Below are positions 1-64,000 of a DNA stretch of 64,000 nucleotides, in pieces. Position 1 is the first letter of the stretch, and every line of letters starts with the position of its first letter. The translations under genes and the position numbers were made by a program. Under the pieces are notes generated by a model. The model saw nothing but the letters and a program-made list of their open reading frames with translations. It was not told where the DNA came from and did not search any database. Source of the stretch: Pristiophorus japonicus (taxonomy: Eukaryota); assembly GCF_044704955.1 (NCBI RefSeq), contig NC_091989.1, positions 104,842,001-104,906,000 of the forward strand, in the 5' to 3' direction.

Positions 1-1542
1 GGTCCAATTGATCCAGTCTCTCCTCATATGTCAGTCCTGCCATCCCGGGAATCAGTCTGGTGAACCTTCGCTGCACTCCCTCAATAGCAAGAACGTCTTT
101 CCTCAGATTAGGAGATCAAAACTGAACACAATATTCCAGGTGAGGTCTCACCCAGGCCCTGTACAACTGCAGTAAGACCTCCCTGCTCATATACTCAAAT
201 CCGCTAGCTATGAAGGCCAACATACCATTTGCCTTCTTTACCGCCTGCTGTACCTGTATGCCAACTTTCAATGACTGATGAACCATGACACCCAGGTCTC
301 ATTGCACCTCCCCTTTTCCTAATCTGCCGGCATTCAGACAATATTCTGCCTCAGTGTTTTTGCCCCCAAAGTGGATGACCTCACATTTATCCACATTATA
401 CTGCATTGCCATGCATTTGCCCACTCACCTAGCCTGTCCAAGTCACCCTGCAGCCTCCTAGCCTCCCCCTCACAGTTCACATCGCCAACCAGTTTACTGT
501 CATCTGCAAATTTGGAGATATACACTCAATTCCTTCATCCAAATCATTGATGTGTATTGTAAACAGCTGGGGTCCCAGCACTGTCCCTGCGGCTCTCCAC
601 TAGTCACTGCATGCCATTCTGACTCACTGCTTCCTGTCTGCAAACCAGTTCTCTATCCATGTCAGTATATTACCCCCAATACCATGTGCTTTGATTTTGC
701 ACACCAACCTCGTGTGGGACCTTGTCAAAAGCCTTTTTAAAGTCCAAATATACCACATCCACTGATTCTCCCTTGTCCACTCTACTAGTTACATCCTCAA
801 AAAATTTCCAGAAGATTTGTCAAACATGATTTCCCCTTCATAAATCCATGCTGACTTGGACCGATCCTGTCACTGCTTTCCAAATGCATTGCTATTTCAT
901 CCTTAATAATTGAGTCCAACATTTTCCCCACTACTGATGTCAGGCTAACCGGTCTATAATTACCCGCTTTCTCTCTCCCTCCCTTTTTAAAAAGTGGTGT
1001 TACATTAGCTACCCTCCAGTCCATAGGAACTGATCCAGAGTCAATAGACTGTTGGAAAATGATCACCAATGCATCCACTATTTCTAGGACCACTTCCTTA
1101 AGTACTCTGGGATGCAGACGATCAGACCCCGAGGGTTTATTGGCCTTCAATCCCATCAATTTCCCTAACACAATTTCCCACCTAATAAGGATATCCATCA
1201 GTTCCTCCTTCTCACTAGACCCTCGGTCCCCTAGTACTTCCGGAAGGTTATTTGTGTCTTCCTTCGTGAAGACAGAACCAAAGTATTTGTTCAATTGGTC
1301 TGCCATTTCTTTGTTCCCGATTATAAATTCACCTGAATCCGACTGCAAGGGACCTACGTTTGTCTTCACTATTTTTTTTCTTTTCGCATATCGATAGAAG
1401 CTTTTGCAGTCAGTTTTTATGTTCCCAGCAAGCTTCTTCTTGTACTCTATTTTCCCCCTCTTAATTTAACCCTTTGTCCTCCTCTGCTGAATTCTAAATT
1501 TCTCCCAGTCCTCAGGTTTGTTGCTGTTTCTCGACAATTTAT
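1..1542 (-). mobile_element. CR1-type LINE fragment (ORF2 reverse transcriptase region), runs off window start
   Basis: ORF 797..1369 has CR1 RT motifs (DWRVANVTPLFKKG, NYRPVSLTSVVGK, QHGFMKGKSCLTNL); ORF 334..525 has KFADD; frameshifts present. Confidence 0.92.
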
Positions 1543-2396
1543 ATGGAGGCAGAAGAGGCGGGTATGGTTCTTAATGAATACTTGGCACCTGTTTTCACAA
1601 AAGAGAGGGGCAATGCAGACATTGCAATCAGGGAGGAGGATTGTGAAATATTGGATGAAATAAACATAGTGAGCGAGGAAGTTTTCAGGGGTTTAGCAGC
1701 TTTGAAAGAGGATAAATCCCCAGGCCTGAGAGAAATGCATCCCAGGCTGTTAAGAGAAGCAAAAGAGGAAATAGCAGAGGTCTGACCATCATTTTTAAAT
1801 CCTCTCTGGCTACAGGTGTGGTGCTGGAGGACTGGAGGACTGCTAATGTTGTACCTTTGCTTAAAAAGGGAGAAAGGGATAGACCAAGTAATTACAGGCC
1901 AGTCAGCCTAACCTCGGTGGTAGGAAAATTATTGGGAAAAATTCTGAGGAACAGGATAAATCTTCAACTAGAAAGACACGGATTAATCAAGGACAGTAAG
2001 CATGGATTTGTTAAGGGGAGGTCATGTGTGACTAACTTGATTGAATCTTTTGAGCAGGCATCAAGAAGGGTCGATGAGGATAGTGTATTTGATGTCGTGT
2101 ATATGGATTTTAGCAAGGCTTCTGATAAGGTCTCATGTGGAAGACTGGTCACAAAAATAAAGGCCCATGGGATCCAGGGCAAAGTGGCAAGTTGGATCCA
2201 AAATTGGCTCTGAGGCAGGAAGCAAAGGGTAATGGTTGATGGGTGTTTCTCGTGGGGTTCAGCAGGGCTCAGTATTAGGTCCCTTGCTTTTTGTGATATA
2301 TATATCAATGACGTGGGGCTAGATTTTCCACTTTTTTTGCATGCTAAATGCCCACTTAACATCGATTTTACCACTGAAATGACGTATAACACCCAT

Positions 2397-3231
2397 ATAG
2401 AAACATAGAAACATAGAAAATAGGTGCAGGAGTAGGCCATTCGGCCCTTCTAGCCTGCACCGCCATTCAATGAGTTCATGGCTGAACATTCAACTTCAGT
2501 ACCCCATTCCTGCTTTCTCGCCATACCCCTTGATCCCCCTAGCAGTAAGGACCTCATCTAACTCCTTTTTGAATATATTTAGTGAATTGGCCTCAACAAC
2601 TTTCTGTGGTAGAGAATTCCACAGGTTCACCACTCTCTGGGTGAAGAAGTTCCTCCGCATCTCGGTCCTAAATGGCTTACCCCTTATCCTTAGACTGTGA
2701 CCCCTGGTTCTGGACTTCCCCAACATTGGGAACATTCTTCCTGCATCTAACCTGTCTAACCCCGTCAGAATTTTATATGTTTCTATGAGGTCCCCTCTCA
2801 TTCTTCTGAACTCCAGTGAATACAAGCCCAGTTGATCCAGTCTTTCTTGATAGGTCAGTCCCGCCATCCCGGGAATCAGTCTGGTGAACCTTCGCTGCAC
2901 TCCCTCAATAGCAAGAATGTCCTTCCTCAGGTTAGGAGACCAAAACTGTACACAATACTCCAGGTGTGGCCTCACCAATGCCCTGTACAACTGTAGCAAC
3001 ACCTCCCTGCCCCTGTACTCAAATCCCCTTGCTATGAAGGCCAACATGCCATTTGCTTTCTTAACCGCCTGCTGCACCTGCATGCCAACCTTCAATGACT
3101 GATGTACCATGACACCCAGGTCTCTTTGCACCTCCCCTTTTCCTAATCTGTCACCATTCAGATAATAGTCTGTCTCTCTGTTTTTACCACCAAAGTGGAT
3201 AACCTCACATTTATCCACATTATACTTCATC
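2397..3231 (-). mobile_element. Young 5'-truncated CR1 inserted in the Harbinger
   Basis: Uninterrupted C-terminal ORF2 (LYRALVRPHLEYCVQFWSP...) in ORF 2496..3266; (atagaaac)n tail at about 2397-2418. Confidence 0.92.
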
Positions 3232-3815
3232 GTCCATTTAGCCACAAAATGGAAACTGATGTGCATTTTTCGGAAACTTATCGGCGAGCGTTACTTTCCC
3301 CATGTGCGTAACGCCGAGAAAAAATAATACCACCCACTCGCTTTTTCTGGGTGGAACCATCAGAATGGGCAAAATCAAAGCCCATAATATCACCCAGCAT
3401 TACTTTCCACACAGAATTACCGCCGAGATTCAATAATACCGCCTGCTCATTTTTTTCTGTCATAAAGAGCACATTTGGCGAAACTAACATCCAGGAGATT
3501 GCCCACCATCACTTTCATCACCTTGCACACATATCGCCCACAATATCGCTCTCACAAAAAAACGCCCAGAAAAAGTGGAACTGTTCTGAACTAAAGCCAG
3601 TAGTGTGGCTGCTATTTTTTAAATCGCAGTTCGCTTCATTCAAAAAGGCTGCTTCAACTTTGGGGGAGGTTGCATTGACTCTGGAGTTCTTCTCAGGTGA
3701 AGTGACCATCTCAACAGACATATTTTCAGACTCTGGACTATTGGGGGTTTACTCGAGGTGTAGTTTAGTGATGAAATTATTGCTTCTGATCAATCGCTAT
3801 TAAACGTCCATTGCG

Positions 3816-5021
3816 ATGGGGCCAGCCATTTCTCAGCCTGCATCGATTAACACGCAGATGCTGCAGAGTGCAGATGGTTCAATGTGTGATGCACATCATT
3901 ATGTCCCCAATTTAAGACGTGCAAGAATGAGGAGGAGGGCCAGACCATACACACCGCATATGTACAGGGAAAAGAGGTCTTATCTCGATGTGCCTGACCA
4001 CAGCTACCTTCGGAGACTGCACTTCCACAAGATGGTGATCAATGAAATATGTGAGCTCATCAGGCCACATATGCAGCCTGCCATCAGGACATCAGTGTCG
4101 GTCAAGGTCAAGGTCACCGTGGTACTGTCTTTCTACGCATCCGGTTCCTTTCGGGCCTCCACGGTCGAGATTTGCCCTCTGTCTCACCATGCCACCCATC
4201 GCTGCATTAAACAGGTCACAGAGGCCCTGTAAGCGAGAAGATGGATTTTATCAGCTTCCCCATGACCACAGAGGCTCAGATTGACAGGGCTGGAGCATTC
4301 TACCACATTGCAAAGTTCCCCGTGGTGCAGGGAGCTATACAGTGCACTCACATCGTCATGAGGCCACCTTCTCAGGACCCGCAGCGTTTTCATAACAGAT
4401 AAGGATTTCACTCCCTGAAGGTCCAAATAGTTGTCGACCACAACCAGATCATCATGGCAGTGAATGGCAAATGTCCGGGCACCTTCAATGAAGCTCACAT
4501 CCTGTGTGAGAGCACTGTCTCTGACATCTTTAAGAGTCAGCCACAAGGACAATGCTGGATGCTTGGTGATAACCGATATGGCCTAGCCACCTGGCTGATG
4601 ACCTCCTTGCATGACACCCACATCGAGGCCGAGAAGAGATACAACCAGAGCCACAGAGACACACACACAATGTGGTCTAGAAAACAATAACTGTGCTAAG
4701 CAGCGCTTCAGATGTCTGGAGCACTCAGGAGGGCAGCTACAATATAACTCTGAGCAAATAGGTAAATTCGTGGTCTTGTCCTCCATGCTGAACAATCTGG
4801 CTATCAGGAGGGGCCAAGAATTACCAGAAGGGACTGATGCTCCACCTCAGGAGAGCGAGGAAGAGGAGGACGAGGGGCTGGATGCTGACCTAGGGCCAGA
4901 CAATCAGGCTGGCTATGCAACCATGCCCACAACCCTCTCCAGACCACAGGAAAAGGACCGTGGTGGCTACATAGCTGCAAGACTCATAGATGAGGAGCTT
5001 ATATCTGAACGATTTGCCTGA
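3816..5021 (+). pseudogene. Harbinger (HARBI1-like, DDE_Tnp_4) transposase with stops and frameshifts
   Basis: Motifs FYASGSF, QGAIQCTHI, GFHSLKVQIVVD, WMLGDNRY, KQRFRCL spread across ORFs 3816..4232, 4454..4690 and 4611..5021. Confidence 0.88.
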
Positions 5022-5449
5022 AAGAACATTGCTCTAAGTGACAACACTGACACACTGCTGTGCGTGTGCAGCTCAGACATCAATGATGCCCATCACCTTG
5101 GTGTCAGTTAAAGTTTACATTGATTGAAGTTAAGTTTTATTTATCCCTTTCATGTTAAGGAATCACCAGTGTGTTACGATCCAGCTATCTGAGAGAATGC
5201 GCAACCGGTTATGTGCAATAAAACAACATTGGTCTGAAATCATAAGTATCACAGGCAAAAACACCCAATCCCCGCCCACACCCCACTTTTTCCACCATTG
5301 ACATCAATCAAATCTTCAACATGTCCAACAACACAGAATACAAATGCAAAGCAGGAGGGTAGTCCCCTCCCCCCATACATTGCAACAAATTGCATACACC
5401 CAGATAGAGATATAACACAGCCATCACCTGCACATATGCACCTCACTTT

Positions 5450-7251
5450 CCTTCCCCGATCCCCTTCATCTCCCCACCTCTACCCCTTCCATTCCTTGCT
5501 CAATGGTGCCTGGCCGAAGAGCTCCTCAGACGGTGTCTCATTGGGGGGATGAAGGCAGAAGCGGTTGTTGCACGGATACAGGAGCGGGGGTTGCCAAGGG
5601 GGAAACATTCTCTGATGCAGAAGCAGGATCCTGGTCCTTGCTCTCATCTGTCATTCGCAGTGGTGGTGCGGAACCTAGGAGTGGAGTGCCGCGCTCTGGG
5701 ACCACTGGGAGGCCTGTGCCAGCTGTGTTCTGGCTATCGCATCCAGGGCCACCGCCATCCATGGAATATACTGAGTCATGATGGCCAGCTGTCGTGATAT
5801 ATGCCCCCCAATGCTTTGATGGTCACCAATGTCAACCGTCCTCCTGGACAACTGTACCATCTCTCCGCTCTCATGTGGCACTCGTTGACCAAGCCTGCTG
5901 CGTCCATGAGGCCTCCTCGGGGTCGGCGCCATTCTGGGGACAAACACGGTGCCCTCTAGCGAGGTGCTTGGCGCCAGTACTTCCAGAGTGGAGGCGGGAA
6001 TGACCGGAGGACCACTAGATGGCCTTGGGGTGGAAGGGCTTCTGGAGCATGGCAATGAAGATTCTTCGAAGTTGGCACCCTCATCCATGGAGAACAGACC
6101 CAGCGGATTGACGGGCGAGAATCGGAGCTCCTCAGCACCAGATGTAGGATTGTCCGGTGAGTCTGGCCCCGTGCCCCCACATCCTGGCCTCTGTGGTCTT
6201 GCCTGGGGCCACGCTGCTGGCTGAGCTGCAAAACACAAATGAGGTTATTAGAGGAGAAAGGGGTGCTAGGGTCACAAGGTGAGTCCAGCGCTACACACAG
6301 CATATGCACGACAAAAGCACCACCGCTATCAAAATCATCATAGACATCACATTTCATGACCATCGACACATTTGCATTGCAATGATTTTCATTAGGCCAG
6401 CATTATTTCTAGGACAATTTTAGAAATCATCTATCATATATGATTGTTCGGATATGAGTGGGTGTGGCATCTATTGAATTTGCATCACGCAATGGTGTCA
6501 GCTTTACTCACGTGGCATCACTTTAAGATCTGCAGATGCTTCTGTGGTTATCCGGGTGTGCTTCCCTACGAGTGCGAGCACCCACTCCTCCATGTCAGTG
6601 ATGTCGTTGGGGACTACTGGCCCCCCACCCGTTCGCCTCTGCACCAACTTCATCATTGATAGCTTCTTCTGTAAAAGGTGACAGGATGACATGGCATGAG
6701 ATCATTGCATGATATCATTGCTAGGTACTGTCACAGAGACTGATACACCACATAACCGACAGATGTAATCATGCTTATTATGATTATTATCATTCTTTAC
6801 CTAAAGACGTACCGTGACCGCAGGCTTAGAGTAAAACATTTCCGGTGAAAGTGGAAGACCTCACATCTGCTGATAGTCACTCATGACTGTTACAAATCAA
6901 ATTATATAAATACGTAAGTATATGTAAATAAATGTAATACTCTTGCGGATCCCACAAGGTCATTCCATCGTTTGCGGCATTGGTTGTCATCATGCTCCTG
7001 TTGGTCGCCGATGAGACCATCTCTGATATCTCAGTCCATATCTTCTGGTATGCCTTTGGGGTTGGCTTTCCACGCCCTCCCTCTGTCAAATCACCCCAGC
7101 GTAACTCGACCTCCTGCAGGAGGGAGGCATTTGCCTCGTCTGAGAACCTCCTGGCTCTTTTGCGGCCTCCAATGTGCTCCTCTCCCACCTCACTGCTCTC
7201 TCCAGCATCAGTCTCCACAGCGTGCTGTGATTCCTCCTCCTCTCCCTCCAT
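5450..7251 (-). pseudogene. Harbinger Myb/SANT DNA-binding protein gene, 3 exons (about 7251-6941, 6668-6512, 6225-5450), decayed
   Basis: RKRARRFSDEANASLL...W...YQKIWTEI followed by QCRKRWNDL in a shifted frame; GT-AG sites at the inferred exon borders; 3' end approximate. Confidence 0.8.
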
Positions 7252-8603
7252 TATAGGCCAAATTCGGACAAATATCTGGATGGTAACAGCTAATTTTTTT
7301 CTTCCGTATTTGCTGTAAAACTCTCAAGTCTCCCTCCTTCCTCCCAAAGCAGCCACATCACACCGAGACACGCCTTCAGTCCCTCTCAGCTCCCTCTCTC
7401 TCTGTCTTCTCTTCTGCGCATGTCATGATGACCCTTGACCTCCTGAATCACGGGAATAGAGCATTGTCATGCCCTTGCTAAGGATGCCGACACTTTACAG
7501 CAGAAGGGTAGCGAGATTTAACGCTACTGCCCATTTCATATCGCTCGCGGTAATGCCCAATTTCAAAAATGGAGACTAGGTGCTTTGAGAATGGGCGAGA
7601 ACCCGGCGATCTGAAAATCCATTTTTCTACCTCCCATGCCAGAAATAATGGCCATTTTTGGGTGATATGCTCAAAAGTGTAAAATCTCGCCTTTAGACTT
7701 GACTTTAGGAGGTAAGATTAGTAAGTTTTCAAATGATGCTAAAATCGGCTGTGTGGTTGTTAATGAAGAAGAAAGCTGCAGACTGCAGGAAGATATCAAT
7801 GAACTGGTCTGGTGGGCAGAACAGTGGCAAATGGAATTCAATCCGGAGAAATGTGTGGTATGCATTTGGGGAGGGCTAACAAGGCAAGGGAATGCACATT
7901 AAATAGTAGGACACTGAGAAGTGTAGAGGAACAAAGGGACCTTGAACCTTGGAGTGCCTGTCCACAGTTCCCTGAAGGTAGCTGGACAGGGGGATAAGTG
8001 GTTAAGAAGGCACACGGAATACTTGTCTTTATTAGCCGAGGCATAGAAGAGTAGGGAGGTTATGCTTGAAGTGTTTAAAACACTAGTATGACCACAGCTA
8101 GAGTACCGCGCACAGTTATGGTCACCATATTATAGCAAATATGTGATTGTACTAGATGGGACTGGAGAATTTTAGCTATGAGAAAAGAATGGATAGGCTG
8201 GGGTTGTTTTCTTTGGAAGAGAGGAGACTGAGGGGAGACCTTATTGGCGTGTATAAAATTATGAGGAGCCTAGATAGAGTGGATAGGATGGACCAATTTC
8301 CCTCAGCAGACGGGCCAACAACCAGGGGGCATAGGTTTGAAGTAAGTAGTAGAAGGTTTAGAGAGATTTGAGGGGAAATTTCATCACTCCAAGGGTTGTG
8401 GGGGTCTGGAACTCACTGCCCGAAAGGGTGTGGAGGCAGAAACCCTCACCACATTTAAAATGTACTTGGAGGGGCACTTGAAATGCCGCAACTTGCAGGG
8501 CTATGGACCAAGAGCTGGAAAGTGGGATTAGGATTGATAGCTGGCGCGGGCACGATGGGCCAAAATGGCCTCCTTCCATGCTGTAAGTTTCAATTTTTCT
8601 ATG

Positions 8604-9197
8604 AAAATGCTGGAAATACTCAGCAGGTCAGGCAGCATCTGTGGAGAGACAAGCAGAGTTAGCTTTTCAGGTTGATGACCTTTCATCAGAACTGGAAAAA
8701 GTTAGAGATGTAATGGGTTTTATGCAAGCACAGGGGCAGAGAAAGGGGGGAGGGAAGGCCAGAACAAAAGGGAAGGTCTGTGAGAGGGTGGAAGGCAGGA
8801 GTGACTAAATGACAAAAGGTATGATAGTACAAAGCAAAAGGAGATGGTAATGGGACAAGTAAAGAAACATAAGATGAGTCTAGGAGAGATGTAAATGGGA
8901 CTGGCAGAATCATCAGCAGCTGCCATTTGAAAAAATAGGGGCAGAGGTTGTGGTCTGAAACAGTTGAACTTGATGTTGAGTCCAGAATGCTGAAAAGTGC
9001 CTAATCGAAAGATGATGTGCTGTTCCTCAAACTTTCGTTGATCTTCATTGGAACAGTGTAAGAGGCCGAGCACTGAGAGGTCAGAGTGTGAGTGGAGCGG
9101 AGAATTAAAGTGACAGGCGACCGGAAGCTCGGGGTCTTGCTGACATCTCGGGGTCAAGTTAATATTTCAGTCAAACCTTTCATCAGAACTGGAAAAA
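8604..9197 (-). mobile_element. Penelope-like element remnant (GIY-YIG endonuclease C-terminus plus pLTR repeat)
   Basis: ORF 8720..9157 has PVACHFNSPLHSHSDLSVLGL...EEQHIIFRLGT..GLN; direct repeat acctttcatcagaactggaaaaa at about 8678-8700 and 9175-9197. Confidence 0.8.
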
Positions 9198-9234
9198 TAA
9201 AGATAAATAGCATTTAAAGAGGAAGAAACAAATG

Positions 9235-10000
9235 ACACTTACATTTATATAATGCCGTTAAAGTTGAAAAACATCCTAAAGTGTTTCACAAAGGCCTAAC
9301 CAAAATGAAAAAAACACCCAGCCAAAGAAAGACATATTAGAAGAGAAGAACCAAAAGCTTGATCAAAGAAGTGGGTTTAAAGGACAAGTTTAATGAAGGA
9401 GAGAGAATGCAGAGGCAGAGGAGTTTAGAGAAAGTTTAGAGAGAGCATCGAGTCTAGGCAATGGTGGGGCAAAGGGAGAGGTAATGTACTACATTCCACA
9501 GATAGGGGATTGGTAAGATGGGGGAGTTGTTGGCTGGAGGGGTTACTGAGATAGGGAAAAGCATGAACATGAAGGAATTTAAATGAGGATGAAAATTTTA
9601 AATTAGAGGCACTGGGAGTCGAGAAACCAATGATGGTCAACCAGGACAGGGGTGATGGGTAAGCAGGACTTGATGCAGGATAGGATATGGGCAGCACATT
9701 TTTGGATGAGCGGAACTTTATGGAGGGTGGAGATTGGGGGCTAGCTAGGAGTGTTTTGATGTAATGGGTAGATCTTGACTATGTGCGGCAGTCTAAATGT
9801 GTAATAGCGAGTCAACAGCCTGTTTTGCATTTCTCCCGATTGTTATTTCCATTGACTTCCATTGATCTAGCCCATTGAGTTAGAAGGTTAGCGGGTATGG
9901 ATGGATGTTCCAGCTGCAGAATGAGATAGGGGTGAAGACGAGTAATTTTACTGAGATGGAACTCGGCAGTCTTTGTAATGAAGAGGATGTGGGGTCACGA
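9235..10000 (-). mobile_element. Old L2-type LINE 3' fragment containing a small MITE (about 9766-9872)
   Basis: Resembles the L2-like 3' ends at 18799-19250 and 36305-36520; MITE ends gggtagat / atctagccc. Confidence 0.55.
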
Positions 10001-10946
10001 TCACCAAGATATTGTTTGTGAATTTGGTTAGATTCGTATCAGTGCTATGGTGAGGTGTACATCTGATTAGTCAGATTCAAACAGGGTTTTGTAGGCAAGA
10101 AAGGCATGGAGCAAAGGGAAGACTGAGCAAAAAATAAACATGTGTGTGAGAGAGAAATCAGAGTGATCTCCTGTTCTTCATTTAACTACTTTACAGTGTA
10201 AGATTTATTAGATCTGTCAGATTTATTATATCTGTCAGAAAAGACTTATGTCCATGTCCACAACAAACCATGCTGGGTATAGGTATTTTATAAATAAGCA
10301 CAACAGATTTTATTAAGTAGTTTGCTTCCAGTACAACGAAATAATACTTAACAAGGCGATAGTCACAGTCTGTTCCTTGAAACCTCAATGGTAGCCCAAG
10401 TGACCGCAGTGCTTGTCTCTTGCTGTGTTCTGTTGACTGTAGTCCTCCTCCAGTCTTCTTCTGTGTTAGCGCTGCCTCCAGAGTTCAATAGCTGTTACTT
10501 TATCTGTATATTCCCATTCAAATGCTGTGAAAATCTGCAGCTGTTTCAGCCTTACAATAGATCATTCTAAGTCTACTGCCTTTGAATTTCTATGCTATCT
10601 CCATCTCCTCTCCCTCTCTGTGGCAGGAATTACTTCTCTGAGTACAATTATACAGACCATAAGAACATAAGAACACAGGAAATAGGAGCATGAGTAGGAC
10701 ATTTGATCCCTAGAGCCTACTACGCCATTTAATATGATCATGGCTGATCTGATCATGGGGTCAGCTCCCCTTCTCTGCCCACTCCCCATAACCCTTTATT
10801 ACCTTATCGCTCAAAACTCTGTCTATCTCCACCATAAATATATTCAATGAGTCAGCCTCCACAGCTCTCTGGGTAAGAGAATGCCATATAGTTACAAATT
10901 CTTTCTCATCTCAGTTTTAAATGGGCAGCCCTTATTCTGAGACCAT

Positions 10947-13900
10947 GGGCTAGACTTTCAACTTTTGTGCAGATCGGCCAAAAATGGGCATTATTTCCAG
11001 CGTGGGTGGTAAAAATAGATTTTGAGATCGTCGGTTATCGCCCATTTTCAAAACCTTAACTTTCCATTTTTGAAAATGGGCATTACCACAACTGATCTGA
11101 AATGAGCATTAAACTTTTTTGACCTTATGCCGTAAAGTGTCGCTGACCATATCAATGGCATAGCAATGCTCATTTCCCAGGTTTCAGGAGGTCAGGGGAC
11201 ATCATTACACGTGCATAAGAGGAGACCGAGAGAGAGGGAGCAGAGAGGGACTGAACGCATGTGTGGGTGTGGTGTGCACTCATTTGGCTGCTGTGGGAGG
11301 CAGGATGGAGATTCACCAGCAGAAAAAAGCCTACTAAGCACAAAGAAGGTAGTTGGCACCGAGTTTTTGTGGAAAAAATAATATTTAACATGAAAGGAAT
11401 GGAGGAGGTGACCCAGCACATTGTGGAGACTGAGAACGCTGACGAAAGCAGTGAGCTGGGAGAGGAACAATTGGGAGGACGCAAAAGATCAAGGAGGCTC
11501 TTGGACAAGGAAAATGCCTCCCTCATGCAGGAGGTTGAGTCACGCTGGGTTCAATTGACCCAGGGAGGGCATGGGAAGCCCACCCCAAAGGCCTACCAGA
11601 AGATATGGCCGAGATAGCCGAGGTGATCTTGTCAGCGACCAAGAGGCGTATGAGGGCAACCAATGCCGCAAGTGATGGAACGACCTTGTTGGATCTGCCA
11701 GATTAAGAATTACATTTATTTACATGTAATTATATATTTATATAATTGGAATCGTAAGTGTAATGAGTGATTAAAATCAGATGTGATGTCTCGCACTTAC
11801 ACCGGGAAAGTTGTACTCAAAGCCTGCGATCAAGGTGTACATCTTTAGGTAAAGAATGATCATTTTCATTATAATCATGATTACATCTGTTAGTTATAAG
11901 AACATAAGAACATAAGAACATAAGAAATAGGAACATGAGTAGGCCATATGGCCCCTCGAGCCTGCTCCGCCATTCAATAAGATCAGGGCTGATCTGATCA
12001 TGGACTCAGCTCCACTTCACCGCCCGCTCCCCATAATCCCTTATTCCCTTATCGTTTTAGAAACTGTCTATTTCTGTCTTAAATTTATTCAATATCCCAG
12101 CTTCCACAATTCTCTGAGGCAGTGAATTCCACAGATTTACAACCCTCTGAGAGAAGAAATTTCTCCTCATCTCTGTTTTAAATGGACGGCCCTTTATTCT
12201 AAGCTAGATCTAGTCTCCCCCATCAGTGGAAACAGCCTCTCTGCATCCACCTTGTCAAGCAGTGTTATATCTGTCCCTGTGACATTACCCAGCAATGATA
12301 TCACGCAATGATCTCATGCCATGTTGTGCTGTTGTTATCTTTTACAGAAGAAGCTTTCGAGGAATAGGGCTGAGCAGAGGTGAACAGTTGGAGGGCTACC
12401 AGTCATCATCGACCTCACCGACATCGAGGAGCGGGTGCTAGCACTAGTGGGGACTCACACCTGGTCGGCCACCCAAGCAGCAGCAGAGCCTGATGTGAAA
12501 CCATGTGAGTAAAGCATACACCATTGCGTGATGTAAAGTCAATAGATGCCACACCCACTCATATCCGACCAATATATGAATCATAAAATTCTTCTCTAAA
12601 TAATGATGTCCTCATGAGAATCATTGCAATGCAGAATTTGGTGATGGTCATGAAATGTAATGTCTGTGATGATCTTGATAGCGGTGTTCCTTTTGTCATG
12701 CATATGCTGGTGTAGTTCTGGACTCACCTTATGACTTGTGCACTCACTTCTCCACGAATAAGCTCATTTATGTTTTGCAGCTCAGCCAGCAGCGCAGTCC
12801 CAGGCAACAACACCGAGCCTAGAAGTTGGGGGCGTGGGGACGGACTCTCCAGACTTTCCTCCATCTGGTGCTGAGGAGCAACGATTCTCACCCGTGCATC
12901 TGATGGGTCCCTTCTCAACAGGGATAGTGCCACCTTCAAGGAGTCTGCATCCCCAAACTCCATAATCCATTCGACACCGATGACATCTAGTGCTCCTGTG
13001 GCCATTCCCACATCCACCATGGAGGTGCCAGGCTCAAGCACCTTGCCACAGGGCACCCCAGGTATCTCCAGGATGGCACTGACCAAGCGGAGGTTGGTTC
13101 AATGCGGTAGGTCTGCTCCACGAGTGGCAGATCTGAGCGGGGACATGGTACACTTGTCCAGGAGGAGTGTTGACATAGGTCAGAAGATCCAACACACAAT
13201 GGGGGGCATATCCTCCCAGTTGACTAGCCTGTCCGCGACCATGATCGAGTATGTGCCATGGATGGCGGAGGCCCTGGAGCTGATAGCCAGGAATACTGGT
13301 GGCAGAGACCTCCCAGTGGTCGCAGAGCGCGGCACTGCACCCCAAAGTGCCGCACTCCCATTGCCAACGACACATTAGAGCCAGGAGGAAGATCTTGCTT
13401 CTGGCCCGGAAGACATTCCCACGTCGGGACCGTCCTCTCCCCTATCCGTCCAGGCAGCGGTCCGGCTGTCATCTCTTCCAATGAAGCAGCACCTGAGGAG
13501 CTCCTCGGCCAGGCAGCTTGGAGTCAGGAGGGGAATCGGAAGGGGTAGAGTTGGGGAAGAGAAGTGGGGAGGAAAGGAAAGTGAGGTGCATGGCCACAGG
13601 TGTGGTCTTGGGAATATTTTTATGTTGTTGGTGCTATTTTGGTGGGTGGGTCGGGGGAACGGGCGAGGGGGCTACCTTGCTGGTTTGCATTTGTGTTCTG
13701 TGTTGCTCGTAATGGTGACCACTCGAGTGATGTAAATCTGATAACTTTGTTGTGGGGTGGGGCGGGGGTGGGGTGGGATGTTTTATACAGTTATAATTAT
13801 GATTTCACACAAATGGCGGGTTAAATGTTTTTTATTAAACATAACCTTGTTGCGGATTCCCTCAGATAGCTACACCGTTACACACTGGTGATTCCTTAAC

Positions 13901-14158
13901 ATGAAAGGGTATAATTACACTTAACTTGAATCAACTTAAATGTCAACAAGGTGATGCACACCATTGATGTATGACCTGAACACCCAGCAGTGTGTCAGCT
14001 TTGTAAATGCCACCAACGTTCTTTCAAGCAAAGCGCTCATTCATGAGCTCCTGACGTAAGAGTCTTGCAGTTATGATGCCACCATGGGCCCTTTCATGTG
14101 GTCTACAGGAGGGCGGGGGCATGGCTTCAGCATGTAAAAATATTAGAAAATCTAGCCC
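10947..14158 (-). mobile_element. Internally deleted Harbinger in opposite orientation; Myb gene retained on + (about 11390-13560), transposase lost except its C-terminus
   Basis: TIRs gggctagactttc / gaaaatctagccc; 3-bp flanks cat/tat; left end aligns with the reverse complement of about 7450-7692; about 14025-14095 minus encodes GGIITARLLRQELMNERFA*, matching the end of the copy-1 transposase. Confidence 0.88.
11896..12260 (-). mobile_element. CR1 3' fragment inserted in the Myb gene intron
   Basis: (ataagaac)x3 tail and CR1 3' end sequence. Confidence 0.85.
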
Positions 14159-16206
14159 TATGTCCCCTAGTTTTAGTTTCCCCTATGAGTCGAAATATCT
14201 TCTCTGCATCTACCTTGTCGAGCCCCCTCATTATCATTTATGTTTCAATAAGATCACCTCTCATTCTTCTGAACTCCAATGAGTATAGGCTCAAACTATT
14301 CAACCTATCTTCATAAGTCAACCCCCTCTTCTCCAGAATCAACCTAGTGAACCTATTCTGAACAGCCTCCACTGCAAGTTTATCCTTCCTTAAATACGGA
14401 GACCAAAACTGGACGAAGTACTCTCGGTATGGCCTCGCCACTTTAGCAGGACTTCTCAGCTTTTACACTCTATCCCCCTTGCAATAAAGGCCAACATTCT
14501 ATTTGCCTTCCTGTTTAATTGCTGTACCTGCATACTAACCTTTTGCATTTCATGCACAAGGACACCCAGTCCCTCTGTACTGCAACACTTTTCAATTTTT
14601 CTTCCTTTAAATTATAATTTGCTTTTCTATTTTTTCTGCTAAAGTGGATAACCTCACATTTTCCCACATTATACTCCATCTGCTAAATTTTTGCCCACTC
14701 ACTTAGCCTGTCTATATCCCGTTGCAGATTTTTGTGTCCTCCTCACAATTTGCTTTCCCACCCATCTTTGTATCATCAGCCAACTTGATTACATTACACT
14801 CGGTCCCTTCATCCAAGTCATTAATACGGATTGTAAATAGTTGAGGCCCCAGCACCAATCCCTGCAGCACCCCACTAGTTACTGTTTGCCAACCAGAAAA
14901 TGACCCATTTATCCCAACTCACTGTTTTCTGTTAGTTAGCCAATCCTCTATCTATGCTAATATATTACCCCCAACCCCGTGAACTTTTATCTTGTGCAGT
15001 AAACTTTTATGTGGCACCTTATTGAATGCTTTCTGGAAATCCAAGTACACCACATCCACTGGTTCCCCCTTATTCACCCTGCTCATTACATCTCAAATAA
15101 CTCCAGCAAATTTGTCAAACATGATTTCTCTTTCATAAAACTATGCTGACTCTGCTTGATTGAATTATGCTTTTCCAAATGTCCTGCTACTGCTTCCTTA
15201 ATAATGGATTCCAGCATTTTCCCAATGAGAGATGTTAGGCTAACTGGTCTATGGTTTTCTGCTTTCTGGCTGCCTCCTTTTTTTAAATAGGGGCATTACA
15301 TTTGCAGTTTTCCAATCTGCTGGGACCTCCCAGAATCCAGGGAATTTTGGTAGATTACAAGCAATGCATCCACTATCTCTGCAGCCACTTCTTTTAAGAC
15401 ACTAGGATGTAAGCAATAATGTCCAGGGGACTTGTCCGCCTTTAGTCACATGATTTTACCGAATACTACTTCTTTAGTGATGGTGATTGCATTAAGTTCC
15501 CCCCCCCCCCCCCCACCTCTTGATTATTCACTATTGGGATGTTTTTAGTGTCTTCTACCATGAAGACGGATACAAAATATTTGTTCAACGTCTCTGCCAT
15601 TTCCCTGTTCCCCATTATTAACTCCCCAGTCTCATCTTCTGGGGAACCAACATTTACTATAGCCACTCTTTGCCTTTTTATGTACCTGTAGAAACTCTTA
15701 TATTTCGTGCTATTTACTTTCATAATCTATCTTCTCTCTCTTTATTATTTTTTTAGTCATTCTTTGCTGGCTTTTAAATGTTTCCCAATCCTCTAGCCTC
15801 CCACTAGATTTGGCCACATTGTATGCATTTGTTTTCAATTTGATACCATCCCTTATTTCCTTAGTTAGCCACAGATGGCTCTTACAGTCTTTCCATGTCA
15901 CACAGAATTCATTACTGAGCTTGGCTTTACAAAATTATGATAAGAAATTATACATGCTGCATACCTTTATCTTATTGATTAATATTTTGGCCATTTAGTT
16001 CTAAATGAAGCTGTATCAGCAGTTACAAAAAGAGTTAATATAACAATGGTTCAATTTACCATGATGCTTTACTTCTCAGTTTTTACCATGGGTAACTAAG
16101 CTTACACACATTTTACTTACTTTTATCATATAACAGTTAAACAAAAGCATTATTAAAACACTATCCCAACATGCAGGTAAATTTTATCTTACAACAGGTC
16201 ATGCTA

Positions 16207-16660
16207 CATAAGAACATAAGAACATAAGAATTAACAGCAGGTGTGGCCATTTGGCCCCTCGAGCCTGCTCCGCCATTCAATAAGATCATGGCTGATCTGA
16301 TCTTGGCCTCAACTCCACTTCCCTACCCGTTTCCCATAACCTTCACTCCCTTATCATTTAAAAATCTGTCTATCTCCACCTTAAATATATTCAATGACTT
16401 AGCCTCCACAGCTCTCTGGTGTAGAGAATTCCAAAGATTCATGACCCTCTGAGAGAAGAAACTCCTCCTAATTTCCATCTTAAATGAGCGTTCCCTTATT
16501 CTGAAATTATGTCCCCTAGTTCTAGATTCCCCCACACGGGGAAACATCCTCTCTGCATCTACTCTGCAAAGCCCCTTTAGAATCTTATATGTTTCAATTA
16601 AATCCCCTCTCATTCTTCTAAACCCCAATGAGTATAGGCCCAACCTGCTCTACCTCCTCC
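16207..16660 (-). mobile_element. CR1 3' fragment
   Basis: ORF 16323..16643 (RRMRGDLIETYKIL); ataagaac tail. Confidence 0.88.
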
Positions 16661-18798
16661 CGTATGTGTTTGTGTGTGTGCGTGCATGTATTTGNNNNNN
16701 NNNNNNNNNNNNNNNNNNNNNNNNNNNNNNNNNNNNNNNNNNNNNNNNNNNNNNNNNNNNNNNNNNNNNNNNNNNNNNNNNNNNNNNNNNNNNNNNNNNN
16801 NNNNNNNNNNNNNNNNNNNNNNNNNNNNNNNNNNNGCTTGCGTGTGTGTGTCCATGTCTATGTGTGAGTGTATGCATGTGTGTGTGCATATTTATGTGTG
16901 TGTGTGTGTGTGTGTGTGTTTATTTTTGTGTGTATGTATGTGCATGTATCTGCCTGTATATGTGCATGTGTATGTATGTGCATGTGTATGCATTTGTGTG
17001 TATATGTGTGCTGGTATGTGTGTATGANNNNNNNNNNNNNNNNNNNNNNNNNNNNNNNNNNNNNNNNNNNNNNNNNNNNNNNNNNNNNNNNNNNNNNNNN
17101 NNNNNNNNNNNNNNNNNNNNNNNNNNNNNNNNNNNNNNNNNNNNNNNNNNNNNNNNNATGTGTCTGTGAGTTTACATGTGTGTGTTACTGTGTATGTTTG
17201 TGTGTACTCGGAATTCCTTCATGGCAAACGAGCCAAAGGTCGGCAATGGAAACGTTACAAGGACACCCTCAAAGCATCCCTGATAAAGTGTGACGTCCCC
17301 ATTGACATCTGGGTTTCCCTGGCCAAAGACCACCCTAAGTGGAGGAAGTGCATCCAAGAGAGCGCTGAGCACCTCAATTCTCATCGCCGAGAGCATGCAG
17401 AAATCAAGCGCAGCCAGCAGAAAGAGCCTGGGCAAACTTGTGACAGAGTCTGTGGCTCTCGTATTGGACTGTTTAGCCACCAAATAATTCACTTTAAGAG
17501 CGAAAGAGCGATTCCAAGGGACTGCCTATGAATGAAGTGAATTGTGTTTATGTTTGTGTGTATGTGTGTGCATGTATCTGCATGTATGAATGTGTGTTAA
17601 TGTGTGTATGTATTTGTGTGTATTTGTGTGTATGTATGTACATGTATGTGCATGTGTGTGTGCATATGCGTATGTTTGTGCATGTGTATGTGTCTGCATG
17701 TGTGTATGAATGTGTGGGTGTTTGCGTGTTTGTGTGTGTATGTATGGATGAGTGGGTGTGTATGTTTGTGGTTATGTGTGTGTGCATGTGAATGTGTNNN
17801 NNNNNNNNNNNNNNNNNNNNNNNNNNNNNNNNNNNNNNNNNNNNNNNNNNNNNNNNNNNNNNNNNNNNNNNNNNNNNNNNNNNNNNNNNNNNNNNNNNNN
17901 NNNNNNNNNNNNNNNNNNNNNNNNNNNNNNNNNNNNNNNNNNNNNNNNNNNNNNNNNNNNNNNNNNNNNNNNNNNNNGTAAGTGTGTGTGTGCACATGTG
18001 TGTAAGCATATATGTGTGTGCATGTGTTGATGTGTGCATGTATATTTGTCTGCGTGTGTGTATTTATGTGTTGGTATGTTTGTGTGTGAATGTGTGTGTT
18101 TATGTGTGTGGCATGTGTTTGTTGTGTATGTTTGTGTGTATGTGCGCATGTGTGTATGTGTGTCATGTNNNNNNNNNNNNNNNNNNNNNNNNNNNNNNNN
18201 NNNNNNNNNNNNNNNNNNNNNNNNNNNNNNNNNNNNNNNNNNNNNNNNNNNNNNNNNNNNNNNNNNNNNNNNNNNNNNNNNNNNNNNNNNNNNNNNNNNN
18301 NNNNNNNNNTGAGTGTGTTTATGTGTTTATGTGTGTGTGTGCATGTATCAGCATGTGTATATGTGTGTGCATTGGTGTGTGTTGTTTCTCTGAGTATGTG
18401 TGTTTGTGTGTGTATATGTAAGGGTCTGTGTGTATGTGTGTTTATGTGCATGTATGTGGGTGTGTTTTTGTGTGTGGGTGTGGGTGTATGTGTGTGTTTA
18501 TGAGTGTGTGAGGTTGTGTGTGTGTGCATGCGTGTGTGTTTATGTGTGTGTGCATATATATGTGTCTATGTATGTGTGTATGTTTNNNNNNNNNNNNNNN
18601 NNNNNNNNNNNNNNNNNNNNNNNNNNNNNNNNNNNNNNNNNNNNNNNNNNNNNNNNNNNNNNNNNNNNNNNNNNNNNNNNNNNNNNNNNNNNNNNNNNNN
18701 NNNNNNNNNNNNNNNNNNNNNNNNNNNNNNNNNNNNNNNNNNNNNNNNNNNNNNNNNNNNNNNNNNNNNNNNNNNNNNNNNNNNNNNNNNNNNNNNNN
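16661..18798. repeat. Degenerate (TG)n/(TGTA)n low-complexity array with five N runs
   Basis: Seen directly; N blocks at about 16695-16835, 17028-17157, 17798-17977, 18169-18309 and 18586-18798. Confidence 0.95.
17207..17535 (+). mobile_element. RTE-type LINE 3' fragment embedded in the TG array
   Basis: HGKRAKGRQWKRYKDTLKASL matches the RTE C-terminus seen at about 39800-39880 (QGRPRKRYKDCIKANL). Confidence 0.8.
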
Positions 18799-20347
18799 TC
18801 TCGTTCACCCATCACCTCTTTGCTCACTGACTTACTTTGTCTCCTGGTCTGCCAATACCACAAATTTAAAATTCCCATCCTAGTGTTAAAAGCCCTTGAT
18901 GGCCTTGTCCCTCCTCATCTCTGTAACCTACTCTAGCCCTACAAACCTCCAAGGTCTCTGTGCTTCACCAAATCTGGCCTCTTGGGCATCCCCGATTTTC
19001 ATCCCTCTGCCATTGGTGGCCGTGCCTTCAGCTGCCGAGGCTCTGGAGTTTCCTACCTAAACCTCTCTGCTTCTATCTCCTCTTTTATGATGCTCCTTCA
19101 AAGCAATCTCTTTGAACAAGCTGTTGGTCACCAGTCTTAATATTGCTTCTGGATCCATGTCAAAATATGTTTGATTATGTTCCTGAGAAGCGCAATGGGA
19201 TATTTTACTGCGTTGAAGTGCTATGGAAATGCAACTTGTTCTTGTTGTGTATGTTTGTTTGTGTCTGTGGGTGTATTTGTGTGTGACTGTGGGTGTATTT
19301 ATTTGTGTCTGTGGGTGTATTTATGTGTGGTTTGCCTCCCCTTTCCAGTTGTTCTGCTCCTTTTTAAATGCTTCCCATCTGTAATTTGTTCCATTCTGAT
19401 GCAGGGTTACACTTGTTCTCTAATACGCGATTGCTGTTGCTTAAGTGCGAACTTTTGCAAGCTTTCTATAAATATAGATCTCACCTTGTAGCTGATTTCT
19501 TAATTTAGCTGCGGATTTATCACAAGTGCACCCGTAGCTCGAGCTGATGAGAAACTACAATGACTGGGAGCATCAAACTGCGCGGCGATGCTGCCAGTGA
19601 CATCATGGAAACTTTCTGCGGTTAAAGTTTGTACCCGCCTCGGGACGTGCTGGCGTTATCTCGTTTGACGTTCAAAAGAAATACAGGAAATATAATTTAA
19701 GCAATTTATTTGAAATCCCGCATCTGTCAACCAAACGTTTGTAAAATTATTTTCTGCGAAGTCTGTGTTTAGCAATTCCCCGGCCTGCTAATTTGAAAAC
19801 TGAAATTATCTCGCTGTCAGCTAAATGCCTATGTTAAATATGTTAACGTTAGGTATGTGCAATCTTTCTGTGAGAACGCGGTGTAGTGAACCATTTATGT
19901 TTATTTGGCGGTAATCACTATAAAATTGATAAGATTAGGAACAATATGCCGCCCTCTCAAAGTGAAATAGAATACATCAAGTGAAGGACCACTTGGAAAA
20001 ATTAACGATTATTTTCAGCTGTAATAGGAGTAGTTATGTTCAGAAAGCTCTCAGTGTGCGCAGTGTCATCCAATATATTCGATTATATTTGAATTGAGAG
20101 ATGGCCTTTTTATAGAAGAAATTTGCAGATGATACCAAGATCTGTGCCAGTGTTAGCACTGTCGAAGATGCTCGTCAGCTTCAGGCAAATCTTAATGTGT
20201 TGGGAGATTGGGCTCAAGACTGGAAAAGTATGTTTAACTTAAATAAGTGCGGTGTTATGCATGTGGGTATGCCAGATGCTCAACGTTCATATACCCTTCA
20301 GGGAAATGCATTAAAGATGGTGGAGCTAGAAAGAAAAAGAAGAACAT

Positions 20348-20570
20348 AAAGAACTTGTATTTATAAAGCACAGTTCACGACTTCTTGAGGTCCCAAAATG
20401 CTTTAAAGCGAATTAAGTACTTTGGATGTGTAGTCACTGCTGTAATGTATGAAAAGCAGCAGCCAATTTGCACACATCGAGATCCCACGAACAGCAACAT
20501 TATAATGACCAGATAATCAGTTTTACTGAAGTTGGTTGAGGGATGAATATTGGCTCGGACACAGGCAATA
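20348..20570 (-). mobile_element. Deu-domain SINE fragment; further fragments at about 21800-22210
   Basis: Aligns with 22706-22920 (gtagtcactg...gcagccaatttgcacaca...cagcaa...accagataatc). Confidence 0.7.
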
Positions 20571-22705
20571 TGACGTGAGATTGTGCTTTCAGGAAAGTAT
20601 CCCTCCTTTTCTGCAAAACAAGACAAACAATGGGCCGCTATCAATGAACTCGTATACCATGGCTGGCTGCCACAGTCCGGGAGCTTTCTGAACATAACTA
20701 CTCCTATTACAGCTGAAAATAACCGTCTGGAACTCAAGACCCAAAAGGGGAGCTCCCACACGTGATGAGGCGACACTCCAATTGCAGATCGCAGACACAG
20801 TGTAAGCGCAGTCCTACAGAGTTGGTGGTGCAGCGTAGAGATATAGATAGTGCAGGGCTGCAATTTCTGCAATCAAGGCACGGAAACCGAAGGGAAAGGC
20901 TTTACCAAATTGGTTGTCCCATAAGTATGAATGGGAATCACTTGAAAAATACACAAATACAAGAATTTTATTTTAAAATTACATAATTAAAATTAATTAA
21001 AATGTCATTTAATTAAGTATTTTAAACAAAAATAAAAACATTTTAAAAGAAAATGTATATGTTTTCATGGGGCTAAAAAGAAACTTACCTTATTGGACAT
21101 GGTTTTGAATGTATAAAGGAGTGATAAAATTTTATTTTTCTATTTTCTAAAACTCTTATGCTGGTAAAAGGCTGGCCTTATGCCTGCTTTTACCACGCAT
21201 AATAATTTAAAGGCATTCGCTGGGCAGAAGTTGGGCAAATATTCCAACTCTCTGCCCGTGGAGACCCAATTCTTTCGGATTCGTACGATCTGTCAAGAGG
21301 ATTCTTGGCAGACAGCAAGTTCCAGGTTTCAGCGCATGCGCAGTGCATGCCTACACCCAGAAATTGTGGGGACCCTATGGGTGAATGCGGACCATGTATG
21401 CACCTGCAGGGGCTGCAAATTTAACTGCAAGGGACATTTGTAAAGCAGAATTCAACACAGCAGTAACTTTACACTCCATGCATTGTCAAACTGAAGTGGT
21501 GTAAGACTATTACCTCCAAGAGATCGCACTGTTCATCCATTATTCTGGATTTTAGTGGGGGCCTGGCTCTAGATTTACATTGGGAAGTGGAAATAGCGTT
21601 CCATAGAAAATAACCTTTGCAGTTTAATGCGGTAACACTAACCATTACCTTATGACTGACCCATCATAATAATATGTGTAACATTTAACTCTCTAACTTC
21701 CAGGAATGTTTGGTAAATTCCAAATTACCATCAAGTTTGCAGGTTTTCAGATATGCCACTGTGATTGCATTCATGCACTAGCTTATTACCTCACTCATGA
21801 AATGTCCCAAAGTGTCTCACTTTTGAAATAGGCAAACCTGGAAACAAATTTGCACACAGCAAGAACCCACTAACAGCAGTAGAAAGAAACAATGTGCAAC
21901 TATACAGCACTTTTCACAACCTGAGATGTACCAAAAGCTGCACAACCAAGGAAGTATTTTTGAAGTATTGTCACTGCTGTAATGTAGAGAAAGACGGCAG
22001 ACAATTAGCGAACTGAAAGATCCCTCAAATAGTAATGAAATAAAAGATTGGACCATCTGCATTTAGTGGTGTTGGTTGTGGGAAGAATGTTGGCCAGGAC
22101 TCCAGGAAAACTCTATATGGAATGGGATATGTTCATCCACCTGAACAGAGACTGAGGTCCATGGTTCATTTTCTCATGGTAAGAAGAACACCTCCACGAT
22201 TGGATGGCTTCATCAGTATTTTGGAATAAAACTTCTCAGGAATTACATTATTGCTGCAATATCAACCCTAAATTATCAAAATAATCACTGAAATTAAAAT
22301 AAAAAGTGAAACTCTCTCATTATGATCACTGTGATCCATTTCCCTATCCTGATTTTTTTAATGTATTTTTAATTTTAAATGATCCCTCTCAGATTGTGTT
22401 AAAACTGTGAGCAACTTGCCCAAGTAATCTTCTTGGGATTTAAAAACCTAGCAATGTAGAGGAAAGGAAGAGAACATTGAGTTGCCACTATCTACCCCTT
22501 ATAACACTCAATCCTTCCACTCACCAAAAAACCATTCACTGTTGTTGTGCTTCTTATAGATAGGTCCGATCTAATGCTTCACAGAACAGAAAAATGCCCA
22601 ACCTTTCATTTATGGCAGCGGCAGTTAAGATGGTGGTGTTTGTGTTGCACATCAAGATCATTGAAAAATACCCATTGCGTATGAGGGTGAAATGGCACCA
22701 TTTGA

Positions 22706-23147
22706 AGAAAATAAAGAATGTTTATATAGCGCATTTCATGACCTCGGATCATCCCAAAACACTTTACAGCCAATTAAGTACTTTTTGAAGTGTAGTCACT
22801 GTTATAATTCAGGAAGTGGACAACAGTTTGTGCATAGCAAGTTCCCACAAACAGCAATATGATAATTACCAGATAATCTGATTTTTTGTGATGTTGGTTG
22901 AGGGATAAATATTGGGAAGGAAACCGAGAAGAACTCCCCTGCTCTTCTTCCAATAGACCCGTGGGATCCTTTAAACACACCTGACAGGGCAGAGGTGCCT
23001 CGGTTTAATGTCTCATGCAAGACAGAGCAAATCCCTTCATTGAAGTGTCAGCCTGGATTATGAGTTGAAAACTCAGGAGTTGGACTTAAACCGACCACCT
23101 TCTGACTCACAGGGGAGAGTGCTACAACTGAGCCAAGCCTGACACCT
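22706..23147 (-). mobile_element. Full-length tRNA-derived Deu-domain SINE (SacSINE1/AmnSINE-like)
   Basis: Minus-strand tRNA-like head ggtgtcaggcttggctcagttgtagc...ggtttaagtcc (A and B boxes), central Deu-like domain, L2-like tail. Confidence 0.75.
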
Positions 23148-23202
23148 TTGTGTTACAGCCATCATTTAAATCTAAATTATATCCAACTTGAGCTGCTAAT
23201 GT

Positions 23203-24622
23203 GATACCTTTGTTTAAGAAGGGAGAAAGGGAAAGAACGAGTAATTACAGGCCTGTCAGCCTAACCTCAGTGGTGGGAAAAGTATTAGAAAAATCCTGAA
23301 GGACAGGATAAATCTTCACTTAGAAAGACACGGATTGATCAGGGACAGTCAGTACAGATTTGTCAAGGGAAGCTCGTGTCTGACTAAATTGATTGAATTT
23401 TTCGAGGCGGTAACCAGGAGGATCGATGAAGGCAAAGCATATGATGTAGTGTATATGGATTTTTGCAAAGCTTTTGATAAGGTCCCACATGGCAGACTGG
23501 TCACAAAAGTAAGAACCCATGGAATCCAGGGCAAAGTGGCAATATTGGTCCAAAATTGGCTCAGAGGCAGGAAGCAAAGGGTAATGGTTGATGGATGTTT
23601 TGGCGACTGGAAGGATGTTTCCAGTGGGGTTCCGCAGGGCTCAGTGCTGGGTTCCTTGCTTTTTGTGATTTACATCAATGATCAAGACTTGAATATAGGG
23701 AGTATGATTAAGAAATTTGCAGATGATACTAAAATCGGCTGTGTGGTTGATAATGAAGAAGAAAGCTGCAGACTGCAGGAAGATATCAATCAACTGGTCA
23801 GGTTGGCAGAACAGTGGCAAATGGAATTTAATCCAAAGAAGTGTGACGTAATGCATTTTGGGAGGGCTGACAAGAAAAGGGAATACACATTAAATGGTAG
23901 GATACTGAGAAGTCTGAGGAACAAGGGACCTTGGAATGCATGTCCACAGATCCCTGAAAGTAGCAGGCCAGGTAGATAAGGCAGTTAAGAAGGCATACAG
24001 AATGCTTGTCTTTATTAGCTGAGGCATAGAATGCCAGAGCAGGGGAGCTATGCTTGAACTGTATAAAACACTGGTTAAGCCACAACTGGAGTACTGCATG
24101 CAGTTTTGGTCACCACATTACAGGAAGGATGCACTGGAGAGGTCACAGATGAGATTTACGAGGATGTTGCTGGGAGTGGAGAATCTAAGCAATGAGGAAA
24201 GATTAGATAGGCTGCATTTGTTTTCATTGGAACAGAGGAGGCTGAGGGGAGACCTCATTGAGGTGTATAAAATTATGAGGGGCCTAGATATAGTGGATAG
24301 AAACGGCCTATTTCCCTCAGCAGAGGGGTCAACAATCAGGGGGCATAAATTTAAAGTAATTGGTAGAAGGTTTAGAGGTGATTTGAGGGAAAATTTCTTC
24401 ACGCAGAGGGTTGTATGAAGTCTGGAGCTCACTGCCTGAAAGAGTGTTCGAGGCAGAACTGTCACAAAATTTAAAAAGTACTTGGATGTGCACCTGAAGT
24501 GCCGTAACCTGCAGGATTACAGACCAAGAGATGGAAAGTGAGATTTGGCTGGATAGCCTTTTGTTGGCCGGCATGGAAACGACATGGCCTCCTGCGGGGC
24601 TGTAAACTTCTATTATTCTATG
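23203..24622 (+). mobile_element. CR1 LINE, 5'-truncated
   Basis: ORF 23335..23979 contains [10 protein letters not shown] and KFADDTK. Confidence 0.92.
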
Positions 24623-25759
24623 ATTAATTATAATCATCAGCAGAGCAGGTCTCCAGTCATCTGCATTAATGCTTACCATTGGACCAAGACCTAGCTCTGT
24701 CAAGCCCGTGTGGTGGCTGGTGCGCAACGGCTACCACACGTTAAAAAAATCCACTCACAGGCATCTTCCACCCTACATTATGTAGTTCAGCACCTGGAAT
24801 ATTAGGTCCTTCATTGCAACACTTGTGAACTCATCCTTTTTTGGTGTGGAAGCAAGTCATCCTGGTTTCGAGGGACTGACTATCATGATGATGTCAGCTG
24901 AATGAATGCACTAGCATCAAAGATTGCAGCTGTTGCTGTTGTTGCTTCTCTCCCGGTTCTGAGTTTACACAGGTGATGCCGACGAGTCGGGGGCCGAGCT
25001 GTAACATCCCTTGTAATGGAAAGTGTCATCTGACAGGCTCACATGCTTAAACCTTGCCGATCACTTCAGCAACTATGCATCGAAAAATATCAAAATGATG
25101 GATAATGGTGAAATATGGGACACAAATGTTTAACTTATAAGGGCAAAGGTTTTGTGAAAAATAAAAAGTTGTTAAAATTAACACATGCAACCCAACCGGT
25201 AATACAGAAAGCGTTCAAGCCAGCCCATACACCACAACCCTTTCGAGTTTACCTTCTAAAAAATGCCATGGCATTAAATTGATAATTTGCTAAAACTAAC
25301 GCATTGAGGAAAATATCGGTATGATTATCTTCGTGTTGTTTTGGCTATTCGTATAGCGCCGCTCTACTCCCGATAACGCTCGCCCTGGCGGACCTGGAAC
25401 CAAGGGCTACACTTGGAGTGCCCAACCTTTCCGCCTCCCGGACTGGGTGATTGGTCTTCCGAACGCTGCTTGTGTGCGTGATTTGTGCATGCGCAGTACC
25501 CTGGCTGTCCCACTTTGCAGCCAATTCGCGTTGTCTGGGTCCTGCAGGTCACTCCGCTATTGGGAAACACTGCTTCATTGGTGGTTATGAGGATAGCGGC
25601 ATTGGAACCAATGAAAATCACTTTGAAAGTCCGTGTTTCATCCCGACACATAAACAATGACAGACAGGTAAAGACTACCTGCTCCATCAAGCGATATCTT
25701 GTGTATCACAGCATATACACTCGCCCCCCCCCCCCCCCCCGCCCCACCGAAAAGAATAC

Positions 25760-27110
25760 ATTAAAAAAACAGGCTAATTCTGGGAAATTCCTCTCTGACC
25801 CATCTAGGCTATGGAAACTAGTCCAAATGATCACTCTGGCCCTGAGTTCCCTGCAGTACCCATCTTCTGTAAGAGGTGATCTCCAGCCCAGCCAGAAACA
25901 CATCCAGCTCTCGTTTGAAGGAATTCACGAGTCCGCGACCACCACGAGAGATGGAAGCCTGTTACAGAGGTCCACTACTCTCTGGGAAAGAAAAACTTCC
26001 TGACATCTAACCTAGATCTAGTCGTATACAACTTAAATTTGTGACCCCTGGTCCTGCATAACCTGGATAATTGAAATAAACTGTCAGCTGGAAAATATTC
26101 AATTCTCTTCGTTGTCTTACAAACCTCAATCAGATCCCACCCTAAGTTGATGCTTCTCTAAAGTATAGAGCCCCAACTACTTTAGCCTATCTTGATAACT
26201 ATGACGCGTTAGACTCGGAATTAATCGACTGGCCCTCCTCTGCACCCTTTCCAAAGCCTCAATATCACCCACCATGTGAGGAGACCAAAATTGCACACAG
26301 CATTTCAAATACAGCCTGACTAAGGTCTTGTACAAGGGCAAAGCAGTATGCCTCATCTTATAATCAATTGGCCTATGGGTGCCTCCCAGCACCCTATTTG
26401 CTCCAGCTATCGCTACACGCATGTAGCTTTAAAGATGTGTGCACTCGAATGCCCAAATCTCTTTCTATCTCCACCATCTTTAATGCCTTTCCCTGAGGGG
26501 TGTATGAATGTTGTGCATTTGCCCTGCCCAGATGCAAAATAATGCACTTATCTAAGTTATACATCATTTTCCAGTCTTGAGCCCAATTTCCCAAACACAT
26601 TAAGATCTGCCTGAAGCAGACGAGCATCATCTAGAGTTGTAATGCTCGCATTAGTCTTGGCATCATCTGCAAATCTGCAGGTTGTGACATTCGCTCATTA
26701 ATATAAATAGTAAAGAGCAACAATCCCAACACTGATCCCTGCGAGACACCACTGGCGACCGGTCTCCAAACAGATCCAAATTCATCTATAATTACTTTTT
26801 GCCTACATCCTGCCAGCCAGTTCTGAATCCAGTTCGATATATTACCATCATTACCAGAGGCTTCGATTTGAGAGAAACCTCTTATGTGGTACATTAGCAA
26901 AAGCTTTTTGGAAATCTAAGTAGGCAGTTCTGAATCCAGCTCGATATATTACCATCATTACCAGAGGCTTCGATTTGAGAGAAACCTCTTATGTGGTATC
27001 TTAGCAAAAGCTTTTTGGAAATCTAAGTAGACAGTGTCTACTGGACTTCCCTCATCCATCAACTTGGCAACCACTTCAAAAAATAGAATTGAATTAGTTT
27101 GTGAGCAACT
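25760..27110 (-). mobile_element. Divergent CR1-family LINE with an internal tandem duplication of about 106 bp; related fragment at about 20140-20330 (+)
   Basis: SGVSQGSVLG, VYLDFQKAF, VQFWSPH motifs; 26818-26923 is repeated at 26925-27030. Confidence 0.8.
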
Positions 27111-27111
27111 G

Positions 27112-27362
27112 AAGGGGAGATAGTGAGAGAGCAGCGAAAAACTGGGGGGGAGAGAGAAACAAACTGGGGAAGGATAGAGGAAAAACACAAATTTAGGAGG
27201 GAGGGAGAAACACAAATTGGGGCAGGAAAAACACAAACTGGGAGGGAGAGAAAAAGAAACACAAACTGGGGACGGAGTGAGAGAGAAACACAAACTGGGG
27301 AGGAAGAGAGAAACAAAGTGGTGAGAGAGCGAGAGAGCAGCACAAATTGGAGGGAGGGAGAG
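27112..27362 (+). repeat. Purine-rich minisatellite (gagagagaaacacaaactgggg-like)
   Basis: Repeated aaacacaaa(c/t)tggg cores. Confidence 0.8.
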
Positions 27363-27574
27363 CTCATGTCGGCCTGTGATGTGTGCTGTTGTATAATGTA
27401 TTTTATTATGGGAGTTGGGCAGCTTTGGTGCTGCTTCCTGAGGACAACATTACACCTCCGTGAAGCTGGGCTTCAGTGCGGGCGTGTGGAAGTCAGTGAA
27501 TTGACTTCGTTTTGGTTTTATTTATTGTTTTTATAACTTGCTGTGTATTGTAAAAAGTCATAAAATTGTCTTTC

Positions 27575-28580
27575 TTTTATTCATTCCTGGGATGTGGGTA
27601 TCGCTGTAAAGGCCAACATTTATTGCCCATACTTAATTGCCCTTGAGAAGCTGATGGTGAGCTGCCATCTTGAACAGCTGCAGTCCTTGTGGGGAAGGTA
27701 CTCACAAAGTGCTGTTAAAGAGGGAGTTCCAGGATTTTGACCCAGCGACGATGAAGGAACGGTGATATATTTCCAACTCCGGATGGTGTGCAACTTATAG
27801 TGGAACATGCAGGTGATGGTGTTCCCATGTGCCTGTTGCCTTTGTCCTTCTAAGTGGCTGAGGTTGTAGATTTTGGAGGTGCTGCCAAAGAAGTCTTGGC
27901 AAGTTATTGCAGTGCATCTTGTAGATGGTACACAGCGCAGCCACGGTGAGCCAGTAGTGGAGGGAATTAATGTTTAAGGTGGTGGATGGGGTGCCAATCA
28001 AGCAGACTATTTTGTCCTGGATGGTGTCGGGTTTCTTGAGTGTTGTTGGAGCTGCATTCATCCGGACAAGTGGAGAGTATTCCATCACACTCCTGACTTG
28101 TGCCTTGTAGATAGTGGAAAGGCTTTGGGGAGTCAGGAAGTGAGATATATTCAACAGAGTACCCAGCATCTGACCTTCTCTTATAGCCACAGTATTTATG
28201 TGGCTGGTCCAGTTAAGTTTCTGGTCAATGGTGACCCCGAGGATGTTGATGGCGGAGGATTCAGCAATGATAATGTTGTTGAATGTTAAGGGCTGGTGAT
28301 TAGATGCTCGCTTGTGAGAGATCGTCATTGCATGTGTGGCGTGAATGTTACTTACCACTTATCAGCCCAAGCCTGAGTGTCATCCAGGTCTTGTTGCATT
28401 TGGACATGGACTTCTTCATTATCTGAAGAGTTGGGAATGGAACTGAACACTGCGCAATCATCAGCAAACATCCCCATTTCTTACATTAAGATGGAGGGAA
28501 GGTCATTGATGAGGCATCTGAAGATGATTGGGCCTAGGACACTGCCCTGAGGAACTCCTGCAGTGATGTCTGAAAACTGT
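27575..28580 (-). mobile_element. CR1-group/L2-related LINE 3' part, a family distinct from the main CR1s
   Basis: ORF 27795..28358: ILGVTIDQKLNWTSHI...IYKAQVRSVMEYS. Confidence 0.8.
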
Positions 28581-29402
28581 AGTTAGAAGTTACTTGTATC
28601 GATGATCTTTTTGTTGAATCAGTGGTATTCTTGGTGTTTCTCATTACAATCGATACTGTAGAAGCATCATGGAAGTAATTTTTATTTAAACATTATTTAC
28701 CCTGAAATACTTCTATTCTTTTGTGTTCTTTCTTTGATTTATAAATTATATTATTCACCTCACTATAAATCAAAAAGTCAAATATTTTATTCTGGGCTTG
28801 CTGATATTAAGAAACTCAACTAAGGTAAATGCAGTCATGTTTGAAAACACTGGGCAAATGTCATGTGATCAAATGTCACTTACATGGATCTAAGTAACAG
28901 ATCAGCCATGATCTCATTGAATGGTGGAACAGGCTTGAGGGCTAAATGGCCTGCTCCTGTTCCTATATTCCTATGTGATTAAGCATTACATGAGCGATGT
29001 CACATGATTGAATCTCCAGGAATACATTGAAATAGAGTTGGCAACCCTACTGTGACTGCTATCTTTTTCTATAAGATGCTGTGGGGTTATTAATGTGCTT
29101 CCAATATTTTATATTCAATTTAATGTTTCTAGCATTCAGCACTTTTATCTTCATTAATCCAAATTTTCTGTCGTATGAGATATAAATTATTTATCTTGGG
29201 CCATTTGGTGTGCTGTTACTGTTTAGAAACCCACAGTGAGCTTTTTTAATGGAAAATGTAATTTATTCTTCTCCCTCAGAATTTCAATAGCAGTCACGGG
29301 AAACATCAGAAACAATTGCACCACTCACTGCTCATGTGGTAACTCTCGTGAAATCTTTTGGAAGTTATTTATTGGAAATCCTTGGATGAAAGATTTGTTA
29401 TT

Positions 29403-30327
29403 TCATAGAATCATAGAAATTTACAGCACGGAAGGTGGTCATTTCAGGCCAGCGAGTCCGCACCGGCTGACAAAGAGCTATCTCGCCTAATCACACTATC
29501 CAGCTCTTGGCCCGTAGCCCTGTAGGTTACGGCACTTTAAGTGCACAGCCAAGTATTTTTTTTAATGTGGTGAGGGTTTCTGCCTCTACCACCTTTCAGC
29601 CAGTGAGTTCCAGACCCCCACTACCTTCTGGGTGAAGAAATTTCCCCTCATATCTCCTCTAAACTTCCCCCCAATTACTTTAAATCTATGTCCCTTAGTT
29701 GTTGACCCCTCTGCCAAGGCAAACAAGTCCTTCCTATCCACTCTATCCAGGCCCCTCATAATTTTATACACCTCAATAAGGTCTCCCCTCAGCCTTCTCT
29801 GTTCCAAAGAAAATAGATCCATCATCTCCAATCTTTCCTCATAGCCAAAATTCTCCAGTCCCAGCAACATTCTTGTAAATCTCCTCTACGCCCACCCACT
29901 GCAATTACAACTTTCCTGTTATGTGGTGACCAGAACTGCACATGGTACTCCAGCTGTGGCCTATTCAGTGTTTTATACAGTTCAAGCAGAACCTCCTTGC
30001 TCTTGTATTCCATGCCTCGACTAATAAAGGCAAGTATTCCATATGCCTTCTTAACACCTTACCTACCTGGCCTGTTAACTTTAGGGATCTGTGGACCGGC
30101 ACTCCAAGGTCCCTTTGTTCTTCTACACCTTTCAGTGTCGTACCATTTAATGTGTATTCCCTTGCCTTATTAGACCTCCCCAAATGCATTACCTCACACT
30201 TGTCCAGATTGAATTCCATTTGCCACTGTTCCATCCACCTGATCAGTACATTGATATCTTCCTGCACTCCACAGCTTTCTTCTTCATTATCAACCGCACA
30301 GCCTATTTTAGTGTCATCTGCAAACTT
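29403..30327 (-). mobile_element. CR1 3' fragment
   Basis: KFADDTKIG in ORF 29965..30348; catagaatcatagaa tail. Confidence 0.88.
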
Positions 30328-30506
30328 CAGGCACGAAGAACTAGCCAATTACTGGGCTTCAATAAGGGAGGACAGTTGAGGTGGACAATGATTCTTCATC
30401 AATCAAGCTGCTACCACAAATTCGCTCCTTCAGAACAGGGTGGAGGAAATACGAATACTATCTGTTTTATTACACTATTATATAGCTCACAGTAAATAAA
30501 TGGATT

Positions 30507-31030
30507 GAGCTAGAAATTGGTCTTTTGGCGATAGCGGTATTTTGTTGGCATTTTTCTCCCCAAAAAACGTTAAAAAATACAGCTTTTTTTAAAGGCATAA
30601 AATTGGGGGGAAAATGCGCCGGACGGCAAAAATCGGCATTGCACGAGGATTCGCGGTGGAAACCACAGTCCTCACCAGCTTTAGTCCGAGGCCGATTACC
30701 GCTAAAAAGACAGGCCCTGGGAGGGGAAAAACACAAAAAAAAGTAAAAAAATAAAAAAAATAAACAATCACAAAACATTCACAAGGCACTTATCTAGCGA
30801 ATCGCAGTTAAAATTAAAAAATAAAAACTTTAACTTACCTTTTTTGCATATCTTCATACTTACCGCTGTTTCAGGGGCTACAATTGCAGGCTATACTCCG
30901 GCGTTTTTTTTGCACCCAGAATACTAGTGCGCCGAACGGCCAATTTAAAGCGATATCGCTTTTTTTCGTCTTGCACGACGGCGGTCCTCTCGCTTTTCAG
31001 CGGTATTTCAAAACCGCTGAAACCAAGACT
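30507..31030. mobile_element. Non-autonomous Harbinger-like MITE remnant just upstream of the receptor promoter
   Basis: Starts gagctagaaattgg (similar to the Harbinger TIRs); CpG-rich subterminal motifs resemble 20900-21430 and 57267-58060. Confidence 0.5.
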
Positions 31031-31249
31031 GAATTGCCTCCTCACACTGTCCACTCATCTGCATGAAGGGTCCCTTTCATGAGGTGTTGGAGGACTGTCC
31101 GCGCCTGCGGCCTGAATCCTTATTTTCAGGATTAAGAGGGGCAAAGGAAAATGTTGATGAAGAAGATTATTGGAATGAAGTGCACGCTGGGAAAGCATTA
31201 CTTCTCAGGTGGAAACTTTTCAGCCGTGAGTTCAGAGGGGGCCTGGCTC

Positions 31250-31409
31250 CTACTTCCCACGCGAGAAGTATAACCGGAACCCAATACGCTCCTTTAGTCA
31301 TGTGATATCTCATGTCAGCGTCACACGTTTCATATATTTATCTATAAAATCCATGTCTCAGGACACCATTCACATTTGCAACAAGTGGTTAACTAACTTT
31401 ATTTGCACC
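31250..31409 (+). promoter_or_regulatory. Putative core promoter and 5' UTR of the Ig-superfamily receptor
   Basis: TATAAAA at 31343-31349, about 60 nt before an ACCATG start; ETS-like cores (acttcc about 31252, ccggaa about 31274), CGTCA half-site about 31319, two ATTTGCA near-octamers (31374, 31401). Confidence 0.45.
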
Positions 31410-31464
31410 ATGTCGGTGAGAGCAACAGTTCAGTGCATGGCTCTTCTGGGCATCCTTTGGCCAG
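31410..31464 (+). CDS. Exon 1: signal peptide MSVRATVQCMALLGILWP
   Basis: ACCATG start, hydrophobic core, CAG|gtacct phase-1 donor. Confidence 0.8.
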
Positions 31465-34400
31465 GTACCTCGAGTTGTTATATGTTTCAGTTCTGAACGG
31501 CAAACTCTATTTTAGAAGATTCTACAACTGTTGTCTTTTGTAAAGTTACTGTGCTTTTCCAATTTGATTGCTGGTGTTTCTTAACTATTCTTGTATTTGA
31601 CGTCTCTTAATTATTTTTCTTTATCTGATGTGTGCAACTGTTATCGCCATTCTTGTTAATTTTCCGATAGCCGTTGAAGTAAATTCGAGCAAAGTGGACC
31701 AATTCCCTGAACACATGGAGGTTGCCAGGGGCACAAATGTTTCCATGTTCTGCACATTTTCCATATTTCAAGATGCCCCCGATGTTTATTGGTGGAGACG
31801 CGGCGACCAGACGTTTCTGCAGCCAGACAGCAGAAAGCAATTTAATGTTAAAAAGGGCAGAGGGTCATTTGATGTCCTCAATGCGAGTGTCGCAGACTCT
31901 GGAATGTATTACTGTACAGTAAAACATAATCAAACCGATGTTGGAGATGGAAGTGGCTCCCGGCTTACTGTGTTCGGTAAGTGCCATTGTGCCGGGGAGT
32001 GGGAGATTCTCAGCAGTGTGCGGTATATGTAAACCTTAATTGTGGGGGTCATTTGAACTTTTATCACTGGACGAAAACCTGGTGATAGCAAATTCGTTTT
32101 ACACTTCTCCCGATTTTCTTTTGCATTGACCCCGGTGTACTCCGGCCCGCCGATTCGCTATCGACCATTTTGCGCTACTGCCCAAGATCAATTTCACCCC
32201 TTCATTGTCCGCATGCAATTCCAAAGGGTTTTATATTCAATGAGTTATTTGGAAATGCAGTTACAGTTGTTATGGAGGTAAGATACTGAAAGAGTATACT
32301 TGTTTAAATCTTGGCTTAAAATGATTAACTTGGATTAGGTGGCCAGATTTCTTATCACCAAAATATCGGTGCCGAGTAGCGACATTGGAAACAATGTTAA
32401 CACCTCTTAGGTCAAGTCTTTTATATAATATTAAAGGTCATCTGCCCCACCCAATGTCTTGCTACAAACCTGTTTATTTCACACATCAGGTAACCTTTTG
32501 AAATTGCCAATCTAATATTTTATATTCTGAATTGCCCAAAATATGGAATTCCCTCTCCCAGAAGGCTGTGGATGGAGAAACAATTGAAGCTTTCAGTATG
32601 AAGATGGATAGATTTCATTAGGCACGGGTATCAAGGGATATAGAGTTAAGTGGGATAAACGAATTTGAGATACAGATCAACCATGATCTAATTGAATGGC
32701 CTGTTCCTATGTCCGCAGTTTAAGCTATGCACTTGCTTCCATTGAGAACTTATTTGAAACTGCCAAACTAATTTCACAAAGGAATCTTACAACCCATTGA
32801 GAGGGGCTATGTTGTTCTTACCCTCATTACTGGATTGGAACCCAAGTCCTAGAGCTGATGGGGCAATGTAGGAACCCAATGACTGCTTGAAACTCGGTCT
32901 TATGCCAATTGAACTTTTTTATACACTCACAACCGGGCAGGATATCACTGAACATTTCTCTAAACGCATGGGCTCCCGTATTTGTACTTGATGGTTTCCA
33001 TTTACACTCCCCCTCAACCCGAGACTGCAATTACGGCAGGAGATCAGAGAACACCGAAGCCGCCACCTCCACGGAAATTCTGCCGCATTACATATTAGAT
33101 ATAAACAGATCCATGGGGAAGGAATGGAGGAATTCTAATCTTAGGTTGGGCAGTCAACACGGTGCTGCTGGGAATAAAGGACAAAATAATTTTCCAAGTT
33201 AATAATGCCCTGATTTAATAAATTGCTATTGCTACAAAGTCGGACAAGTAAAAATGTAAGGAAAAATGTTAAGGAGATTGCTTATAATAAACCGGCAAAA
33301 CAATGCAAACCTAACGAGGGACTCTATTTCCAGCTAAAGAGTATCTGTAGCTTCAGCGGACAGAGGGTCACCTTAGTAACAGACGATTGTAGGACTGATA
33401 TAAGCAGAATCTTCTTCAGGCGAAATGTGTTCAACAGAGCGAATAGACTTGGGGAAGGGCAAAAACCCTGGAATTATATAAGACATGCATTCTGAGTTAG
33501 GATTTCCTATTGGGTTCCCCCCATCTGTATGGATGTTGTGATCTACACAGAGATACACAATTATCTATCTCACCCTTTCGTGACGTGATATCTATTCCAG
33601 CCCTCGGTTCGCGCTCTGGAGAAAGTACATTAAGGAAAGCTGCATGATCTGAAATCTCCCCCACACAAACTGAAATGCTGAATTAGCAACTGGAATGCGC
33701 GAATTCTAATCTATAGATTAGCAGCATCCAGTCTGCCGTCTGTGTAGACGACGGAGATATTTCAATATATTATGTACATCACCTCAATATTCACCGATAA
33801 TTTTAGATCATACATCGAAATATCTCTGTCTACACGGAATGTTGTGCAATATATGAAATATCCGAAAAAGGACCAATTTTGAAATTATCACACAAAATGT
33901 TTAACACCGTAAACATTATTAATGAATAATTGGGCCGTTCCCACTGTTCGTGTAGACTGCGCTCTCTCCGATATATTCGGACAGGAACCTCCCTCGGAGT
34001 CACAATCGCACGCCAGGATCTGATACTTCCATTGAGAACAGTGATGCGAGCCTCCCTGTATGTTACCGATCCTGGGACATTGACCCTGTTTGCGTACCGT
34101 TTCCAATACCCATCATTTCGCTCTGCAGTGCAATCTATAAAATAAATGCAAACAAGTTTAAAAAACGATAGCGCGGATAACTATTGTTAACTATACGGTA
34201 ACCGCATAAGGAGGGTAGGTAAATGAGAATGTCTTCCTTTAAATTGAAATAAAATGATCAATGTAATTTTTTTTCTCTGTTAAAGTTCCCCCAACCCCCC
34301 TAAAAATCGTTGCTGTCGAAGGGATTTCAGCGACTTCTCTGAAACTCGAGTGTAAAACGGCTGGCTTTTACCCGGAGCATTTAGAAATCTCCTGGCGAAG

Positions 34401-37400
34401 AGATGGTGTCGCAAATCTGACCGGAATAGCAACAGGAATACGAAACAGGAGTGCGGAGGAACTGTATGAGGTTTCCAGCTGGTTGGAAGTAGCACAGCCT
34501 GCCCACAGCGGAGTTGTTTATACATGTCTGGTATCTCATGTCTCTCTTCGGGTGCCCGCCAATGTCAGCTACACTGTACAGCAAGGTAAGATTAGAACAT
34601 TTACAGCGGGGAACTGCTCCAACCTGTATTTACTAATTAACAAGTAGCTGGGCAGCTGTTCAAACCCAATGATATTGGGTAACTGTGAATTGTATTTACT
34701 GTTAATGTCACATCAATGGGAATGAAATAAAAATATTCAAAACATGGAGTGAAGGAGGGAGACTGTCTCCATGGAAGATATTTGATAGGGTGTTCAAAAT
34801 CATGAGGAGTTAGAGAGTAGATAGAGCGAATCTGTTCCCACTGGCAGAAGGTTTGACAACCAGAGGACAATGATTTAAAATGATTGGCAGAAGAACCAAA
34901 GATGACATAAGCAAAAACAGTTTTACACAATGAGTGGTTAGGATCTGGAATACACTGCCTGAAAGGGTGGTGGAGGTAAACTCAATTGAGGCTTTCAAAA
35001 AGGATCTGGCTAAGTACCTGAAGAAAAAAAATGCAGGACCCGCAGGACCATGGGAAAAGGGCGAGGGAGTGAGACTAGCTTGTTTTTTCTTCTTTCGCAT
35101 GGTAGTAGCAAGGCAAATCAGATATCAAAGTCAGATATCCAGGCCAAAGCTCCCGGTGTATCTGCAAATTTCCTTTGAGGTCAGTGCTCAATGATGTACC
35201 CCAGGGTCTGATTAGGAGCTCCATAGTTGCTGATGGGGATGCTTTAATCTTCCACCTATGGAGAAGGTGGCAGCATCTACATGACAGGTTCTGAGGTGGT
35301 AATTGCTTGTTACTGTTAGCAAGGAAGGTTTGATCCTTCAGGTCGTACTGTGAGGTCCTTATAAGGACCATGTCACAGTTCTTCCAAGCACTTTGCCATC
35401 GGTCATCAAGGCTAAGGGGAGATTGCTGAAGGGCTTCAGCTATGGCCCAAAATGGCCTTCCAGATTTGAAATTGTTTGGTGGTATTTTCTACAAATCAGC
35501 CTGGATCAGTATGTCTTTGCTGGTGTACCAGTTATAGTCTCTGGAGACTGCGTAATCGCACTGCAGGTGTGGTGATGTGATGTTTGCAAGCACTGGCAGC
35601 CAAGTTGTTGGTGTGGATGGAAACATAGTGGGACAAGCTGAAGTGCTCCTGCAGAGAGCTGGCATGGACTCAATGGGCTGAATGGCCTCCTTCTGTGCTG
35701 TAACCATTCTATATTTCTATGGAGAAATCCGCAACAGGAGATTGATGTGCGAACTGCTCAAAAGCAGAAAGATTATTCCTCCTCAAATGAAATGAAATAA
35801 TGCAACAAATTGATCCATTCTACAAGATTCGCTTGTACATCCTGTGTATTTAAATGTAATATATGGAACTGTCGATGGGTAGATGCTCTCTGGAGTGTAT
35901 AAGGTGAGAGGTGATCTCATTGAAACATATAACCTTCTTAGAGAACTTGTTGAGGAAGATGCTGAGAGGTTGTTTCCCCTGGCTGCAGAGCCTGAAACTA
36001 GGGGGCACAGTTTCAGGATAACAGGTCGGCCGAGATGAAAAGGAATATTTTCATTCAGAGGTTTGTGAACCTTTGAAATTCTCTGCCCCAAAGGGATGTG
36101 GATGCTGAGTAATTGAGTATAATCAAGGCTGTGATCGATAGATTTGCGAACTTTAAGGTAATAACGCGATCTAGTGATTGGGTGGGCAAGTGGAGTTGAG
36201 GTCGAAAATCAGCCACGATCTTATTGAAGGCTCGAGGGTTCGTATGGCCTACTACTGCCCTAATTTGTATGTACTTATTATGTTCATCTGTTCTCATCGC
36301 ATCGTGCCTTCAGCTGTCTAGACTGTAAACTTTGGAATTCCCGCTCTAAACCTCTTCTCTTCTGTACCTCGCTCTCCTTCTTTAAGACGTTCCAATCCCC
36401 TACTTCATCCTGTCCTAATTGTGACTCGGTCTCAAATTTTCGATAATGCTCCTGTGAATTGACTTGGGACGTTTTAATATGTTAACGGCGCTATGTAAAT
36501 GCTAGTCGTTCTTGTTGCCTATCAAAAGTTGCAATAGGTTCCCTCCAGTAAGGCTGGTCAGGGATGGCAGCACTGGAGAATGGACGACTTGATCAATTTT
36601 TGTAGTCGGTGCCCATCAATCAGATGTTGCACGGCTAGGTAAAACATGAAACTCTCTTTACTCTTAATTAGCAACCCTCGTGTGCAGAGAGAAACTTCCT
36701 GGGCCTTTATGTAATGAGATTTGTTTTCTCGAAAAATTGCATCACTGACTTGCAGTTAACTTCGTTTGGTACACGTTATAATCCTTGCACATCTGCAGCC
36801 CATAGAAATAAAAGAGGTCGAGCCCCACTGACAGTAAGTGGGCGCCATCATCCCGAGAGGCACCTTTGGAACTCGCCCTCCTGGCCGGACCCATGATTCG
36901 CTGTGTATATCTCTCTCTATATTCTACCGTTTCTTATTTCAATTACCTGTTGATCCTGTAGGTCCTGGTGCCATTGTTCCGGTGATTTTTGGATCTGCAG
37001 GGGGCGCATTGGCAATTTTACTCTTAATTATAATTTTGACGAGACTCAGATTAAAGTCATCAGACGGTAAGAACCTTTCTTATTTAGCCGAAACCGTTTG
37101 TTTTCTGCGGTCCAGTTGTAGTGTTACAAAATCGAAAGGGCGGAAGAAAAGGGATTGATTGTAGAGGAATAAAGTGCACTTTACTGTCTATATCTTTAAA
37201 GAATGAAGCTAATACCACAAGAGCGTTATGTGGTTGGCGCTAGTTGAATATGACAACGTAAACCGAATCTTGAAATGCAAATATTCGAACAATTCACTCA
37301 AATCATACACTTCAATTTCGCAACACTCGGAATCCTCAATGTTCTGCAATATTTTAGCATCAGTCCGGGTCCAGATCTTGAAGAGTAAACACTTTGCGGT

Positions 37401-40400
37401 AGATGTTGACTTTTTGCGATAGTGTAAAACGGATGACAGCGAATTGGCAGCCTGCTTTACATCTCTCCCGATTTTTATTCCCATTGAAGTCACAGAGAGA
37501 GATGTAAATGAACTGCCGACTCACTATCACCCGTTGTACACTATCGCACAAAGTGTGGGGGTACTCCATCGGGTGCAGCGTCACTGCGGGGTCTGAGACG
37601 GTACTACACTGTAAGGACTGGTACTTCTAAACACCTTCAATCAGATCTTTACCGTCAGATCTCCTTATTTAACAAAGTAAAGTCAACCAACATCAACTCA
37701 TGTTGGCTTTGCCGGTACACAGATTAAGTTATTCAAGATGTTTTTTTTTCCTTTAGGCATTAAGAGAAATTCTGAGGAAGCGGGTCAGATTGAAGAACCG
37801 GTAGGACGACAATGTTCTTTATGTTCCTAAAAGAGGTGGCTGGGGGAAGAGCAACACAATATACATTCAGCCGAGATTACTTATATTTCATAGAATCATA
37901 AACTCTTACAACACAGAAGGAGGCCATCGTGCCTGTTCCGGCTCTTTGAAAGAGCTATCCAATTAGCACCCCCCCCCCCCCCCCCCACACCCCCTATTTA
38001 CCCATAGCCCTGCAATTGTTTTCGTCTCAATTCCCATTTTCTAAATTTTTACTGAATCTACTCCGTCATCCTTACAGTCAGTGCGTTCCAGATCAGAACA
38101 GCTGGCTGCATAAAAATACTCCTCATCTTCTCTCTGGTTCTTTTGCCAATTATCTTAAATCTGTGTCATTTGGATACCAACCAACCCACCAGTGGAAACA
38201 GTTTCTCCTTATTTACTGTATCAAAACCCATCAGAATTTTGAACACCTCTACTACATTGTCCCTTAACCATCTCTGCTCCAAGGAGAACAATCGCAGCTG
38301 TAAGATCCTCCAATAGGCTGGGCTGGCTGAGGAATAGGAAGGTGGCCCACACCCCACCATCAGGAGAGTAGAGAGATAGAGATAGTGAAAACCTTCAGAG
38401 GAGTAGAGAGATAGGGAAAATTGGGGATGGGAAGGGGGAAATGAGCAATGTATTCATAGGATATTTATTAGCTGTGCTCTAAATCATCCTGACTTTAAAC
38501 GTAGGTAAATAATTTGTGTGCTATGGGTTTCATAACACGCAATAATCCACACCTTATGGGTGAGATATTGGCTAAAGTCATTGTGAGTGCGGACAGAATG
38601 TATTCGTGCCCATACCTATCGGTTACTGTGTGCATATTTACACTTTCAGACTCAGTTCCAATTGATGGTAGCTGGCAGCTGTAAGGGATTCACCACTATC
38701 AGTATTCGATGTCTTATTCTTACAGGTTGTTGCCTACACTACTCTAAACTTGAGAGACAACAGAGGACCTCCCAAACGGAGACAGGAGAAAGAGCAGACC
38801 ATCTATTCCCAGGTAGAGCAGAGGGTCTGGCGCCAATAATATCCAAATCATTTCCATACAAAATCAACAGAGGCAATGTCAACAATCTGTATAGAAACGT
38901 GGTGGTAATTTTGACTTTGTGCAACAGTGTAATAATCATGGGCGATTTTAACTTTCATATTAATTGGACAAAGCAAATTGGCCAGGGCAGCCTTGAGGAA
39001 GATTTCATAGAGTGTTTCCTTGAACAGTACATTGCGGAACCAACCAGGGAGCAGGCTATTAATAGATCTGGTGCTGTGTAATAAGACAGGATTCATAAAT
39101 GATCTTGTAGTAAAGGATCCTCTGGGAATGAGTGACCATAACATGGTTGAATTTCAAATTCAGTTGGAGGGTGAGAAAGTTGGTTCTCAAACTAGGGTCC
39201 TTAGCTTAAATAAAGGGATAACCATACGTGGCTAACTGAAGAAATAAGGGAAGGGAAGGAAAATAATTGAAAACAAGGGCATACAATGTGGCCAAGATTC
39301 GTGGGAGGCCAGAGGATTGGGAAACTTTTAAAAGCCAGCAAAGAGCAACTAAAAAATGATAAAGAGAGGGATGATAGATTATGAAAGTAAACTATATGAA
39401 ACATAAAAACAGATAATAAGAGTTTCTACGTGTACATAAAAAAGAAAAGAGTGGCTAAAGTAAATGTTGGCCCCCTAGAGAATGAGACTGGGGAATTAAG
39501 AATCTTGGTAGTCTGCCGTATGCAACAAAGACGTTGATGTGCTAATCATCAATGGCATGTGGCTTCAAGTGGCTGTATAGGCCAATTCTGGATGCACATA
39601 GTCTCTTGCACGTCGGACAAGGGAAGTTCGATGTGTCTGATGCTGACAGTACCGCCACCTGATGCCGCCTATCTCTAGTGTCCCGCAGGCGTTGACATCG
39701 GCTTTCTTCGAAGGTCTGGCAGGCAGTCCTCGTGAGGGTTCACCGCTGGATTTTATTAGCTGCTGTATTCTCGAGGTCCTTTAGTCGGATGCCAGAGTAC
39801 TGGAGGTTAGCCTTGATGCAATCTTTGTAGCGCTTGCGGGGGCGCCCCTGGTGTCTTTGACCTTCACAGAGCTCGCTGTGAAGAAGCTGATGAGGGATCC
39901 TTAACTCATCCATGTGGATGACATGTCCAGCCCACCAGAACTGGGCTCGCATGATCAGCACCTCAATGCTAGTTGATTGTGCTCTCTCCAGAATCTCAAA
40001 GTTTGACACCCAGTCTTGCCAGCGAATGTGGAGTATAGATCTGAGACTGCGCATATGGAAAGCTTCCAACTTTTTGATGTGATGCCTGTAGGGTGCCCAG
40101 GTCTCACATCCATAAAGGAGAGATGAGAGAACGACTGCTCTATACACCAACAGTTTAGTTGACAGTCGGATGTTGTGGTGACAACACTTTAGTGCGCAAG
40201 CAACCAAGTGCCTGTCTGGCTTTACAGATCCTTGCATCAATTCCTTGTCCAAGGACCCATCACTTGATATGGTGCTGCCAAGGTACTTGAAGCTGTCCAC
40301 TGACTTTAGTTGTATACTGCCGATGAAGACTGTGGGAGCAGGTGCTGTGGTGCCAGGGGCAGGCTGATAGAGAACCTCGGTTTTACTAAGGCTGATGGTT

Positions 40401-43400
40401 AGGCCAAACAATTCTGTTGTCGCAGCAAATTTGCTGAGTATGAATTGTAGGTCACTCTCCTTGTGTGCCATAAGGGCGCACTCGTCAGCAAAGAGTGCCT
40501 CTAAGATGAGTCGTTTCTGTACTTTGGTCTTTGCAGCAAGGCGGCGGAGATCGAACAGTGAACCATCTAATCGATATTTCAGGTAGACCCCAAACTCCAA
40601 GTCTTTTATGGCATAGTTCAAGATGCAGGTAAAGAATAGGTTGAACAGAACTGGAGCGAGTACACAACCTTGTTTCACTCCATTTGAGAGGGCAAATGGG
40701 GCTGTGGTTGTGCCGTCTGAGAGCACTTCACATGTCATGTTGTCATGAAACAGCGCAATGATGTAGACAAACTTCCTTGGGCACCCAAGTTTCATCAAGA
40801 TTGACCACAGCGCTGCTCTGTTGACAGTATCAAAGGCCTTGGTGAGGTCAATAAATACAGCGTACAGGTCCACGTTCTGCTCAATGCACTTCTCCTGCAC
40901 TTGTCTGAGTGCAAAGATCATGTCCGCTGCGCTCCGACCAGGTCGAAAGCCACATTGTGTTTCTGGAAGATTTACTTCTGAGACACTAGCTATGAGTCGG
41001 TTCAATACTATGCGGGCGATGATCTTCCCAGCAATGGACAGAAGCGATATTCCCCTGTAGTTGCCACAATCTGCTTTGTTGTCCTTGTTCTTGTAGAAGG
41101 AAACTATCATAGTGTTACAGAAGTCCTGTGGCATGTCTTCATCTTCCCAGATGCTAGTTATTATGTCATGAAAGGCCTCGAGAGTTGCTGGGCTTACTGC
41201 CTTGTAGATTTCGGCAGGGATTCCATCCTTTCCTGGAGCCTTTCCAGTACTCATCTGGTTGATGGGTTTCTTTACTTCGTCCATGCTGGGTGGAAGATCA
41301 AGATCTTCTTTGATAGGTTGCTGGTGTATGGAGTCAAGTGCTTCTTCTTTCACTGTTGAAGGTCGATTAAGAAGATTACTGAAGTGTTCTCTCCACCTCT
41401 CATGTATGCCAGTCCTGTCTTTGATCAAAATGCTGCCATCTGCTGAAAGGAGTGGGGTAGTGCTGGGTTTTGATGGTCCATAGACTGACTTGATGGCGCT
41501 GAAGAACATCTTGCTATTGTGAGTTTCAGCATAATGTTCCACTTCCTCTGCTTTCGGCTGCCACCATTTATCTTGCATCTGGCGAAGGTCTCTTTGTGCT
41601 TTGCTCTGCATATGTCTGTAACGGTCCCTCTTGGTAATTGAGGAAGCATCATTTTGCCATTCTAGGTATGCTTTTTTCTTTTCATCCAGCGTCTTACAGA
41701 TCTCAACATTGTTTTCATTGAACCAGTCTTGGTGTACCTTCTTTTTAAGTCCAAGAGTTGTCTTTGCTGAATCTGTCACCATCTGTTTGAGCTTTGTCCA
41801 CTTCTGTGTGATGTTGCCGATGAGCGGTCCGTGAGACATCAGCCTGTTATCGAGGTCATCCTGGAACTGCTCACGGTAGCACTGATGTTTCAGCCTAGCT
41901 GTGTTAAAGGCACTTCTGCTCGGTTTTCGACGCTTGCGCTGAAGTGGAGCAATGTACAGCTGGAGAGTGGGTCTGACTAGACGGTGATCTGTCCAGCATT
42001 CTGCTCCCCGCATGGCTCGTGTGATTTTTTTACATCCTTCATATCTCGCCTTCTTACAATGACATGGTCTATCATGTGCCATTGCTTAAACCTGGGGTGC
42101 ATCCAAGTTGTTTTGTACTTGTCGGCCTGCCTGAATAGAGTATTTGTGATAGTCAAGTCGTTCTCCGCGCAATACTCAAGAGGAGGAGGCCATTACTATT
42201 TAATTTTCCTGTGCCGTGCTGTCCAATGACTCCCTTCCAGGGCTTGCTGTCTTTTCCAACTCATGCATTGAAATCACCCAGGATGATCAACTTGTCTCCA
42301 GCAGGTGTGAACCTGACCAGTCTGTCTAGATCTTCATAGAACCTCTCTTTCATCTCATCGGGGCTTGGAAGGATGGGTGCATAAGCACTTATAATGGTGA
42401 TGTGGCGTTTGGCATTCAGGGTGAAACGCAGTTTCATAAGTCTTTCGTTAATCCCTTCAGGCAGATTCGGAAACTGTTGCATAACAGAAGTCTTCACTGC
42501 TATGCCAACTCCGTGGATCCTATTCTCTTTCTCTGCCTTGCCTTTCCAATAGAAGGTGTAGCCGCTACCTAGTTCACTCATGCAGCCCTCCTCTGCAAGT
42601 CTTGTCTCACTCAGAGCTGCTATATCGATGTTATAATGCTGCAGCTCTCTTGCAATAAAGTTAGTCCTTCTTTCTGGTCTTGTAGTGTCAGCTCCGTCTA
42701 AGAGTGTGCGAATGTTCTATTGTCCGAGAAGAAGTTTTCTTGTGTTATGAAGTTTTCAACTGTTGCTATATTTTCGACCGCAGAATGGGTTGAACTGCCA
42801 GCCGCGGTATACTGGCCAGTTAATGGAAGGGCAGGCAATGTTTGGGCCACCTTTTCTAGGCCCCTCCCTTATAAAGGGTGAGCAGTGCTGTCCTAAAGAG
42901 GGCTGCTCAGTCGCCTGGGGTGCTGCCGGGTTCCTCTGCTGCCCTGGATAGAGAGTCAAATTACCACTTTCCCACAGGCCGCCTACATGCAGGTTTGAGG
43001 CTACGACTCCCAGTGATCACCTCCACCTGTCGCTTTGTCCCTCCCCCATCGCCGCAGGACTTGGTATGTTGGATGATGGTTAGCACGAACCTGTACATAG
43101 ATGCTTTTAAAGTGGGAAGGCCGGTACACAGGGGAATTAAGAATACAGAACAGGCAAATGGCAGAGACGTTGAACAAATATGTTGTATTGGTCTTCATGG
43201 TAGAAGACACTAAAACATCCCAATAGTGGATAATCAAGGGGCTATAAGGAGGTAGGAACTTAATACAATCAGTATCACTAATGAAGTTGTACTCGGTAAA
43301 ATAAAGGCGAAGAAGTTTCCTGGATCTGATGGCTTACATCCTAGGTCTTAAAAGAGGTGGCTGCAGAGATAGTGGATGCATTGGTTCTAATCTACCAAAA

Positions 43401-45531
43401 TTCCCTGGATTCTGGAGGCAGTCCCAGTGGATTGGAAAACCGCAAATGTAATGCACCTATTTAAAAAAGAAGGCAGACAAAAACCAGGAAACTATAGACC
43501 AGTTAGCTTAACATCCTGTTGTTGAGAAAATGCTAGAGTTCATTTTTAAGGAAGTGGGACATTTAGAAAAGCATAATTCAATCAAGCAGAGCCAGAATGG
43601 TTTTATGAAAGGGAAATCATGTTTGACAAATTTGCTGGAGTTCTTTGAGGATGTAACGAGTAGAGTTAATAAGGAGGAACCAGTGGATGTGGTGTATTTG
43701 GATTTCCAGAAGGCATTCGATAAGGTGCCACATAAAAGGTTACTGCACAAAATAAAAGTTCATATGGTAGGGGGGTAATATATTAGCATGGATAGAGGAT
43801 TGGCTAACTAACAGAAAACAGGGAGTCAGGATAAATGGGTCATTTTCTGGTTGGTAAACAGTGACTACTGGGGTGCCACACGGATCAGTACTAGGTCCTC
43901 AAATATTTACAATCTATAATGATGACTTGGATGAAGGGTCCGAGTGTAATGTAGCCAAGTTTGCTGATACAAACATGGGCGGGAAAGCAAATTGTGAGAG
44001 GACACAAAAAATCTACAGAGGGATAAAGGCAGGCTAAGTGAGTGGGCAAAAATCTGGCAAATGGAGTATAGTGTGGGAAAATGTGAGGTTAGCAGTAAAA
44101 TAGAAAAGCAAATTTCAATTTAAATGGAGAAAAATTGCAAAGTGTTGCAGTACAGAGGGACTTTGGGGTCCTTGTGCATGAAACACGAAAAGTTAGTATG
44201 CAGGTACAGCAAGGAAACAGGAAGGCAAATGGAATGTTGGCCTTTATTGCAAGGGGGATAGAGTATAAATGCTACAACTGCACAGGGTACTGGAAACGCC
44301 ACACCTCAAGTACTGTGTACAGTTTTGGTCTCCGTATTTACGGAAAGATATACTTGCATTGGAGGCTGTACAGAGAAGGTTCACTAGGTTGATTCCAGAG
44401 ATGAGGGGGTGATTTATGAAGATAGGATGAGTAGGTTGGGCCTATACACATTGGAGTTCAGAAGAATGAGAGGTGACTTCAATGGAAATAATATCGGGAG
44501 ATGTAAAACGGGCCGCGGATTCCCTGTCATCAGACTTACACTATCGCACACCAACATTATCCCAGTTTGTTTCTCGAGTCTGGCTGATAATGATTGCTTT
44601 GAACTACAAATTGCAGAATAAGAAACTCACCTGATCAGATTGGCAAATATCTCTGTTATAGACGAAGCAAGGAACCGATGACAGACTGACCTACGCCGCT
44701 CTCGTAACCAGCACCACGAAAAACGCGAAAGGCAGACAGGAGGAGAGCACGGTGTATGCCCAGGTACAGCTCAGGTCATTCACTGAAACACAATACTGAG
44801 CCGCAGGAAATAGAAAGGTCCCAGGTTTAATCTAGCAAGTGTGTTGTGTCGGCTGATCGCAGACAGGTTTCATTATAATTGACCTTCGTGTCCCAGGGAT
44901 CGGCTGAAAAGTACAAATGCGCGGCAGGTTCCACCTTGGAGCCTCCCCCGTGGGATCAGCAGGTCACCCTGGCTGTCGGCTCTCGCCTTAAAACGGTGCT
45001 TTGCGATATGAGTATTCCAAATATTTAACAGGCGAGTATGACATTGCTTTGTCTGCTATTTTAATTGAAATATTAACCTGCTCATGTAAATGATTTACAA
45101 CATTAGACGAACTCATTTTATATGAGCATTAAACCGGAATATTAACGAGATTTTTTCGGGCCCAAGAATGGACACTGAAGGGGAGGGCAGCTGCTCCTGG
45201 AATTGGAGCCCAACAGGAATCAGTGTTTGCCGAGCAGGGAGAAACCGGAGACAATACAATCAATCAGTACAAAGTCTGAATAAACCGCTTCCAATCTGAA
45301 GTTAGGAATTGATGAGAGGAAATTTCCCCGCAGCCTTTTTTAAACCGCAGTGTGCAATGGACTAACGGGTGCTCCTAAATGTCACTTTCACAGACTAAAC
45401 AAAGAGGCGGAGATAAGCTGACTTACACCGCCCTGCAGTTTGCTGATTCTAAGAAAACATCAACATCTAAACACCAAGGCCAGGGCGCGGTGTCTGCAGA
45501 AGTGAACCTGAGAAACAAAGAGAGGAGCTGA
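31410..45531 (+). CDS. SIRP-alpha-like / VJ-C1 Ig-superfamily inhibitory receptor, 378 aa; join(31410-31464,31671-31976,34286-34585,36962-37066,37757-37800,38726-38812,44662-44763,45394-45531)
   Basis: All introns are GT-AG with consistent phases (1,1,1,1,0,0,0); 1137 nt open frame; leader, V, C1, TM and three ITIM exons in canonical order. Confidence 0.88.
31671..31976 (+). CDS. Exon 2: V-set Ig domain with germline-joined J-like G strand
   Basis: VSMFC...VYWW...DSGMYYC...GDGSGSRLTV; tttccgatag acceptor, G|gtaagt donor; 306 nt. Confidence 0.95.
34286..34585 (+). CDS. Exon 3: C1-set Ig domain (absent from the ORF track)
   Basis: LECKTAGFYPEHLEISW...YEVSSWL...YTCLVSHVSL; ttttctctgttaaag acceptor, G|gtaaga donor; 300 nt. 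Confidence 0.95.
36962..37066 (+). CDS. Exon 4: transmembrane segment
   Basis: GPGAIVPVIFGSAGGALAILLLIIILTRLRLKSSD; basic stop-transfer residues; G|gtaaga donor. Confidence 0.92.
37397..37560. mobile_element. Palindromic MITE of about 160 bp; relatives at about 9766-9872, 32045-32200, 44476-44555, 58760-58912 and 59270-59455
   Basis: Arms ttgcgatagtgtaaaacggatgacagcgaattggcag / ctgccgactcactatcacccgttgtacactatcgca are reverse complements. Confidence 0.7.
37757..37800 (+). CDS. Exon 5: juxtamembrane cytoplasmic exon GIKRNSEEAGQIEEP
   Basis: Strong tttttttttcctttag acceptor; phase 1 to phase 0; gtagga donor. Confidence 0.75.
38726..38812 (+). CDS. Exon 6: ITIM exon A (VVAYTTLNLRDNRGPPKRRQEKEQTIYSQ)
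   Basis: cttattcttacag acceptor; ITIM VAYTTL; CAG|gtagag donor. Confidence 0.85.
38913..44478 (+). mobile_element. CR1 LINE in intron 6, split by an RTE insertion (pieces 38913-39503 and 43131-44478)
   Basis: APE motif IIMGDFN before the RTE and RT motifs (VYLDFQKAFDKVPH) after it. Confidence 0.88.
39504..43130 (-). mobile_element. Full-length RTE-clade (BovB-like) LINE with a 14-bp TSD
   Basis: APE (IAALSETR, ISAYAP, ILGDFNA) and RT (QCGFRPGRS, GVKQGCVLAP, LFADE) domains; TSD ggggaattaagaat at 39490-39503 and 43131-43144; a few stops and frameshifts. Confidence 0.95.
44662..44763 (+). CDS. Exon 7: ITIM exon B (TKQGTDDRLTYAALVTSTTKNAKGRQEESTVYAQ)
   Basis: ctctgttatag acceptor; ITIM LTYAAL; CAG|gtacag donor. 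Confidence 0.85.
45394..45531 (+). CDS. Exon 8: terminal ITIM exon C (TKQRGGDKLTYTALQFADSKKTSTSKHQGQGAVSAEVNLRNKERS*)
   Basis: ACTAAC branch point at 45361-45366, cactttcacag acceptor; ITIM LTYTAL; TGA at 45529-45531. Confidence 0.87.
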   Translation, partial: TKQRGGDKLTYTALQFADSKKTSTSKHQGQGAVSAEVNLRNKERS

Positions 45532-45980
45532 GAATCTGAACACAGTCCGAAGATGTGGATTATTTATGGTGTAGGCCCAGGGTATTCGATTGTACTCCGT
45601 AACATATGTGTCTGTCACGGTTTTCATTTATTACGGCCAGGCTGTGGAGTAACGAGCTGGAACGTCGCATATATCGTATGTGTATGTTGGGGATGGGGAG
45701 GCGGGTGAAGTGGTAATTTTCACCTTCAGTGAACTGGCGGAATTGGTCGCCGGCACATTATAGAACCAGCCCGCTATCGGGCGCTTTCCAGGGCGAGGCT
45801 AGGGTCCGTAACGGCTGCAAGCTGAAAATCTGCTCCGGACCATGTGTTCTGGATTTCAAGTGTGCGCGATATTATCAACCGGTTGTCATCGAAACTTTGT
45901 AACGTCAGCTTGTGACGGCTCTTAAACTATAGCTTGCATGATTGAGATCACAGGGGTTCATGAGGAGTCCCTTGTACTCT

Positions 45981-45986
45981 AATAAA
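45981..45986 (+). terminator. Polyadenylation signal of the receptor gene
   Basis: AATAAA 450 nt after the stop, followed by T/GT-rich sequence. Confidence 0.7.
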
Positions 45987-47279
45987 GTGCCATTCGATTC
46001 AATTTGTTTTAATGAATATTTATTTACGTTGTTTAACAAATTATACTGAGGTGAATGATCAGCCATGATCTTATTGAATGGTGGTGCAGGCTCGAAGGGC
46101 CGAATGGCCTACTCCTGTACCAATTTTCTATGTTTCTATAACATTTGTCTTTTAAAATGCTTTTGGCGACAGCAATTATTTGCTGTGAAATCTGCCTGTA
46201 TTGTGCTCTTTGGGTCACAGGGTAGAGGGAGGAGGTCGGCGAAAGTACCCATTCCACACCCCTTGAAAAATGCACCGAACTCTTTCTTCAAAGATTCTAG
46301 GCTCATATTTTGAAGCAGCCGAGTTTCAATCCAGGGACAGACGAGCCTAACCCCCCGCTCTCCTCCCGGATAAAAGTTAAATCCTACTCTTAAAAGGGAC
46401 AATATCACTCAAATACCAGAAGTTGGTCCATCCAAATAACGTTAAACAAAATTAAAAGCTAAATAGCATCAAAACTAAAATGAAATATGGTGCTTAGCGG
46501 CCTTTTCCTCCCAACCTTCACATGAGAAGAACCTAGTTGGAGAGCGCAGTACAGACAGTCACTATTCAAATATAAAAGCAACGTGTTTCTTCCCACTCCA
46601 CAGCGCAGCCAACATGGACTCTTGCTGTGGTCCGGGGCTGTGTCCCTTTCATTGTGGTGTTGCAAAATACACCAGCTAGCCGAGCCCAATGCGGTTTCGG
46701 TGTAGGGTACAGTTAGTGAAGGGGCTCTATAGCAGAACAGGACAAAACTAAAGGGTACAGCCGTTCTCCCACCATTGTAAATCAGTTTCAGGTACACAAA
46801 GCGATCAGAAAGACAAAAGACATGTACATAGATTTTATATCCATATGAACAGAGTACAGGGATTTATTAAACGGCTTTTCAAAAAATAATTGTACTTCTG
46901 CTCAAGATTACATTTGGAATTGTTTTATAAATAGGATATAAAGTCTGACCAACTGCTAGCAGCTTGAGTGTGAATACACCCGCACCATTCGTGCGATGGA
47001 GTACTGCAGACACTAAGCTATCGATCATTTTGGTACCAATGCACAATACGTTTGGGGCGGGGAGAGAGAGGAACACTAGCTCTGAAATTCTACAAGGCCA
47101 CTACCATCAATCCCCTGCTCAAACGTTAGCGGACCAGGGGCGACCTCAAAGAAACAGTATAAGCAGACCTTTGTCATTTATCTCGGGTTGACAAAGTTAG
47201 AGCGGGAGGCCAGTGATAGCCTTGCGGAATGCCAGGGACACCGTATTTAATATAACGTACTTTGTACGACTTACAATTA

Positions 47280-49100
47280 GAACACAAGAACATAAGAAAT
47301 AGGAACAGGAGTAGGCCATACGGGCTCTCGAGCCTGCTCTGCCATTTAATACTATCATGGCTGATCCGATCATGGATTTAGGGTCCACTTCCCTGCCTGT
47401 TCCCCATAACCCTTTAATCCCTTATCAGTTAAGAAGCTATCTTAGTCTTAAATTTATTCAATGTCCCGGCTTCTCCAGCTCTCAGGCAGCGAATTGCACA
47501 GATTCACAACCCTCTGAGAGAAGAAATTCCTCCTCATCTCAGTTTCAAATGGGCAGCTCCTTATTCTAAGATTATGCCCCCTAGTTCTATTCTCCCTTAT
47601 CAGTGGAAACATCCTCTCTGAATCCATCTTGTCAAACCCCCTCATAATCTTATACGTTTCGATAAGATCACCTCTCATTCTTCTGAATTCCAATGAGTAG
47701 AGGCCCAACCTCCTCAACCTTTCCTCATAAGTCAACCCCCTCATCTCTGGAATTAACCTAGTGAACCTTCTCTGAACTGCCTCCAAAGCAAATATATCCT
47801 TGTAAAAATGGAAACCAAAACTATACGCCATATTCCAGGTGTGGCCTCACCAATACCCTGCATTATTGTAGCAAGACCTCCCTACTTTTATACTGCATCC
47901 CCTTTGCAATAAGGCCAAGATTCCATTGGCCTTCCTGATCACTTGCTGTACCCGCATACTAAACTTTTGTGTTTCATGCACAAGTACCCCTAGGTCCCGC
48001 TGTACTGCAGCATGTTGCAATTTTTCTCTACTTAAATAATAACTTGCTCTTTGATTTTTTTCTGCCAAAGTGCATGACCTCACATATTCCAACAATATAC
48101 TCCGTCTGCCAAATTTTTGCCCACTCAGCCTGTCTATGTCCTTTTGCAGATTTTTTGTGTCCCCCTCACATATTGCTTTTCCTCCCATCTTTGTATCATC
48201 AACAAACTTGGCTACGTTACACTCAGTCCTTTTGTTCCATGTCATTAATATAGATTGTAAATAGTTGGGGTCCCAGCACTGATCCCTGCGGCACACCACT
48301 AGTTACTGATTGCCAACCCGAGAATGGACCAGTTATCCCAACTCTCTGTTTTCTGTTAGTTAGCCAATCCTCTATCCATGCTGCCCCCAACCCGGTGAAC
48401 TTTTATCTTGTGCAGTGGCAGTAAACTTTTATGTAGCACCTTGTCAAATACCTTCTGGAAGTCCAGATACACCACATCCACTGATTCCCCTTTATCCACC
48501 CTGTTCGTGACATCCAGAAAGAATTCAAGCAAATGTCAAACATGACTTCACCTTCATAAATCCATATGTCCTGCTACTGCATCTTGAATAATGGACTCCA
48601 AAATTTTCCCAACCACAGATGTTAGGCTAACTGGTCTATAGTTTCCTGCTTTTTATCTGCCTCCTTTTTTAAATAGGGGCGTTACATTTGCAGTTTCCCA
48701 ATCTGCTGGGACCTCCCCAGAATCCAGGGAATTTTGGTAAATTACAACCAATGCATCCACTATCCCTGCGCCACAACTTCTTTTAAGACCCTAGGATGTA
48801 AGCCATCAGGTCCAGGGGATTTATCCACCTTTAGTCCCATTATCTTACTGAGTACCACCTCCTTAGTGATTGTGATTGTGTTAAGTTCCACCCCTCTTAT
48901 AGCCCCTTGACTTTCCACTGTTGGGATATTGTTTGTGTCCTCTACCGTAAAGACTGATACAAAATATTTGTTCAGAGTTTCTGCCATCTCCATATTCCCC
49001 ATTACTAATTCCCCAATCTCATCCTCTAAGAGACCAATATTTACTTTAGCCACTCTTTTCCTTTTTATCTACCTATAGAAACTCTTGCTATCTGTTTTAT
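47280..49100 (-). mobile_element. CR1 LINE, 5'-truncated and decayed
   Basis: ORFs 47454..47831, 47847..48299 and 48760..49053. Confidence 0.9.
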
Positions 49101-49326
49101 GCAATACATCTCAGCATCACTCTCACCAGTGACAGACCCATTCCTACCCTGCTACTTCACTATATTTGTGCACCTCTCTCCAGGCACCAACTAGTTTTGG
49201 ATGGCAAAACGAATTACTGTTTATTTGTATGCAGCTTTTCCAGAATACAGAACTATACATGCCGACAGTAATCCTAATGACAGCACTTCTGTACTGTGCC
49301 CAGCCTTTGCCAACAATAATGTCCTA

Positions 49327-50584
49327 CAGGTGCAGCGTCCAGAATCCGGAACCCTTGGGACCAAGTCCGTTCCGGATTTTGCGCTTTGCCAGAATTTGAA
49401 ACGTCTTTCTGATGTCACGAATCCGGAAACATCCGAGCCCAGGTTCGGGTGTTTCCGGATTTTGGAACATCAGAAAGAGGGGGAGGGGGGATGGCCATCG
49501 ATGAGCTGTTCGGGTCGCCAGGTGGGGCCCCACAACCGTGGAAGTGTTCGGGCGGGGCCCCGCCGCTCTGGAGTTGTTCAGGCCGGGCCCCACCGCTGTG
49601 GAGTTGATCAGGCGGGACTTCGCTGCCATGGAGTTGTTCGCACGGGCCCCGCGAAGAGGAGATATTCTTCGCATGGGCCCCGCCAAAGAGGAGATGTTCG
49701 CGCGGGGCCCTGCCACCGAAATGTTCATGCGGGGCCTCGCCGCCGTGGAGGTGTTCGGGTGGGGCCCCGCTGAAGAGGAGCTGCTCAGGTGGGGCCCTGT
49801 ACGGAGGAGGTGTTCTTGTAGGGCCCCGTCGCGGAGGAGGTGTTCGTGCGGACTGGCGAGTTGAGGCCTGAGGTTGGGCGGTGGCGGCGATGGGCGGTGA
49901 GGCAAGGCCTGAGGTCGTGCGAAGAGGTCTGAGATCAGGCGGTGGCGAGGGGTGGTGTGGCGAGGTCCGAGGTTGGGCAGCAGCGATGCTGAGGCGAGGT
50001 CCGAGGTTGGGCAGCAGCGGTGCTGAGGCGAGGCCGGAGGTTGGGCAGCGGCAGCGGTGAGGCGAGGCCCGAGGTCGGGCAGCGGAGACGGATGGTGTGG
50101 CGAGGCCCGAGGTCGGTCAGCGGCAGCGGTGAAGCAAGGCCCGGGCAGCAGAGATGGACGTTGTGGCGAGGCCCGAGGTCGGGCAGCGGCGAGAGGTGGT
50201 AGCGAGGCCCGAGGTCGGGCAGCAGTCGGCGGTGAGGCGAGGCTCGAGGTCGGGCGGCGAAGTGAGGCCTGAGGTTGGGCAGCGGCGAGAGGTGGTGTGG
50301 CGAGGCCCGAAGTCGGGCAGCGAGGCGAGCCCCAAGGTCGGGCAGCGGCGAGGGATGGTGTGGCGAGGCCCGAGGTCGGGCAGCAGCGAAGGGTGGTGTG
50401 GCGAGGCCCGAGGTCGGGCAGCGACGATGAGGCCCGAAATCGGGCAGCGGCGGCCTCAAGGTCGGCAGGTTCCTGATTCCAGAACATTTTACGGATTGCG
50501 GATAACCGTGCCACCAATCGGTTTGGAGTCCGAATTCCGGCACATTCCGGATTCCGGACCTCTGGATTTTGGACGCTGCACCTG
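49327..50584. mobile_element. Non-autonomous Tc1/mariner (Tigger/pogo-like) element filled with GC-rich tandem repeats
   Basis: TA|CAGGTGCAGCGTCCAGAATCC...GGATTTTGGACGCTGCACCTG|TA gives TIRs with a TA TSD. Confidence 0.88.
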
Positions 50585-51570
50585 TAATACATCCTACTGG
50601 CAGAATGAAGTGCAACACTGCAGCATCAAAAAGTTCAGATTTCTAACACTCTGCAAGGTTCAGACAGTACGGCAAGACATTTTTTAACAATCCTTTTTTG
50701 GATGTGAATGGCACAGGCAAGGACACATCTGGAACCACGAGGTCATGGTGAGTCTTCCTCGATTGCTGCTATTCTGGTGATGCTCATACTCCCATATTCT
50801 AATTCATACCTCTCAGATTTGCCGAGAAGGAACCCACAACTCATTTTCAATGCATTTTGGAATAGTGTGAAATCAATATCTCATGCTTCCAACTTGTATT
50901 ATTCAGTATAAACAATTAAAACAGAAATTTCCAAAGTCAGTAGAACTTCAAAATTTGAGCTAAAGGCTGAAGTTGGAATGAACCATCGACTCACCACTAA
51001 CTGCAGAGACAAACAAACCCAGAGCGGCAGGTGGCTCATTGCCGTTCAAGACCAAGCTACACTCACCTCATGACAGATTTTCATCCCCGCAGGCCAATCT
51101 TTTAATAACTTTAGTCCAGTTCAAACTGATTTTTTTCTTTTGCGGCTTCAAGTATTCTCCCCCGCTTGGGCTGTTAGCCCGGCTGAAACCCTCCCGAACT
51201 TAAAGAATCGCGCAGTGAAGGGGAGAGCCACCGTGACGACATCATCAGCACTATGCTGATGACTGAGAGTGGTGGCCATTACACCGGCTCCAACCTCCAC
51301 CCCTCTATACTGTGAACTTCCACTTACCACCGCACATCCGCCCCCATTATGACCGACTTCCGGTCCGATATAAAAAAAAGCCAAAGAGCGGAATTTCGTT
51401 CCAGAGGCAACCACATCCACCGCACCGGTAACATCAACAGAAACATGGTAGATGTGCCCCGTTTCCACTGGTGGGCAATTTTGGCCCCCTTGTCTCCAAG
51501 CAGCCAGCCTGGAAGTCTGTTTGGAGGAGCAAAGAGCTGAGGGAGCATGGAATGGTGCAGGATGAAAGAG

Positions 51571-54500
51571 TCATAGAAACATACAAACATAGAAACATAG
51601 AATATAGGTGTAGGAGTAGGCCATTCGGCCCTTCGAGCCTGCACCACCATTCACAAAGATCTTGGCTGATCATTCACCTCAGTATCCCTTTCCTGCTTTC
51701 TCTCCATACCCCTCGATACCTTTAGCCGTAAGGGCCATATCTAACTCCCTCTTGAATATATCCAAGAACTGGCATCAACAACTCTCTGTGGTAGGGAATT
51801 CCACAGGTTAACAACTCTTTGAGTGAAAACGTTTCTCCTCATCTCAGTCCTAAATGGCTTACCCTTATCCTTAGACTGTGTCCCCTGGTTCTGGACTTCC
51901 CCAACATCGGAAACATTCTTCCTGCATTTAACCTGTCCAGTCCCATCAGAATTTTATATGTTTCTTTGAGAGCCCCTCTCATCCTTCTAAACTCCAGGGA
52001 ATACATGCCCAGTCGATCGAGTCTCTCCTCATATGTCAGTCCTGCCATCCCAGGAATAAGTCTGGTGAACCTTTGCTGCACTCCCTCAATAGCAAGAACA
52101 TCCTTCCTCAGATTAGGAGATCAAAACTGAACAAAATATTCCAGGTGAGGCCTCAACAAGGCCCTGTACAACTGCAGTAAGACCTCACTGCTCCTATACT
52201 CAAATCCCCTAGCTACAAAGGCCAACATACCATTTTCCTTCTTCACCACCTGCTGTCCCTGCATGCCAACTTTCAATGACTGATGTACCACAACACCCAG
52301 GTCTCGTTGCACCTCCCCTTTTCCTAATCTGTTGCCATTCAGATAATATTCTGCCTCCGTGTTTTTGCCCCCAAAGTGGATAACCTCACATTTATCCATA
52401 TTATACTGCATCTGCCATGCATTTGCCCACCCACATATACTGCATCTGCCATGCATTTGCCCACTAACCTGTCCAAGTCACCCTGCACCCTCTTAGTGTC
52501 CTCCTCACAGCTCACACCACCACCCAGCTTAGTGTCATCTGAAAACTTGGAGATATTACACTCAATTAGTTCATCTCAATCATTAATGTATATTGTAAAT
52601 AGCTGGGGTCCCAACACTAAGCCCTGTGGCACCCCACTAATCACTGCCTGCCATTCTGAAAAGGACCCGTTTATCCCGATTCTCAGCTTAATGTCTGCCA
52701 ACAAGTTCTCTATCCACATCATTACATTACCTCCAAAACCATGTGCTTTAATTTTGCACACCAATCTCTCTTGTCAAAAGCCTTTTGAAAGTCCAAATAC
52801 ACCACTCCCTTGTCCACTCTACTAATTAAATCCTCAAAAAAATCCAGAAGTTTTGTCAAGCATGATTTCCCTTTCATAAATCCATGCTGACTTGGACCGA
52901 TCCTGTCACTGTTTTCCAAATGCGCTGCTATTTCATCTTTAATAATTGATTTCAACATTTTCCCCACTACTGATGTCAGGCTAACCAGTCTATAATTACC
53001 TGTTTTTTTCTCTCCCTCATTTTTTAAAAAGTGGTGTTACATTAGCTACCCTCCAGTCCATAGGAACTGATCCAGAGTCGATAGGCTGTTGGAAAATGAT
53101 CACCAATGCATCCACTATTTCTAGGGCCACTTCCTTAAGTACTCTGGGATGCAGACTATCAGGCCCCCAGGATTTATTGGCCTTCAATCCCATCAATTTT
53201 CCTAACACAATTTCCCGCCTAATAAGGATTTCCTTCAGTTCCTCCTTCTCACTAGAACCTCGGTCCCTTAGTATTTCCGGAAGGTTATTTGTGTCTTCCT
53301 TCATGAAGACAGAACTAAAGTATTTGTTCAACTGGTCTGCCATTTCTTTGTTCTCCATTATAAATTCATATGAATCTGACTGCAAGGGACCTACATTTGT
53401 CTTGACTAATCTTTTTCTCTTCACATATCTATAGAAGCTTTTGCAATCAGTTGTTATGTTCCTGGCAAGCTTCCTCTCATACTCTATTTCCCCTTCCTAA
53501 TTCAACTCTTTGTCCTCCTCTCTGAATTCTAAATTTCTCCCAGTCCTCAGGTTTGCTGCTTTGTTTGGCCAATTTATATGCCTCTTCCTTGGATTTAACA
53601 TTATCATTAATTTCCCTTGTTAGCCACGGTTTTGCCACCTTCCCCATTTTATTTTTACTCCAGACAGGGATGTACAATTGTTGAAGTTCATCCATGTGAT
53701 CATTAAATGTTTGCCATTGCCTATCCACCATCAACCCTTTAAGTATCATTTGGCTGTCTATTCTAGCCAATTCACGTCTCATACCATCGCATTTACCTTT
53801 CCTTAATTTCAGGACCTTAGTCTCTGAAGTAACTGTGTCACACTCCATCTTAAAGAGTTCTACCATATTATGGTCACTCTTCCCCAAGAGGCCTCGCACA
53901 ACAAGATTGCTAATTAGTCGGAGTGGCCAGAGCAGCGAGAGTTCGTCGTTGAGGAGCGGGAGGTCGGAGGGAGGCCTATAAAAGGCCTATCAGTTGGAGC
54001 GGCGGGAGTTCATCATCGAGGAGTGGGAGTTCTGAGGGAGGCCTATAAAAGACCCATCAGTCGGAGCGGCGGGAGTTCATCATCGAGGAGCGGGAGTTCG
54101 GAGGGAGGCCTATAAAAGACCCATCAGTCAGAGCGGCAGGAGTTCGTCGTAGAGGAGCGGGAGGTCGGAGCGACGCCTATAAAAGGCCCATCAGTTTGAG
54201 CGGCAGGAGTTCGTCATGAAGGAGCAGGAGGTCGGAGAGAGGCCTATAAAAGGCTCACCATTTGGAGCGGCGGGAGTTCATCAAGGAGCCCAGCTGGTGC
54301 AGCTGCAGGGAGAGAAGGCAAAAAAGAAGTAGAAAGAAATTGAAGGGTGGCATCACGGCCAGGGGGTAAGTGATTGGCTGGTGATTGGTGAGTAGTTTTT
54401 AAAAAAAATCTTTTCCTTTATTGGTAGGTAACCTTTATCATTATTGTTGCCAAATTAAGTTAATCTAGGGGTTAAGTCATGGCAGGAGAGTTCAGACATG

Positions 54501-56161
54501 TGTCATGCTCCTCCTGTGTTATATGGGCACTCAGGGATGCTTCCAGTGTCCCTGATGACTACATGTGCACGAAGTGTATCCTGCTGCAGCTCCTGACAGA
54601 CCGCATTGTGGCACTGGAGCTGCAGGTGGATTCACTCTGGAGCATCCGTGATGCTGAGGATGCCGTGAATAGCATGTTTAGTGAGTTGGTCATGCTGCTG
54701 GTAAAGGTTACACAGACAGATATGGAATGGGTGACCAACAGGAAGAGCAGTGGAAGGAAGGTATTGCAGAGGTCTCCTGCAGTCATCCCCCTTCAAAACC
54801 GATACACCATTTTGGGTACTGTTGGGGGTGATGACTTATCAGGGGAGGGCAACAGCAGCCAAGTCCATGGCACCATGGGTGGCTCTGCTGCACAGGAGGG
54901 CAGGAAAAAGAGTGGGAGAGCTATAGTGGTAGGGGATTCTATTGTAAGGGGAATAGATAGATGTTTCTGTGGCCGCAATCGAGACTGCAGGATGGTATGT
55001 TGCCTCTCTGGTGCAAGGGTCAAGGTTGTCTCGGAGCAGCTGCAGGACATTTTGGAGGGGGAGGATGAATAGCTAGTTGTTGTGGTGCATATAGGTACCA
55101 ACGATATAGGTAAAAAAATGGGATGCGGTCCTACAAGCTGAATTTAGGGAGCTAGGAGTTAAATTGAAAAGTATGAACTCAAAGGTAGTAATCTCAGCAT
55201 TGCTACCAGTGCCATGTGCTAGTCAGAATAGGAATCGCAGGATAGCTCAGATGAATACGTGGCTTGAGGAGTGGTGCAGAAGGGAGGGGTTCAAATTCCT
55301 GGGACATCTGAACCAGTTGTAGGGGCGGTGGGACCAGTACAAACCAGATGGTCTGCACCTGGGCAGGACCGGAACCAATATCCTAGGGGGAGTGTTTGTT
55401 AGTGCTAGTGGGGAGGGGTTAAACTAATATGGCAGGGGGATGGGAACCTATGCTGGGAGACAGCGTGAGGTAGAATGGGGCAGAAGCAAAAGATAGAAAG
55501 AAGAAAAGTAAAAGAGGAGGGCAGAGAAACCGAAGGCAAAAATCAAAAAGGGCCACATTACAGCAAAATTCTAAAGGGGCAAATTGTGTTAAAAAGACAA
55601 GCTAAAGGCTCTGTGCCTCAATGCAAGGAGTATTTGTAATAAGGTGGATGAATTAACTGCACAGGCGGCAATATGATATAATTGGCATCACAGAGACATG
55701 GCTCCAGGGTGACCAAGGCTGGGAATTCAACATCCAGGGATATTCAACATTCGGGAAGGATAGACAGAAAGGAAAAGGAAGTGGGGTAGCGTTGCCAGTT
55801 AAAGAGGAAATTAATGCAATAGTAAGGAAGGACATTAACTTGGATGATGTGGAATCTGTATGGGTGGAGCTGCAGAATACCAAAGGGCAGAAAACGCTAG
55901 TGGGAGTTGTGTAATGACCACCAAACAGTAGTAGTGAGGTCGGGGACAGCATCAATCAAGAAATTAGGTATGCGTGCAATAAACATACAGCAGTTATCAT
56001 GGGCAACTTTAATATACATATAGATTGGGCTAACCAAACTGGTAGCAATACGGTGGAGGAGGATGTCCTGGAGTATATTAGGGATGGTTTTCTAGACCAA
56101 TATATCGAGGAACCAACTAGAGGGCTGGCCATCCTAGACTGGGTGATGTGTAATGAGAAAG
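51571..56161. mobile_element. Near full-length CR1 with inverted 5' half: 3' part on - (51571-53919), 5' UTR/ORF1/APE on + (53920-56161)
   Basis: ORF1 with zinc finger and esterase-like domain (VSCSSC...CTKC, IVVGDSIVR) from 54479; APE to 56161 joins in frame to the minus-strand part starting at 53919. Confidence 0.88.
53925..54290 (+). repeat. 67-bp tandem repeat (about 5.5 units) at the CR1 5' end, each unit with TATAAAA
   Basis: TATA at 53977, 54044, 54111, 54178 and 54245. Confidence 0.92.
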
Positions 56162-56527
56162 GCAGCAATAGTTTCCGCCTGAGGAAAGAGATCAACTGTG
56201 AGGTAAGAGCTATTGTAGTACATTTCATGCTGTCAACCAGTCAGCTGGACCAATGGCTACTCAACTCCCACCTCAGGTTGTCAGATGTGGTTCCTGATCT
56301 GCATGAATTCTGTGGTCATGCAGGGAAATTTGAAAGGTAGGCTAAAAAAGGCATCTGACAACAAGCTGATCATTTTTATTAGCTCGCCCGCCTCTGCTGT
56401 TTCCGTCGATGTCACACCAGCAGACACGCCCAAGGGAAAGGTTCCGACATGCTCCAACTTATTTTAAGTTACCCAGCTGACCCACCTCCGATCATGCCCA
56501 CACAGAACTCAGAAAATTCTGGCCTAT

Positions 56528-58590
56528 GATATGATTAGGCAGGGTCAACACGGTTTTATAAAAGGGAAATCGTGTTTGACAAAACTATTAGAGGTTTTTG
56601 AGGGTGGAGCTGACTTTCAAAAGGTATTCAATAAGATGCCCCACAAGAGATTGTTACAGAAGATTAGGTCTCATGGGATTGGGGATAACATATTAGCATG
56701 GATTGTAAATTGGTTAACATACAGAAAACAGAGATTAGGAATAAACGGGTAATTTTCAGGTTGGCAGGTTGTAACTAGTGGGTTGTCGCAACAATCAGAA
56801 TTGGACCTCAGCAATTTATAGTTTATATCAATGGCTTAGATGAGGAGACCGAGTCTAATATATCCTAGTTTCCTGATGATACAAAGCTAAGTGGGAAAGT
56901 AAACTGTGAGGAGGATGGAAAGGGGCTGTAAAGGGATATAGATGATCCCAAGAAGATGATTGGGCAAGATGATGGCAGGAGGCGTATAAGTGGAAAATGT
57001 GAAATTAGCCACTTTGGTAGGAAGAATAGAAAAATTGAATAATTTTTTAAAGGTGAGGGACTAGTTAATGTTGGCATTCAGAGAGATTTGTGTGTTCTTG
57101 TACATGAATCAAAGAAAGTTAATATGCAGGTACAGTAAGCTGTTAGGAAGGCAATTGGTATGTTAGTCTTTATTGCAAGAAGGTTGGAGTATAAGAGTAA
57201 GGAAGTCTTGCGCAAATATATCGCGCTTTTGTGAGACCATAGCTGAATTATTGTGTACAGTTTTCGTGGCCGAAATTCAGCTCTCCAATAAGGCCTGTTC
57301 CCGCCCGTTTGCAGCGGAGTCGAGCGGCTGCTGATTTCTGATCAAATGGCTGCCACAAGCTAAATTCAGCTCGGTGGTTTTTCTGATGGTCCCCACTTCC
57401 GCCCCGCCTCTGCCAACCAGCCATGCGTGCGTCATCATTGCGTTCACTGCTGAGAGCCCCCACCTCCCACGAAATTTAGCGAGCAAAATCTTATTGCTGC
57501 CGAGCGGTGCCCCCGAAAGCTTTTTCTGTTGGTGCACCTTGTATTCTCTCTCTCTGCCTGGCTGTGCAGTGGCCATTAAAAGCGAGGGCCCAATGCTGCT
57601 TCTGCCATTTTATTTTTTTTGCCGGACGATTTCCATGTCGGTCGGACTATCGTGCCCCGGGTTTGGCCGGGCCGCCAACTGGCAACCAGACACCCCCTTT
57701 TGGGTGCCAGACCACTGGCCCGGCCAAAACCTTCCCTGGTGGGCCAGTATCCGATCGTGACTGATGGCGGATTCTCTCCCATTTAACGGAGGTGAGATAC
57801 ATGGTGACGCAGACGCGCATTGATATCACCACCGCTCCGCTACTGAGTGACAGCGGCGGAGAATCCGTCCCGCCTCCTCTTCCACCCCTCACAAGCACTT
57901 ACCTCTACATTTCTGCCCCCTTTATGACCGACTTCCTGCCGATTGGAAAAAGAAGACAGAGCTGAATTTTGCAAATGAGCGGACCTCTTCTGAAACGGTG
58001 ATAAAAACTCTTCAAAAAAGGTAGGCGCGCCACATTTCCAGTGGAACTAAATTTTGGCTCCTCAATCTCCTTATCTAAGGAAGAATATACTTGTCTCAGA
58101 GAGGATGTAACAAAAGTTCACTGGATTGAGTCCTGGGAAGAGAGCGCTTTCCTATGAGAAGAGATTGAGTACAATGGGAATATATTCTCTACTGTTTATA
58201 AGAATGAAAGGTGATCTCATTGAAACATAGAAAATTCTTAACGGGCTTGACAGAGTAGCTATTAAGAGGCTTTATCCCCATGCTGGAGAATCTAGAGCTA
58301 GGAGCCATAATCTCAGGGTAAGTGGTAAGCCATTTAGGACTGAGATGAAGAGAAATTTAATCACTCAGAGGTTGATGAACCTTTGGAGTTCTTGAGGGCT
58401 GTGAATGCTCAGTCATTGAGTATATTCAAGACTGAGAGTGATAGATTTTGGAAACTAATGGAATGAAGGCATTATGGGGACAGGGAGGTAAAGGTGAGTT
58501 TACATAGAAGATTAGCCATGATCTTATTAAATGGTGGAGCAGCTTGAGAGGGTCATATGGCCTACTCCTGCTCCTATTTCTTATGTTTTT
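56528..58590 (+). mobile_element. Old CR1 interrupted by a Harbinger-like MITE (about 57267-58060)
   Basis: QHGFIKGKSCLT motif; the 'CVQF...SPYL' region resumes after the GC-rich insert. Confidence 0.78.
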
Positions 58591-59589
58591 ACGTTATTAT
58601 AATGTTGACCAGGAGTAAAAACTTTTAATGACCCTGTCATTAATGGTACTCAGTTGTAAAGCTTCCAACTTTCTGGCAAATTTTAAAGTATTGGGAGGAT
58701 CCATCATGCACTAGACATCAAAATGTTAAAGGTATACAAAACAGCTAAAGTAAGGCATGTGGGATGAAAGTCAACTTCAGCGAGGCACAAAACAGGTGAT
58801 AGCTGTTCAGCTACACATGTTACATCCCACACAATTTTTAGCAGGGCGTGTAACAGGCAGCCATGCTACTATCACCCATTTTGCACCGATCCCAAAGTTG
58901 AATTTCACTCCCATGCTGATTTTTTGACCAGAACCAAAATTTACAAATCATTGGCAATGTGCAGCCTCTTCTCACAAAATAGCAATTAAACTTGGATTGA
59001 CCTCAAAACTTATGTCAAGCACTTCTCTGGAGTACCTGAGCAGTGCCCTTAAAGGAATGTCAGGTTACCTGCTGAACATCACAACTGTGCCCCAGACTCC
59101 ACGCTACCATATGCAATGACACAACAGATCAATTCATCATTGTTAAAAATTATCACTCTGAAGCAGCTTTGTGATGTCATCCATGGTACTATGATCATTA
59201 TTTTCATTGGCTTGTGATTGTCATTGTGAACAGTAGCCAATGAGTTGGCTAGAAGGCAACAACCATTTTGGGGTAATTATAACGCTCAGCATCGGTGTAA
59301 AATGAATGATATCGGATTGGTCATCCATTATACACCTTACCCAATTTTGCATTCCAATGACTGCAATGGAAAGGAAAATTGGGCAAGATTCATAACAGGT
59401 GGCCAATTCAATATTGCCTGTTTCACGTCATCGCAGAAAATTAATAGTAGTCCAATTACATCACCTTATCCAGTGCCAAGAACCAATCAATCAGCGGCTT
59501 AGACATGACAGTTATTCATTTTTGTTTGACAAAATAACTAATTGGAGTAAATTTTTGTGCTTATCAACAACAGTAGAGAGAAATCTAGA

Positions 59590-61385
59590 ATGCTAAAGAG
59601 AAAAGGAAAGGAAGCAATGCAGGAAAGTGATTGTGGTAAGGATAACCAGATTATGTCAGGAAGGGACAGAGCTGACAAACAAAGGAGTGCACTTACAAAT
59701 AGGGTCCAGGTAAGAAAAAATAGCGATAAGACAAATAGAGCTATAGTACAAAATAATGTTAAGATGTCTAATAATGTTAAAAACACAAATTTAAAAGCAT
59801 TGTATCTGAATGCATCGGTAATAAGGTAGATGAATTAACAGCGCAAATAGATGTAAACGGATACGATATAGTTGCAATTATGGAGACATGGTTGCAGGGT
59901 GACCAGGGTTGGGAACTGAATATCCAAGGATATTCGATATTTAGGATGGACAGGCAAAAATGAAGAGGGGCTAGTGTGGCATTGTAAGTGAAAGATGAAA
60001 TCAGAGCAATAGTGAGAAAGGATATTGGCTCAGAAAATAAGTAGAATCAGTCTGGTGGAGCTAAGGAGCACCAAGGTGCAGAAAACATTGGTGGGAGTTG
60101 TCTACAGTAGCGGTAGTGTAGGGGACGGCATCAAACAGGAAATTAGAGATGCATGTAGCAAGGGTACTATAGTAATCGTAGGTGACATTAATCTACATAT
60201 AGACTGGCCAAACCAAATTAGTAATAATACTGTGGCAGATGAATTCCTGGAGTATGTACGAGATGTTTTTTTTAGACCAGTATGTTGAGATGCCTACTAG
60301 GGAACAAGCTATCCTAGACTGGGTATTGTGTAATGAGAAGGGGTTAATTGGTTAACTGACAGGAAACAGAGAGTAGGAATAAATGAGTTTTTTTCAGTGT
60401 GGCGGGCAGTGACTAGTGGGGTACCACAGGGATCAGTGCTTGGGCCCCAGCTATTCACAATATATATAAATGATTTGGATGAGGAACCAAATGTAATATT
60501 TCCAAGTTTGTTGATGACACAAAACTAGGTGGGATTGTGAGTTGTGAGGAGGATGCAAAGACGCTGCAAGGCGATTTAGATCAGTTGAGTGAGTGGGCAA
60601 AGACATGGCAGTATAACGTGGAGAAATGTGAAGTTATCCACTTTAGTAGGAAAAAATAAGGACAAATTCTTATTTAAATAGTGATGGCTTGGGAACTGTT
60701 GACGTACAGAGAGAACTGGGTGCCCTTGTACACCAGTTATTGAAAGCAAACATGCAGATGCAGCAAGCAGTTAGGAAGGCAAATTGTACGTTGGCATTCA
60801 TTGCAAGAGGATTTGAGTACAGGAGCAAGGATGTCTTACTACAGTTATACAGGGCCTTGGTGAGACCGCACCTGGAGTACTGTGTGCAGTTTTGATCTCC
60901 GTACCTAAGAAAGGATATACTTGCCATAGAGGGAGTGTAGCCTGATTTCTGGGATGGCAGGACAGTCGTACGAGGAGAGATTGAGTTGACTAGGCCTGTA
61001 TTCACTAGAGTTCAGAAGAATGAGAGGGGATTTCATTAAAACATATAAAATTATGACTGGATTGGATAGACTGGATGCGGGGAGGATATTTCCCCTGGCT
61101 GGGAAGTCGAAAACAAGGGGTCAGTTTCAGGATATGGGGTAGGAAATTTAGGACTGAGAAGAGGAGAAATATTTCACTCAAAGGGTGGTGAACCTGTGGA
61201 ATTCTCTATCACAGAAGGCTGTGGAGGCCAAGTCACTGAATATATTTAAGAGGGAAATAGATAGATTTCTAGAAAAGGCATCAAGTGGTATGAGGAAAAA
61301 GCAGGAATATGGTGTTGAGATAGAGGATCAGCAATGATCATATTGAATGGCGATGCAGACTCGAAGGGCTGAATGGCCTACTATA
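59590..61385 (+). mobile_element. CR1 with a large internal deletion at about 60350
   Basis: The end of the APE region joins directly to the RT 'ttggttaactgacagg' region; 3' end present. Confidence 0.85.
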
Positions 61386-61386
61386 T

Positions 61387-61944
61387 TGTATGGGGTAAAT
61401 CACATAGGGTTAATTATGATATTTAGTCATTTCATAGGGTGTCTCTGCTCCCATGCCCCGTAGAATGTTGTTGCTATTTCGAGAGAGAGAGAGGGAAGCG
61501 ACCTTGAGATGCACACCAGCTTGTTATGAGACGGTCCGCGGCTTGAGCTCTCATGCTTTGTGGACAAGCACCTGGGGCCTTACAGATTAGGAGTTGGCCA
61601 AAAGCCACACGCACCCATGTTTTGTTCAATAGTATATTTATTTGATAGTATAAAGGTACAGCACTGTCCCGTAGCTCTTCGAACTTCGCCTTGGACCGTG
61701 ATTCGCGAGCGGTGCCGCGACCCCCCAATGCTCCAGACCAGCCGTCGCTTGTGGAGTTCCCGACGGGCAGAAGGCCGTGAGCGTTGTTGCATCTTATCAT
61801 ACTTCTCTTTTCTTCATAAACTGCATTATTAATGTTTCTTTTCTCTCAGTAAATGGTAGCTTATTCTTTACTGCATTTGTCTTGTCTCTTATTTAACATT
61901 CATCCAGATCCTGAACCTGGGTCTATTATTATTGATCCAAAACA
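61387..61944 (+). mobile_element. 5' LTR of an endogenous retrovirus
   Basis: TG...CA termini, TATAAA at about 61649, immediately followed by a PBS; the 5' boundary is inferred from where the CR1 tail stops. Confidence 0.72.
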
Positions 61945-61947
61945 TTT

Positions 61948-61965
61948 TGGCGTCACGAACAGGAT
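61948..61965 (+). other. Primer binding site complementary to tRNA-Ser(CGA)
   Basis: TGGCGTCACGAACAGGAT is the reverse complement of a vertebrate tRNA-Ser(CGA) 3' end as I recall it (ATCCTGTTCGTGACG+CCA). Confidence 0.8.
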
Positions 61966-61972
61966 CTGGTAA

Positions 61973-64000
61973 AATGTTTAAGAGAAAAGACAAAAAGCAG
62001 TCTCCTCCTGCGGGAGAGAAGTATAGAATACCAGGGTGGAGCACGAGGGATGAGGGTTTTGGCTCTCTTGCCAAGGTGCTAGCCCAGTTTGGACCCCCAC
62101 AACATGGGGATACACCGTTATTGGAACAGAACAAAGATAGAGCCGTACCCCACGCGATACTGTCTCTCCTGGAGGAAGCGGGCTTCCCACAGGAGAAAAA
62201 TAGTCCCCCAGAAATGGGATGGATTTTGTTGATAGCCTGAAGGGCGATGTGTAAACAACTGAAGGAAAGTGAGGCAGAAAACCTACAGTTTAAAAACAGC
62301 TGTTAAGGTTTTGAAAAGTCAAAACTCAACCCTGACTGAAGCGGTCTGCACTGCACAAGAACGGGCTGACAAGGTCAATGAATAATCAGAAACTTTAATA
62401 TGCCATCTGGCGACAGTACAAATTAAAAAGAAAGCTAGACGATGGAAATTACAGCTGGATTTGAAATATATCTTTTGTATTGCACTGATCTGCTGCTGCA
62501 TGTGGTATGGGCTTGCTCAATTAGATCCCAGTGAGTGTTTAAAAGCCCATGCAAAATCATGTGGGGAATGTATACAAGCTGGAAAAAATGGAGAGAGGGG
62601 GGAATAGGAGGAAACTAAAGACCCTCCCCCATACGCTCCGAGCATGGAAGCTAGACCTCTTACGACAAATAAGACGAAACAGCAAGATGGGGAACAGCTG
62701 GTAACCACTGGAGGGGTGCGTGACTTCACCACTAGTGAGTTACAAGAAATGGTTACTGTAGGGGTCCGGCAAAAATATCCCTCTGATTGGGAAGGGGAGG
62801 TAAAACCTTGGACTACTATGGCGGAGGGTGCGATACAGTTGTGCAACATGGCAACACAGGGAGGAATATATCACCAACAATCTGTGGGGCCAGATCAGGA
62901 GCTCTTTACGGCAGGAATGCGGAGCAGGCTGATGAAGAGTGGACCTCCTATGATGAGGGGTACGCTGCTGGCATTATTGGGACCAACCCAAGGGCAGCAG
63001 GTGGGGCACGCCTGCCTATTGTTAGGACAGTTAGAGGATGTAGAAGATCTCCTCGACTAGGGGTGTGGCCGGCATCCGGGAGCACCCCCCGTTAGAACCA
63101 CATCAACCCAAGCTCCCAGGGATCTGAGGCCACACATTCCGATTACTTACCTGGCAGGGGAGTAACCGTAATAAGCTTTGTTGAATGAAGAAAGAATTTG
63201 TGAATGTCTGTCTGTGAATGAAAGCGCTTTTGTGATTTCTTGACTGAAAAATGAATTTTTCATGTGCCTGAAAGTCTGTTTGGAAAAATAGTGGGGCTGT
63301 CTGTTTGTTTTAGCTCCACCCACTTTTTCAAACAGAGTGAAGGTTTTTTTAACCCTTCGTAGTGTTGTCCTCTATGTGGGAAGTCTTCAGAAGGTGTGAA
63401 CCTTACAGGCGAAACCATACAAGCGCTCTTGGGGGCGGGTATTATTAGACATGCAGTGTCCCCCTACAATAGCCCTGTTTGGCCTGTGCAGAAACCCGAC
63501 AAAAGTTGGAGGATGACTGTGGACTACCGACAACTGAACAAATTTGCCTTTCCCCTGGCAACCGCTGTCCCAGATGTAGTAACTATAACAGAGCGGCTGT
63601 TTGAAGAAGGTGCGGAGTGGTATGCGGTAATCGACCTGGCCAATGAGACACATAAGGTCGGGTGAGCACAGCAAAGCTCCATAGTGCACTGGAAATGGTA
63701 TATCGCAAGTAAAGGAAAAGAAGGAATCACCCGACTACATGAGCATGTGGCTGAATACCCACAAACAGCTGAGAGTGAATTTACGCAGTCGTCTGTCAGT
63801 TTAACCCAGGAGTCACCGATCTCCTGGGGCATGTGTTTTGAACAGTTAACACCTGAAGAGCGTAGGCATGCCTGGTTCACAGATGGCTCAGCGGTCTGGC
63901 GAAATGGCCTTCGGCGATGGCGAGCCACTGCCTTCAATCCAAAAACCCAGACAATTGTGCATGATGATTGATATCGATTGGTCAAATCAAATCGCATGGG
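61973..64000 (+). pseudogene. Class III (ERV-L/ERV-S-like) gag-pro-pol remnants, internally deleted, running off window end
   Basis: RT N-terminus SPYNSPVWPVQKPDKSWRMTVDYRQLN...AVPDV...WYAVIDLAN; connection/RNase H WKWYI...AWFTDGSA; protease start RDLRPHIPIT. Confidence 0.88.

What the first reader, a model, noticed from the sequence alone, without database searches (positions are those of the whole stretch)
31410..45531. Non-rearranging VJ-C1 antigen-receptor-like inhibitory receptor hidden among transposons
Seen: an intact 8-exon, 378-aa gene. A single exon encodes a V domain with a joined J-like GDGSGSRLTV strand, followed by a true C1-set domain (CxxxGFYP...W...YTCxVxH), an uncharged TM and a tail with three ITIMs. 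No recombination signal sequences flank or split the V. Established: C1-set domains are largely confined to Ig, TCR, MHC, B2M, tapasin, SIRP and some B7-family proteins, and germline VJ-C1 genes are discussed as models of the pre-RAG antigen-receptor ancestor. The ITIM / TxY alternation mirrors the SIRP-alpha tail. Inference: a shark SIRP-like or lineage-specific checkpoint receptor with a TCR-chain-like V-C1 ectodomain. I cannot assign it a known symbol or confirm novelty.
Basis: partly seen in the sequence, partly recalled or inferred. Interest (0 to 1): 0.85.

Follow-up and report, generated by a model that had tools for sequence, protein, structure and literature searches.

The report
Shark SIRP-like inhibitory V-C1 receptor gene
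This is a real, intact eight-exon gene for a non-rearranging immune receptor (one short variable-type domain, one C1 constant domain, a membrane anchor and an inhibitory tail), but it is one ordinary member of a large family predicted in every shark, ray and chimaera genome checked, not a unique relic.

Summary
Eight exons with GT-AG borders and compatible phases add up to 378 codons: leader, single-exon V with a J-like strand, one C1-set exon, an uncharged TM exon, and four tail exons carrying three ITIMs. No RSS is present above chance.

Every exon has a homologue in RefSeq proteins of other cartilaginous fish. The best match is a 380-aa Heterodontus francisci protein (V 72%, C1 76%).

The gene belongs to a V-C1-TM family of more than 60 proteins. 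All 30 members I looked up are chondrichthyan. Their automatic names contradict each other: SIRP-alpha-like, SIRP-beta-like, B7-H6-like, tapasin-related, Ig-lambda-like, TCR-beta-like and MHC-II-beta-like.

The family has inhibitory members (ITIM tails) and activating-type members (Arg or Lys in the TM, short tail), so it is a paired-receptor family. SIRP is the closest known family by architecture, tail layout and language-model features. True SIRP orthology is unresolved: there is one C1 instead of two, the C1 tree keeps the family apart, and Ig light chains score as well as SIRP.

I found no paper on this family. Transcription could not be tested because no RNA run was listed.

Earlier follow-ups in this scan reached the same reading for other family members elsewhere in this genome (other DNA). 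The joined 378-aa model was never searched or folded; all work was exon by exon.

The parts
31410..31464 (+). Exon 1: start codon and split leader (18 codons + 1 nt, phase 1), donor GTACCT
   Evidence: Sequence read. 78% identical to the N-termini of Heterodontus relatives P0152 and P0166.
31671..31976 (+). Exon 2: single-exon V domain with J-like G strand (GDGSGSRLTV), phase 1-1
   Evidence: Pfam V-set E 6e-11, I-set E 4e-9. 72% identical to P0152. AF2 model pLDDT 92.6 with a split G strand. Structural neighbours are TCR V, IgNAR V, V-lambda and NCAM I-set. No RSS.
34286..34585 (+). Exon 3: C1-set domain (CKTAGFYPE..W..YTCLVSH), phase 1-1
   Evidence: Pfam C1-set E 5e-10. 76% identical to P0152. 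AF2 pLDDT 81 with seven strands. Neighbours are UrIg2 C3 (Z 14.0), MHC II beta2, IgNAR C, B7-H6 C and SIRP-gamma d3 (Z 12.3).
36962..37066 (+). Exon 4: short stalk, uncharged transmembrane helix, stop-transfer RLRLK
   Evidence: 82% identical to P0152 and P0164. The family Cys in GCAGG is Ser here.
37757..37800 (+). Exon 5: 44-nt cytoplasmic linker that shifts the phase from 1 to 0
   Evidence: 85% identical to the same position of P0163.
38726..38812 (+). Exon 6: tail module 1, ITIM VAYTTL plus a distal Tyr (TIYSQ|) 23 residues on
   Evidence: 66% identical to P0152 residues 276-304.
44662..44763 (+). Exon 7: tail module 2, ITIM LTYAAL plus a distal Tyr (TVYAQ|) 21 residues on
   Evidence: Matches tail modules of P0193, P0165 and P0152.
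45394..45531 (+). Exon 8: tail module 3, ITIM LTYTAL; distal motif degenerate (AVSAEV, Tyr replaced by Ser); stop codon
   Evidence: 65% identical to the C-terminus of P0152, which reads AVYAEV at that place.
39743..42581 (-). LINE element inside intron 6 (reverse transcriptase plus endonuclease ORFs). Not part of the gene product.
   Evidence: Pfam RVT_1 E 1e-32; Exo_endo_phos E 5e-4.
43512..43775 (+). Sense-strand LINE reverse-transcriptase ORF in intron 6, with further RT-like frames downstream that were not tested. Intronic.
   Evidence: Pfam RVT_1 E 2e-7 for 43512-43775. A weak endonuclease hit lies at 38587-39078.

Best explanation
The locus is an intact, germline-joined (non-rearranging) gene for an inhibitory member of a multigene V-C1-TM receptor family. 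The family is so far seen only in cartilaginous fish, and annotation pipelines mostly label it 'SIRP-alpha-like'. Shown here: the exon structure, the domain types, family membership, the ITIM motifs, and the existence of charged-TM, short-tail relatives. Inferred: the protein sits on leukocytes and its short V domain binds an unknown ligand. Src-family kinases then phosphorylate the tail tyrosines. Each tail exon supplies an ITIM plus a second Tyr 21-23 residues downstream, the spacing used by the tandem SH2 domains of SHP-1/SHP-2 on SIRP-alpha. The recruited phosphatase damps signals, including those from activating relatives that carry Arg or Lys in the membrane helix and would pair with an ITAM adaptor.
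For: All eight exons are homologous to RefSeq proteins of other chondrichthyans, and all nearly invariant family residues are kept. An exhaustive HMMER search with the C1 exon found dozens of single-C1 relatives at 43-77% identity, with the C1 at about residues 122-220 behind a V. Thirty of 30 members looked up are chondrichthyan. Of 95 family proteins with a TM region, 36 have an uncharged TM plus ITIMs and 27 have a charged TM core and no ITIM. The window gene falls in a well-supported subclade (SH-aLRT 99) containing both shark and batoid members, in the C1 tree and consistently in the V tree. For the closest orthologue, the nearest named ESM Atlas clusters are two SIRP-alpha clusters (score 0.96, 205 of 256 features). 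In the PDB profile search SIRP-alpha scores 107 bits across V-C1 plus the second C1. The human SIRP-alpha tail has ITYADLNL followed 24 residues later by TEYASI (PMC5589908; PMC5413580); the window has VAYTTLNL followed 23 residues later by TIYSQ. The TM and tail of three relatives give sub-threshold hits to Pfam SIT, the SHP2-interacting adaptor (E 0.003-0.02).
Against: There is no transcript evidence: no RNA run was listed, so splicing rests on homology with predicted proteins. No ligand, cell type or phosphatase binding was tested. The distal tyrosines read TxYxxT after splicing, which is not a canonical ITSM. The third distal Tyr is lost. SIRP-likeness of the ectodomain is not specific: Ig light chains score 88-94 bits over one V-C stretch, and structural neighbours of the C1 are tied across UrIg2, MHC, Ig, B7-H6 and SIRP.
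Confidence: 0.8

Rival explanations
1. It is a true SIRP: the family descends from the same ancestral gene as tetrapod SIRP-alpha/beta/gamma, having lost one C1 domain, and would bind a CD47-like ligand.
For: The automatic names are mostly SIRP-alpha-like or SIRP-beta-like. The ESM Atlas nearest named clusters are SIRP-alpha clusters. The family shows the same paired inhibitory/activating design. The tail has ITIM plus distal Tyr pairs with YxxLNL and 23-24-residue spacing, as in human SIRP-alpha. Lungfish SIRP-like C1 domains get the highest single-domain score with the family C1 profile, though only just (54 bits against 50 for Ig lambda).
Against: It has one C1 where SIRPs have two. In the C1 tree the family is its own clade (SH-aLRT 94) and its link to lungfish SIRP-like C1s is unsupported (61). 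With the V exon alone, no SIRP chain is among the 60 best PDB hits, whereas TCR V and IgNAR V are. The V is a short V/I-type domain. Synteny with the SIRP locus could not be examined.
Confidence: 0.3
2. It is an independent cartilaginous-fish lineage derived from an antigen-receptor-like or UrIg-like VJ-C1 ancestor, and its SIRP-like tail and pairing arose by convergence or exon shuffling.
For: Ig light chains match the V-C1 profile as well as SIRP does. The best structural match of the C1 is shark UrIg2 C3 (Z 14.0). V neighbours are TCR V and IgNAR V. No bony-vertebrate member was found by the profile word search. Exon shuffling does occur in the family: Heterodontus P0165 has a C1 from the window gene's subclade but a V from another clade.
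Against: The UrIg2 V-C1 stretch scores lower (57 bits) than Ig light chains or SIRP. UrIg and UrIg2 have 3 and 9-11 C domains and different tails (PMC12227049). The searches that reached beyond cartilaginous fish were word-limited, so absence in bony fish is not shown.
Confidence: 0.3
3. The gene is intact in sequence but is silent or decaying, a recently dead copy in a fast-turnover multigene family.
For: No expression data exist. The last distal Tyr is lost, and the family TM Cys is replaced by Ser. Intron 6 is loaded with LINEs. Earlier notes report broken family exons elsewhere in this genome (unchecked).
Against: All eight exons are open, all splice sites are canonical, all nearly invariant residues are kept, and exon identities to the orthologue are 65-85% with no frameshift.
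Confidence: 0.1

Closest known systems
SIRP family (SIRP-alpha/SHPS-1, SIRP-beta, SIRP-gamma)
   Same: It is non-rearranging and has an N-terminal V-type domain with a J-like GxGxxLxV strand followed by C1-set domains. It has paired inhibitory members (ITIM tail) and activating members (basic residue in the TM). The tail is built of an ITIM plus a second Tyr about 23 residues downstream, including YxxLNL. It is the usual automatic name and the nearest ESM Atlas cluster.
   Different: It has one C1 domain, not two. The V is short with little C'/C''. There are three tail modules, each on its own exon. The distal motifs read TxYxxT. The C1 tree does not join the family to SIRP-like C1s. The ligand and the synteny are unknown.
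UrIg and UrIg2 (non-rearranging elasmobranch VJ-C1 genes; Flajnik et al. 2023, 2025)
   Same: It is a cartilaginous-fish gene with a split leader, a single-exon VJ and C1-type domains. UrIg2 C3 is the top structural match of the C1 model.
   Different: UrIg is secreted and has three C domains. UrIg2 has 9-11 C domains. Neither has an ITIM tail. The UrIg2 V-C1 stretch scores lower against the family profile than Ig light chains or SIRP.
Ig light chains and TCR chains
   Same: The domain order is V(J)-C1. Ig light chains match the family profile about as well as SIRP does. TCR V and IgNAR V are the V domain's structural neighbours.
   Different: There are no RSS, no separate V and J segments and no rearrangement. 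The TM is uncharged and carries a long ITIM tail. There is no membrane-proximal Cys for chain pairing.
Other germline VJ receptors with ITIMs (NKp30/NCR3, agnathan TCR-like and APAR, teleost NITR)
   Same: They have a germline-joined V with a J-like strand. Several come as inhibitory/activating pairs. (Recalled from memory, not tested here.)
   Different: As far as I recall, these lack a C1-set domain. No sequence comparison was run here.

Membership tests
Chondrichthyan V-C1-TM family (unnamed; auto-labelled SIRP-like) | Leader, single-exon V ending in GxGxGxxLxV, then a C1 exon starting PPTPL and containing C.TA.FYP..W..YTCLVSH | tested here: met
   Alignments A1-A3 keep all nearly invariant columns. 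V is 72% and C1 76% identical to Heterodontus P0152.
Chondrichthyan V-C1-TM family (unnamed; auto-labelled SIRP-like) | Groups inside the family in domain trees | tested here: met
   In the C1 tree the family is one clade (SH-aLRT 94) and the window sits in a subclade supported at 99. The V tree places it next to the same proteins.
SIRP family | [quoted passage not shown] | tested here: not met
   There is only one C1 exon. tblastn of the C1 exon finds no second copy in the 64-kb window. Most relatives also have a single C1.
SIRP family | Cytoplasmic ITIMs that recruit SHP-1/SHP-2 (alpha type), or a basic TM residue pairing with DAP12 (beta type) | tested here: inconclusive
   Three ITIM motifs and an uncharged TM are present. 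Arg/Lys-TM relatives exist. Phosphatase and adaptor binding are not testable here.
SIRP family | Sequence grouping with bona fide SIRPs | tested here: inconclusive
   ESM Atlas nearest named clusters are SIRP-alpha clusters. In the PDB profile search SIRP-alpha scores 107 bits against 88-94 for Ig light chains. The C1 tree gives no supported link to lungfish SIRP-like C1s. No curated mammalian SIRP sequence could be put in a tree.
SIRP family | Binds CD47; located in the SIRP gene cluster | not testable with these tools
The window holds no other gene for synteny.
Rearranging antigen receptor chain (Ig/TCR) | V and J as separate segments flanked by RSS heptamer-spacer-nonamer | tested here: not met
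   V and J are contiguous in one exon. There are 2 weak RSS-like hits in 14 kb against 1.3 expected by chance.
UrIg / UrIg2 | VJ followed by three (UrIg) or nine to eleven (UrIg2) C1-type domains (PMC12227049) | tested here: not met
   The gene has a single C1 exon and an ITIM tail. The UrIg2 V-C1 stretch scores 57 bits, below Ig light chains.
C1-set Ig domain | Seven-strand constant-type fold with the FYP...W...YxCxVxH signature | tested here: met
   Pfam C1-set E 5e-10. The AF2 model has seven strands. The listed Foldseek hits are MHC II C1-set domains and IgNAR C domains, and the VIA list is dominated by C1-type domains of UrIg2, MHC, Ig, CD1, B7-H6 and SIRP-gamma, with butyrophilin C domains lower down.
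V-set Ig domain with J-like strand | Cys-Trp-Cys core, YYC, G strand with a GxG bulge, C' and C'' strands | tested here: inconclusive
   The core, YYC and a split G strand are present. The C-to-D segment is only about 12 residues. The I-set Pfam score is close to the V-set score. The top structural matches mix NCAM I-set (Z 14.6) with IgNAR V (Z 14.3) and TCR V.
ITIM-bearing inhibitory receptor (functional class) | [ILVS]xYxx[ILV] in the cytoplasmic tail behind an uncharged TM | tested here: met
   VAYTTL, LTYAAL and LTYTAL are present, and the TM core has no charged residue.

The most novel reading that the evidence does not exclude
The family is not a SIRP offshoot. It is a surviving membrane-bound lineage of the pre-RAG VJ-C1-TM receptor chain, a cell-surface counterpart of UrIg/UrIg2 and closer to the Ig/TCR stem than to SIRPs. 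Its exon-modular tail can also be shortened by intron retention into forms that end in a canonical TxYxxV motif.
Probability: 0.1. Interest if true: 0.8.

Novelty: new member of a known kind. Interest (0 to 1): 0.4.

Why it matters
Germline-joined VJ-C1 genes are sought as models of the receptor that the RAG transposon invaded. UrIg and UrIg2 were published on that basis. This gene shows the minimal chain layout (VJ, one C1, TM) in a family that spans sharks, rays and chimaeras. The family has both inhibitory and activating forms, carries contradictory database names, and has no description in the literature I could search. A curated phylogeny and synteny analysis of the family could show whether SIRP-type paired receptors date back to the gnathostome ancestor, and how they relate to Ig, TCR and UrIg. 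The single gene in this window adds one ordinary member.

Tried and rejected
Transcript evidence. The look-up of sequencing runs with the V exon listed no RNA run. Read laying therefore could not be used, and splicing is supported only by homology.

Dimerisation. Complex prediction on two copies of the C1 exon gave no verdict (score 0.00). This is neither for nor against dimerisation.

Joined model. Only exons by reference and database relatives were used.

Second C1 exon (SIRP-type V-C1-C1). None was found in the window.

RSS. None above chance.

UrIg/UrIg2 membership. Rejected on domain number and profile score.

'ITSM' reading of TIYSQV and TVYAQV. Rejected for the spliced product. The Val codon is the intron's GT, and relatives read TVYAQ-TKQ across the junction.

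Bony-vertebrate members. The profile word search returned only chondrichthyans plus one spurious hit. This test is insensitive and is not evidence of absence.

Literature. Searches for UrIg, PRARP, SIRP plus shark or Callorhinchus, and non-rearranging receptors found the UrIg2 and MHC papers but nothing on this family. PMC10530332 was not held.

Other genes for synteny. The long ORFs tested in the rest of the window are LINE remnants, have no Pfam match, or (49.3-50.6 kb) read through a minisatellite.

N runs at 16.7-18.8 kb were left untouched.
Full report
**What is in the sequence**

On the + strand between 31410 and 45531 there are eight open exons. Their borders are all AG/GT and their phases fit (1,1,1,1, then 0,0,0):
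- e1 31410-31464: leader
- e2 31671-31976: V domain
- e3 34286-34585: C1 domain
- e4 36962-37066: stalk and TM
- e5 37757-37800
- e6 38726-38812
- e7 44662-44763
- e8 45394-45531, with the stop

I checked each exon's translation separately.

Pfam calls e2 V-set (E 6e-11, with I-set close behind) and e3 C1-set (E 5e-10). The quoted signatures are present. The TM core is uncharged. The tail has three ITIMs: VAYTTL, LTYAAL and LTYTAL.

V and J are contiguous in one exon. A heptamer/nonamer scan of the whole gene gave 2 weak hits against 1.3 expected by chance, so the gene does not rearrange. Intron 6 is filled with LINE reverse-transcriptase and endonuclease ORFs on both strands.

**Structure models**

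An AlphaFold model of the C1 exon (pLDDT 81, seven strands) matches C1-set domains:
- The listed Foldseek hits are MHC II C1-set domains plus IgNAR C domains.
- By VIA-align the top match is shark UrIg2 C3 (Z 14.0, rmsd 1.6, 91 residues aligned). It is tied within one Z unit with MHC II, IgG CH3, IgNAR C and B7-H6. SIRP-gamma d3 is at Z 12.3, with butyrophilin C domains lower down.

The V model (pLDDT 92.6) has a G strand split at the GxG bulge but only about 12 residues between strands C and D. Its neighbours are a mix of IgNAR V (Z 14.3), TCR V, CD79b and I-set domains such as NCAM2 Ig1 (Z 14.6). It is therefore a short V/I-type domain with a J-like strand, not a full TCR-type V.

**Relatives**

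An exhaustive HMMER search of 1.8 billion representatives with the C1 exon returned dozens of proteins of 200-420 aa with a single C1 match at 43-77% identity, usually at residues about 122-220 behind a V domain.

The best is Heterodontus francisci XP_067906043.1 (P0152, 380 aa). Exon-by-exon identities to the relatives:

| Exon | Identity | Compared with |
|---|---|---|
| Leader (e1) | 78% | P0152 |
| V (e2) | 72% | P0152 |
| C1 (e3) | 76% | P0152 |
| TM (e4) | 82% | P0152 |
| e5 | 85% | P0163 |
| e6 | 66% | P0152 |
| e8 | 65% | P0152 |

The relatives read TVYAQ-TKQ across the exon 7/8 junction, which supports the splice pattern. All nearly invariant family columns are kept in the window gene.

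Thirty of 30 members looked up come from sharks, rays or the chimaera Callorhinchus. Their automatic names contradict each other: SIRP-alpha-like, SIRP-beta-1-like, NCR3LG1-like, tapasin-related-like, Ig lambda-like, TCR beta-like, MHC II beta-like and 'uncharacterized'. This indicates there is no stable orthology to a named gene.

A profile word search found no convincing bony-vertebrate member, but that search is insensitive.

**Paired receptors**

Of 95 family proteins with a membrane region, 36 have an uncharged TM and ITIM tails. Another 27 have Arg, Lys or another charged residue in the TM core and no ITIM, typically an Arg in the outer third and a short tail. The window gene is of the inhibitory type.

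**Trees**

In a C1-domain tree the family is one clade (SH-aLRT 94). It is separate from lungfish SIRP-like C1 repeats, Ig light-chain C, shark multi-C1 (UrIg2-like) proteins and MHC I alpha3. Its link to any of these is unsupported (61).

The window gene lies in a subclade supported at 99 that contains shark and batoid members, so this subfamily predates the shark/ray split. The V tree places it beside the same proteins.

One Heterodontus protein (P0165) has a C1 of this subclade but a V from another clade, a sign of exon shuffling within the family.

**Which known family is closest?**

A profile of 40 family members against PDB sequences gave these scores:

| PDB chain | Score | Stretches |
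|---|---|---|
| UrIg2 | 131 bits | three (V-C1 stretch alone 57 bits) |
| SIRP-alpha | 107 bits | two (V-d2 plus d3) |
| SIRP-gamma | 95 bits | two |
| Many Ig light chains | 88-94 bits | one V-C stretch |

The ectodomain therefore does not discriminate between SIRP and Ig light chains.

Three things point to SIRP:
- The paired inhibitory/activating design.
- The ESM Atlas features of the orthologue P0152. Its two nearest named clusters are SIRP-alpha clusters (score 0.96, 205 of 256 features). This is a lead, not an alignment.
- The tail layout. Human SIRP-alpha has ITYADLNL followed 24 residues later by TEYASI, and LTYADL followed by a second such motif (PMC5589908; PMC5413580). The window gene has VAYTTLNL followed 23 residues later by TIYSQ, LTYAAL followed 21 later by TVYAQ, and LTYTAL followed 23 later by a position where relatives have Tyr but this gene has Ser.

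Three things count against simple membership:
- There is one C1 instead of two (definition in PMC12975943).
- The V domain is short.
- The tree gives no support for a SIRP link.

UrIg and UrIg2 (PMC12227049) differ in C-domain number and tail. I do not file the gene there.

**Mechanism**

Shown:
- domain architecture
- ITIM motifs
- uncharged TM
- existence of activating-type relatives

Inferred from established knowledge of ITIM receptors and SIRP-alpha:
- ligand engagement by the V domain
- tyrosine phosphorylation of the tail
- docking of SHP-1/SHP-2 tandem SH2 domains on the ITIM/distal-Tyr pairs
- inhibition of signals

Sub-threshold Pfam hits of the TM-plus-tail region of three relatives to SIT, the SHP2-interacting adaptor (E 0.003-0.02), are consistent with this but weak.

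The apparent ITSMs (TxYxxV) in the genomic reading are an effect of phase-0 donors, because GT always reads as Val. After splicing the motif is TxYxxT.

**Limits**

- No RNA run was listed, so expression and splicing are untested.
- The homodimer prediction gave no verdict.
- No curated mammalian SIRP sequence could be placed in a tree.

**Earlier scan notes**

Other first-stage notes and follow-ups on this genome describe further members of the same family. They lie 13 kb, 0.6 Mb, 6.5 Mb and 19 Mb before this window, and on another piece next to TTF2. They reached the same 'shark SIRP-like V-C1 receptor family' reading. My tests were independent of those notes and agree with them.

**Verdict**

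The gene is a new, ordinary member of an unnamed but widely predicted chondrichthyan paired-receptor family, whose closest known analogue is SIRP.

Noticed in passing
window 38813-38836 and 44764-44796: If intron 6 or intron 7 were retained, the reading frame would run on for 8 or 11 codons to a stop. That would give shorter tails ending in a canonical TxYxxV motif (TIYSQV..., TVYAQV...). The Val is just the donor GT, so this may mean nothing without RNA data.
   Followed up: partly
window 45475-45492 (exon 8): The last tail motif reads AVSAEV where the Heterodontus orthologue and other close relatives have a Tyr (AVYAEV, TVYAGV, VEYAEV). The window gene has lost its final tyrosine. It also has Ser in place of the family's conserved TM Cys (GCAGG becomes GSAGG, exon 4).
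   Followed up: partly
Heterodontus protein P0165 (no locus held): Its C1 domain groups with the window gene's subclade, but its V domain groups with a different clade (only 38% identical to the window V). This suggests V-exon shuffling between subfamilies.
   Followed up: partly
window 38587-39235 and 43512-43775 (+), 39743-42581 (-): A minus-strand LINE (RT plus EN) lies between sense-strand LINE-like fragments: a weak endonuclease hit at 38587-39078 and a reverse-transcriptase hit at 43512-43775. This may be one element inserted into another. The nested insertions make up most of the 5.8-kb intron 6.
   Followed up: partly
window 49519-50424: A GC-rich minisatellite (periods about 30-38 and 68 bp) creates a 422-codon low-complexity 'ORF' on the minus strand with no Pfam match. 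It is not a gene.
   Followed up: yes
window 31601-31670 (3' end of intron 1): The stretch just upstream of the V exon is open in frame and resembles the extra leader segment (VIFLYLMYATVT) of Heterodontus isoform P0164. In the window I saw no AG acceptor in the 5' end of that stretch (checked by eye only), so the resemblance may only reflect a conserved intron end.
   Followed up: no
window 16695-18798: Five runs of N (805 bases in all) lie in an AT-rich stretch. They were left as they are.
   Followed up: no

What the first reader, a model, noticed from the sequence alone, without database searches (positions are those of the whole stretch)
38726..45531. Cytoplasmic tail built by serial duplication of one ITIM+ITSM exon
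Seen: three phase-0 exons share one layout. A is VAYTTL...RQEKEQTIYSQ, B is TKQGTDDRLTYAAL...RQEESTVYAQ, and C is TKQRGGDKLTYTAL...HQGQGAVSAEV. B and C begin with near-identical DNA (acgaagcaa / actaaacaa). In C the second tyrosine position is TCT (Ser), one base from TAT. Inference: an ancestral terminal exon carrying ITIM+ITSM was triplicated, a direct record of signalling-motif amplification.
Basis: partly seen in the sequence, partly recalled or inferred. Interest (0 to 1): 0.7.

Follow-up and report, generated by a model that had tools for sequence, protein, structure and literature searches.

The report
Shark receptor tail, three copied exons
This shark immune-receptor gene ends in three related exons that likely splice in a row to give three 'off-switch' motifs, but splicing would cut the second motif of each inner exon and a point change removes the last one, so the tail is predicted to carry three ITIMs and no ITSM.

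Summary
Three homologous phase-0 exons (A 38726-38812, B 44662-44763, C 45394-45531) end an intact leader-VJ-C1-TM gene of a clustered cartilaginous-fish paired-receptor family. Database gene models from Heterodontus and two Scyliorhinus species join the same three exons in series; no RNA run was listed for this genome. (1) The family ground state is two units (10 of 15 tailed paralogues here; ray and most chimaera models), so only B is new in this subfamily; it looks like a hybrid, C-like in front and A-like behind, as unequal crossing-over would give (permutation about 1%). (2) The 'ITSM' of A and B exists only on unspliced DNA: its Val is the GT donor. Spliced motifs read TIYSQT and TVYAQT. 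(3) C's Tyr-to-Ser loss is confirmed by a paralogue with TAT; that paralogue has instead broken exon A. The predicted tail has three ITIMs and no ITSM. The first intron bases resemble terminal-exon coding sequence, so the donor likely arose inside a copied last exon. The scan has noted this family, and the motif-cutting donor, on other genomes. Modest interest.

The parts
31410..31464 (+). Leader exon (ATG, phase-1 donor)
   Evidence: matches the N-terminus of P0009/P0035
31671..31976 (+). V-set exon with germline-joined J-like GxGSxLxV end
   Evidence: Pfam V-set E 2.5e-10; boundaries
34286..34585 (+). C1-set exon
   Evidence: Pfam C1-set E 4.8e-10; boundaries
36962..37066 (+). Transmembrane exon, no charged residue in the hydrophobic span
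37757..37800 (+). Short cytoplasmic exon S, phase 1 to 0
   Evidence: 93% identical in the paralogue
38726..38812 (+). Tail exon A: ITIM VAYTTL, second Tyr motif cut by the donor (spliced TIYSQT). 5' edge less sure: orthologue models carry 8 more residues before it
   Evidence: no micro-exon for the 8 residues found
38813..38839 (+). Read-through frame after donor A: 8 codons and a stop; would complete TIYSQV
   Evidence: use not shown
38933..44473 (.). 5.5-kb insertion in intron A-B, absent from the paralogue (intron 351 nt there): an outer LINE fragment (CR1-like label recalled) interrupted by a second LINE
39490..43144 (-). Nested LINE with endonuclease and reverse-transcriptase frames between 14-nt direct repeats (39490-39503, 43131-43144); RTE-type label recalled
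   Evidence: Pfam RVT_1 E 1.2e-32, Exo_endo_phos E 1.4e-8; repeats
44662..44763 (+). Tail exon B: ITIM LTYAAL, second Tyr motif cut by the donor (spliced TVYAQT); C-like front, A-like back
44764..44799 (+). Read-through frame after donor B: 11 codons and a stop; would complete TVYAQV; an AATAAA lies at 45279 in the intron
   Evidence: use not shown
45394..45531 (+). Terminal tail exon C: ITIM LTYTAL; second Tyr replaced by Ser (TCT, 45493-45495); stop TGA; AATAAA at 45981

Best explanation
The three exons are the homologous tail modules of an intact shark V(J)-C1 membrane receptor gene and are likely spliced in series into an inhibitory tail predicted to carry three ITIMs and no ITSM. Likely history: (1) before the shark-chimaera split a terminal exon with two Tyr motifs was copied, and the upstream copy became an inner exon through a splice donor at the Val codon (Y+3) of its second motif, which cuts that motif; (2) in a shark ancestor unequal crossing-over between the two units likely made a hybrid middle exon B; (3) because all units are phase 0 they can be skipped, lost or decay singly: here C lost its last Tyr, in the neighbouring paralogue A decayed. 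Mechanism of action (inferred from ITIM biology): ligand binding to the V domain, Src-family phosphorylation of the ITIM tyrosines, SHP-1/SHP-2 recruitment, opposed by short-tailed paralogues with an Arg in the membrane span. Shown: exon anatomy, homology, intact frame, paralogue differences. Inferred: splicing in this species, order of events, signalling.
For: The 8 exons join to 378 codons with no inner stop, 238 of 390 and 262 of 388 columns identical to Scyliorhinus P0035 and Heterodontus P0009. Those models, and P0010 and P0064, join A|B|C at the same Y-x-Q|T boundary. A, B and C each group with their orthologues in a unit tree (B clade ultrafast bootstrap 89; short alignment). Of 26 inner second motifs in models P0001-P0033 (isoforms included) 24 have Thr, 1 Ala, 1 Asn at Y+3. 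Own-genome census: tail units found in 15 genes; 10 have two, 2 have three, 3 one. Intron bases +3..+12 after 12 inner donors match the coding continuation of 11 terminal units at 45%, against 21-33% at offsets 1-5 and 26% for 19 V-exon donors. B units score C-like in the 5' half (4 of 4) and A-like in the 3' half (4 of 4 against all units, 3 of 4 within the subfamily); breakpoint permutation 201 and 269 of 20000. Between window and paralogue, B and C differ by 4 silent changes and the Tyr/Ser change; A differs by 1 silent and 6 non-silent changes including a stop and loss of its ITIM Tyr. Heterodontus isoform model P0004 skips A and B. A close paralogue (C13:104.47 Mb, V 88% identical) has an Arg-bearing membrane span.
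Against: All splicing evidence comes from automatic gene models of other species, whose read support I could not see. Donors A and B match the U1 consensus at only 6 of 9 places (as do S and TM). A-C similarity alone is not significant. The hybrid test rests on 5 related B units and shifts with gap placement; 4 of 19 true first units also lean C-like in the 5' half; introns A-B and B-C of the paralogue are only weakly alike (12 of 1000 shuffles) and the window's flanks not at all. The cut motif is not always lost: in P0055 and own paralogues L047/L049/L051 the next exon starts with Ile (restoring TxYxxI in L049), P0056 has Val there, P0046 keeps the whole motif, and model P0047 reads through. 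TCT in C is a single base in one assembly and may be an allele or an error. Orthologue models have 8 residues before A's ITIM that I could not place here.
Confidence: 0.7

Rival explanations
1. A, B and C are mainly alternative last exons: each is read through its weak donor to its own stop, giving one ITIM plus one complete ITSM per isoform.
For: Read-through gives TIYSQV and TVYAQV and a stop within 8 and 11 codons. The 9 bases +7..+15 after 12 inner donors are 52% alike against 31% for V donors, and encode a hydrophobic Y+5 residue in 10 of 12. AATAAA in intron B-C. One chimaera model reads through (P0047).
Against: Only 1 of the 64 protein records fetched ends by such read-through; orthologue models splice in series. 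Read-through lengths vary from 4 to 39 codons among paralogues and likeness falls to 39% by +16..+30. Any phase-0 GT donor reads Val.
Confidence: 0.1
2. Serial tail as in the best explanation, but B is a plain copy of one parent (C that gained a donor, or A that was partly converted), not a crossover hybrid.
For: The unit tree places the B clade next to terminal units. B's start is constrained by the shared boundary. Chimaera genes gained third units of both A-like (P0022, P0025, P0056) and terminal type (P0046).
Against: The 3' half of B units carries the A-type pattern ending E-x-T-V-Y-x-Q, and the split remains without the first three and last columns (269 of 20000); donors A and B share 9 of the first 12 intron bases.
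Confidence: 0.25
3. One reading: one ITIM+ITSM exon triplicated, giving three working ITIM+ITSM pairs apart from the Ser change.
For: Homology and shared layout; Tyr spacing 23, 21 and 23 residues; terminal units of distant paralogues end in TEYAEI-type motifs.
Against: Spliced inner motifs fail the ITSM consensus; even the paralogue's intact C motif is AVYAEV, without Thr at Y-2; two units are the ground state.
Confidence: 0.07
4. The gene is a decaying copy and the exon count has no signalling meaning.
For: Loss of the last Tyr; 5.5 kb of LINE insertion in intron A-B; many cluster members carry stops or lost donors.
Against: Intact 378-codon frame with all canonical splice sites; B and C changes against the paralogue are silent but for one.
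Confidence: 0.08

Closest known systems
RefSeq-modelled cartilaginous-fish V-C1 receptors (Heterodontus XP_067906043, XP_067905822; Scyliorhinus XP_038662960), auto-named SHPS-1-like or NCR3LG1-like
   Same: Same domain order and the same three tail units at the same boundaries; 61-68% identical columns.
   Different: Here B keeps a full ITIM (degenerate in Heterodontus), C lost its last Tyr, and A lacks 8 leading residues. I found no paper on the family in 10 searches.
SIRP paired receptors (SIRP-alpha, -beta, -gamma)
   Same: Clustered genes, near-identical ectodomains, inhibitory and likely activating members; SIRP-alpha has four tail tyrosines (PMC3716694, PMC9990587, passages). Best non-titin PDB match of P0009 is SIRP-alpha, E 1.4e-10; top Atlas feature hits are SIRP-alpha clusters.
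   Different: Two Ig domains, not three; antibody light chains score about equally (E 6e-10); CD47 binding and orthology untested; activating members have Arg, whereas SIRP-beta uses Lys (recalled).
Non-rearranging VJ genes: NKp30/NCR3, UrIg, PRARP
   Same: Germline-joined V-J exon; VJ-C1 layout as in UrIg (PMC10751288, passages); Arg in the membrane span of short-tailed members recalls NKp30 (recalled).
   Different: Single C1, membrane anchored, ITIM tail; UrIg is a multi-C antibody-like molecule; MHC linkage not tested here.
PD-1
   Same: ITIM followed by an ITSM-like motif about 23-25 residues later (PMC12151841, passages).
   Different: PD-1 has one pair, no C1 domain, and is a single conserved gene with different motif consensus.

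Membership tests
ITIM-bearing inhibitory receptor | (S/I/V/L)xYxx(I/V/L) in the cytoplasmic tail | tested here: met
   VAYTTL, LTYAAL, LTYTAL; consensus from PMC12151841 passages
ITIM-bearing inhibitory receptor | Phosphorylation and SHP-1/SHP-2/SHIP recruitment | not testable with these tools
   needs biochemistry
ITSM-bearing receptor | TxYxx(V/I) in the spliced product | tested here: not met
   TIYSQT, TVYAQT, AVSAEV; met only by read-through
SIRP family | Three Ig-like domains (V-C1-C1) | tested here: not met
   One V and one C1 exon between leader and TM; definition from PMC3716694 passage
SIRP family | CD47 binding, or orthology by synteny and tree | not tested
   No SIRP sequences in my trees; flanking genes not examined
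Paired receptors | Separate genes in a cluster | tested here: met
   38 V matches, all on contig C13
Paired receptors | Closely similar ectodomains | tested here: met
   V 88-94% identical among 5 close copies; long- and short-tailed members group by species
Paired receptors | Both inhibitory and activating members | tested here: inconclusive
   ITIM tails versus Arg-bearing membrane span with short tail; function not shown
Tandem exon duplication | Significant similarity among neighbouring same-phase exons | tested here: met
   B-C 0 of 5000, A-B 8-21 of 5000; A-C not significant alone
Tandem exon duplication | Homologous flanking intron sequence | tested here: inconclusive
   None in the window; weak in the paralogue, 12 of 1000

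The most novel reading that the evidence does not exclude
The weak donors sitting on the Val codon of the second Tyr motif are a conserved splice switch: using the donor adds another ITIM module and erases the ITSM, reading through it ends the protein with a complete ITSM (Y+3 Val, Y+5 Leu). With exon skipping, one gene would tune its tail from one to three ITIMs with or without an ITSM; in this copy, which lost its last Tyr, read-through would be the only way to make an ITSM.
Probability: 0.13. Interest if true: 0.65.

Novelty: new variant of a known kind. Interest (0 to 1): 0.36.

Why it matters
Inhibitory receptors with several tyrosine motifs are common, but the steps that built their tails are rarely readable. 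Here they are: a copied last exon turned into an inner exon by a donor that cuts its own motif, a likely crossover hybrid, at least two separate gains of a third unit in chimaera models, and single modules dying in neighbouring copies. It gives a natural series (one, two or three units) for testing how ITIM number sets inhibitory strength in an apparently undescribed shark paired-receptor family. It is not a new kind of system, and orthologous three-unit tails are already in automatic annotations.

Tried and rejected
A micro-exon for the 8 residues that orthologue models carry before A: best scores low and inside a repeat, none accepted. Flanking-intron homology in the window: none. One search's A comparisons were off by one base and were redone. 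Protein searches of the own genome with B and C found only the window and one paralogue; distant tails needed a profile on fetched stretches. Pattern search: 15 matches against 10 in the reversed control, so not enriched overall; 6 fall in family genes, and the match at C13:91.2 Mb had no gene in 20 kb. No TM or tail exon was found within 25-30 kb of the two close copies at 104.82 and 104.98 Mb. PD-1 and CD28-family identity rejected on anatomy (C1 exon, cluster). Literature: 10 searches gave no paper on this family or its tail; two papers likely to bear on shark VJ genes were not held, subscription journals are mostly missing, and no supplements were read, so absence from print is not established. 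No structure or complex prediction was run.

Full report
Observation. The three exons are present as described. Each follows an AG, is in phase 0, and has an ITIM-type Tyr followed 21-23 residues later by a second Tyr position. A (38726-38812) and B (44662-44763) end at CAG|GT; C (45394-45531) ends in a stop. Against 5000 shuffles, B-C is reached 0 times (DNA and protein), A-B 21 and 8 times, A-C 4177 and 134 times. So B ties the set together; A-C homology rests on the family alignment. Six comparisons of flanking intron in the window were not significant.

The gene. Upstream lie a leader exon, a V-set exon with a germline J-like end, a C1-set exon, an uncharged transmembrane exon and a 44-nt exon that turns phase 1 into phase 0. 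The eight exons give 378 codons without an inner stop. All 38 V matches in the own genome lie on one contig. All homologues from three protein searches were cartilaginous-fish models, auto-named SHPS-1-like, NCR3LG1-like and the like. In a V+C1 tree of 53 rows, long-tailed members and short-tailed members with an Arg in the membrane span group by species, the pattern of paired receptors.

Are the exons used in series? No RNA run was listed. Models from Heterodontus francisci (P0009, P0010), Scyliorhinus canicula (P0035) and S. torazame (P0064) join three units at the same boundary, and A, B and C each group with their counterparts in a unit tree (43 columns, B clade bootstrap 89). A Heterodontus isoform model with an accession consecutive to P0010's (P0004) goes from the short exon straight to the terminal unit. 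These are automatic models; I did not see their read support.

The ITSM. The definition TxYxx(V/I) comes from passages of PMC12151841. On genomic DNA A and B read TIYSQV and TVYAQV, but that Val is the GT of the donor. Spliced, they read TIYSQT and TVYAQT; C reads AVSAEV. In models P0001-P0033, 24 of 26 inner motifs have Thr at Y+3, one Ala, one Asn (isoforms counted). Exceptions among P0044-P0064: P0055 has Ile and P0056 Val from the next exon, P0046 keeps a whole motif in a middle unit, P0047 reads through. Own paralogues L047, L049 and L051 also start the last exon with Ile. So the cut can be repaired by the next exon, but is not in this gene. The predicted tail has three ITIMs and no ITSM.

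Unit counts. I fetched 10-30 kb downstream of 36 of the other 37 V matches, plus two pattern-led regions. Counting the window, tail units were found in 15 genes: two units in 10, three in 2 (the window and the copy at C13:105.05 Mb), one in 3, which may be cut off or decayed. The rest had none in the stretch fetched. Several two-unit genes carry stops or a lost donor. In the window's subfamily (26 rows, support 100/99) ray models and the Chiloscyllium model have two units or short tails; models may skip B. Chimaera models gained third units separately: A-like (P0022, P0025, P0056) and terminal-like (P0046). Two units are thus the ground state and B is the addition.

Origin of the inner exon. 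After 12 inner donors, intron bases +3..+12 match the coding continuation of 11 terminal units at 45%, against 21-33% at offsets of 1-5 and 26% for 19 V-exon donors; +10 is A in 12 of 12 and 11 of 11. The genes are related, so these are not independent counts. The simplest reading (inferred) is that a copied terminal exon acquired a donor at its Y+3 Val codon.

Origin of B. Misaligned crossing-over between A and C would give A, a C-front/A-back hybrid, and C. B units score C-like in the 5' half in 4 of 4 and A-like in the 3' half in 4 of 4 (3 of 4 against the subfamily only); 4 of 19 true first units also lean C-like in front, and 1 of 15 terminal units A-like behind. A breakpoint test on 5 B units gave 201 of 20000 permutations, 269 without the boundary columns. 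Donors A and B share 9 of 12 intron bases; the paralogue's two introns are weakly alike (12 of 1000). I put the hybrid origin at about 60%.

The paralogue. Its B and C otherwise differ only by 4 silent changes, while its A has 6 non-silent changes of 7, among them a stop and loss of the ITIM Tyr. Its V and C1 frames are open. It likely skips A. The window's intron A-B is 5.8 kb against 351 nt there, because of two nested LINE insertions.

How it likely works. Inferred from ITIM biology (recalled, and passages of PMC12151841 on SH2 preferences for hydrophobic Y+3): phosphorylated ITIMs recruit SHP-1/SHP-2 and damp activation; modules are added, skipped or lost singly because all are phase 0. 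The ligand is unknown. A bolder reading, regulated read-through that completes an ITSM, is not excluded: bases +7..+15 after inner donors are 52% alike (31% for V donors) and Y+5 is hydrophobic in 10 of 12. Against it, read-through lengths vary from 4 to 39 codons and only 1 of 64 fetched records ends that way.

Comparison. It works like SIRP-alpha within a paired family (PMC3716694 and PMC9990587, passages) but fails the three-domain test. SIRP-alpha is the best non-titin PDB match of the orthologue, with light chains close behind; the Atlas features agree. PMC10751288 and PMC12227049 (passages) discuss non-rearranging VJ genes (UrIg, NKp30) with no occurrence of 'ITIM' or 'SIRP'; PMC11599192 (passages) lists SIRP among VJ-type genes. 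Ten searches found no paper on this family; two relevant papers were not held. Earlier notes of the scan on other genomes describe the same family and the motif-cutting donor, and a separate Siglec-like tail triplication; none was near this place. My reading was written down before I saw them, and they are not independent support.

Verdict. Real exon duplication in a real gene; reader partly right. New variant of a known kind; interest 0.36.

Noticed in passing
L039:9477-9566 (G000:C13 about 105.0515 Mb): Paralogue's exon A has a TAG and has lost its ITIM Tyr while B and C stay under apparent constraint: a dead cassette in an otherwise open gene.
   Followed up: yes
L042-L043 (C13:104.47 Mb): Close paralogue with Arg in the membrane span and a short tail; sister of the 105.05-Mb inhibitory copy in the V+C1 tree, suggesting ectodomain homogenisation.
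   Followed up: partly
L033-L038 (C13:104.82 and 104.98 Mb): Two close copies with leader, V and C1 but no TM exon found in 25-30 kb; each is followed by a second, divergent and frame-broken C1 exon. Possibly secreted, truncated or chimeric genes.
   Followed up: partly
L047:9594, L049:8446, L051:3403: Subfamily whose last exon starts with Ile, restoring TxYxxI across the splice in L049; L047 lost the donor by a small deletion; terminal exons in L047 and L049 carry a third Tyr motif (AVYTD).
   Followed up: partly
P0046, P0022, P0025, P0056 (chimaera models): Separate gains of a third tail unit, one keeping the whole second motif by splicing two codons later.
   Followed up: partly
window 39490-43144: 3.6-kb LINE with a 781-codon open stretch and 14-nt target repeats, nested in another LINE; absent from the paralogue.
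   Followed up: partly
window 49500-50430 and 53930-54283: GC-rich tandem arrays (periods about 30-68 nt) giving long low-complexity frames with no Pfam match; 67-nt repeat in 5.3 copies.
   Followed up: no
window 3800-7300: Frames that recall PIF/Harbinger transposase and Myb/SANT pieces (recalled; no Pfam match at E 0.01).
   Followed up: no
window 61860-63057: Frames with a PPPY motif that recall an LTR-element gag fragment (recalled; no Pfam match at E 0.01).
   Followed up: no
G000:C13 84.9-86.1, 98.3-102.6, 104.0-105.1, 111.4 Mb: The family's 38 V matches lie in several separate clusters on one contig; linkage to the MHC was not examined.
   Followed up: no

What the first reader, a model, noticed from the sequence alone, without database searches (positions are those of the whole stretch)
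38798..44799. Splice donors sit inside the ITSMs: a possible splice-controlled ITIM/ITSM switch
Seen: exons A and B both end Tyr-x-Gln at CAG|GTA. Splicing gives TIYSQT and TVYAQT, which break the TxYxxV/I consensus. Reading through the donor gives TIYSQV(EQRVWRQ*, stop ending 38839) and TVYAQV(QLRSFTETQY*, stop 44797-44799), which are perfect ITSMs. Both donors are non-consensus beyond GTA. Intron 7 contains ATTAAA (45128) and AATAAA (45279) that could end the read-through mRNA. Established: ITSMs bind SHP-2 and SAP-family adaptors. Inference: isoforms with 1 ITIM+ITSM (PD-1-like), 2 ITIM+ITSM, or 3 ITIM and no ITSM could be selected by donor usage or intronic polyadenylation. The Gln-Val codons probably supplied the cryptic donor that made the exon duplication viable.
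Basis: partly seen in the sequence, partly recalled or inferred. Interest (0 to 1): 0.78.

Follow-up and report, generated by a model that had tools for sequence, protein, structure and literature searches.

The report
Shark receptor tail: introns cut ITSMs
The last three exons of a shark inhibitory immune-receptor gene are copies of one signalling module, and the splice site of each inner copy falls inside a tyrosine motif; this layout is inherited across the family, and no evidence yet shows it works as a regulated switch.

Summary

The stretch holds exons 6-8 of an intact 8-exon gene: leader, V, C1, TM, then four tail exons. It belongs to a large shark, ray and chimaera family that NCBI auto-names [quoted passage not shown] (SIRP-like).

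Exons A, B and the last exon are copies of one module. In last exons of relatives the module ends Y-x-x-V/I/L, then 3-17 residues and a stop. In inner copies the intron starts exactly after Y+2.

- **Val is automatic.** Read-through gives Val because a phase-0 GT donor is a Val codon.
- **The layout is family-wide.** In 21 distinct tail contexts from relatives, Y+2 is Q, E or K in 20 and Y+3 is Thr in 13.
- **The other features are not unusual.** Two poly(A) hexamers in 631 nt occur in 146 of 1268 equal-sized windows. A stop within 12 codons occurs in 42% of random frames.
- **Relatives vary differently.** Their annotated isoforms vary the tail by exon skipping or by different last exons.

The evolutionary inference is supported; the regulated ITIM/ITSM switch is untested and I give it about 0.12. 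Earlier notes of this scan describe the same family elsewhere in this genome.

The parts
31410..31464 (+). Exon 1: start codon and leader peptide; donor CAG|GTACCT
   Evidence: tblastn of Heterodontus and Scyliorhinus relatives; border
31671..31976 (+). Exon 2: V-set Ig domain with a J-like G-x-G-S-x-L-T-V end; donor TCG|GTAAGT
   Evidence: Pfam V-set E 2.5e-10; 72.5% identity to P0151 residues 19-119; borders
34286..34585 (+). Exon 3: C1-set Ig domain; donor AAG|GTAAGA
   Evidence: Pfam C1-set E 8.6e-10; phmmer best single-domain hit P0003 at 73% identity, E 4.4e-39; borders
36962..37066 (+). Exon 4: transmembrane segment; donor ACG|GTAAGA
   Evidence: Hydrophobic run read; borders; the matching 35-residue exon is skipped in Heterodontus isoform X2
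37757..37800 (+). Exon 5: short membrane-proximal tail exon, ends in phase 0; donor CCG|GTAGGA
   Evidence: tblastn to P0166 and P0167; borders
38726..38812 (+).
   Evidence: 66.7% identity to P0151 residues 275-307, E 6e-10
38813..38839 (+). Read-through frame after donor A: Val plus 7 residues and TAA. A second in-frame GT lies at 38825 (AGG|GTCTGG).
44662..44763 (+).
   Evidence: tblastn to P0151 and P0167 modules, E 0.004-0.018
44764..44799 (+). Read-through frame after donor B: Val plus 10 residues and TGA
45128..45133 (+). ATTAAA hexamer in the last intron; no evidence that it is used
   Evidence: chance estimate
45279..45284 (+). AATAAA hexamer in the last intron; no evidence that it is used
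   Evidence: chance estimate
45394..45531 (+). Exon 8, coding part: T-K-Q-R start, ITIM LTYTAL, then A-V-S-A-E-V where relatives have A-V-Y-A-E-V (terminal Tyr replaced by Ser), 8 more residues, TGA
   Evidence: (64.6% identity to P0151 residues 334-380, E 6e-10)
45981..45986 (+). AATAAA 450 nt after the stop codon: likely normal poly(A) signal of the gene (inferred)

Best explanation
The finding covers the last three coding exons of an intact 8-exon gene for a shark SIRP-like receptor: leader, one V domain, one C1 domain, a membrane span and an inhibitory tail.

Exons 6, 7 and 8 are old tandem copies of one tail module, made of an ITIM, about 15 residues, then a second tyrosine motif. The module was first a last exon, ending Y-x-(E/Q)-(V/I/L), a short tail and a stop. 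In the copies that became inner exons, the AG of the Gln/Glu codon and the GT of the Val codon are used as the splice donor.

The spliced protein therefore carries T-x-Y-x-Q followed by the first residue of the next module, which is Thr here. The "perfect ITSM plus early stop" seen on read-through comes from two things: this descent, and the fact that a phase-0 GT donor reads as Val.

The main product is most likely the fully spliced protein, with three ITIMs and two T-x-Y-x-Q-T sites. Some retention of the 631-nt last intron is plausible and would escape nonsense-mediated decay. That would give a 2-ITIM form ending in TVYAQV plus 10 residues, but nothing shown here says it is made or regulated.

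- **Shown:** the exon anatomy, the homology of the modules, and the family-wide border at Y+2.
- **Inferred:** the direction of the change (last exon to inner exon) and the main product.
For: **Anatomy**
- All seven introns start with GT and end with AG.
- The exon lengths add up to 1137 nt, which is 379 codons including the stop.
- Pfam finds V-set and C1-set domains.

**Family**
- The C1 exon finds 661 proteins at E<=1e-3.
- The close ones are cartilaginous-fish V-C1-TM proteins that NCBI names PTPNS1-like.

**Module homology**
- The three exons align with each other.
- Exon A matches exon B by blastn at E 1e-4.
- tblastn matches A, B and the last exon to the matching modules of Heterodontus XP_067906043.

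**Border at Y+2**
- In the 15-unit alignment, all 7 inner units taken from relatives end at Y+2. All 6 last-exon units continue with V, I or L plus 3-17 residues. The window's two read-through tails line up with those last-exon tails.
- Heterodontus X1 and X3 (P0192, P0193) differ by exactly one 37-residue module ending TVYAQ. P0186 and P0167 carry two different last exons that start right after VYAQ.

**Family counts**
- I counted 21 distinct contexts of a Tyr lying between two ITIM-like Tyr.
- Y+2 is Q 16, E 3, K 1, G 1.
- Y+3 is T 13, L 3, A 2, V 1, I 1, N 1.
- Y-2 is T 14.

**Chance estimates**
- The poly(A) hexamers and the early stops are within chance.
Against: - Past the first 12 nt after the donors I found no homology between the introns and the 3' end of the last exon. 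The read-through tails therefore cannot be proved to be relics of an old C-terminus. The similarity after Val is weak: L-R shared between B and the last exon, R only for A.
- The direction of change (last exon to inner exon) is an argument from parsimony, not a rooted test.
Borders in relatives rest on one isoform pair, on the different last exons, and on homology to the window.
- Thr at Y-2 is kept in 14 of 21 inner motifs. Two relatives carry V at Y+3 in the annotated protein: Pristis P0111, and Heterodontus P0127/P0197, where His replaces the Tyr. A use of the full ITSM in some forms is therefore not excluded.
- No RNA data of any kind were available.
Confidence: 0.72

Rival explanations
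1. Donor choice or intronic polyadenylation is regulated, so the cell selects among three forms: a 1-ITIM+ITSM form (stop at 38839), a 2-ITIM+ITSM form (stop at 44799), and a 3-ITIM form without ITSM. This would switch which SH2 partners the receptor uses.
For: - Both donors lack intron-side consensus: 6 of 9 matches and no +5 G.
- The acceptor of exon B has the weakest pyrimidine tract of the gene, at 0.53.
- The read-through frames close after 8 and 11 residues.
- The last intron is short (630 nt by the corrected border, 44764-45393) and holds two poly(A) hexamers.
- Retention of a last intron would not trigger nonsense-mediated decay (established rule, recalled).
- The fully spliced protein has lost the terminal Tyr that relatives keep, so only a read-through form would carry any Y-x-x-V site.
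- Thr at Y-2 is conserved in inner modules.
- Three Callorhinchus UniRef models (P0022, P0155, P0156) read TVYTQV and then run on into what looks like intron.
Against: - No transcript evidence: no RNA run was listed.
- Val at Y+3 is automatic for any phase-0 donor.
- The hexamers and the early stops are within chance.
- A form that only retains intron 6 would put its stop far upstream of the last junction, so it would need an intronic poly(A) site. The nearest hexamer (39209) is unremarkable.
- The spliced junction motif is conserved across the family.
- NCBI isoforms of relatives differ by skipping the TM exon or a tail module, or by the last exon. None of the NCBI isoforms I read ends in a read-through tail.
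- The three Callorhinchus models may be incomplete automatic models. I could not check what supports them.
Confidence: 0.12
2. Module number is varied by skipping whole phase-0 tail exons, or by choosing among duplicated last exons, and not by read-through. Exons 6 and 7 are symmetric cassettes (87 and 102 nt) that can be left out in frame.
For: - Both exons are phase 0 at both ends, with lengths divisible by 3.
- Heterodontus P0192 and P0193 differ by one whole module. P0186 and P0167 use different last exons. P0151 and P0164 differ by the TM exon.
- Mouse Ly108 changes its ITSM number by exon skipping and mutually exclusive exons (PMC10003074, passages read).
Against: - These are automatic NCBI models of another species.
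- P0186 and P0167 may join exons of two neighbouring gene copies.
- There are no RNA data for this gene.
- This reading is compatible with the best explanation rather than opposed to it.
Confidence: 0.12
3. The exons are not real or the gene is dead, and the motifs are chance open frames among transposon debris.
For: - The gene lies among LINE fragments.
- I found no annotated protein of this species for it in the databases searched.
- The terminal Tyr is lost.
Against: - Eight exons lie in order on one strand, with GT-AG borders and a continuous frame.
- Identity to the Heterodontus protein is 47-73% exon by exon.
- No exon contains a stop.
Confidence: 0.04

Closest known systems
Cartilaginous-fish predicted proteins named by NCBI [quoted passage not shown]. 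The nearest is Heterodontus francisci XP_067906043.1 (P0151).
   Same: - Same order of parts: leader, V, C1, TM, short exon, module A, module B, last module.
- Identity is 72.5% (V), 66% (C1), 67% (A) and 65% (last).
- Same junction motifs, T-V-Y-x-Q then T-K/E-Q.
   Different: - The window's last module has Ser where Heterodontus has the terminal Tyr (A-V-Y-A-E-V).
- The window's module B keeps a canonical ITIM (LTYAAL), whereas Heterodontus has F-P-Y-T-T-V there.
- Heterodontus has 8 more residues after exon 5.
- The family is known only from automatic annotation. I found no paper on it.
Mammalian SIRP-alpha (PTPNS1/SHPS-1)
   Same: An N-terminal V domain with a J-like end followed by C1-type Ig. 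The tail is built of repeated pairs of an ITIM and a second tyrosine motif (recalled; the automatic name points the same way).
   Different: - There is only one C1 exon here.
- The V exon's best solved-structure matches are contactins, Robo, DCC and TCR chains. No SIRP entry was among the 60 shown of 63 matches.
- Orthology and CD47 binding are untested.
ITAM genes in which the YxxL motif is split by a phase-0 intron (CEACAM3-type tails and others)
   Same: A tyrosine signalling motif is cut by a phase-0 intron as a family-wide trait. Figure-legend passages in PMC2832619 and PMC5112662 call this "characteristic" for ITAM and ITAM-like motifs.
   Different: - Here the cut motif is ITSM-like, not an ITAM.
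- The residue after the cut is usually Thr, so the spliced motif leaves the consensus.
- The cut can be traced to duplication of a last exon.
- The exon-border alignments of those papers are in additional files that I could not open.
Tail isoforms of Ly108/SLAMF6, CEACAM1 long/short, and horse CEACAM42/50
   Same: - Splicing decides how many ITIM/ITSM motifs the protein carries.
- Horse CEACAM42 uses another donor that extends an exon by 37 nt into a stop and so removes the ITIM/ITSM (PMC5856374, passages).
- Ly108-H1 loses one ITSM by exon skipping (PMC10003074).
   Different: - In those cases the transcripts were cloned. Here no transcript is known.
- In those cases whole motifs are kept or lost. 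Here read-through would complete a motif by adding its last residue.

Membership tests
ITSM (TxYxx[V/I]; definition as quoted in PMC5856374 and PMC2832619) | Thr at Y-2 and Tyr | tested here: met
   T-I-Y at the end of exon A and T-V-Y at the end of exon B
ITSM (TxYxx[V/I]) | Val or Ile at Y+3 in the protein made from the spliced mRNA | tested here: not met
   The next exons start with ACG and ACT (Thr), giving TIYSQT and TVYAQT
ITSM (TxYxx[V/I]) | Val at Y+3 in a read-through product that is really made | not testable with these tools
   The frame reads Val, but no RNA run was listed and read laying could not be used
ITSM (TxYxx[V/I]) | Binding of SAP-family adaptors or SHP-2 to the phosphorylated motif | not testable with these tools
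   Needs phosphopeptide binding assays
ITIM ([S/I/V/L]xYxx[I/V/L]) | Sequence consensus in the cytoplasmic tail | tested here: met
   VAYTTL (exon A), LTYAAL (exon B), LTYTAL (last exon)
Cartilaginous-fish SIRP-like V-C1 receptor family (automatic NCBI name) | Leader, V-set, one C1-set, TM and a modular ITIM tail, with sequence similarity to members | tested here: met
   Pfam; 661 phmmer hits, the closest at 73%; exon-by-exon tblastn; names
SIRP-alpha proper | V domain followed by two C1 domains | tested here: not met
   Only one C1 exon lies between the V and TM exons
SIRP-alpha proper | V domain closest to SIRP V domains; CD47 binding | tested here: inconclusive
   No SIRP entry among the 60 shown of 63 PDB sequence matches to the V exon. 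A sequence search can miss distant relatives. Binding was not testable.
Composite terminal exon / intronic polyadenylation | Poly(A) signal downstream of the read-through stop, beyond chance | tested here: not met
   The hexamers at 45128 and 45279 are present, but at least 2 hexamers occur in 146 of 1268 windows of 631 nt
Composite terminal exon / intronic polyadenylation | Transcripts that end in the intron | not testable with these tools
Tyrosine motif split by a phase-0 intron (known for ITAMs) | Phase-0 intron inside the Yxx[hydrophobic] motif, shared by family members | tested here: met
   In the window, both introns start after Y+2 in phase 0. In a relative, the module border is defined by isoforms P0192 and P0193. 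Unit alignment.

The most novel reading that the evidence does not exclude
In this whole family of shark, ray and chimaera receptors, the inner tail modules may carry latent ITSMs. Thr at Y-2 and the Tyr are kept by selection, while the last residue is set by RNA processing.

- Normal splicing gives Thr at Y+3.
- Intron retention, a shifted donor or a changed first codon of the next exon gives Val or Ile. Examples are the in-frame GT at 38825 and the V-G insertion in the Heterodontus pair P0127/P0197.

One gene could then move between phosphatase-type and SAP-type signalling. The sawshark gene has lost its terminal Tyr, so it would depend on this route for any Y-x-x-V site.
Probability: 0.12. 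Interest if true: 0.6.

Novelty: new variant of a known kind. Interest (0 to 1): 0.35.

Why it matters
If the reading holds, it gives a clear worked example of how inhibitory receptor tails grow. A last exon is duplicated, and the Glu/Gln-Val codons of its own tyrosine motif serve as the splice donor that lets the upstream copy become an inner exon. This explains why a conserved T-V-Y-A-Q-T site, one residue off the ITSM consensus, recurs across cartilaginous fishes.

It also raises a question that can be tested directly: is that site a working docking site, or a masked ITSM?

The practical value is modest. The gene is one member of a large family that is already predicted automatically. Control of ITIM/ITSM content by splicing is already known from Ly108, CEACAM1 and relatives.

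Tried and rejected
- **RNA evidence.** The look-up of sequencing runs (kind rna) on 44600-46000 listed no run, so read laying was never called.
- **Genomic DNA of relatives.** I could not compare the introns after the donors between species.
- **Relic 3' end.** I asked whether intron 7 is a relic of the last exon's 3' UTR, which would make AATAAA 45279 an old poly(A) signal. blastn with short words found nothing beyond the exons, so I dropped the idea.
- **Relic C-termini.** I asked whether the read-through tails can be shown to be old C-termini. Identity after the donor is about 9 of 15 (A versus B) and 7 of 15 (B versus last) by my reading. That is too short for a test, so I keep it only as suggestive.
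- **Tail-focused protein search.** The search with P0151 residues 262-380 returned only 5 Heterodontus proteins among 38 candidates. No protein of the window's own species appeared.
- **First junction count.** The count used a pattern that required Q, E or K at Y+2. It caught 6 false contexts among 30, by my reading. I replaced it with the count, which sets no condition at Y+2.
- **SIRP-alpha membership.** It is not supported by domain number or by the PDB sequence search.
- **Pfam on repeat-derived frames.** It found nothing for three of the four frames tested.
- **Papers.** Searches found no paper on this shark family and none on an ITSM cut by an intron. That covers only the held library. 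I asked for no supplements. The exon-border alignments of the CEACAM papers are in additional files that I did not see.
Full report
**1. The observation**

Reading the window and translating by script confirms every detail.

- Exon A is 38726-38812. It encodes an ITIM (VAYTTL) and ends T-I-Y-S-Q at CAG|GTAGAG. The open frame continues V-E-Q-R-V-W-R-Q to a TAA ending at 38839.
- Exon B is 44662-44763. It encodes LTYAAL and ends T-V-Y-A-Q at CAG|GTACAG. The frame continues V-Q-L-R-S-F-T-E-T-Q-Y to a TGA at 44797-44799.
- Exon B begins with a Thr codon. So does the last exon, which starts at 45394 (one base earlier than I first assumed). Splicing therefore gives TIYSQT and TVYAQT.
- ATTAAA is at 45128 and AATAAA at 45279.

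**2. What the locus is**

Open frames, Pfam (V-set 2.5e-10, C1-set 8.6e-10) and tblastn with relatives define one gene on the + strand, and no second copy in the window.

| Exon | Coordinates | Content |
|---|---|---|
| 1 | 31410-31464 | leader |
| 2 | 31671-31976 | V domain |
| 3 | 34286-34585 | C1 domain |
| 4 | 36962-37066 | membrane span |
| 5 | 37757-37800 | short tail exon |
| 6 (A) | 38726-38812 | tail module |
| 7 (B) | 44662-44763 | tail module |
| 8 | 45394-45531 | last module and stop |

An AATAAA follows at 45981. All seven introns are GT-AG. The exon lengths add up to 1137 nt, a whole number of codons.

**3. The family**

A phmmer search with the C1 exon against 1.84 billion representatives gave 661 hits at E<=1e-3. 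The close single-domain hits are V-C1-TM proteins of sharks, rays and the elephant shark. NCBI names most of them [quoted passage not shown], and a few carry other automatic names.

The nearest is Heterodontus francisci XP_067906043.1 (P0151). It has the same run of tail modules. No protein of the window's own species turned up. Earlier notes of this scan call the genome Japanese sawshark and describe the same family at other places in it. I did not test the species name.

**4. The three tail exons are copies of one module**

- MAFFT aligns A, B and the last exon with their acceptors.
- blastn links A and B over 51 nt at 74.5%, E 1e-4, running 12 nt past both donors.
- tblastn matches each exon to its Heterodontus counterpart, and also matches exon B to the Heterodontus last module.

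The copies are therefore older than the split of the two sharks.

**5. Where the intron sits**

I cut tail modules from the window and from five relatives and aligned them.

- All 7 inner modules taken from relatives end at Y+2.
- All 6 last-exon modules from relatives continue at that column with V, I or L, then 3-17 residues and the end of the protein. Examples are A-V-Y-A-E-V, T-L-Y-A-D-V and T-E-Y-A-E-I.
- The window's last exon aligns there with A-V-S-A-E-V, so the terminal Tyr has become Ser.
- The window's two read-through tails fall in the same columns as the last-exon tails.

The borders I used in relatives come from homology to the window. One is confirmed independently: Heterodontus isoforms P0192 and P0193 differ by exactly 37 residues that end TVYAQ, and the next residue is T of T-K-Q-G. 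P0186 and P0167 are identical up to VYAQ-TKQR and then carry two different last modules.

**6. Family-wide counts**

I looked at the tails of the fetched proteins of at most 560 residues that carry the C1 motif used in the script. A tyrosine lying between two ITIM-like tyrosines occurs in 21 distinct sequence contexts.

| Position | Residues (of 21) |
|---|---|
| Y+2 | Q 16, E 3, K 1, G 1 |
| Y+3 | T 13, L 3, A 2, V 1, I 1, N 1 |
| Y-2 | T 14, V 4, I 2, A 1 |

- Q, E and K are the residues whose codons can end in AG, as a donor prefers. I could not see the codons of relatives.
- An earlier count required Q/E/K at Y+2 and caught 6 false contexts among 30, so I do not rely on it.
- In Pristis P0111 the next module starts with Val, which gives a full T-P-Y-A-Q-V in the spliced protein.
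- Heterodontus P0127/P0197 read T-A-H-A-Q-V-G before T-K-Q-R, as if the donor had moved two codons.

**7.

- *Val on read-through.* It is not a coincidence to be explained by function. A phase-0 donor GTN is a Val codon, and here the GT descends from the Val codon of the motif.
- *The donors.* Both A and B match the consensus at 6 of 9 positions and lack +5 G. The TM and exon 5 donors also score 6 of 9, and exon 1's donor (CAG|GTACCT) also lacks +5 G. Exon B has the acceptor tract with the fewest pyrimidines, at 0.53.
- *The hexamers.* A[AT]TAAA occurs 67 times on the + strand of the window, or 1.06 per kb. At least two in 631 nt are seen in 146 of 1268 windows.
- *The early stops.* 3789 of 8995 random 12-codon frames hold a stop.
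- *An old 3' UTR.* Intron 7 shows no homology to the 3' UTR of the last exon. The hexamers cannot be called relics of an old poly(A) site.

**8. Transcripts**

The central claim of a regulated choice between spliced and read-through forms could not be tested.

Indirect evidence points to other ways of varying the tail in relatives:
- skipping of one whole module;
- different last exons;
- skipping of the TM exon.

All of these are automatic models.

The only models that read through a T-V-Y-x-Q donor are three Callorhinchus UniRef entries (P0022, P0155, P0156). Their tail runs on for about 50 residues. I could not check what supports them.

**9. Mechanism, and how sure I am**

Most likely (0.72), the module border inside the motif is an inherited by-product of last-exon duplication. 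The gene's main product is then the spliced protein with three ITIMs and two T-x-Y-x-Q-T sites.

The spliced junction motif recurs from chimaera to sharks, which suggests it works as it is. From memory, not from a call: the SAP SH2 domain can bind with two of its three contact regions, so loss of Val at Y+3 need not abolish binding.

Retention of the short last intron is plausible at some level. Because it is the last intron, the product should escape nonsense-mediated decay (established rule, recalled). A form that stops after exon A would need an intronic poly(A) site.

I give the regulated switch 0.12.

**10. Comparison with what is known**

- Figure-legend passages in PMC2832619 and PMC5112662 call the splitting of a tyrosine motif by a phase-0 intron "characteristic" for the YxxL of ITAM and ITAM-like motifs. 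I found no such statement for an ITSM.
- Control of ITIM/ITSM content by splicing is documented for several receptors:
  - mouse Ly108 (PMC10003074, passages);
  - CEACAM1 long and short forms;
  - horse CEACAM42 and CEACAM50, where another donor extends an exon into a stop or shifts the frame (PMC5856374, passages).
- I found no paper on the shark family itself.

**11. Verdict**

I judge this a new variant of a known kind: a tyrosine motif cut by a phase-0 intron, in a tail built of modular exons. Interest is moderate.

Noticed in passing
window 45484-45501 (last exon): The terminal tyrosine motif of the family (A-V-Y-A-E-V in four Heterodontus proteins) reads A-V-S-A-E-V here. The fully spliced protein therefore has no Y-x-x-V/I site at its end.
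   Followed up: partly
window 38825: A second in-frame GT (AGG|GTCTGG) lies 12 nt after donor A. If used, it would add V-E-Q-R and keep the frame into exon B, giving a full T-I-Y-S-Q-V inside a long tail. It matches the consensus poorly. Heterodontus P0127/P0197 show a comparable two-residue insertion (V-G).
   Followed up: no
window 37801-37830: Heterodontus proteins carry about 8 extra residues (V-R-Q-A-P-S-E-Q) after exon 5. In the window the frame past the exon 5 donor reads V-G-R-Q and then hits a stop, so the two sharks use different donors there.
   Followed up: no
proteins P0151 and P0164 (Heterodontus), P0187 and P0021 (Narcine): Annotated isoforms lack exactly the transmembrane exon (35 and 36 residues). 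This predicts soluble forms of these receptors.
   Followed up: partly
proteins P0186, P0167, P0166 (Heterodontus, consecutive accessions): One annotated gene carries two different V exons and two different last exons. It may be two tandem copies merged by the annotation pipeline, or a real choice between duplicated last exons.
   Followed up: partly
window 49519-50424: A G+C-rich tandem array with periods of about 30-38 and 63-68 nt. The best row has period 68, 7 copies and score 306. It underlies a long repeat-derived open frame on the minus strand.
   Followed up: partly
window 16695-18798: Five N runs lie inside a TG/CA-rich, microsatellite-like stretch. I left them untouched.
   Followed up: no
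window 23245-24415; also 38587-39232, 43512-44618 and 55657-56749: Many LINE-type retrotransposon fragments fill the introns and flanks, including both ends of the 5.8-kb intron between exons A and B. The 23245-23976 frame hits Pfam RVT_1 at 1e-22. The 38587-39078 frame got no Pfam hit, and the other two stretches I read only by eye.
   Followed up: partly
window 62608-64000: Open frames that look like a retroelement gag/pol, by eye. Pfam gave no hit for the two frames tested. I only observed this and built nothing from it.
   Followed up: partly
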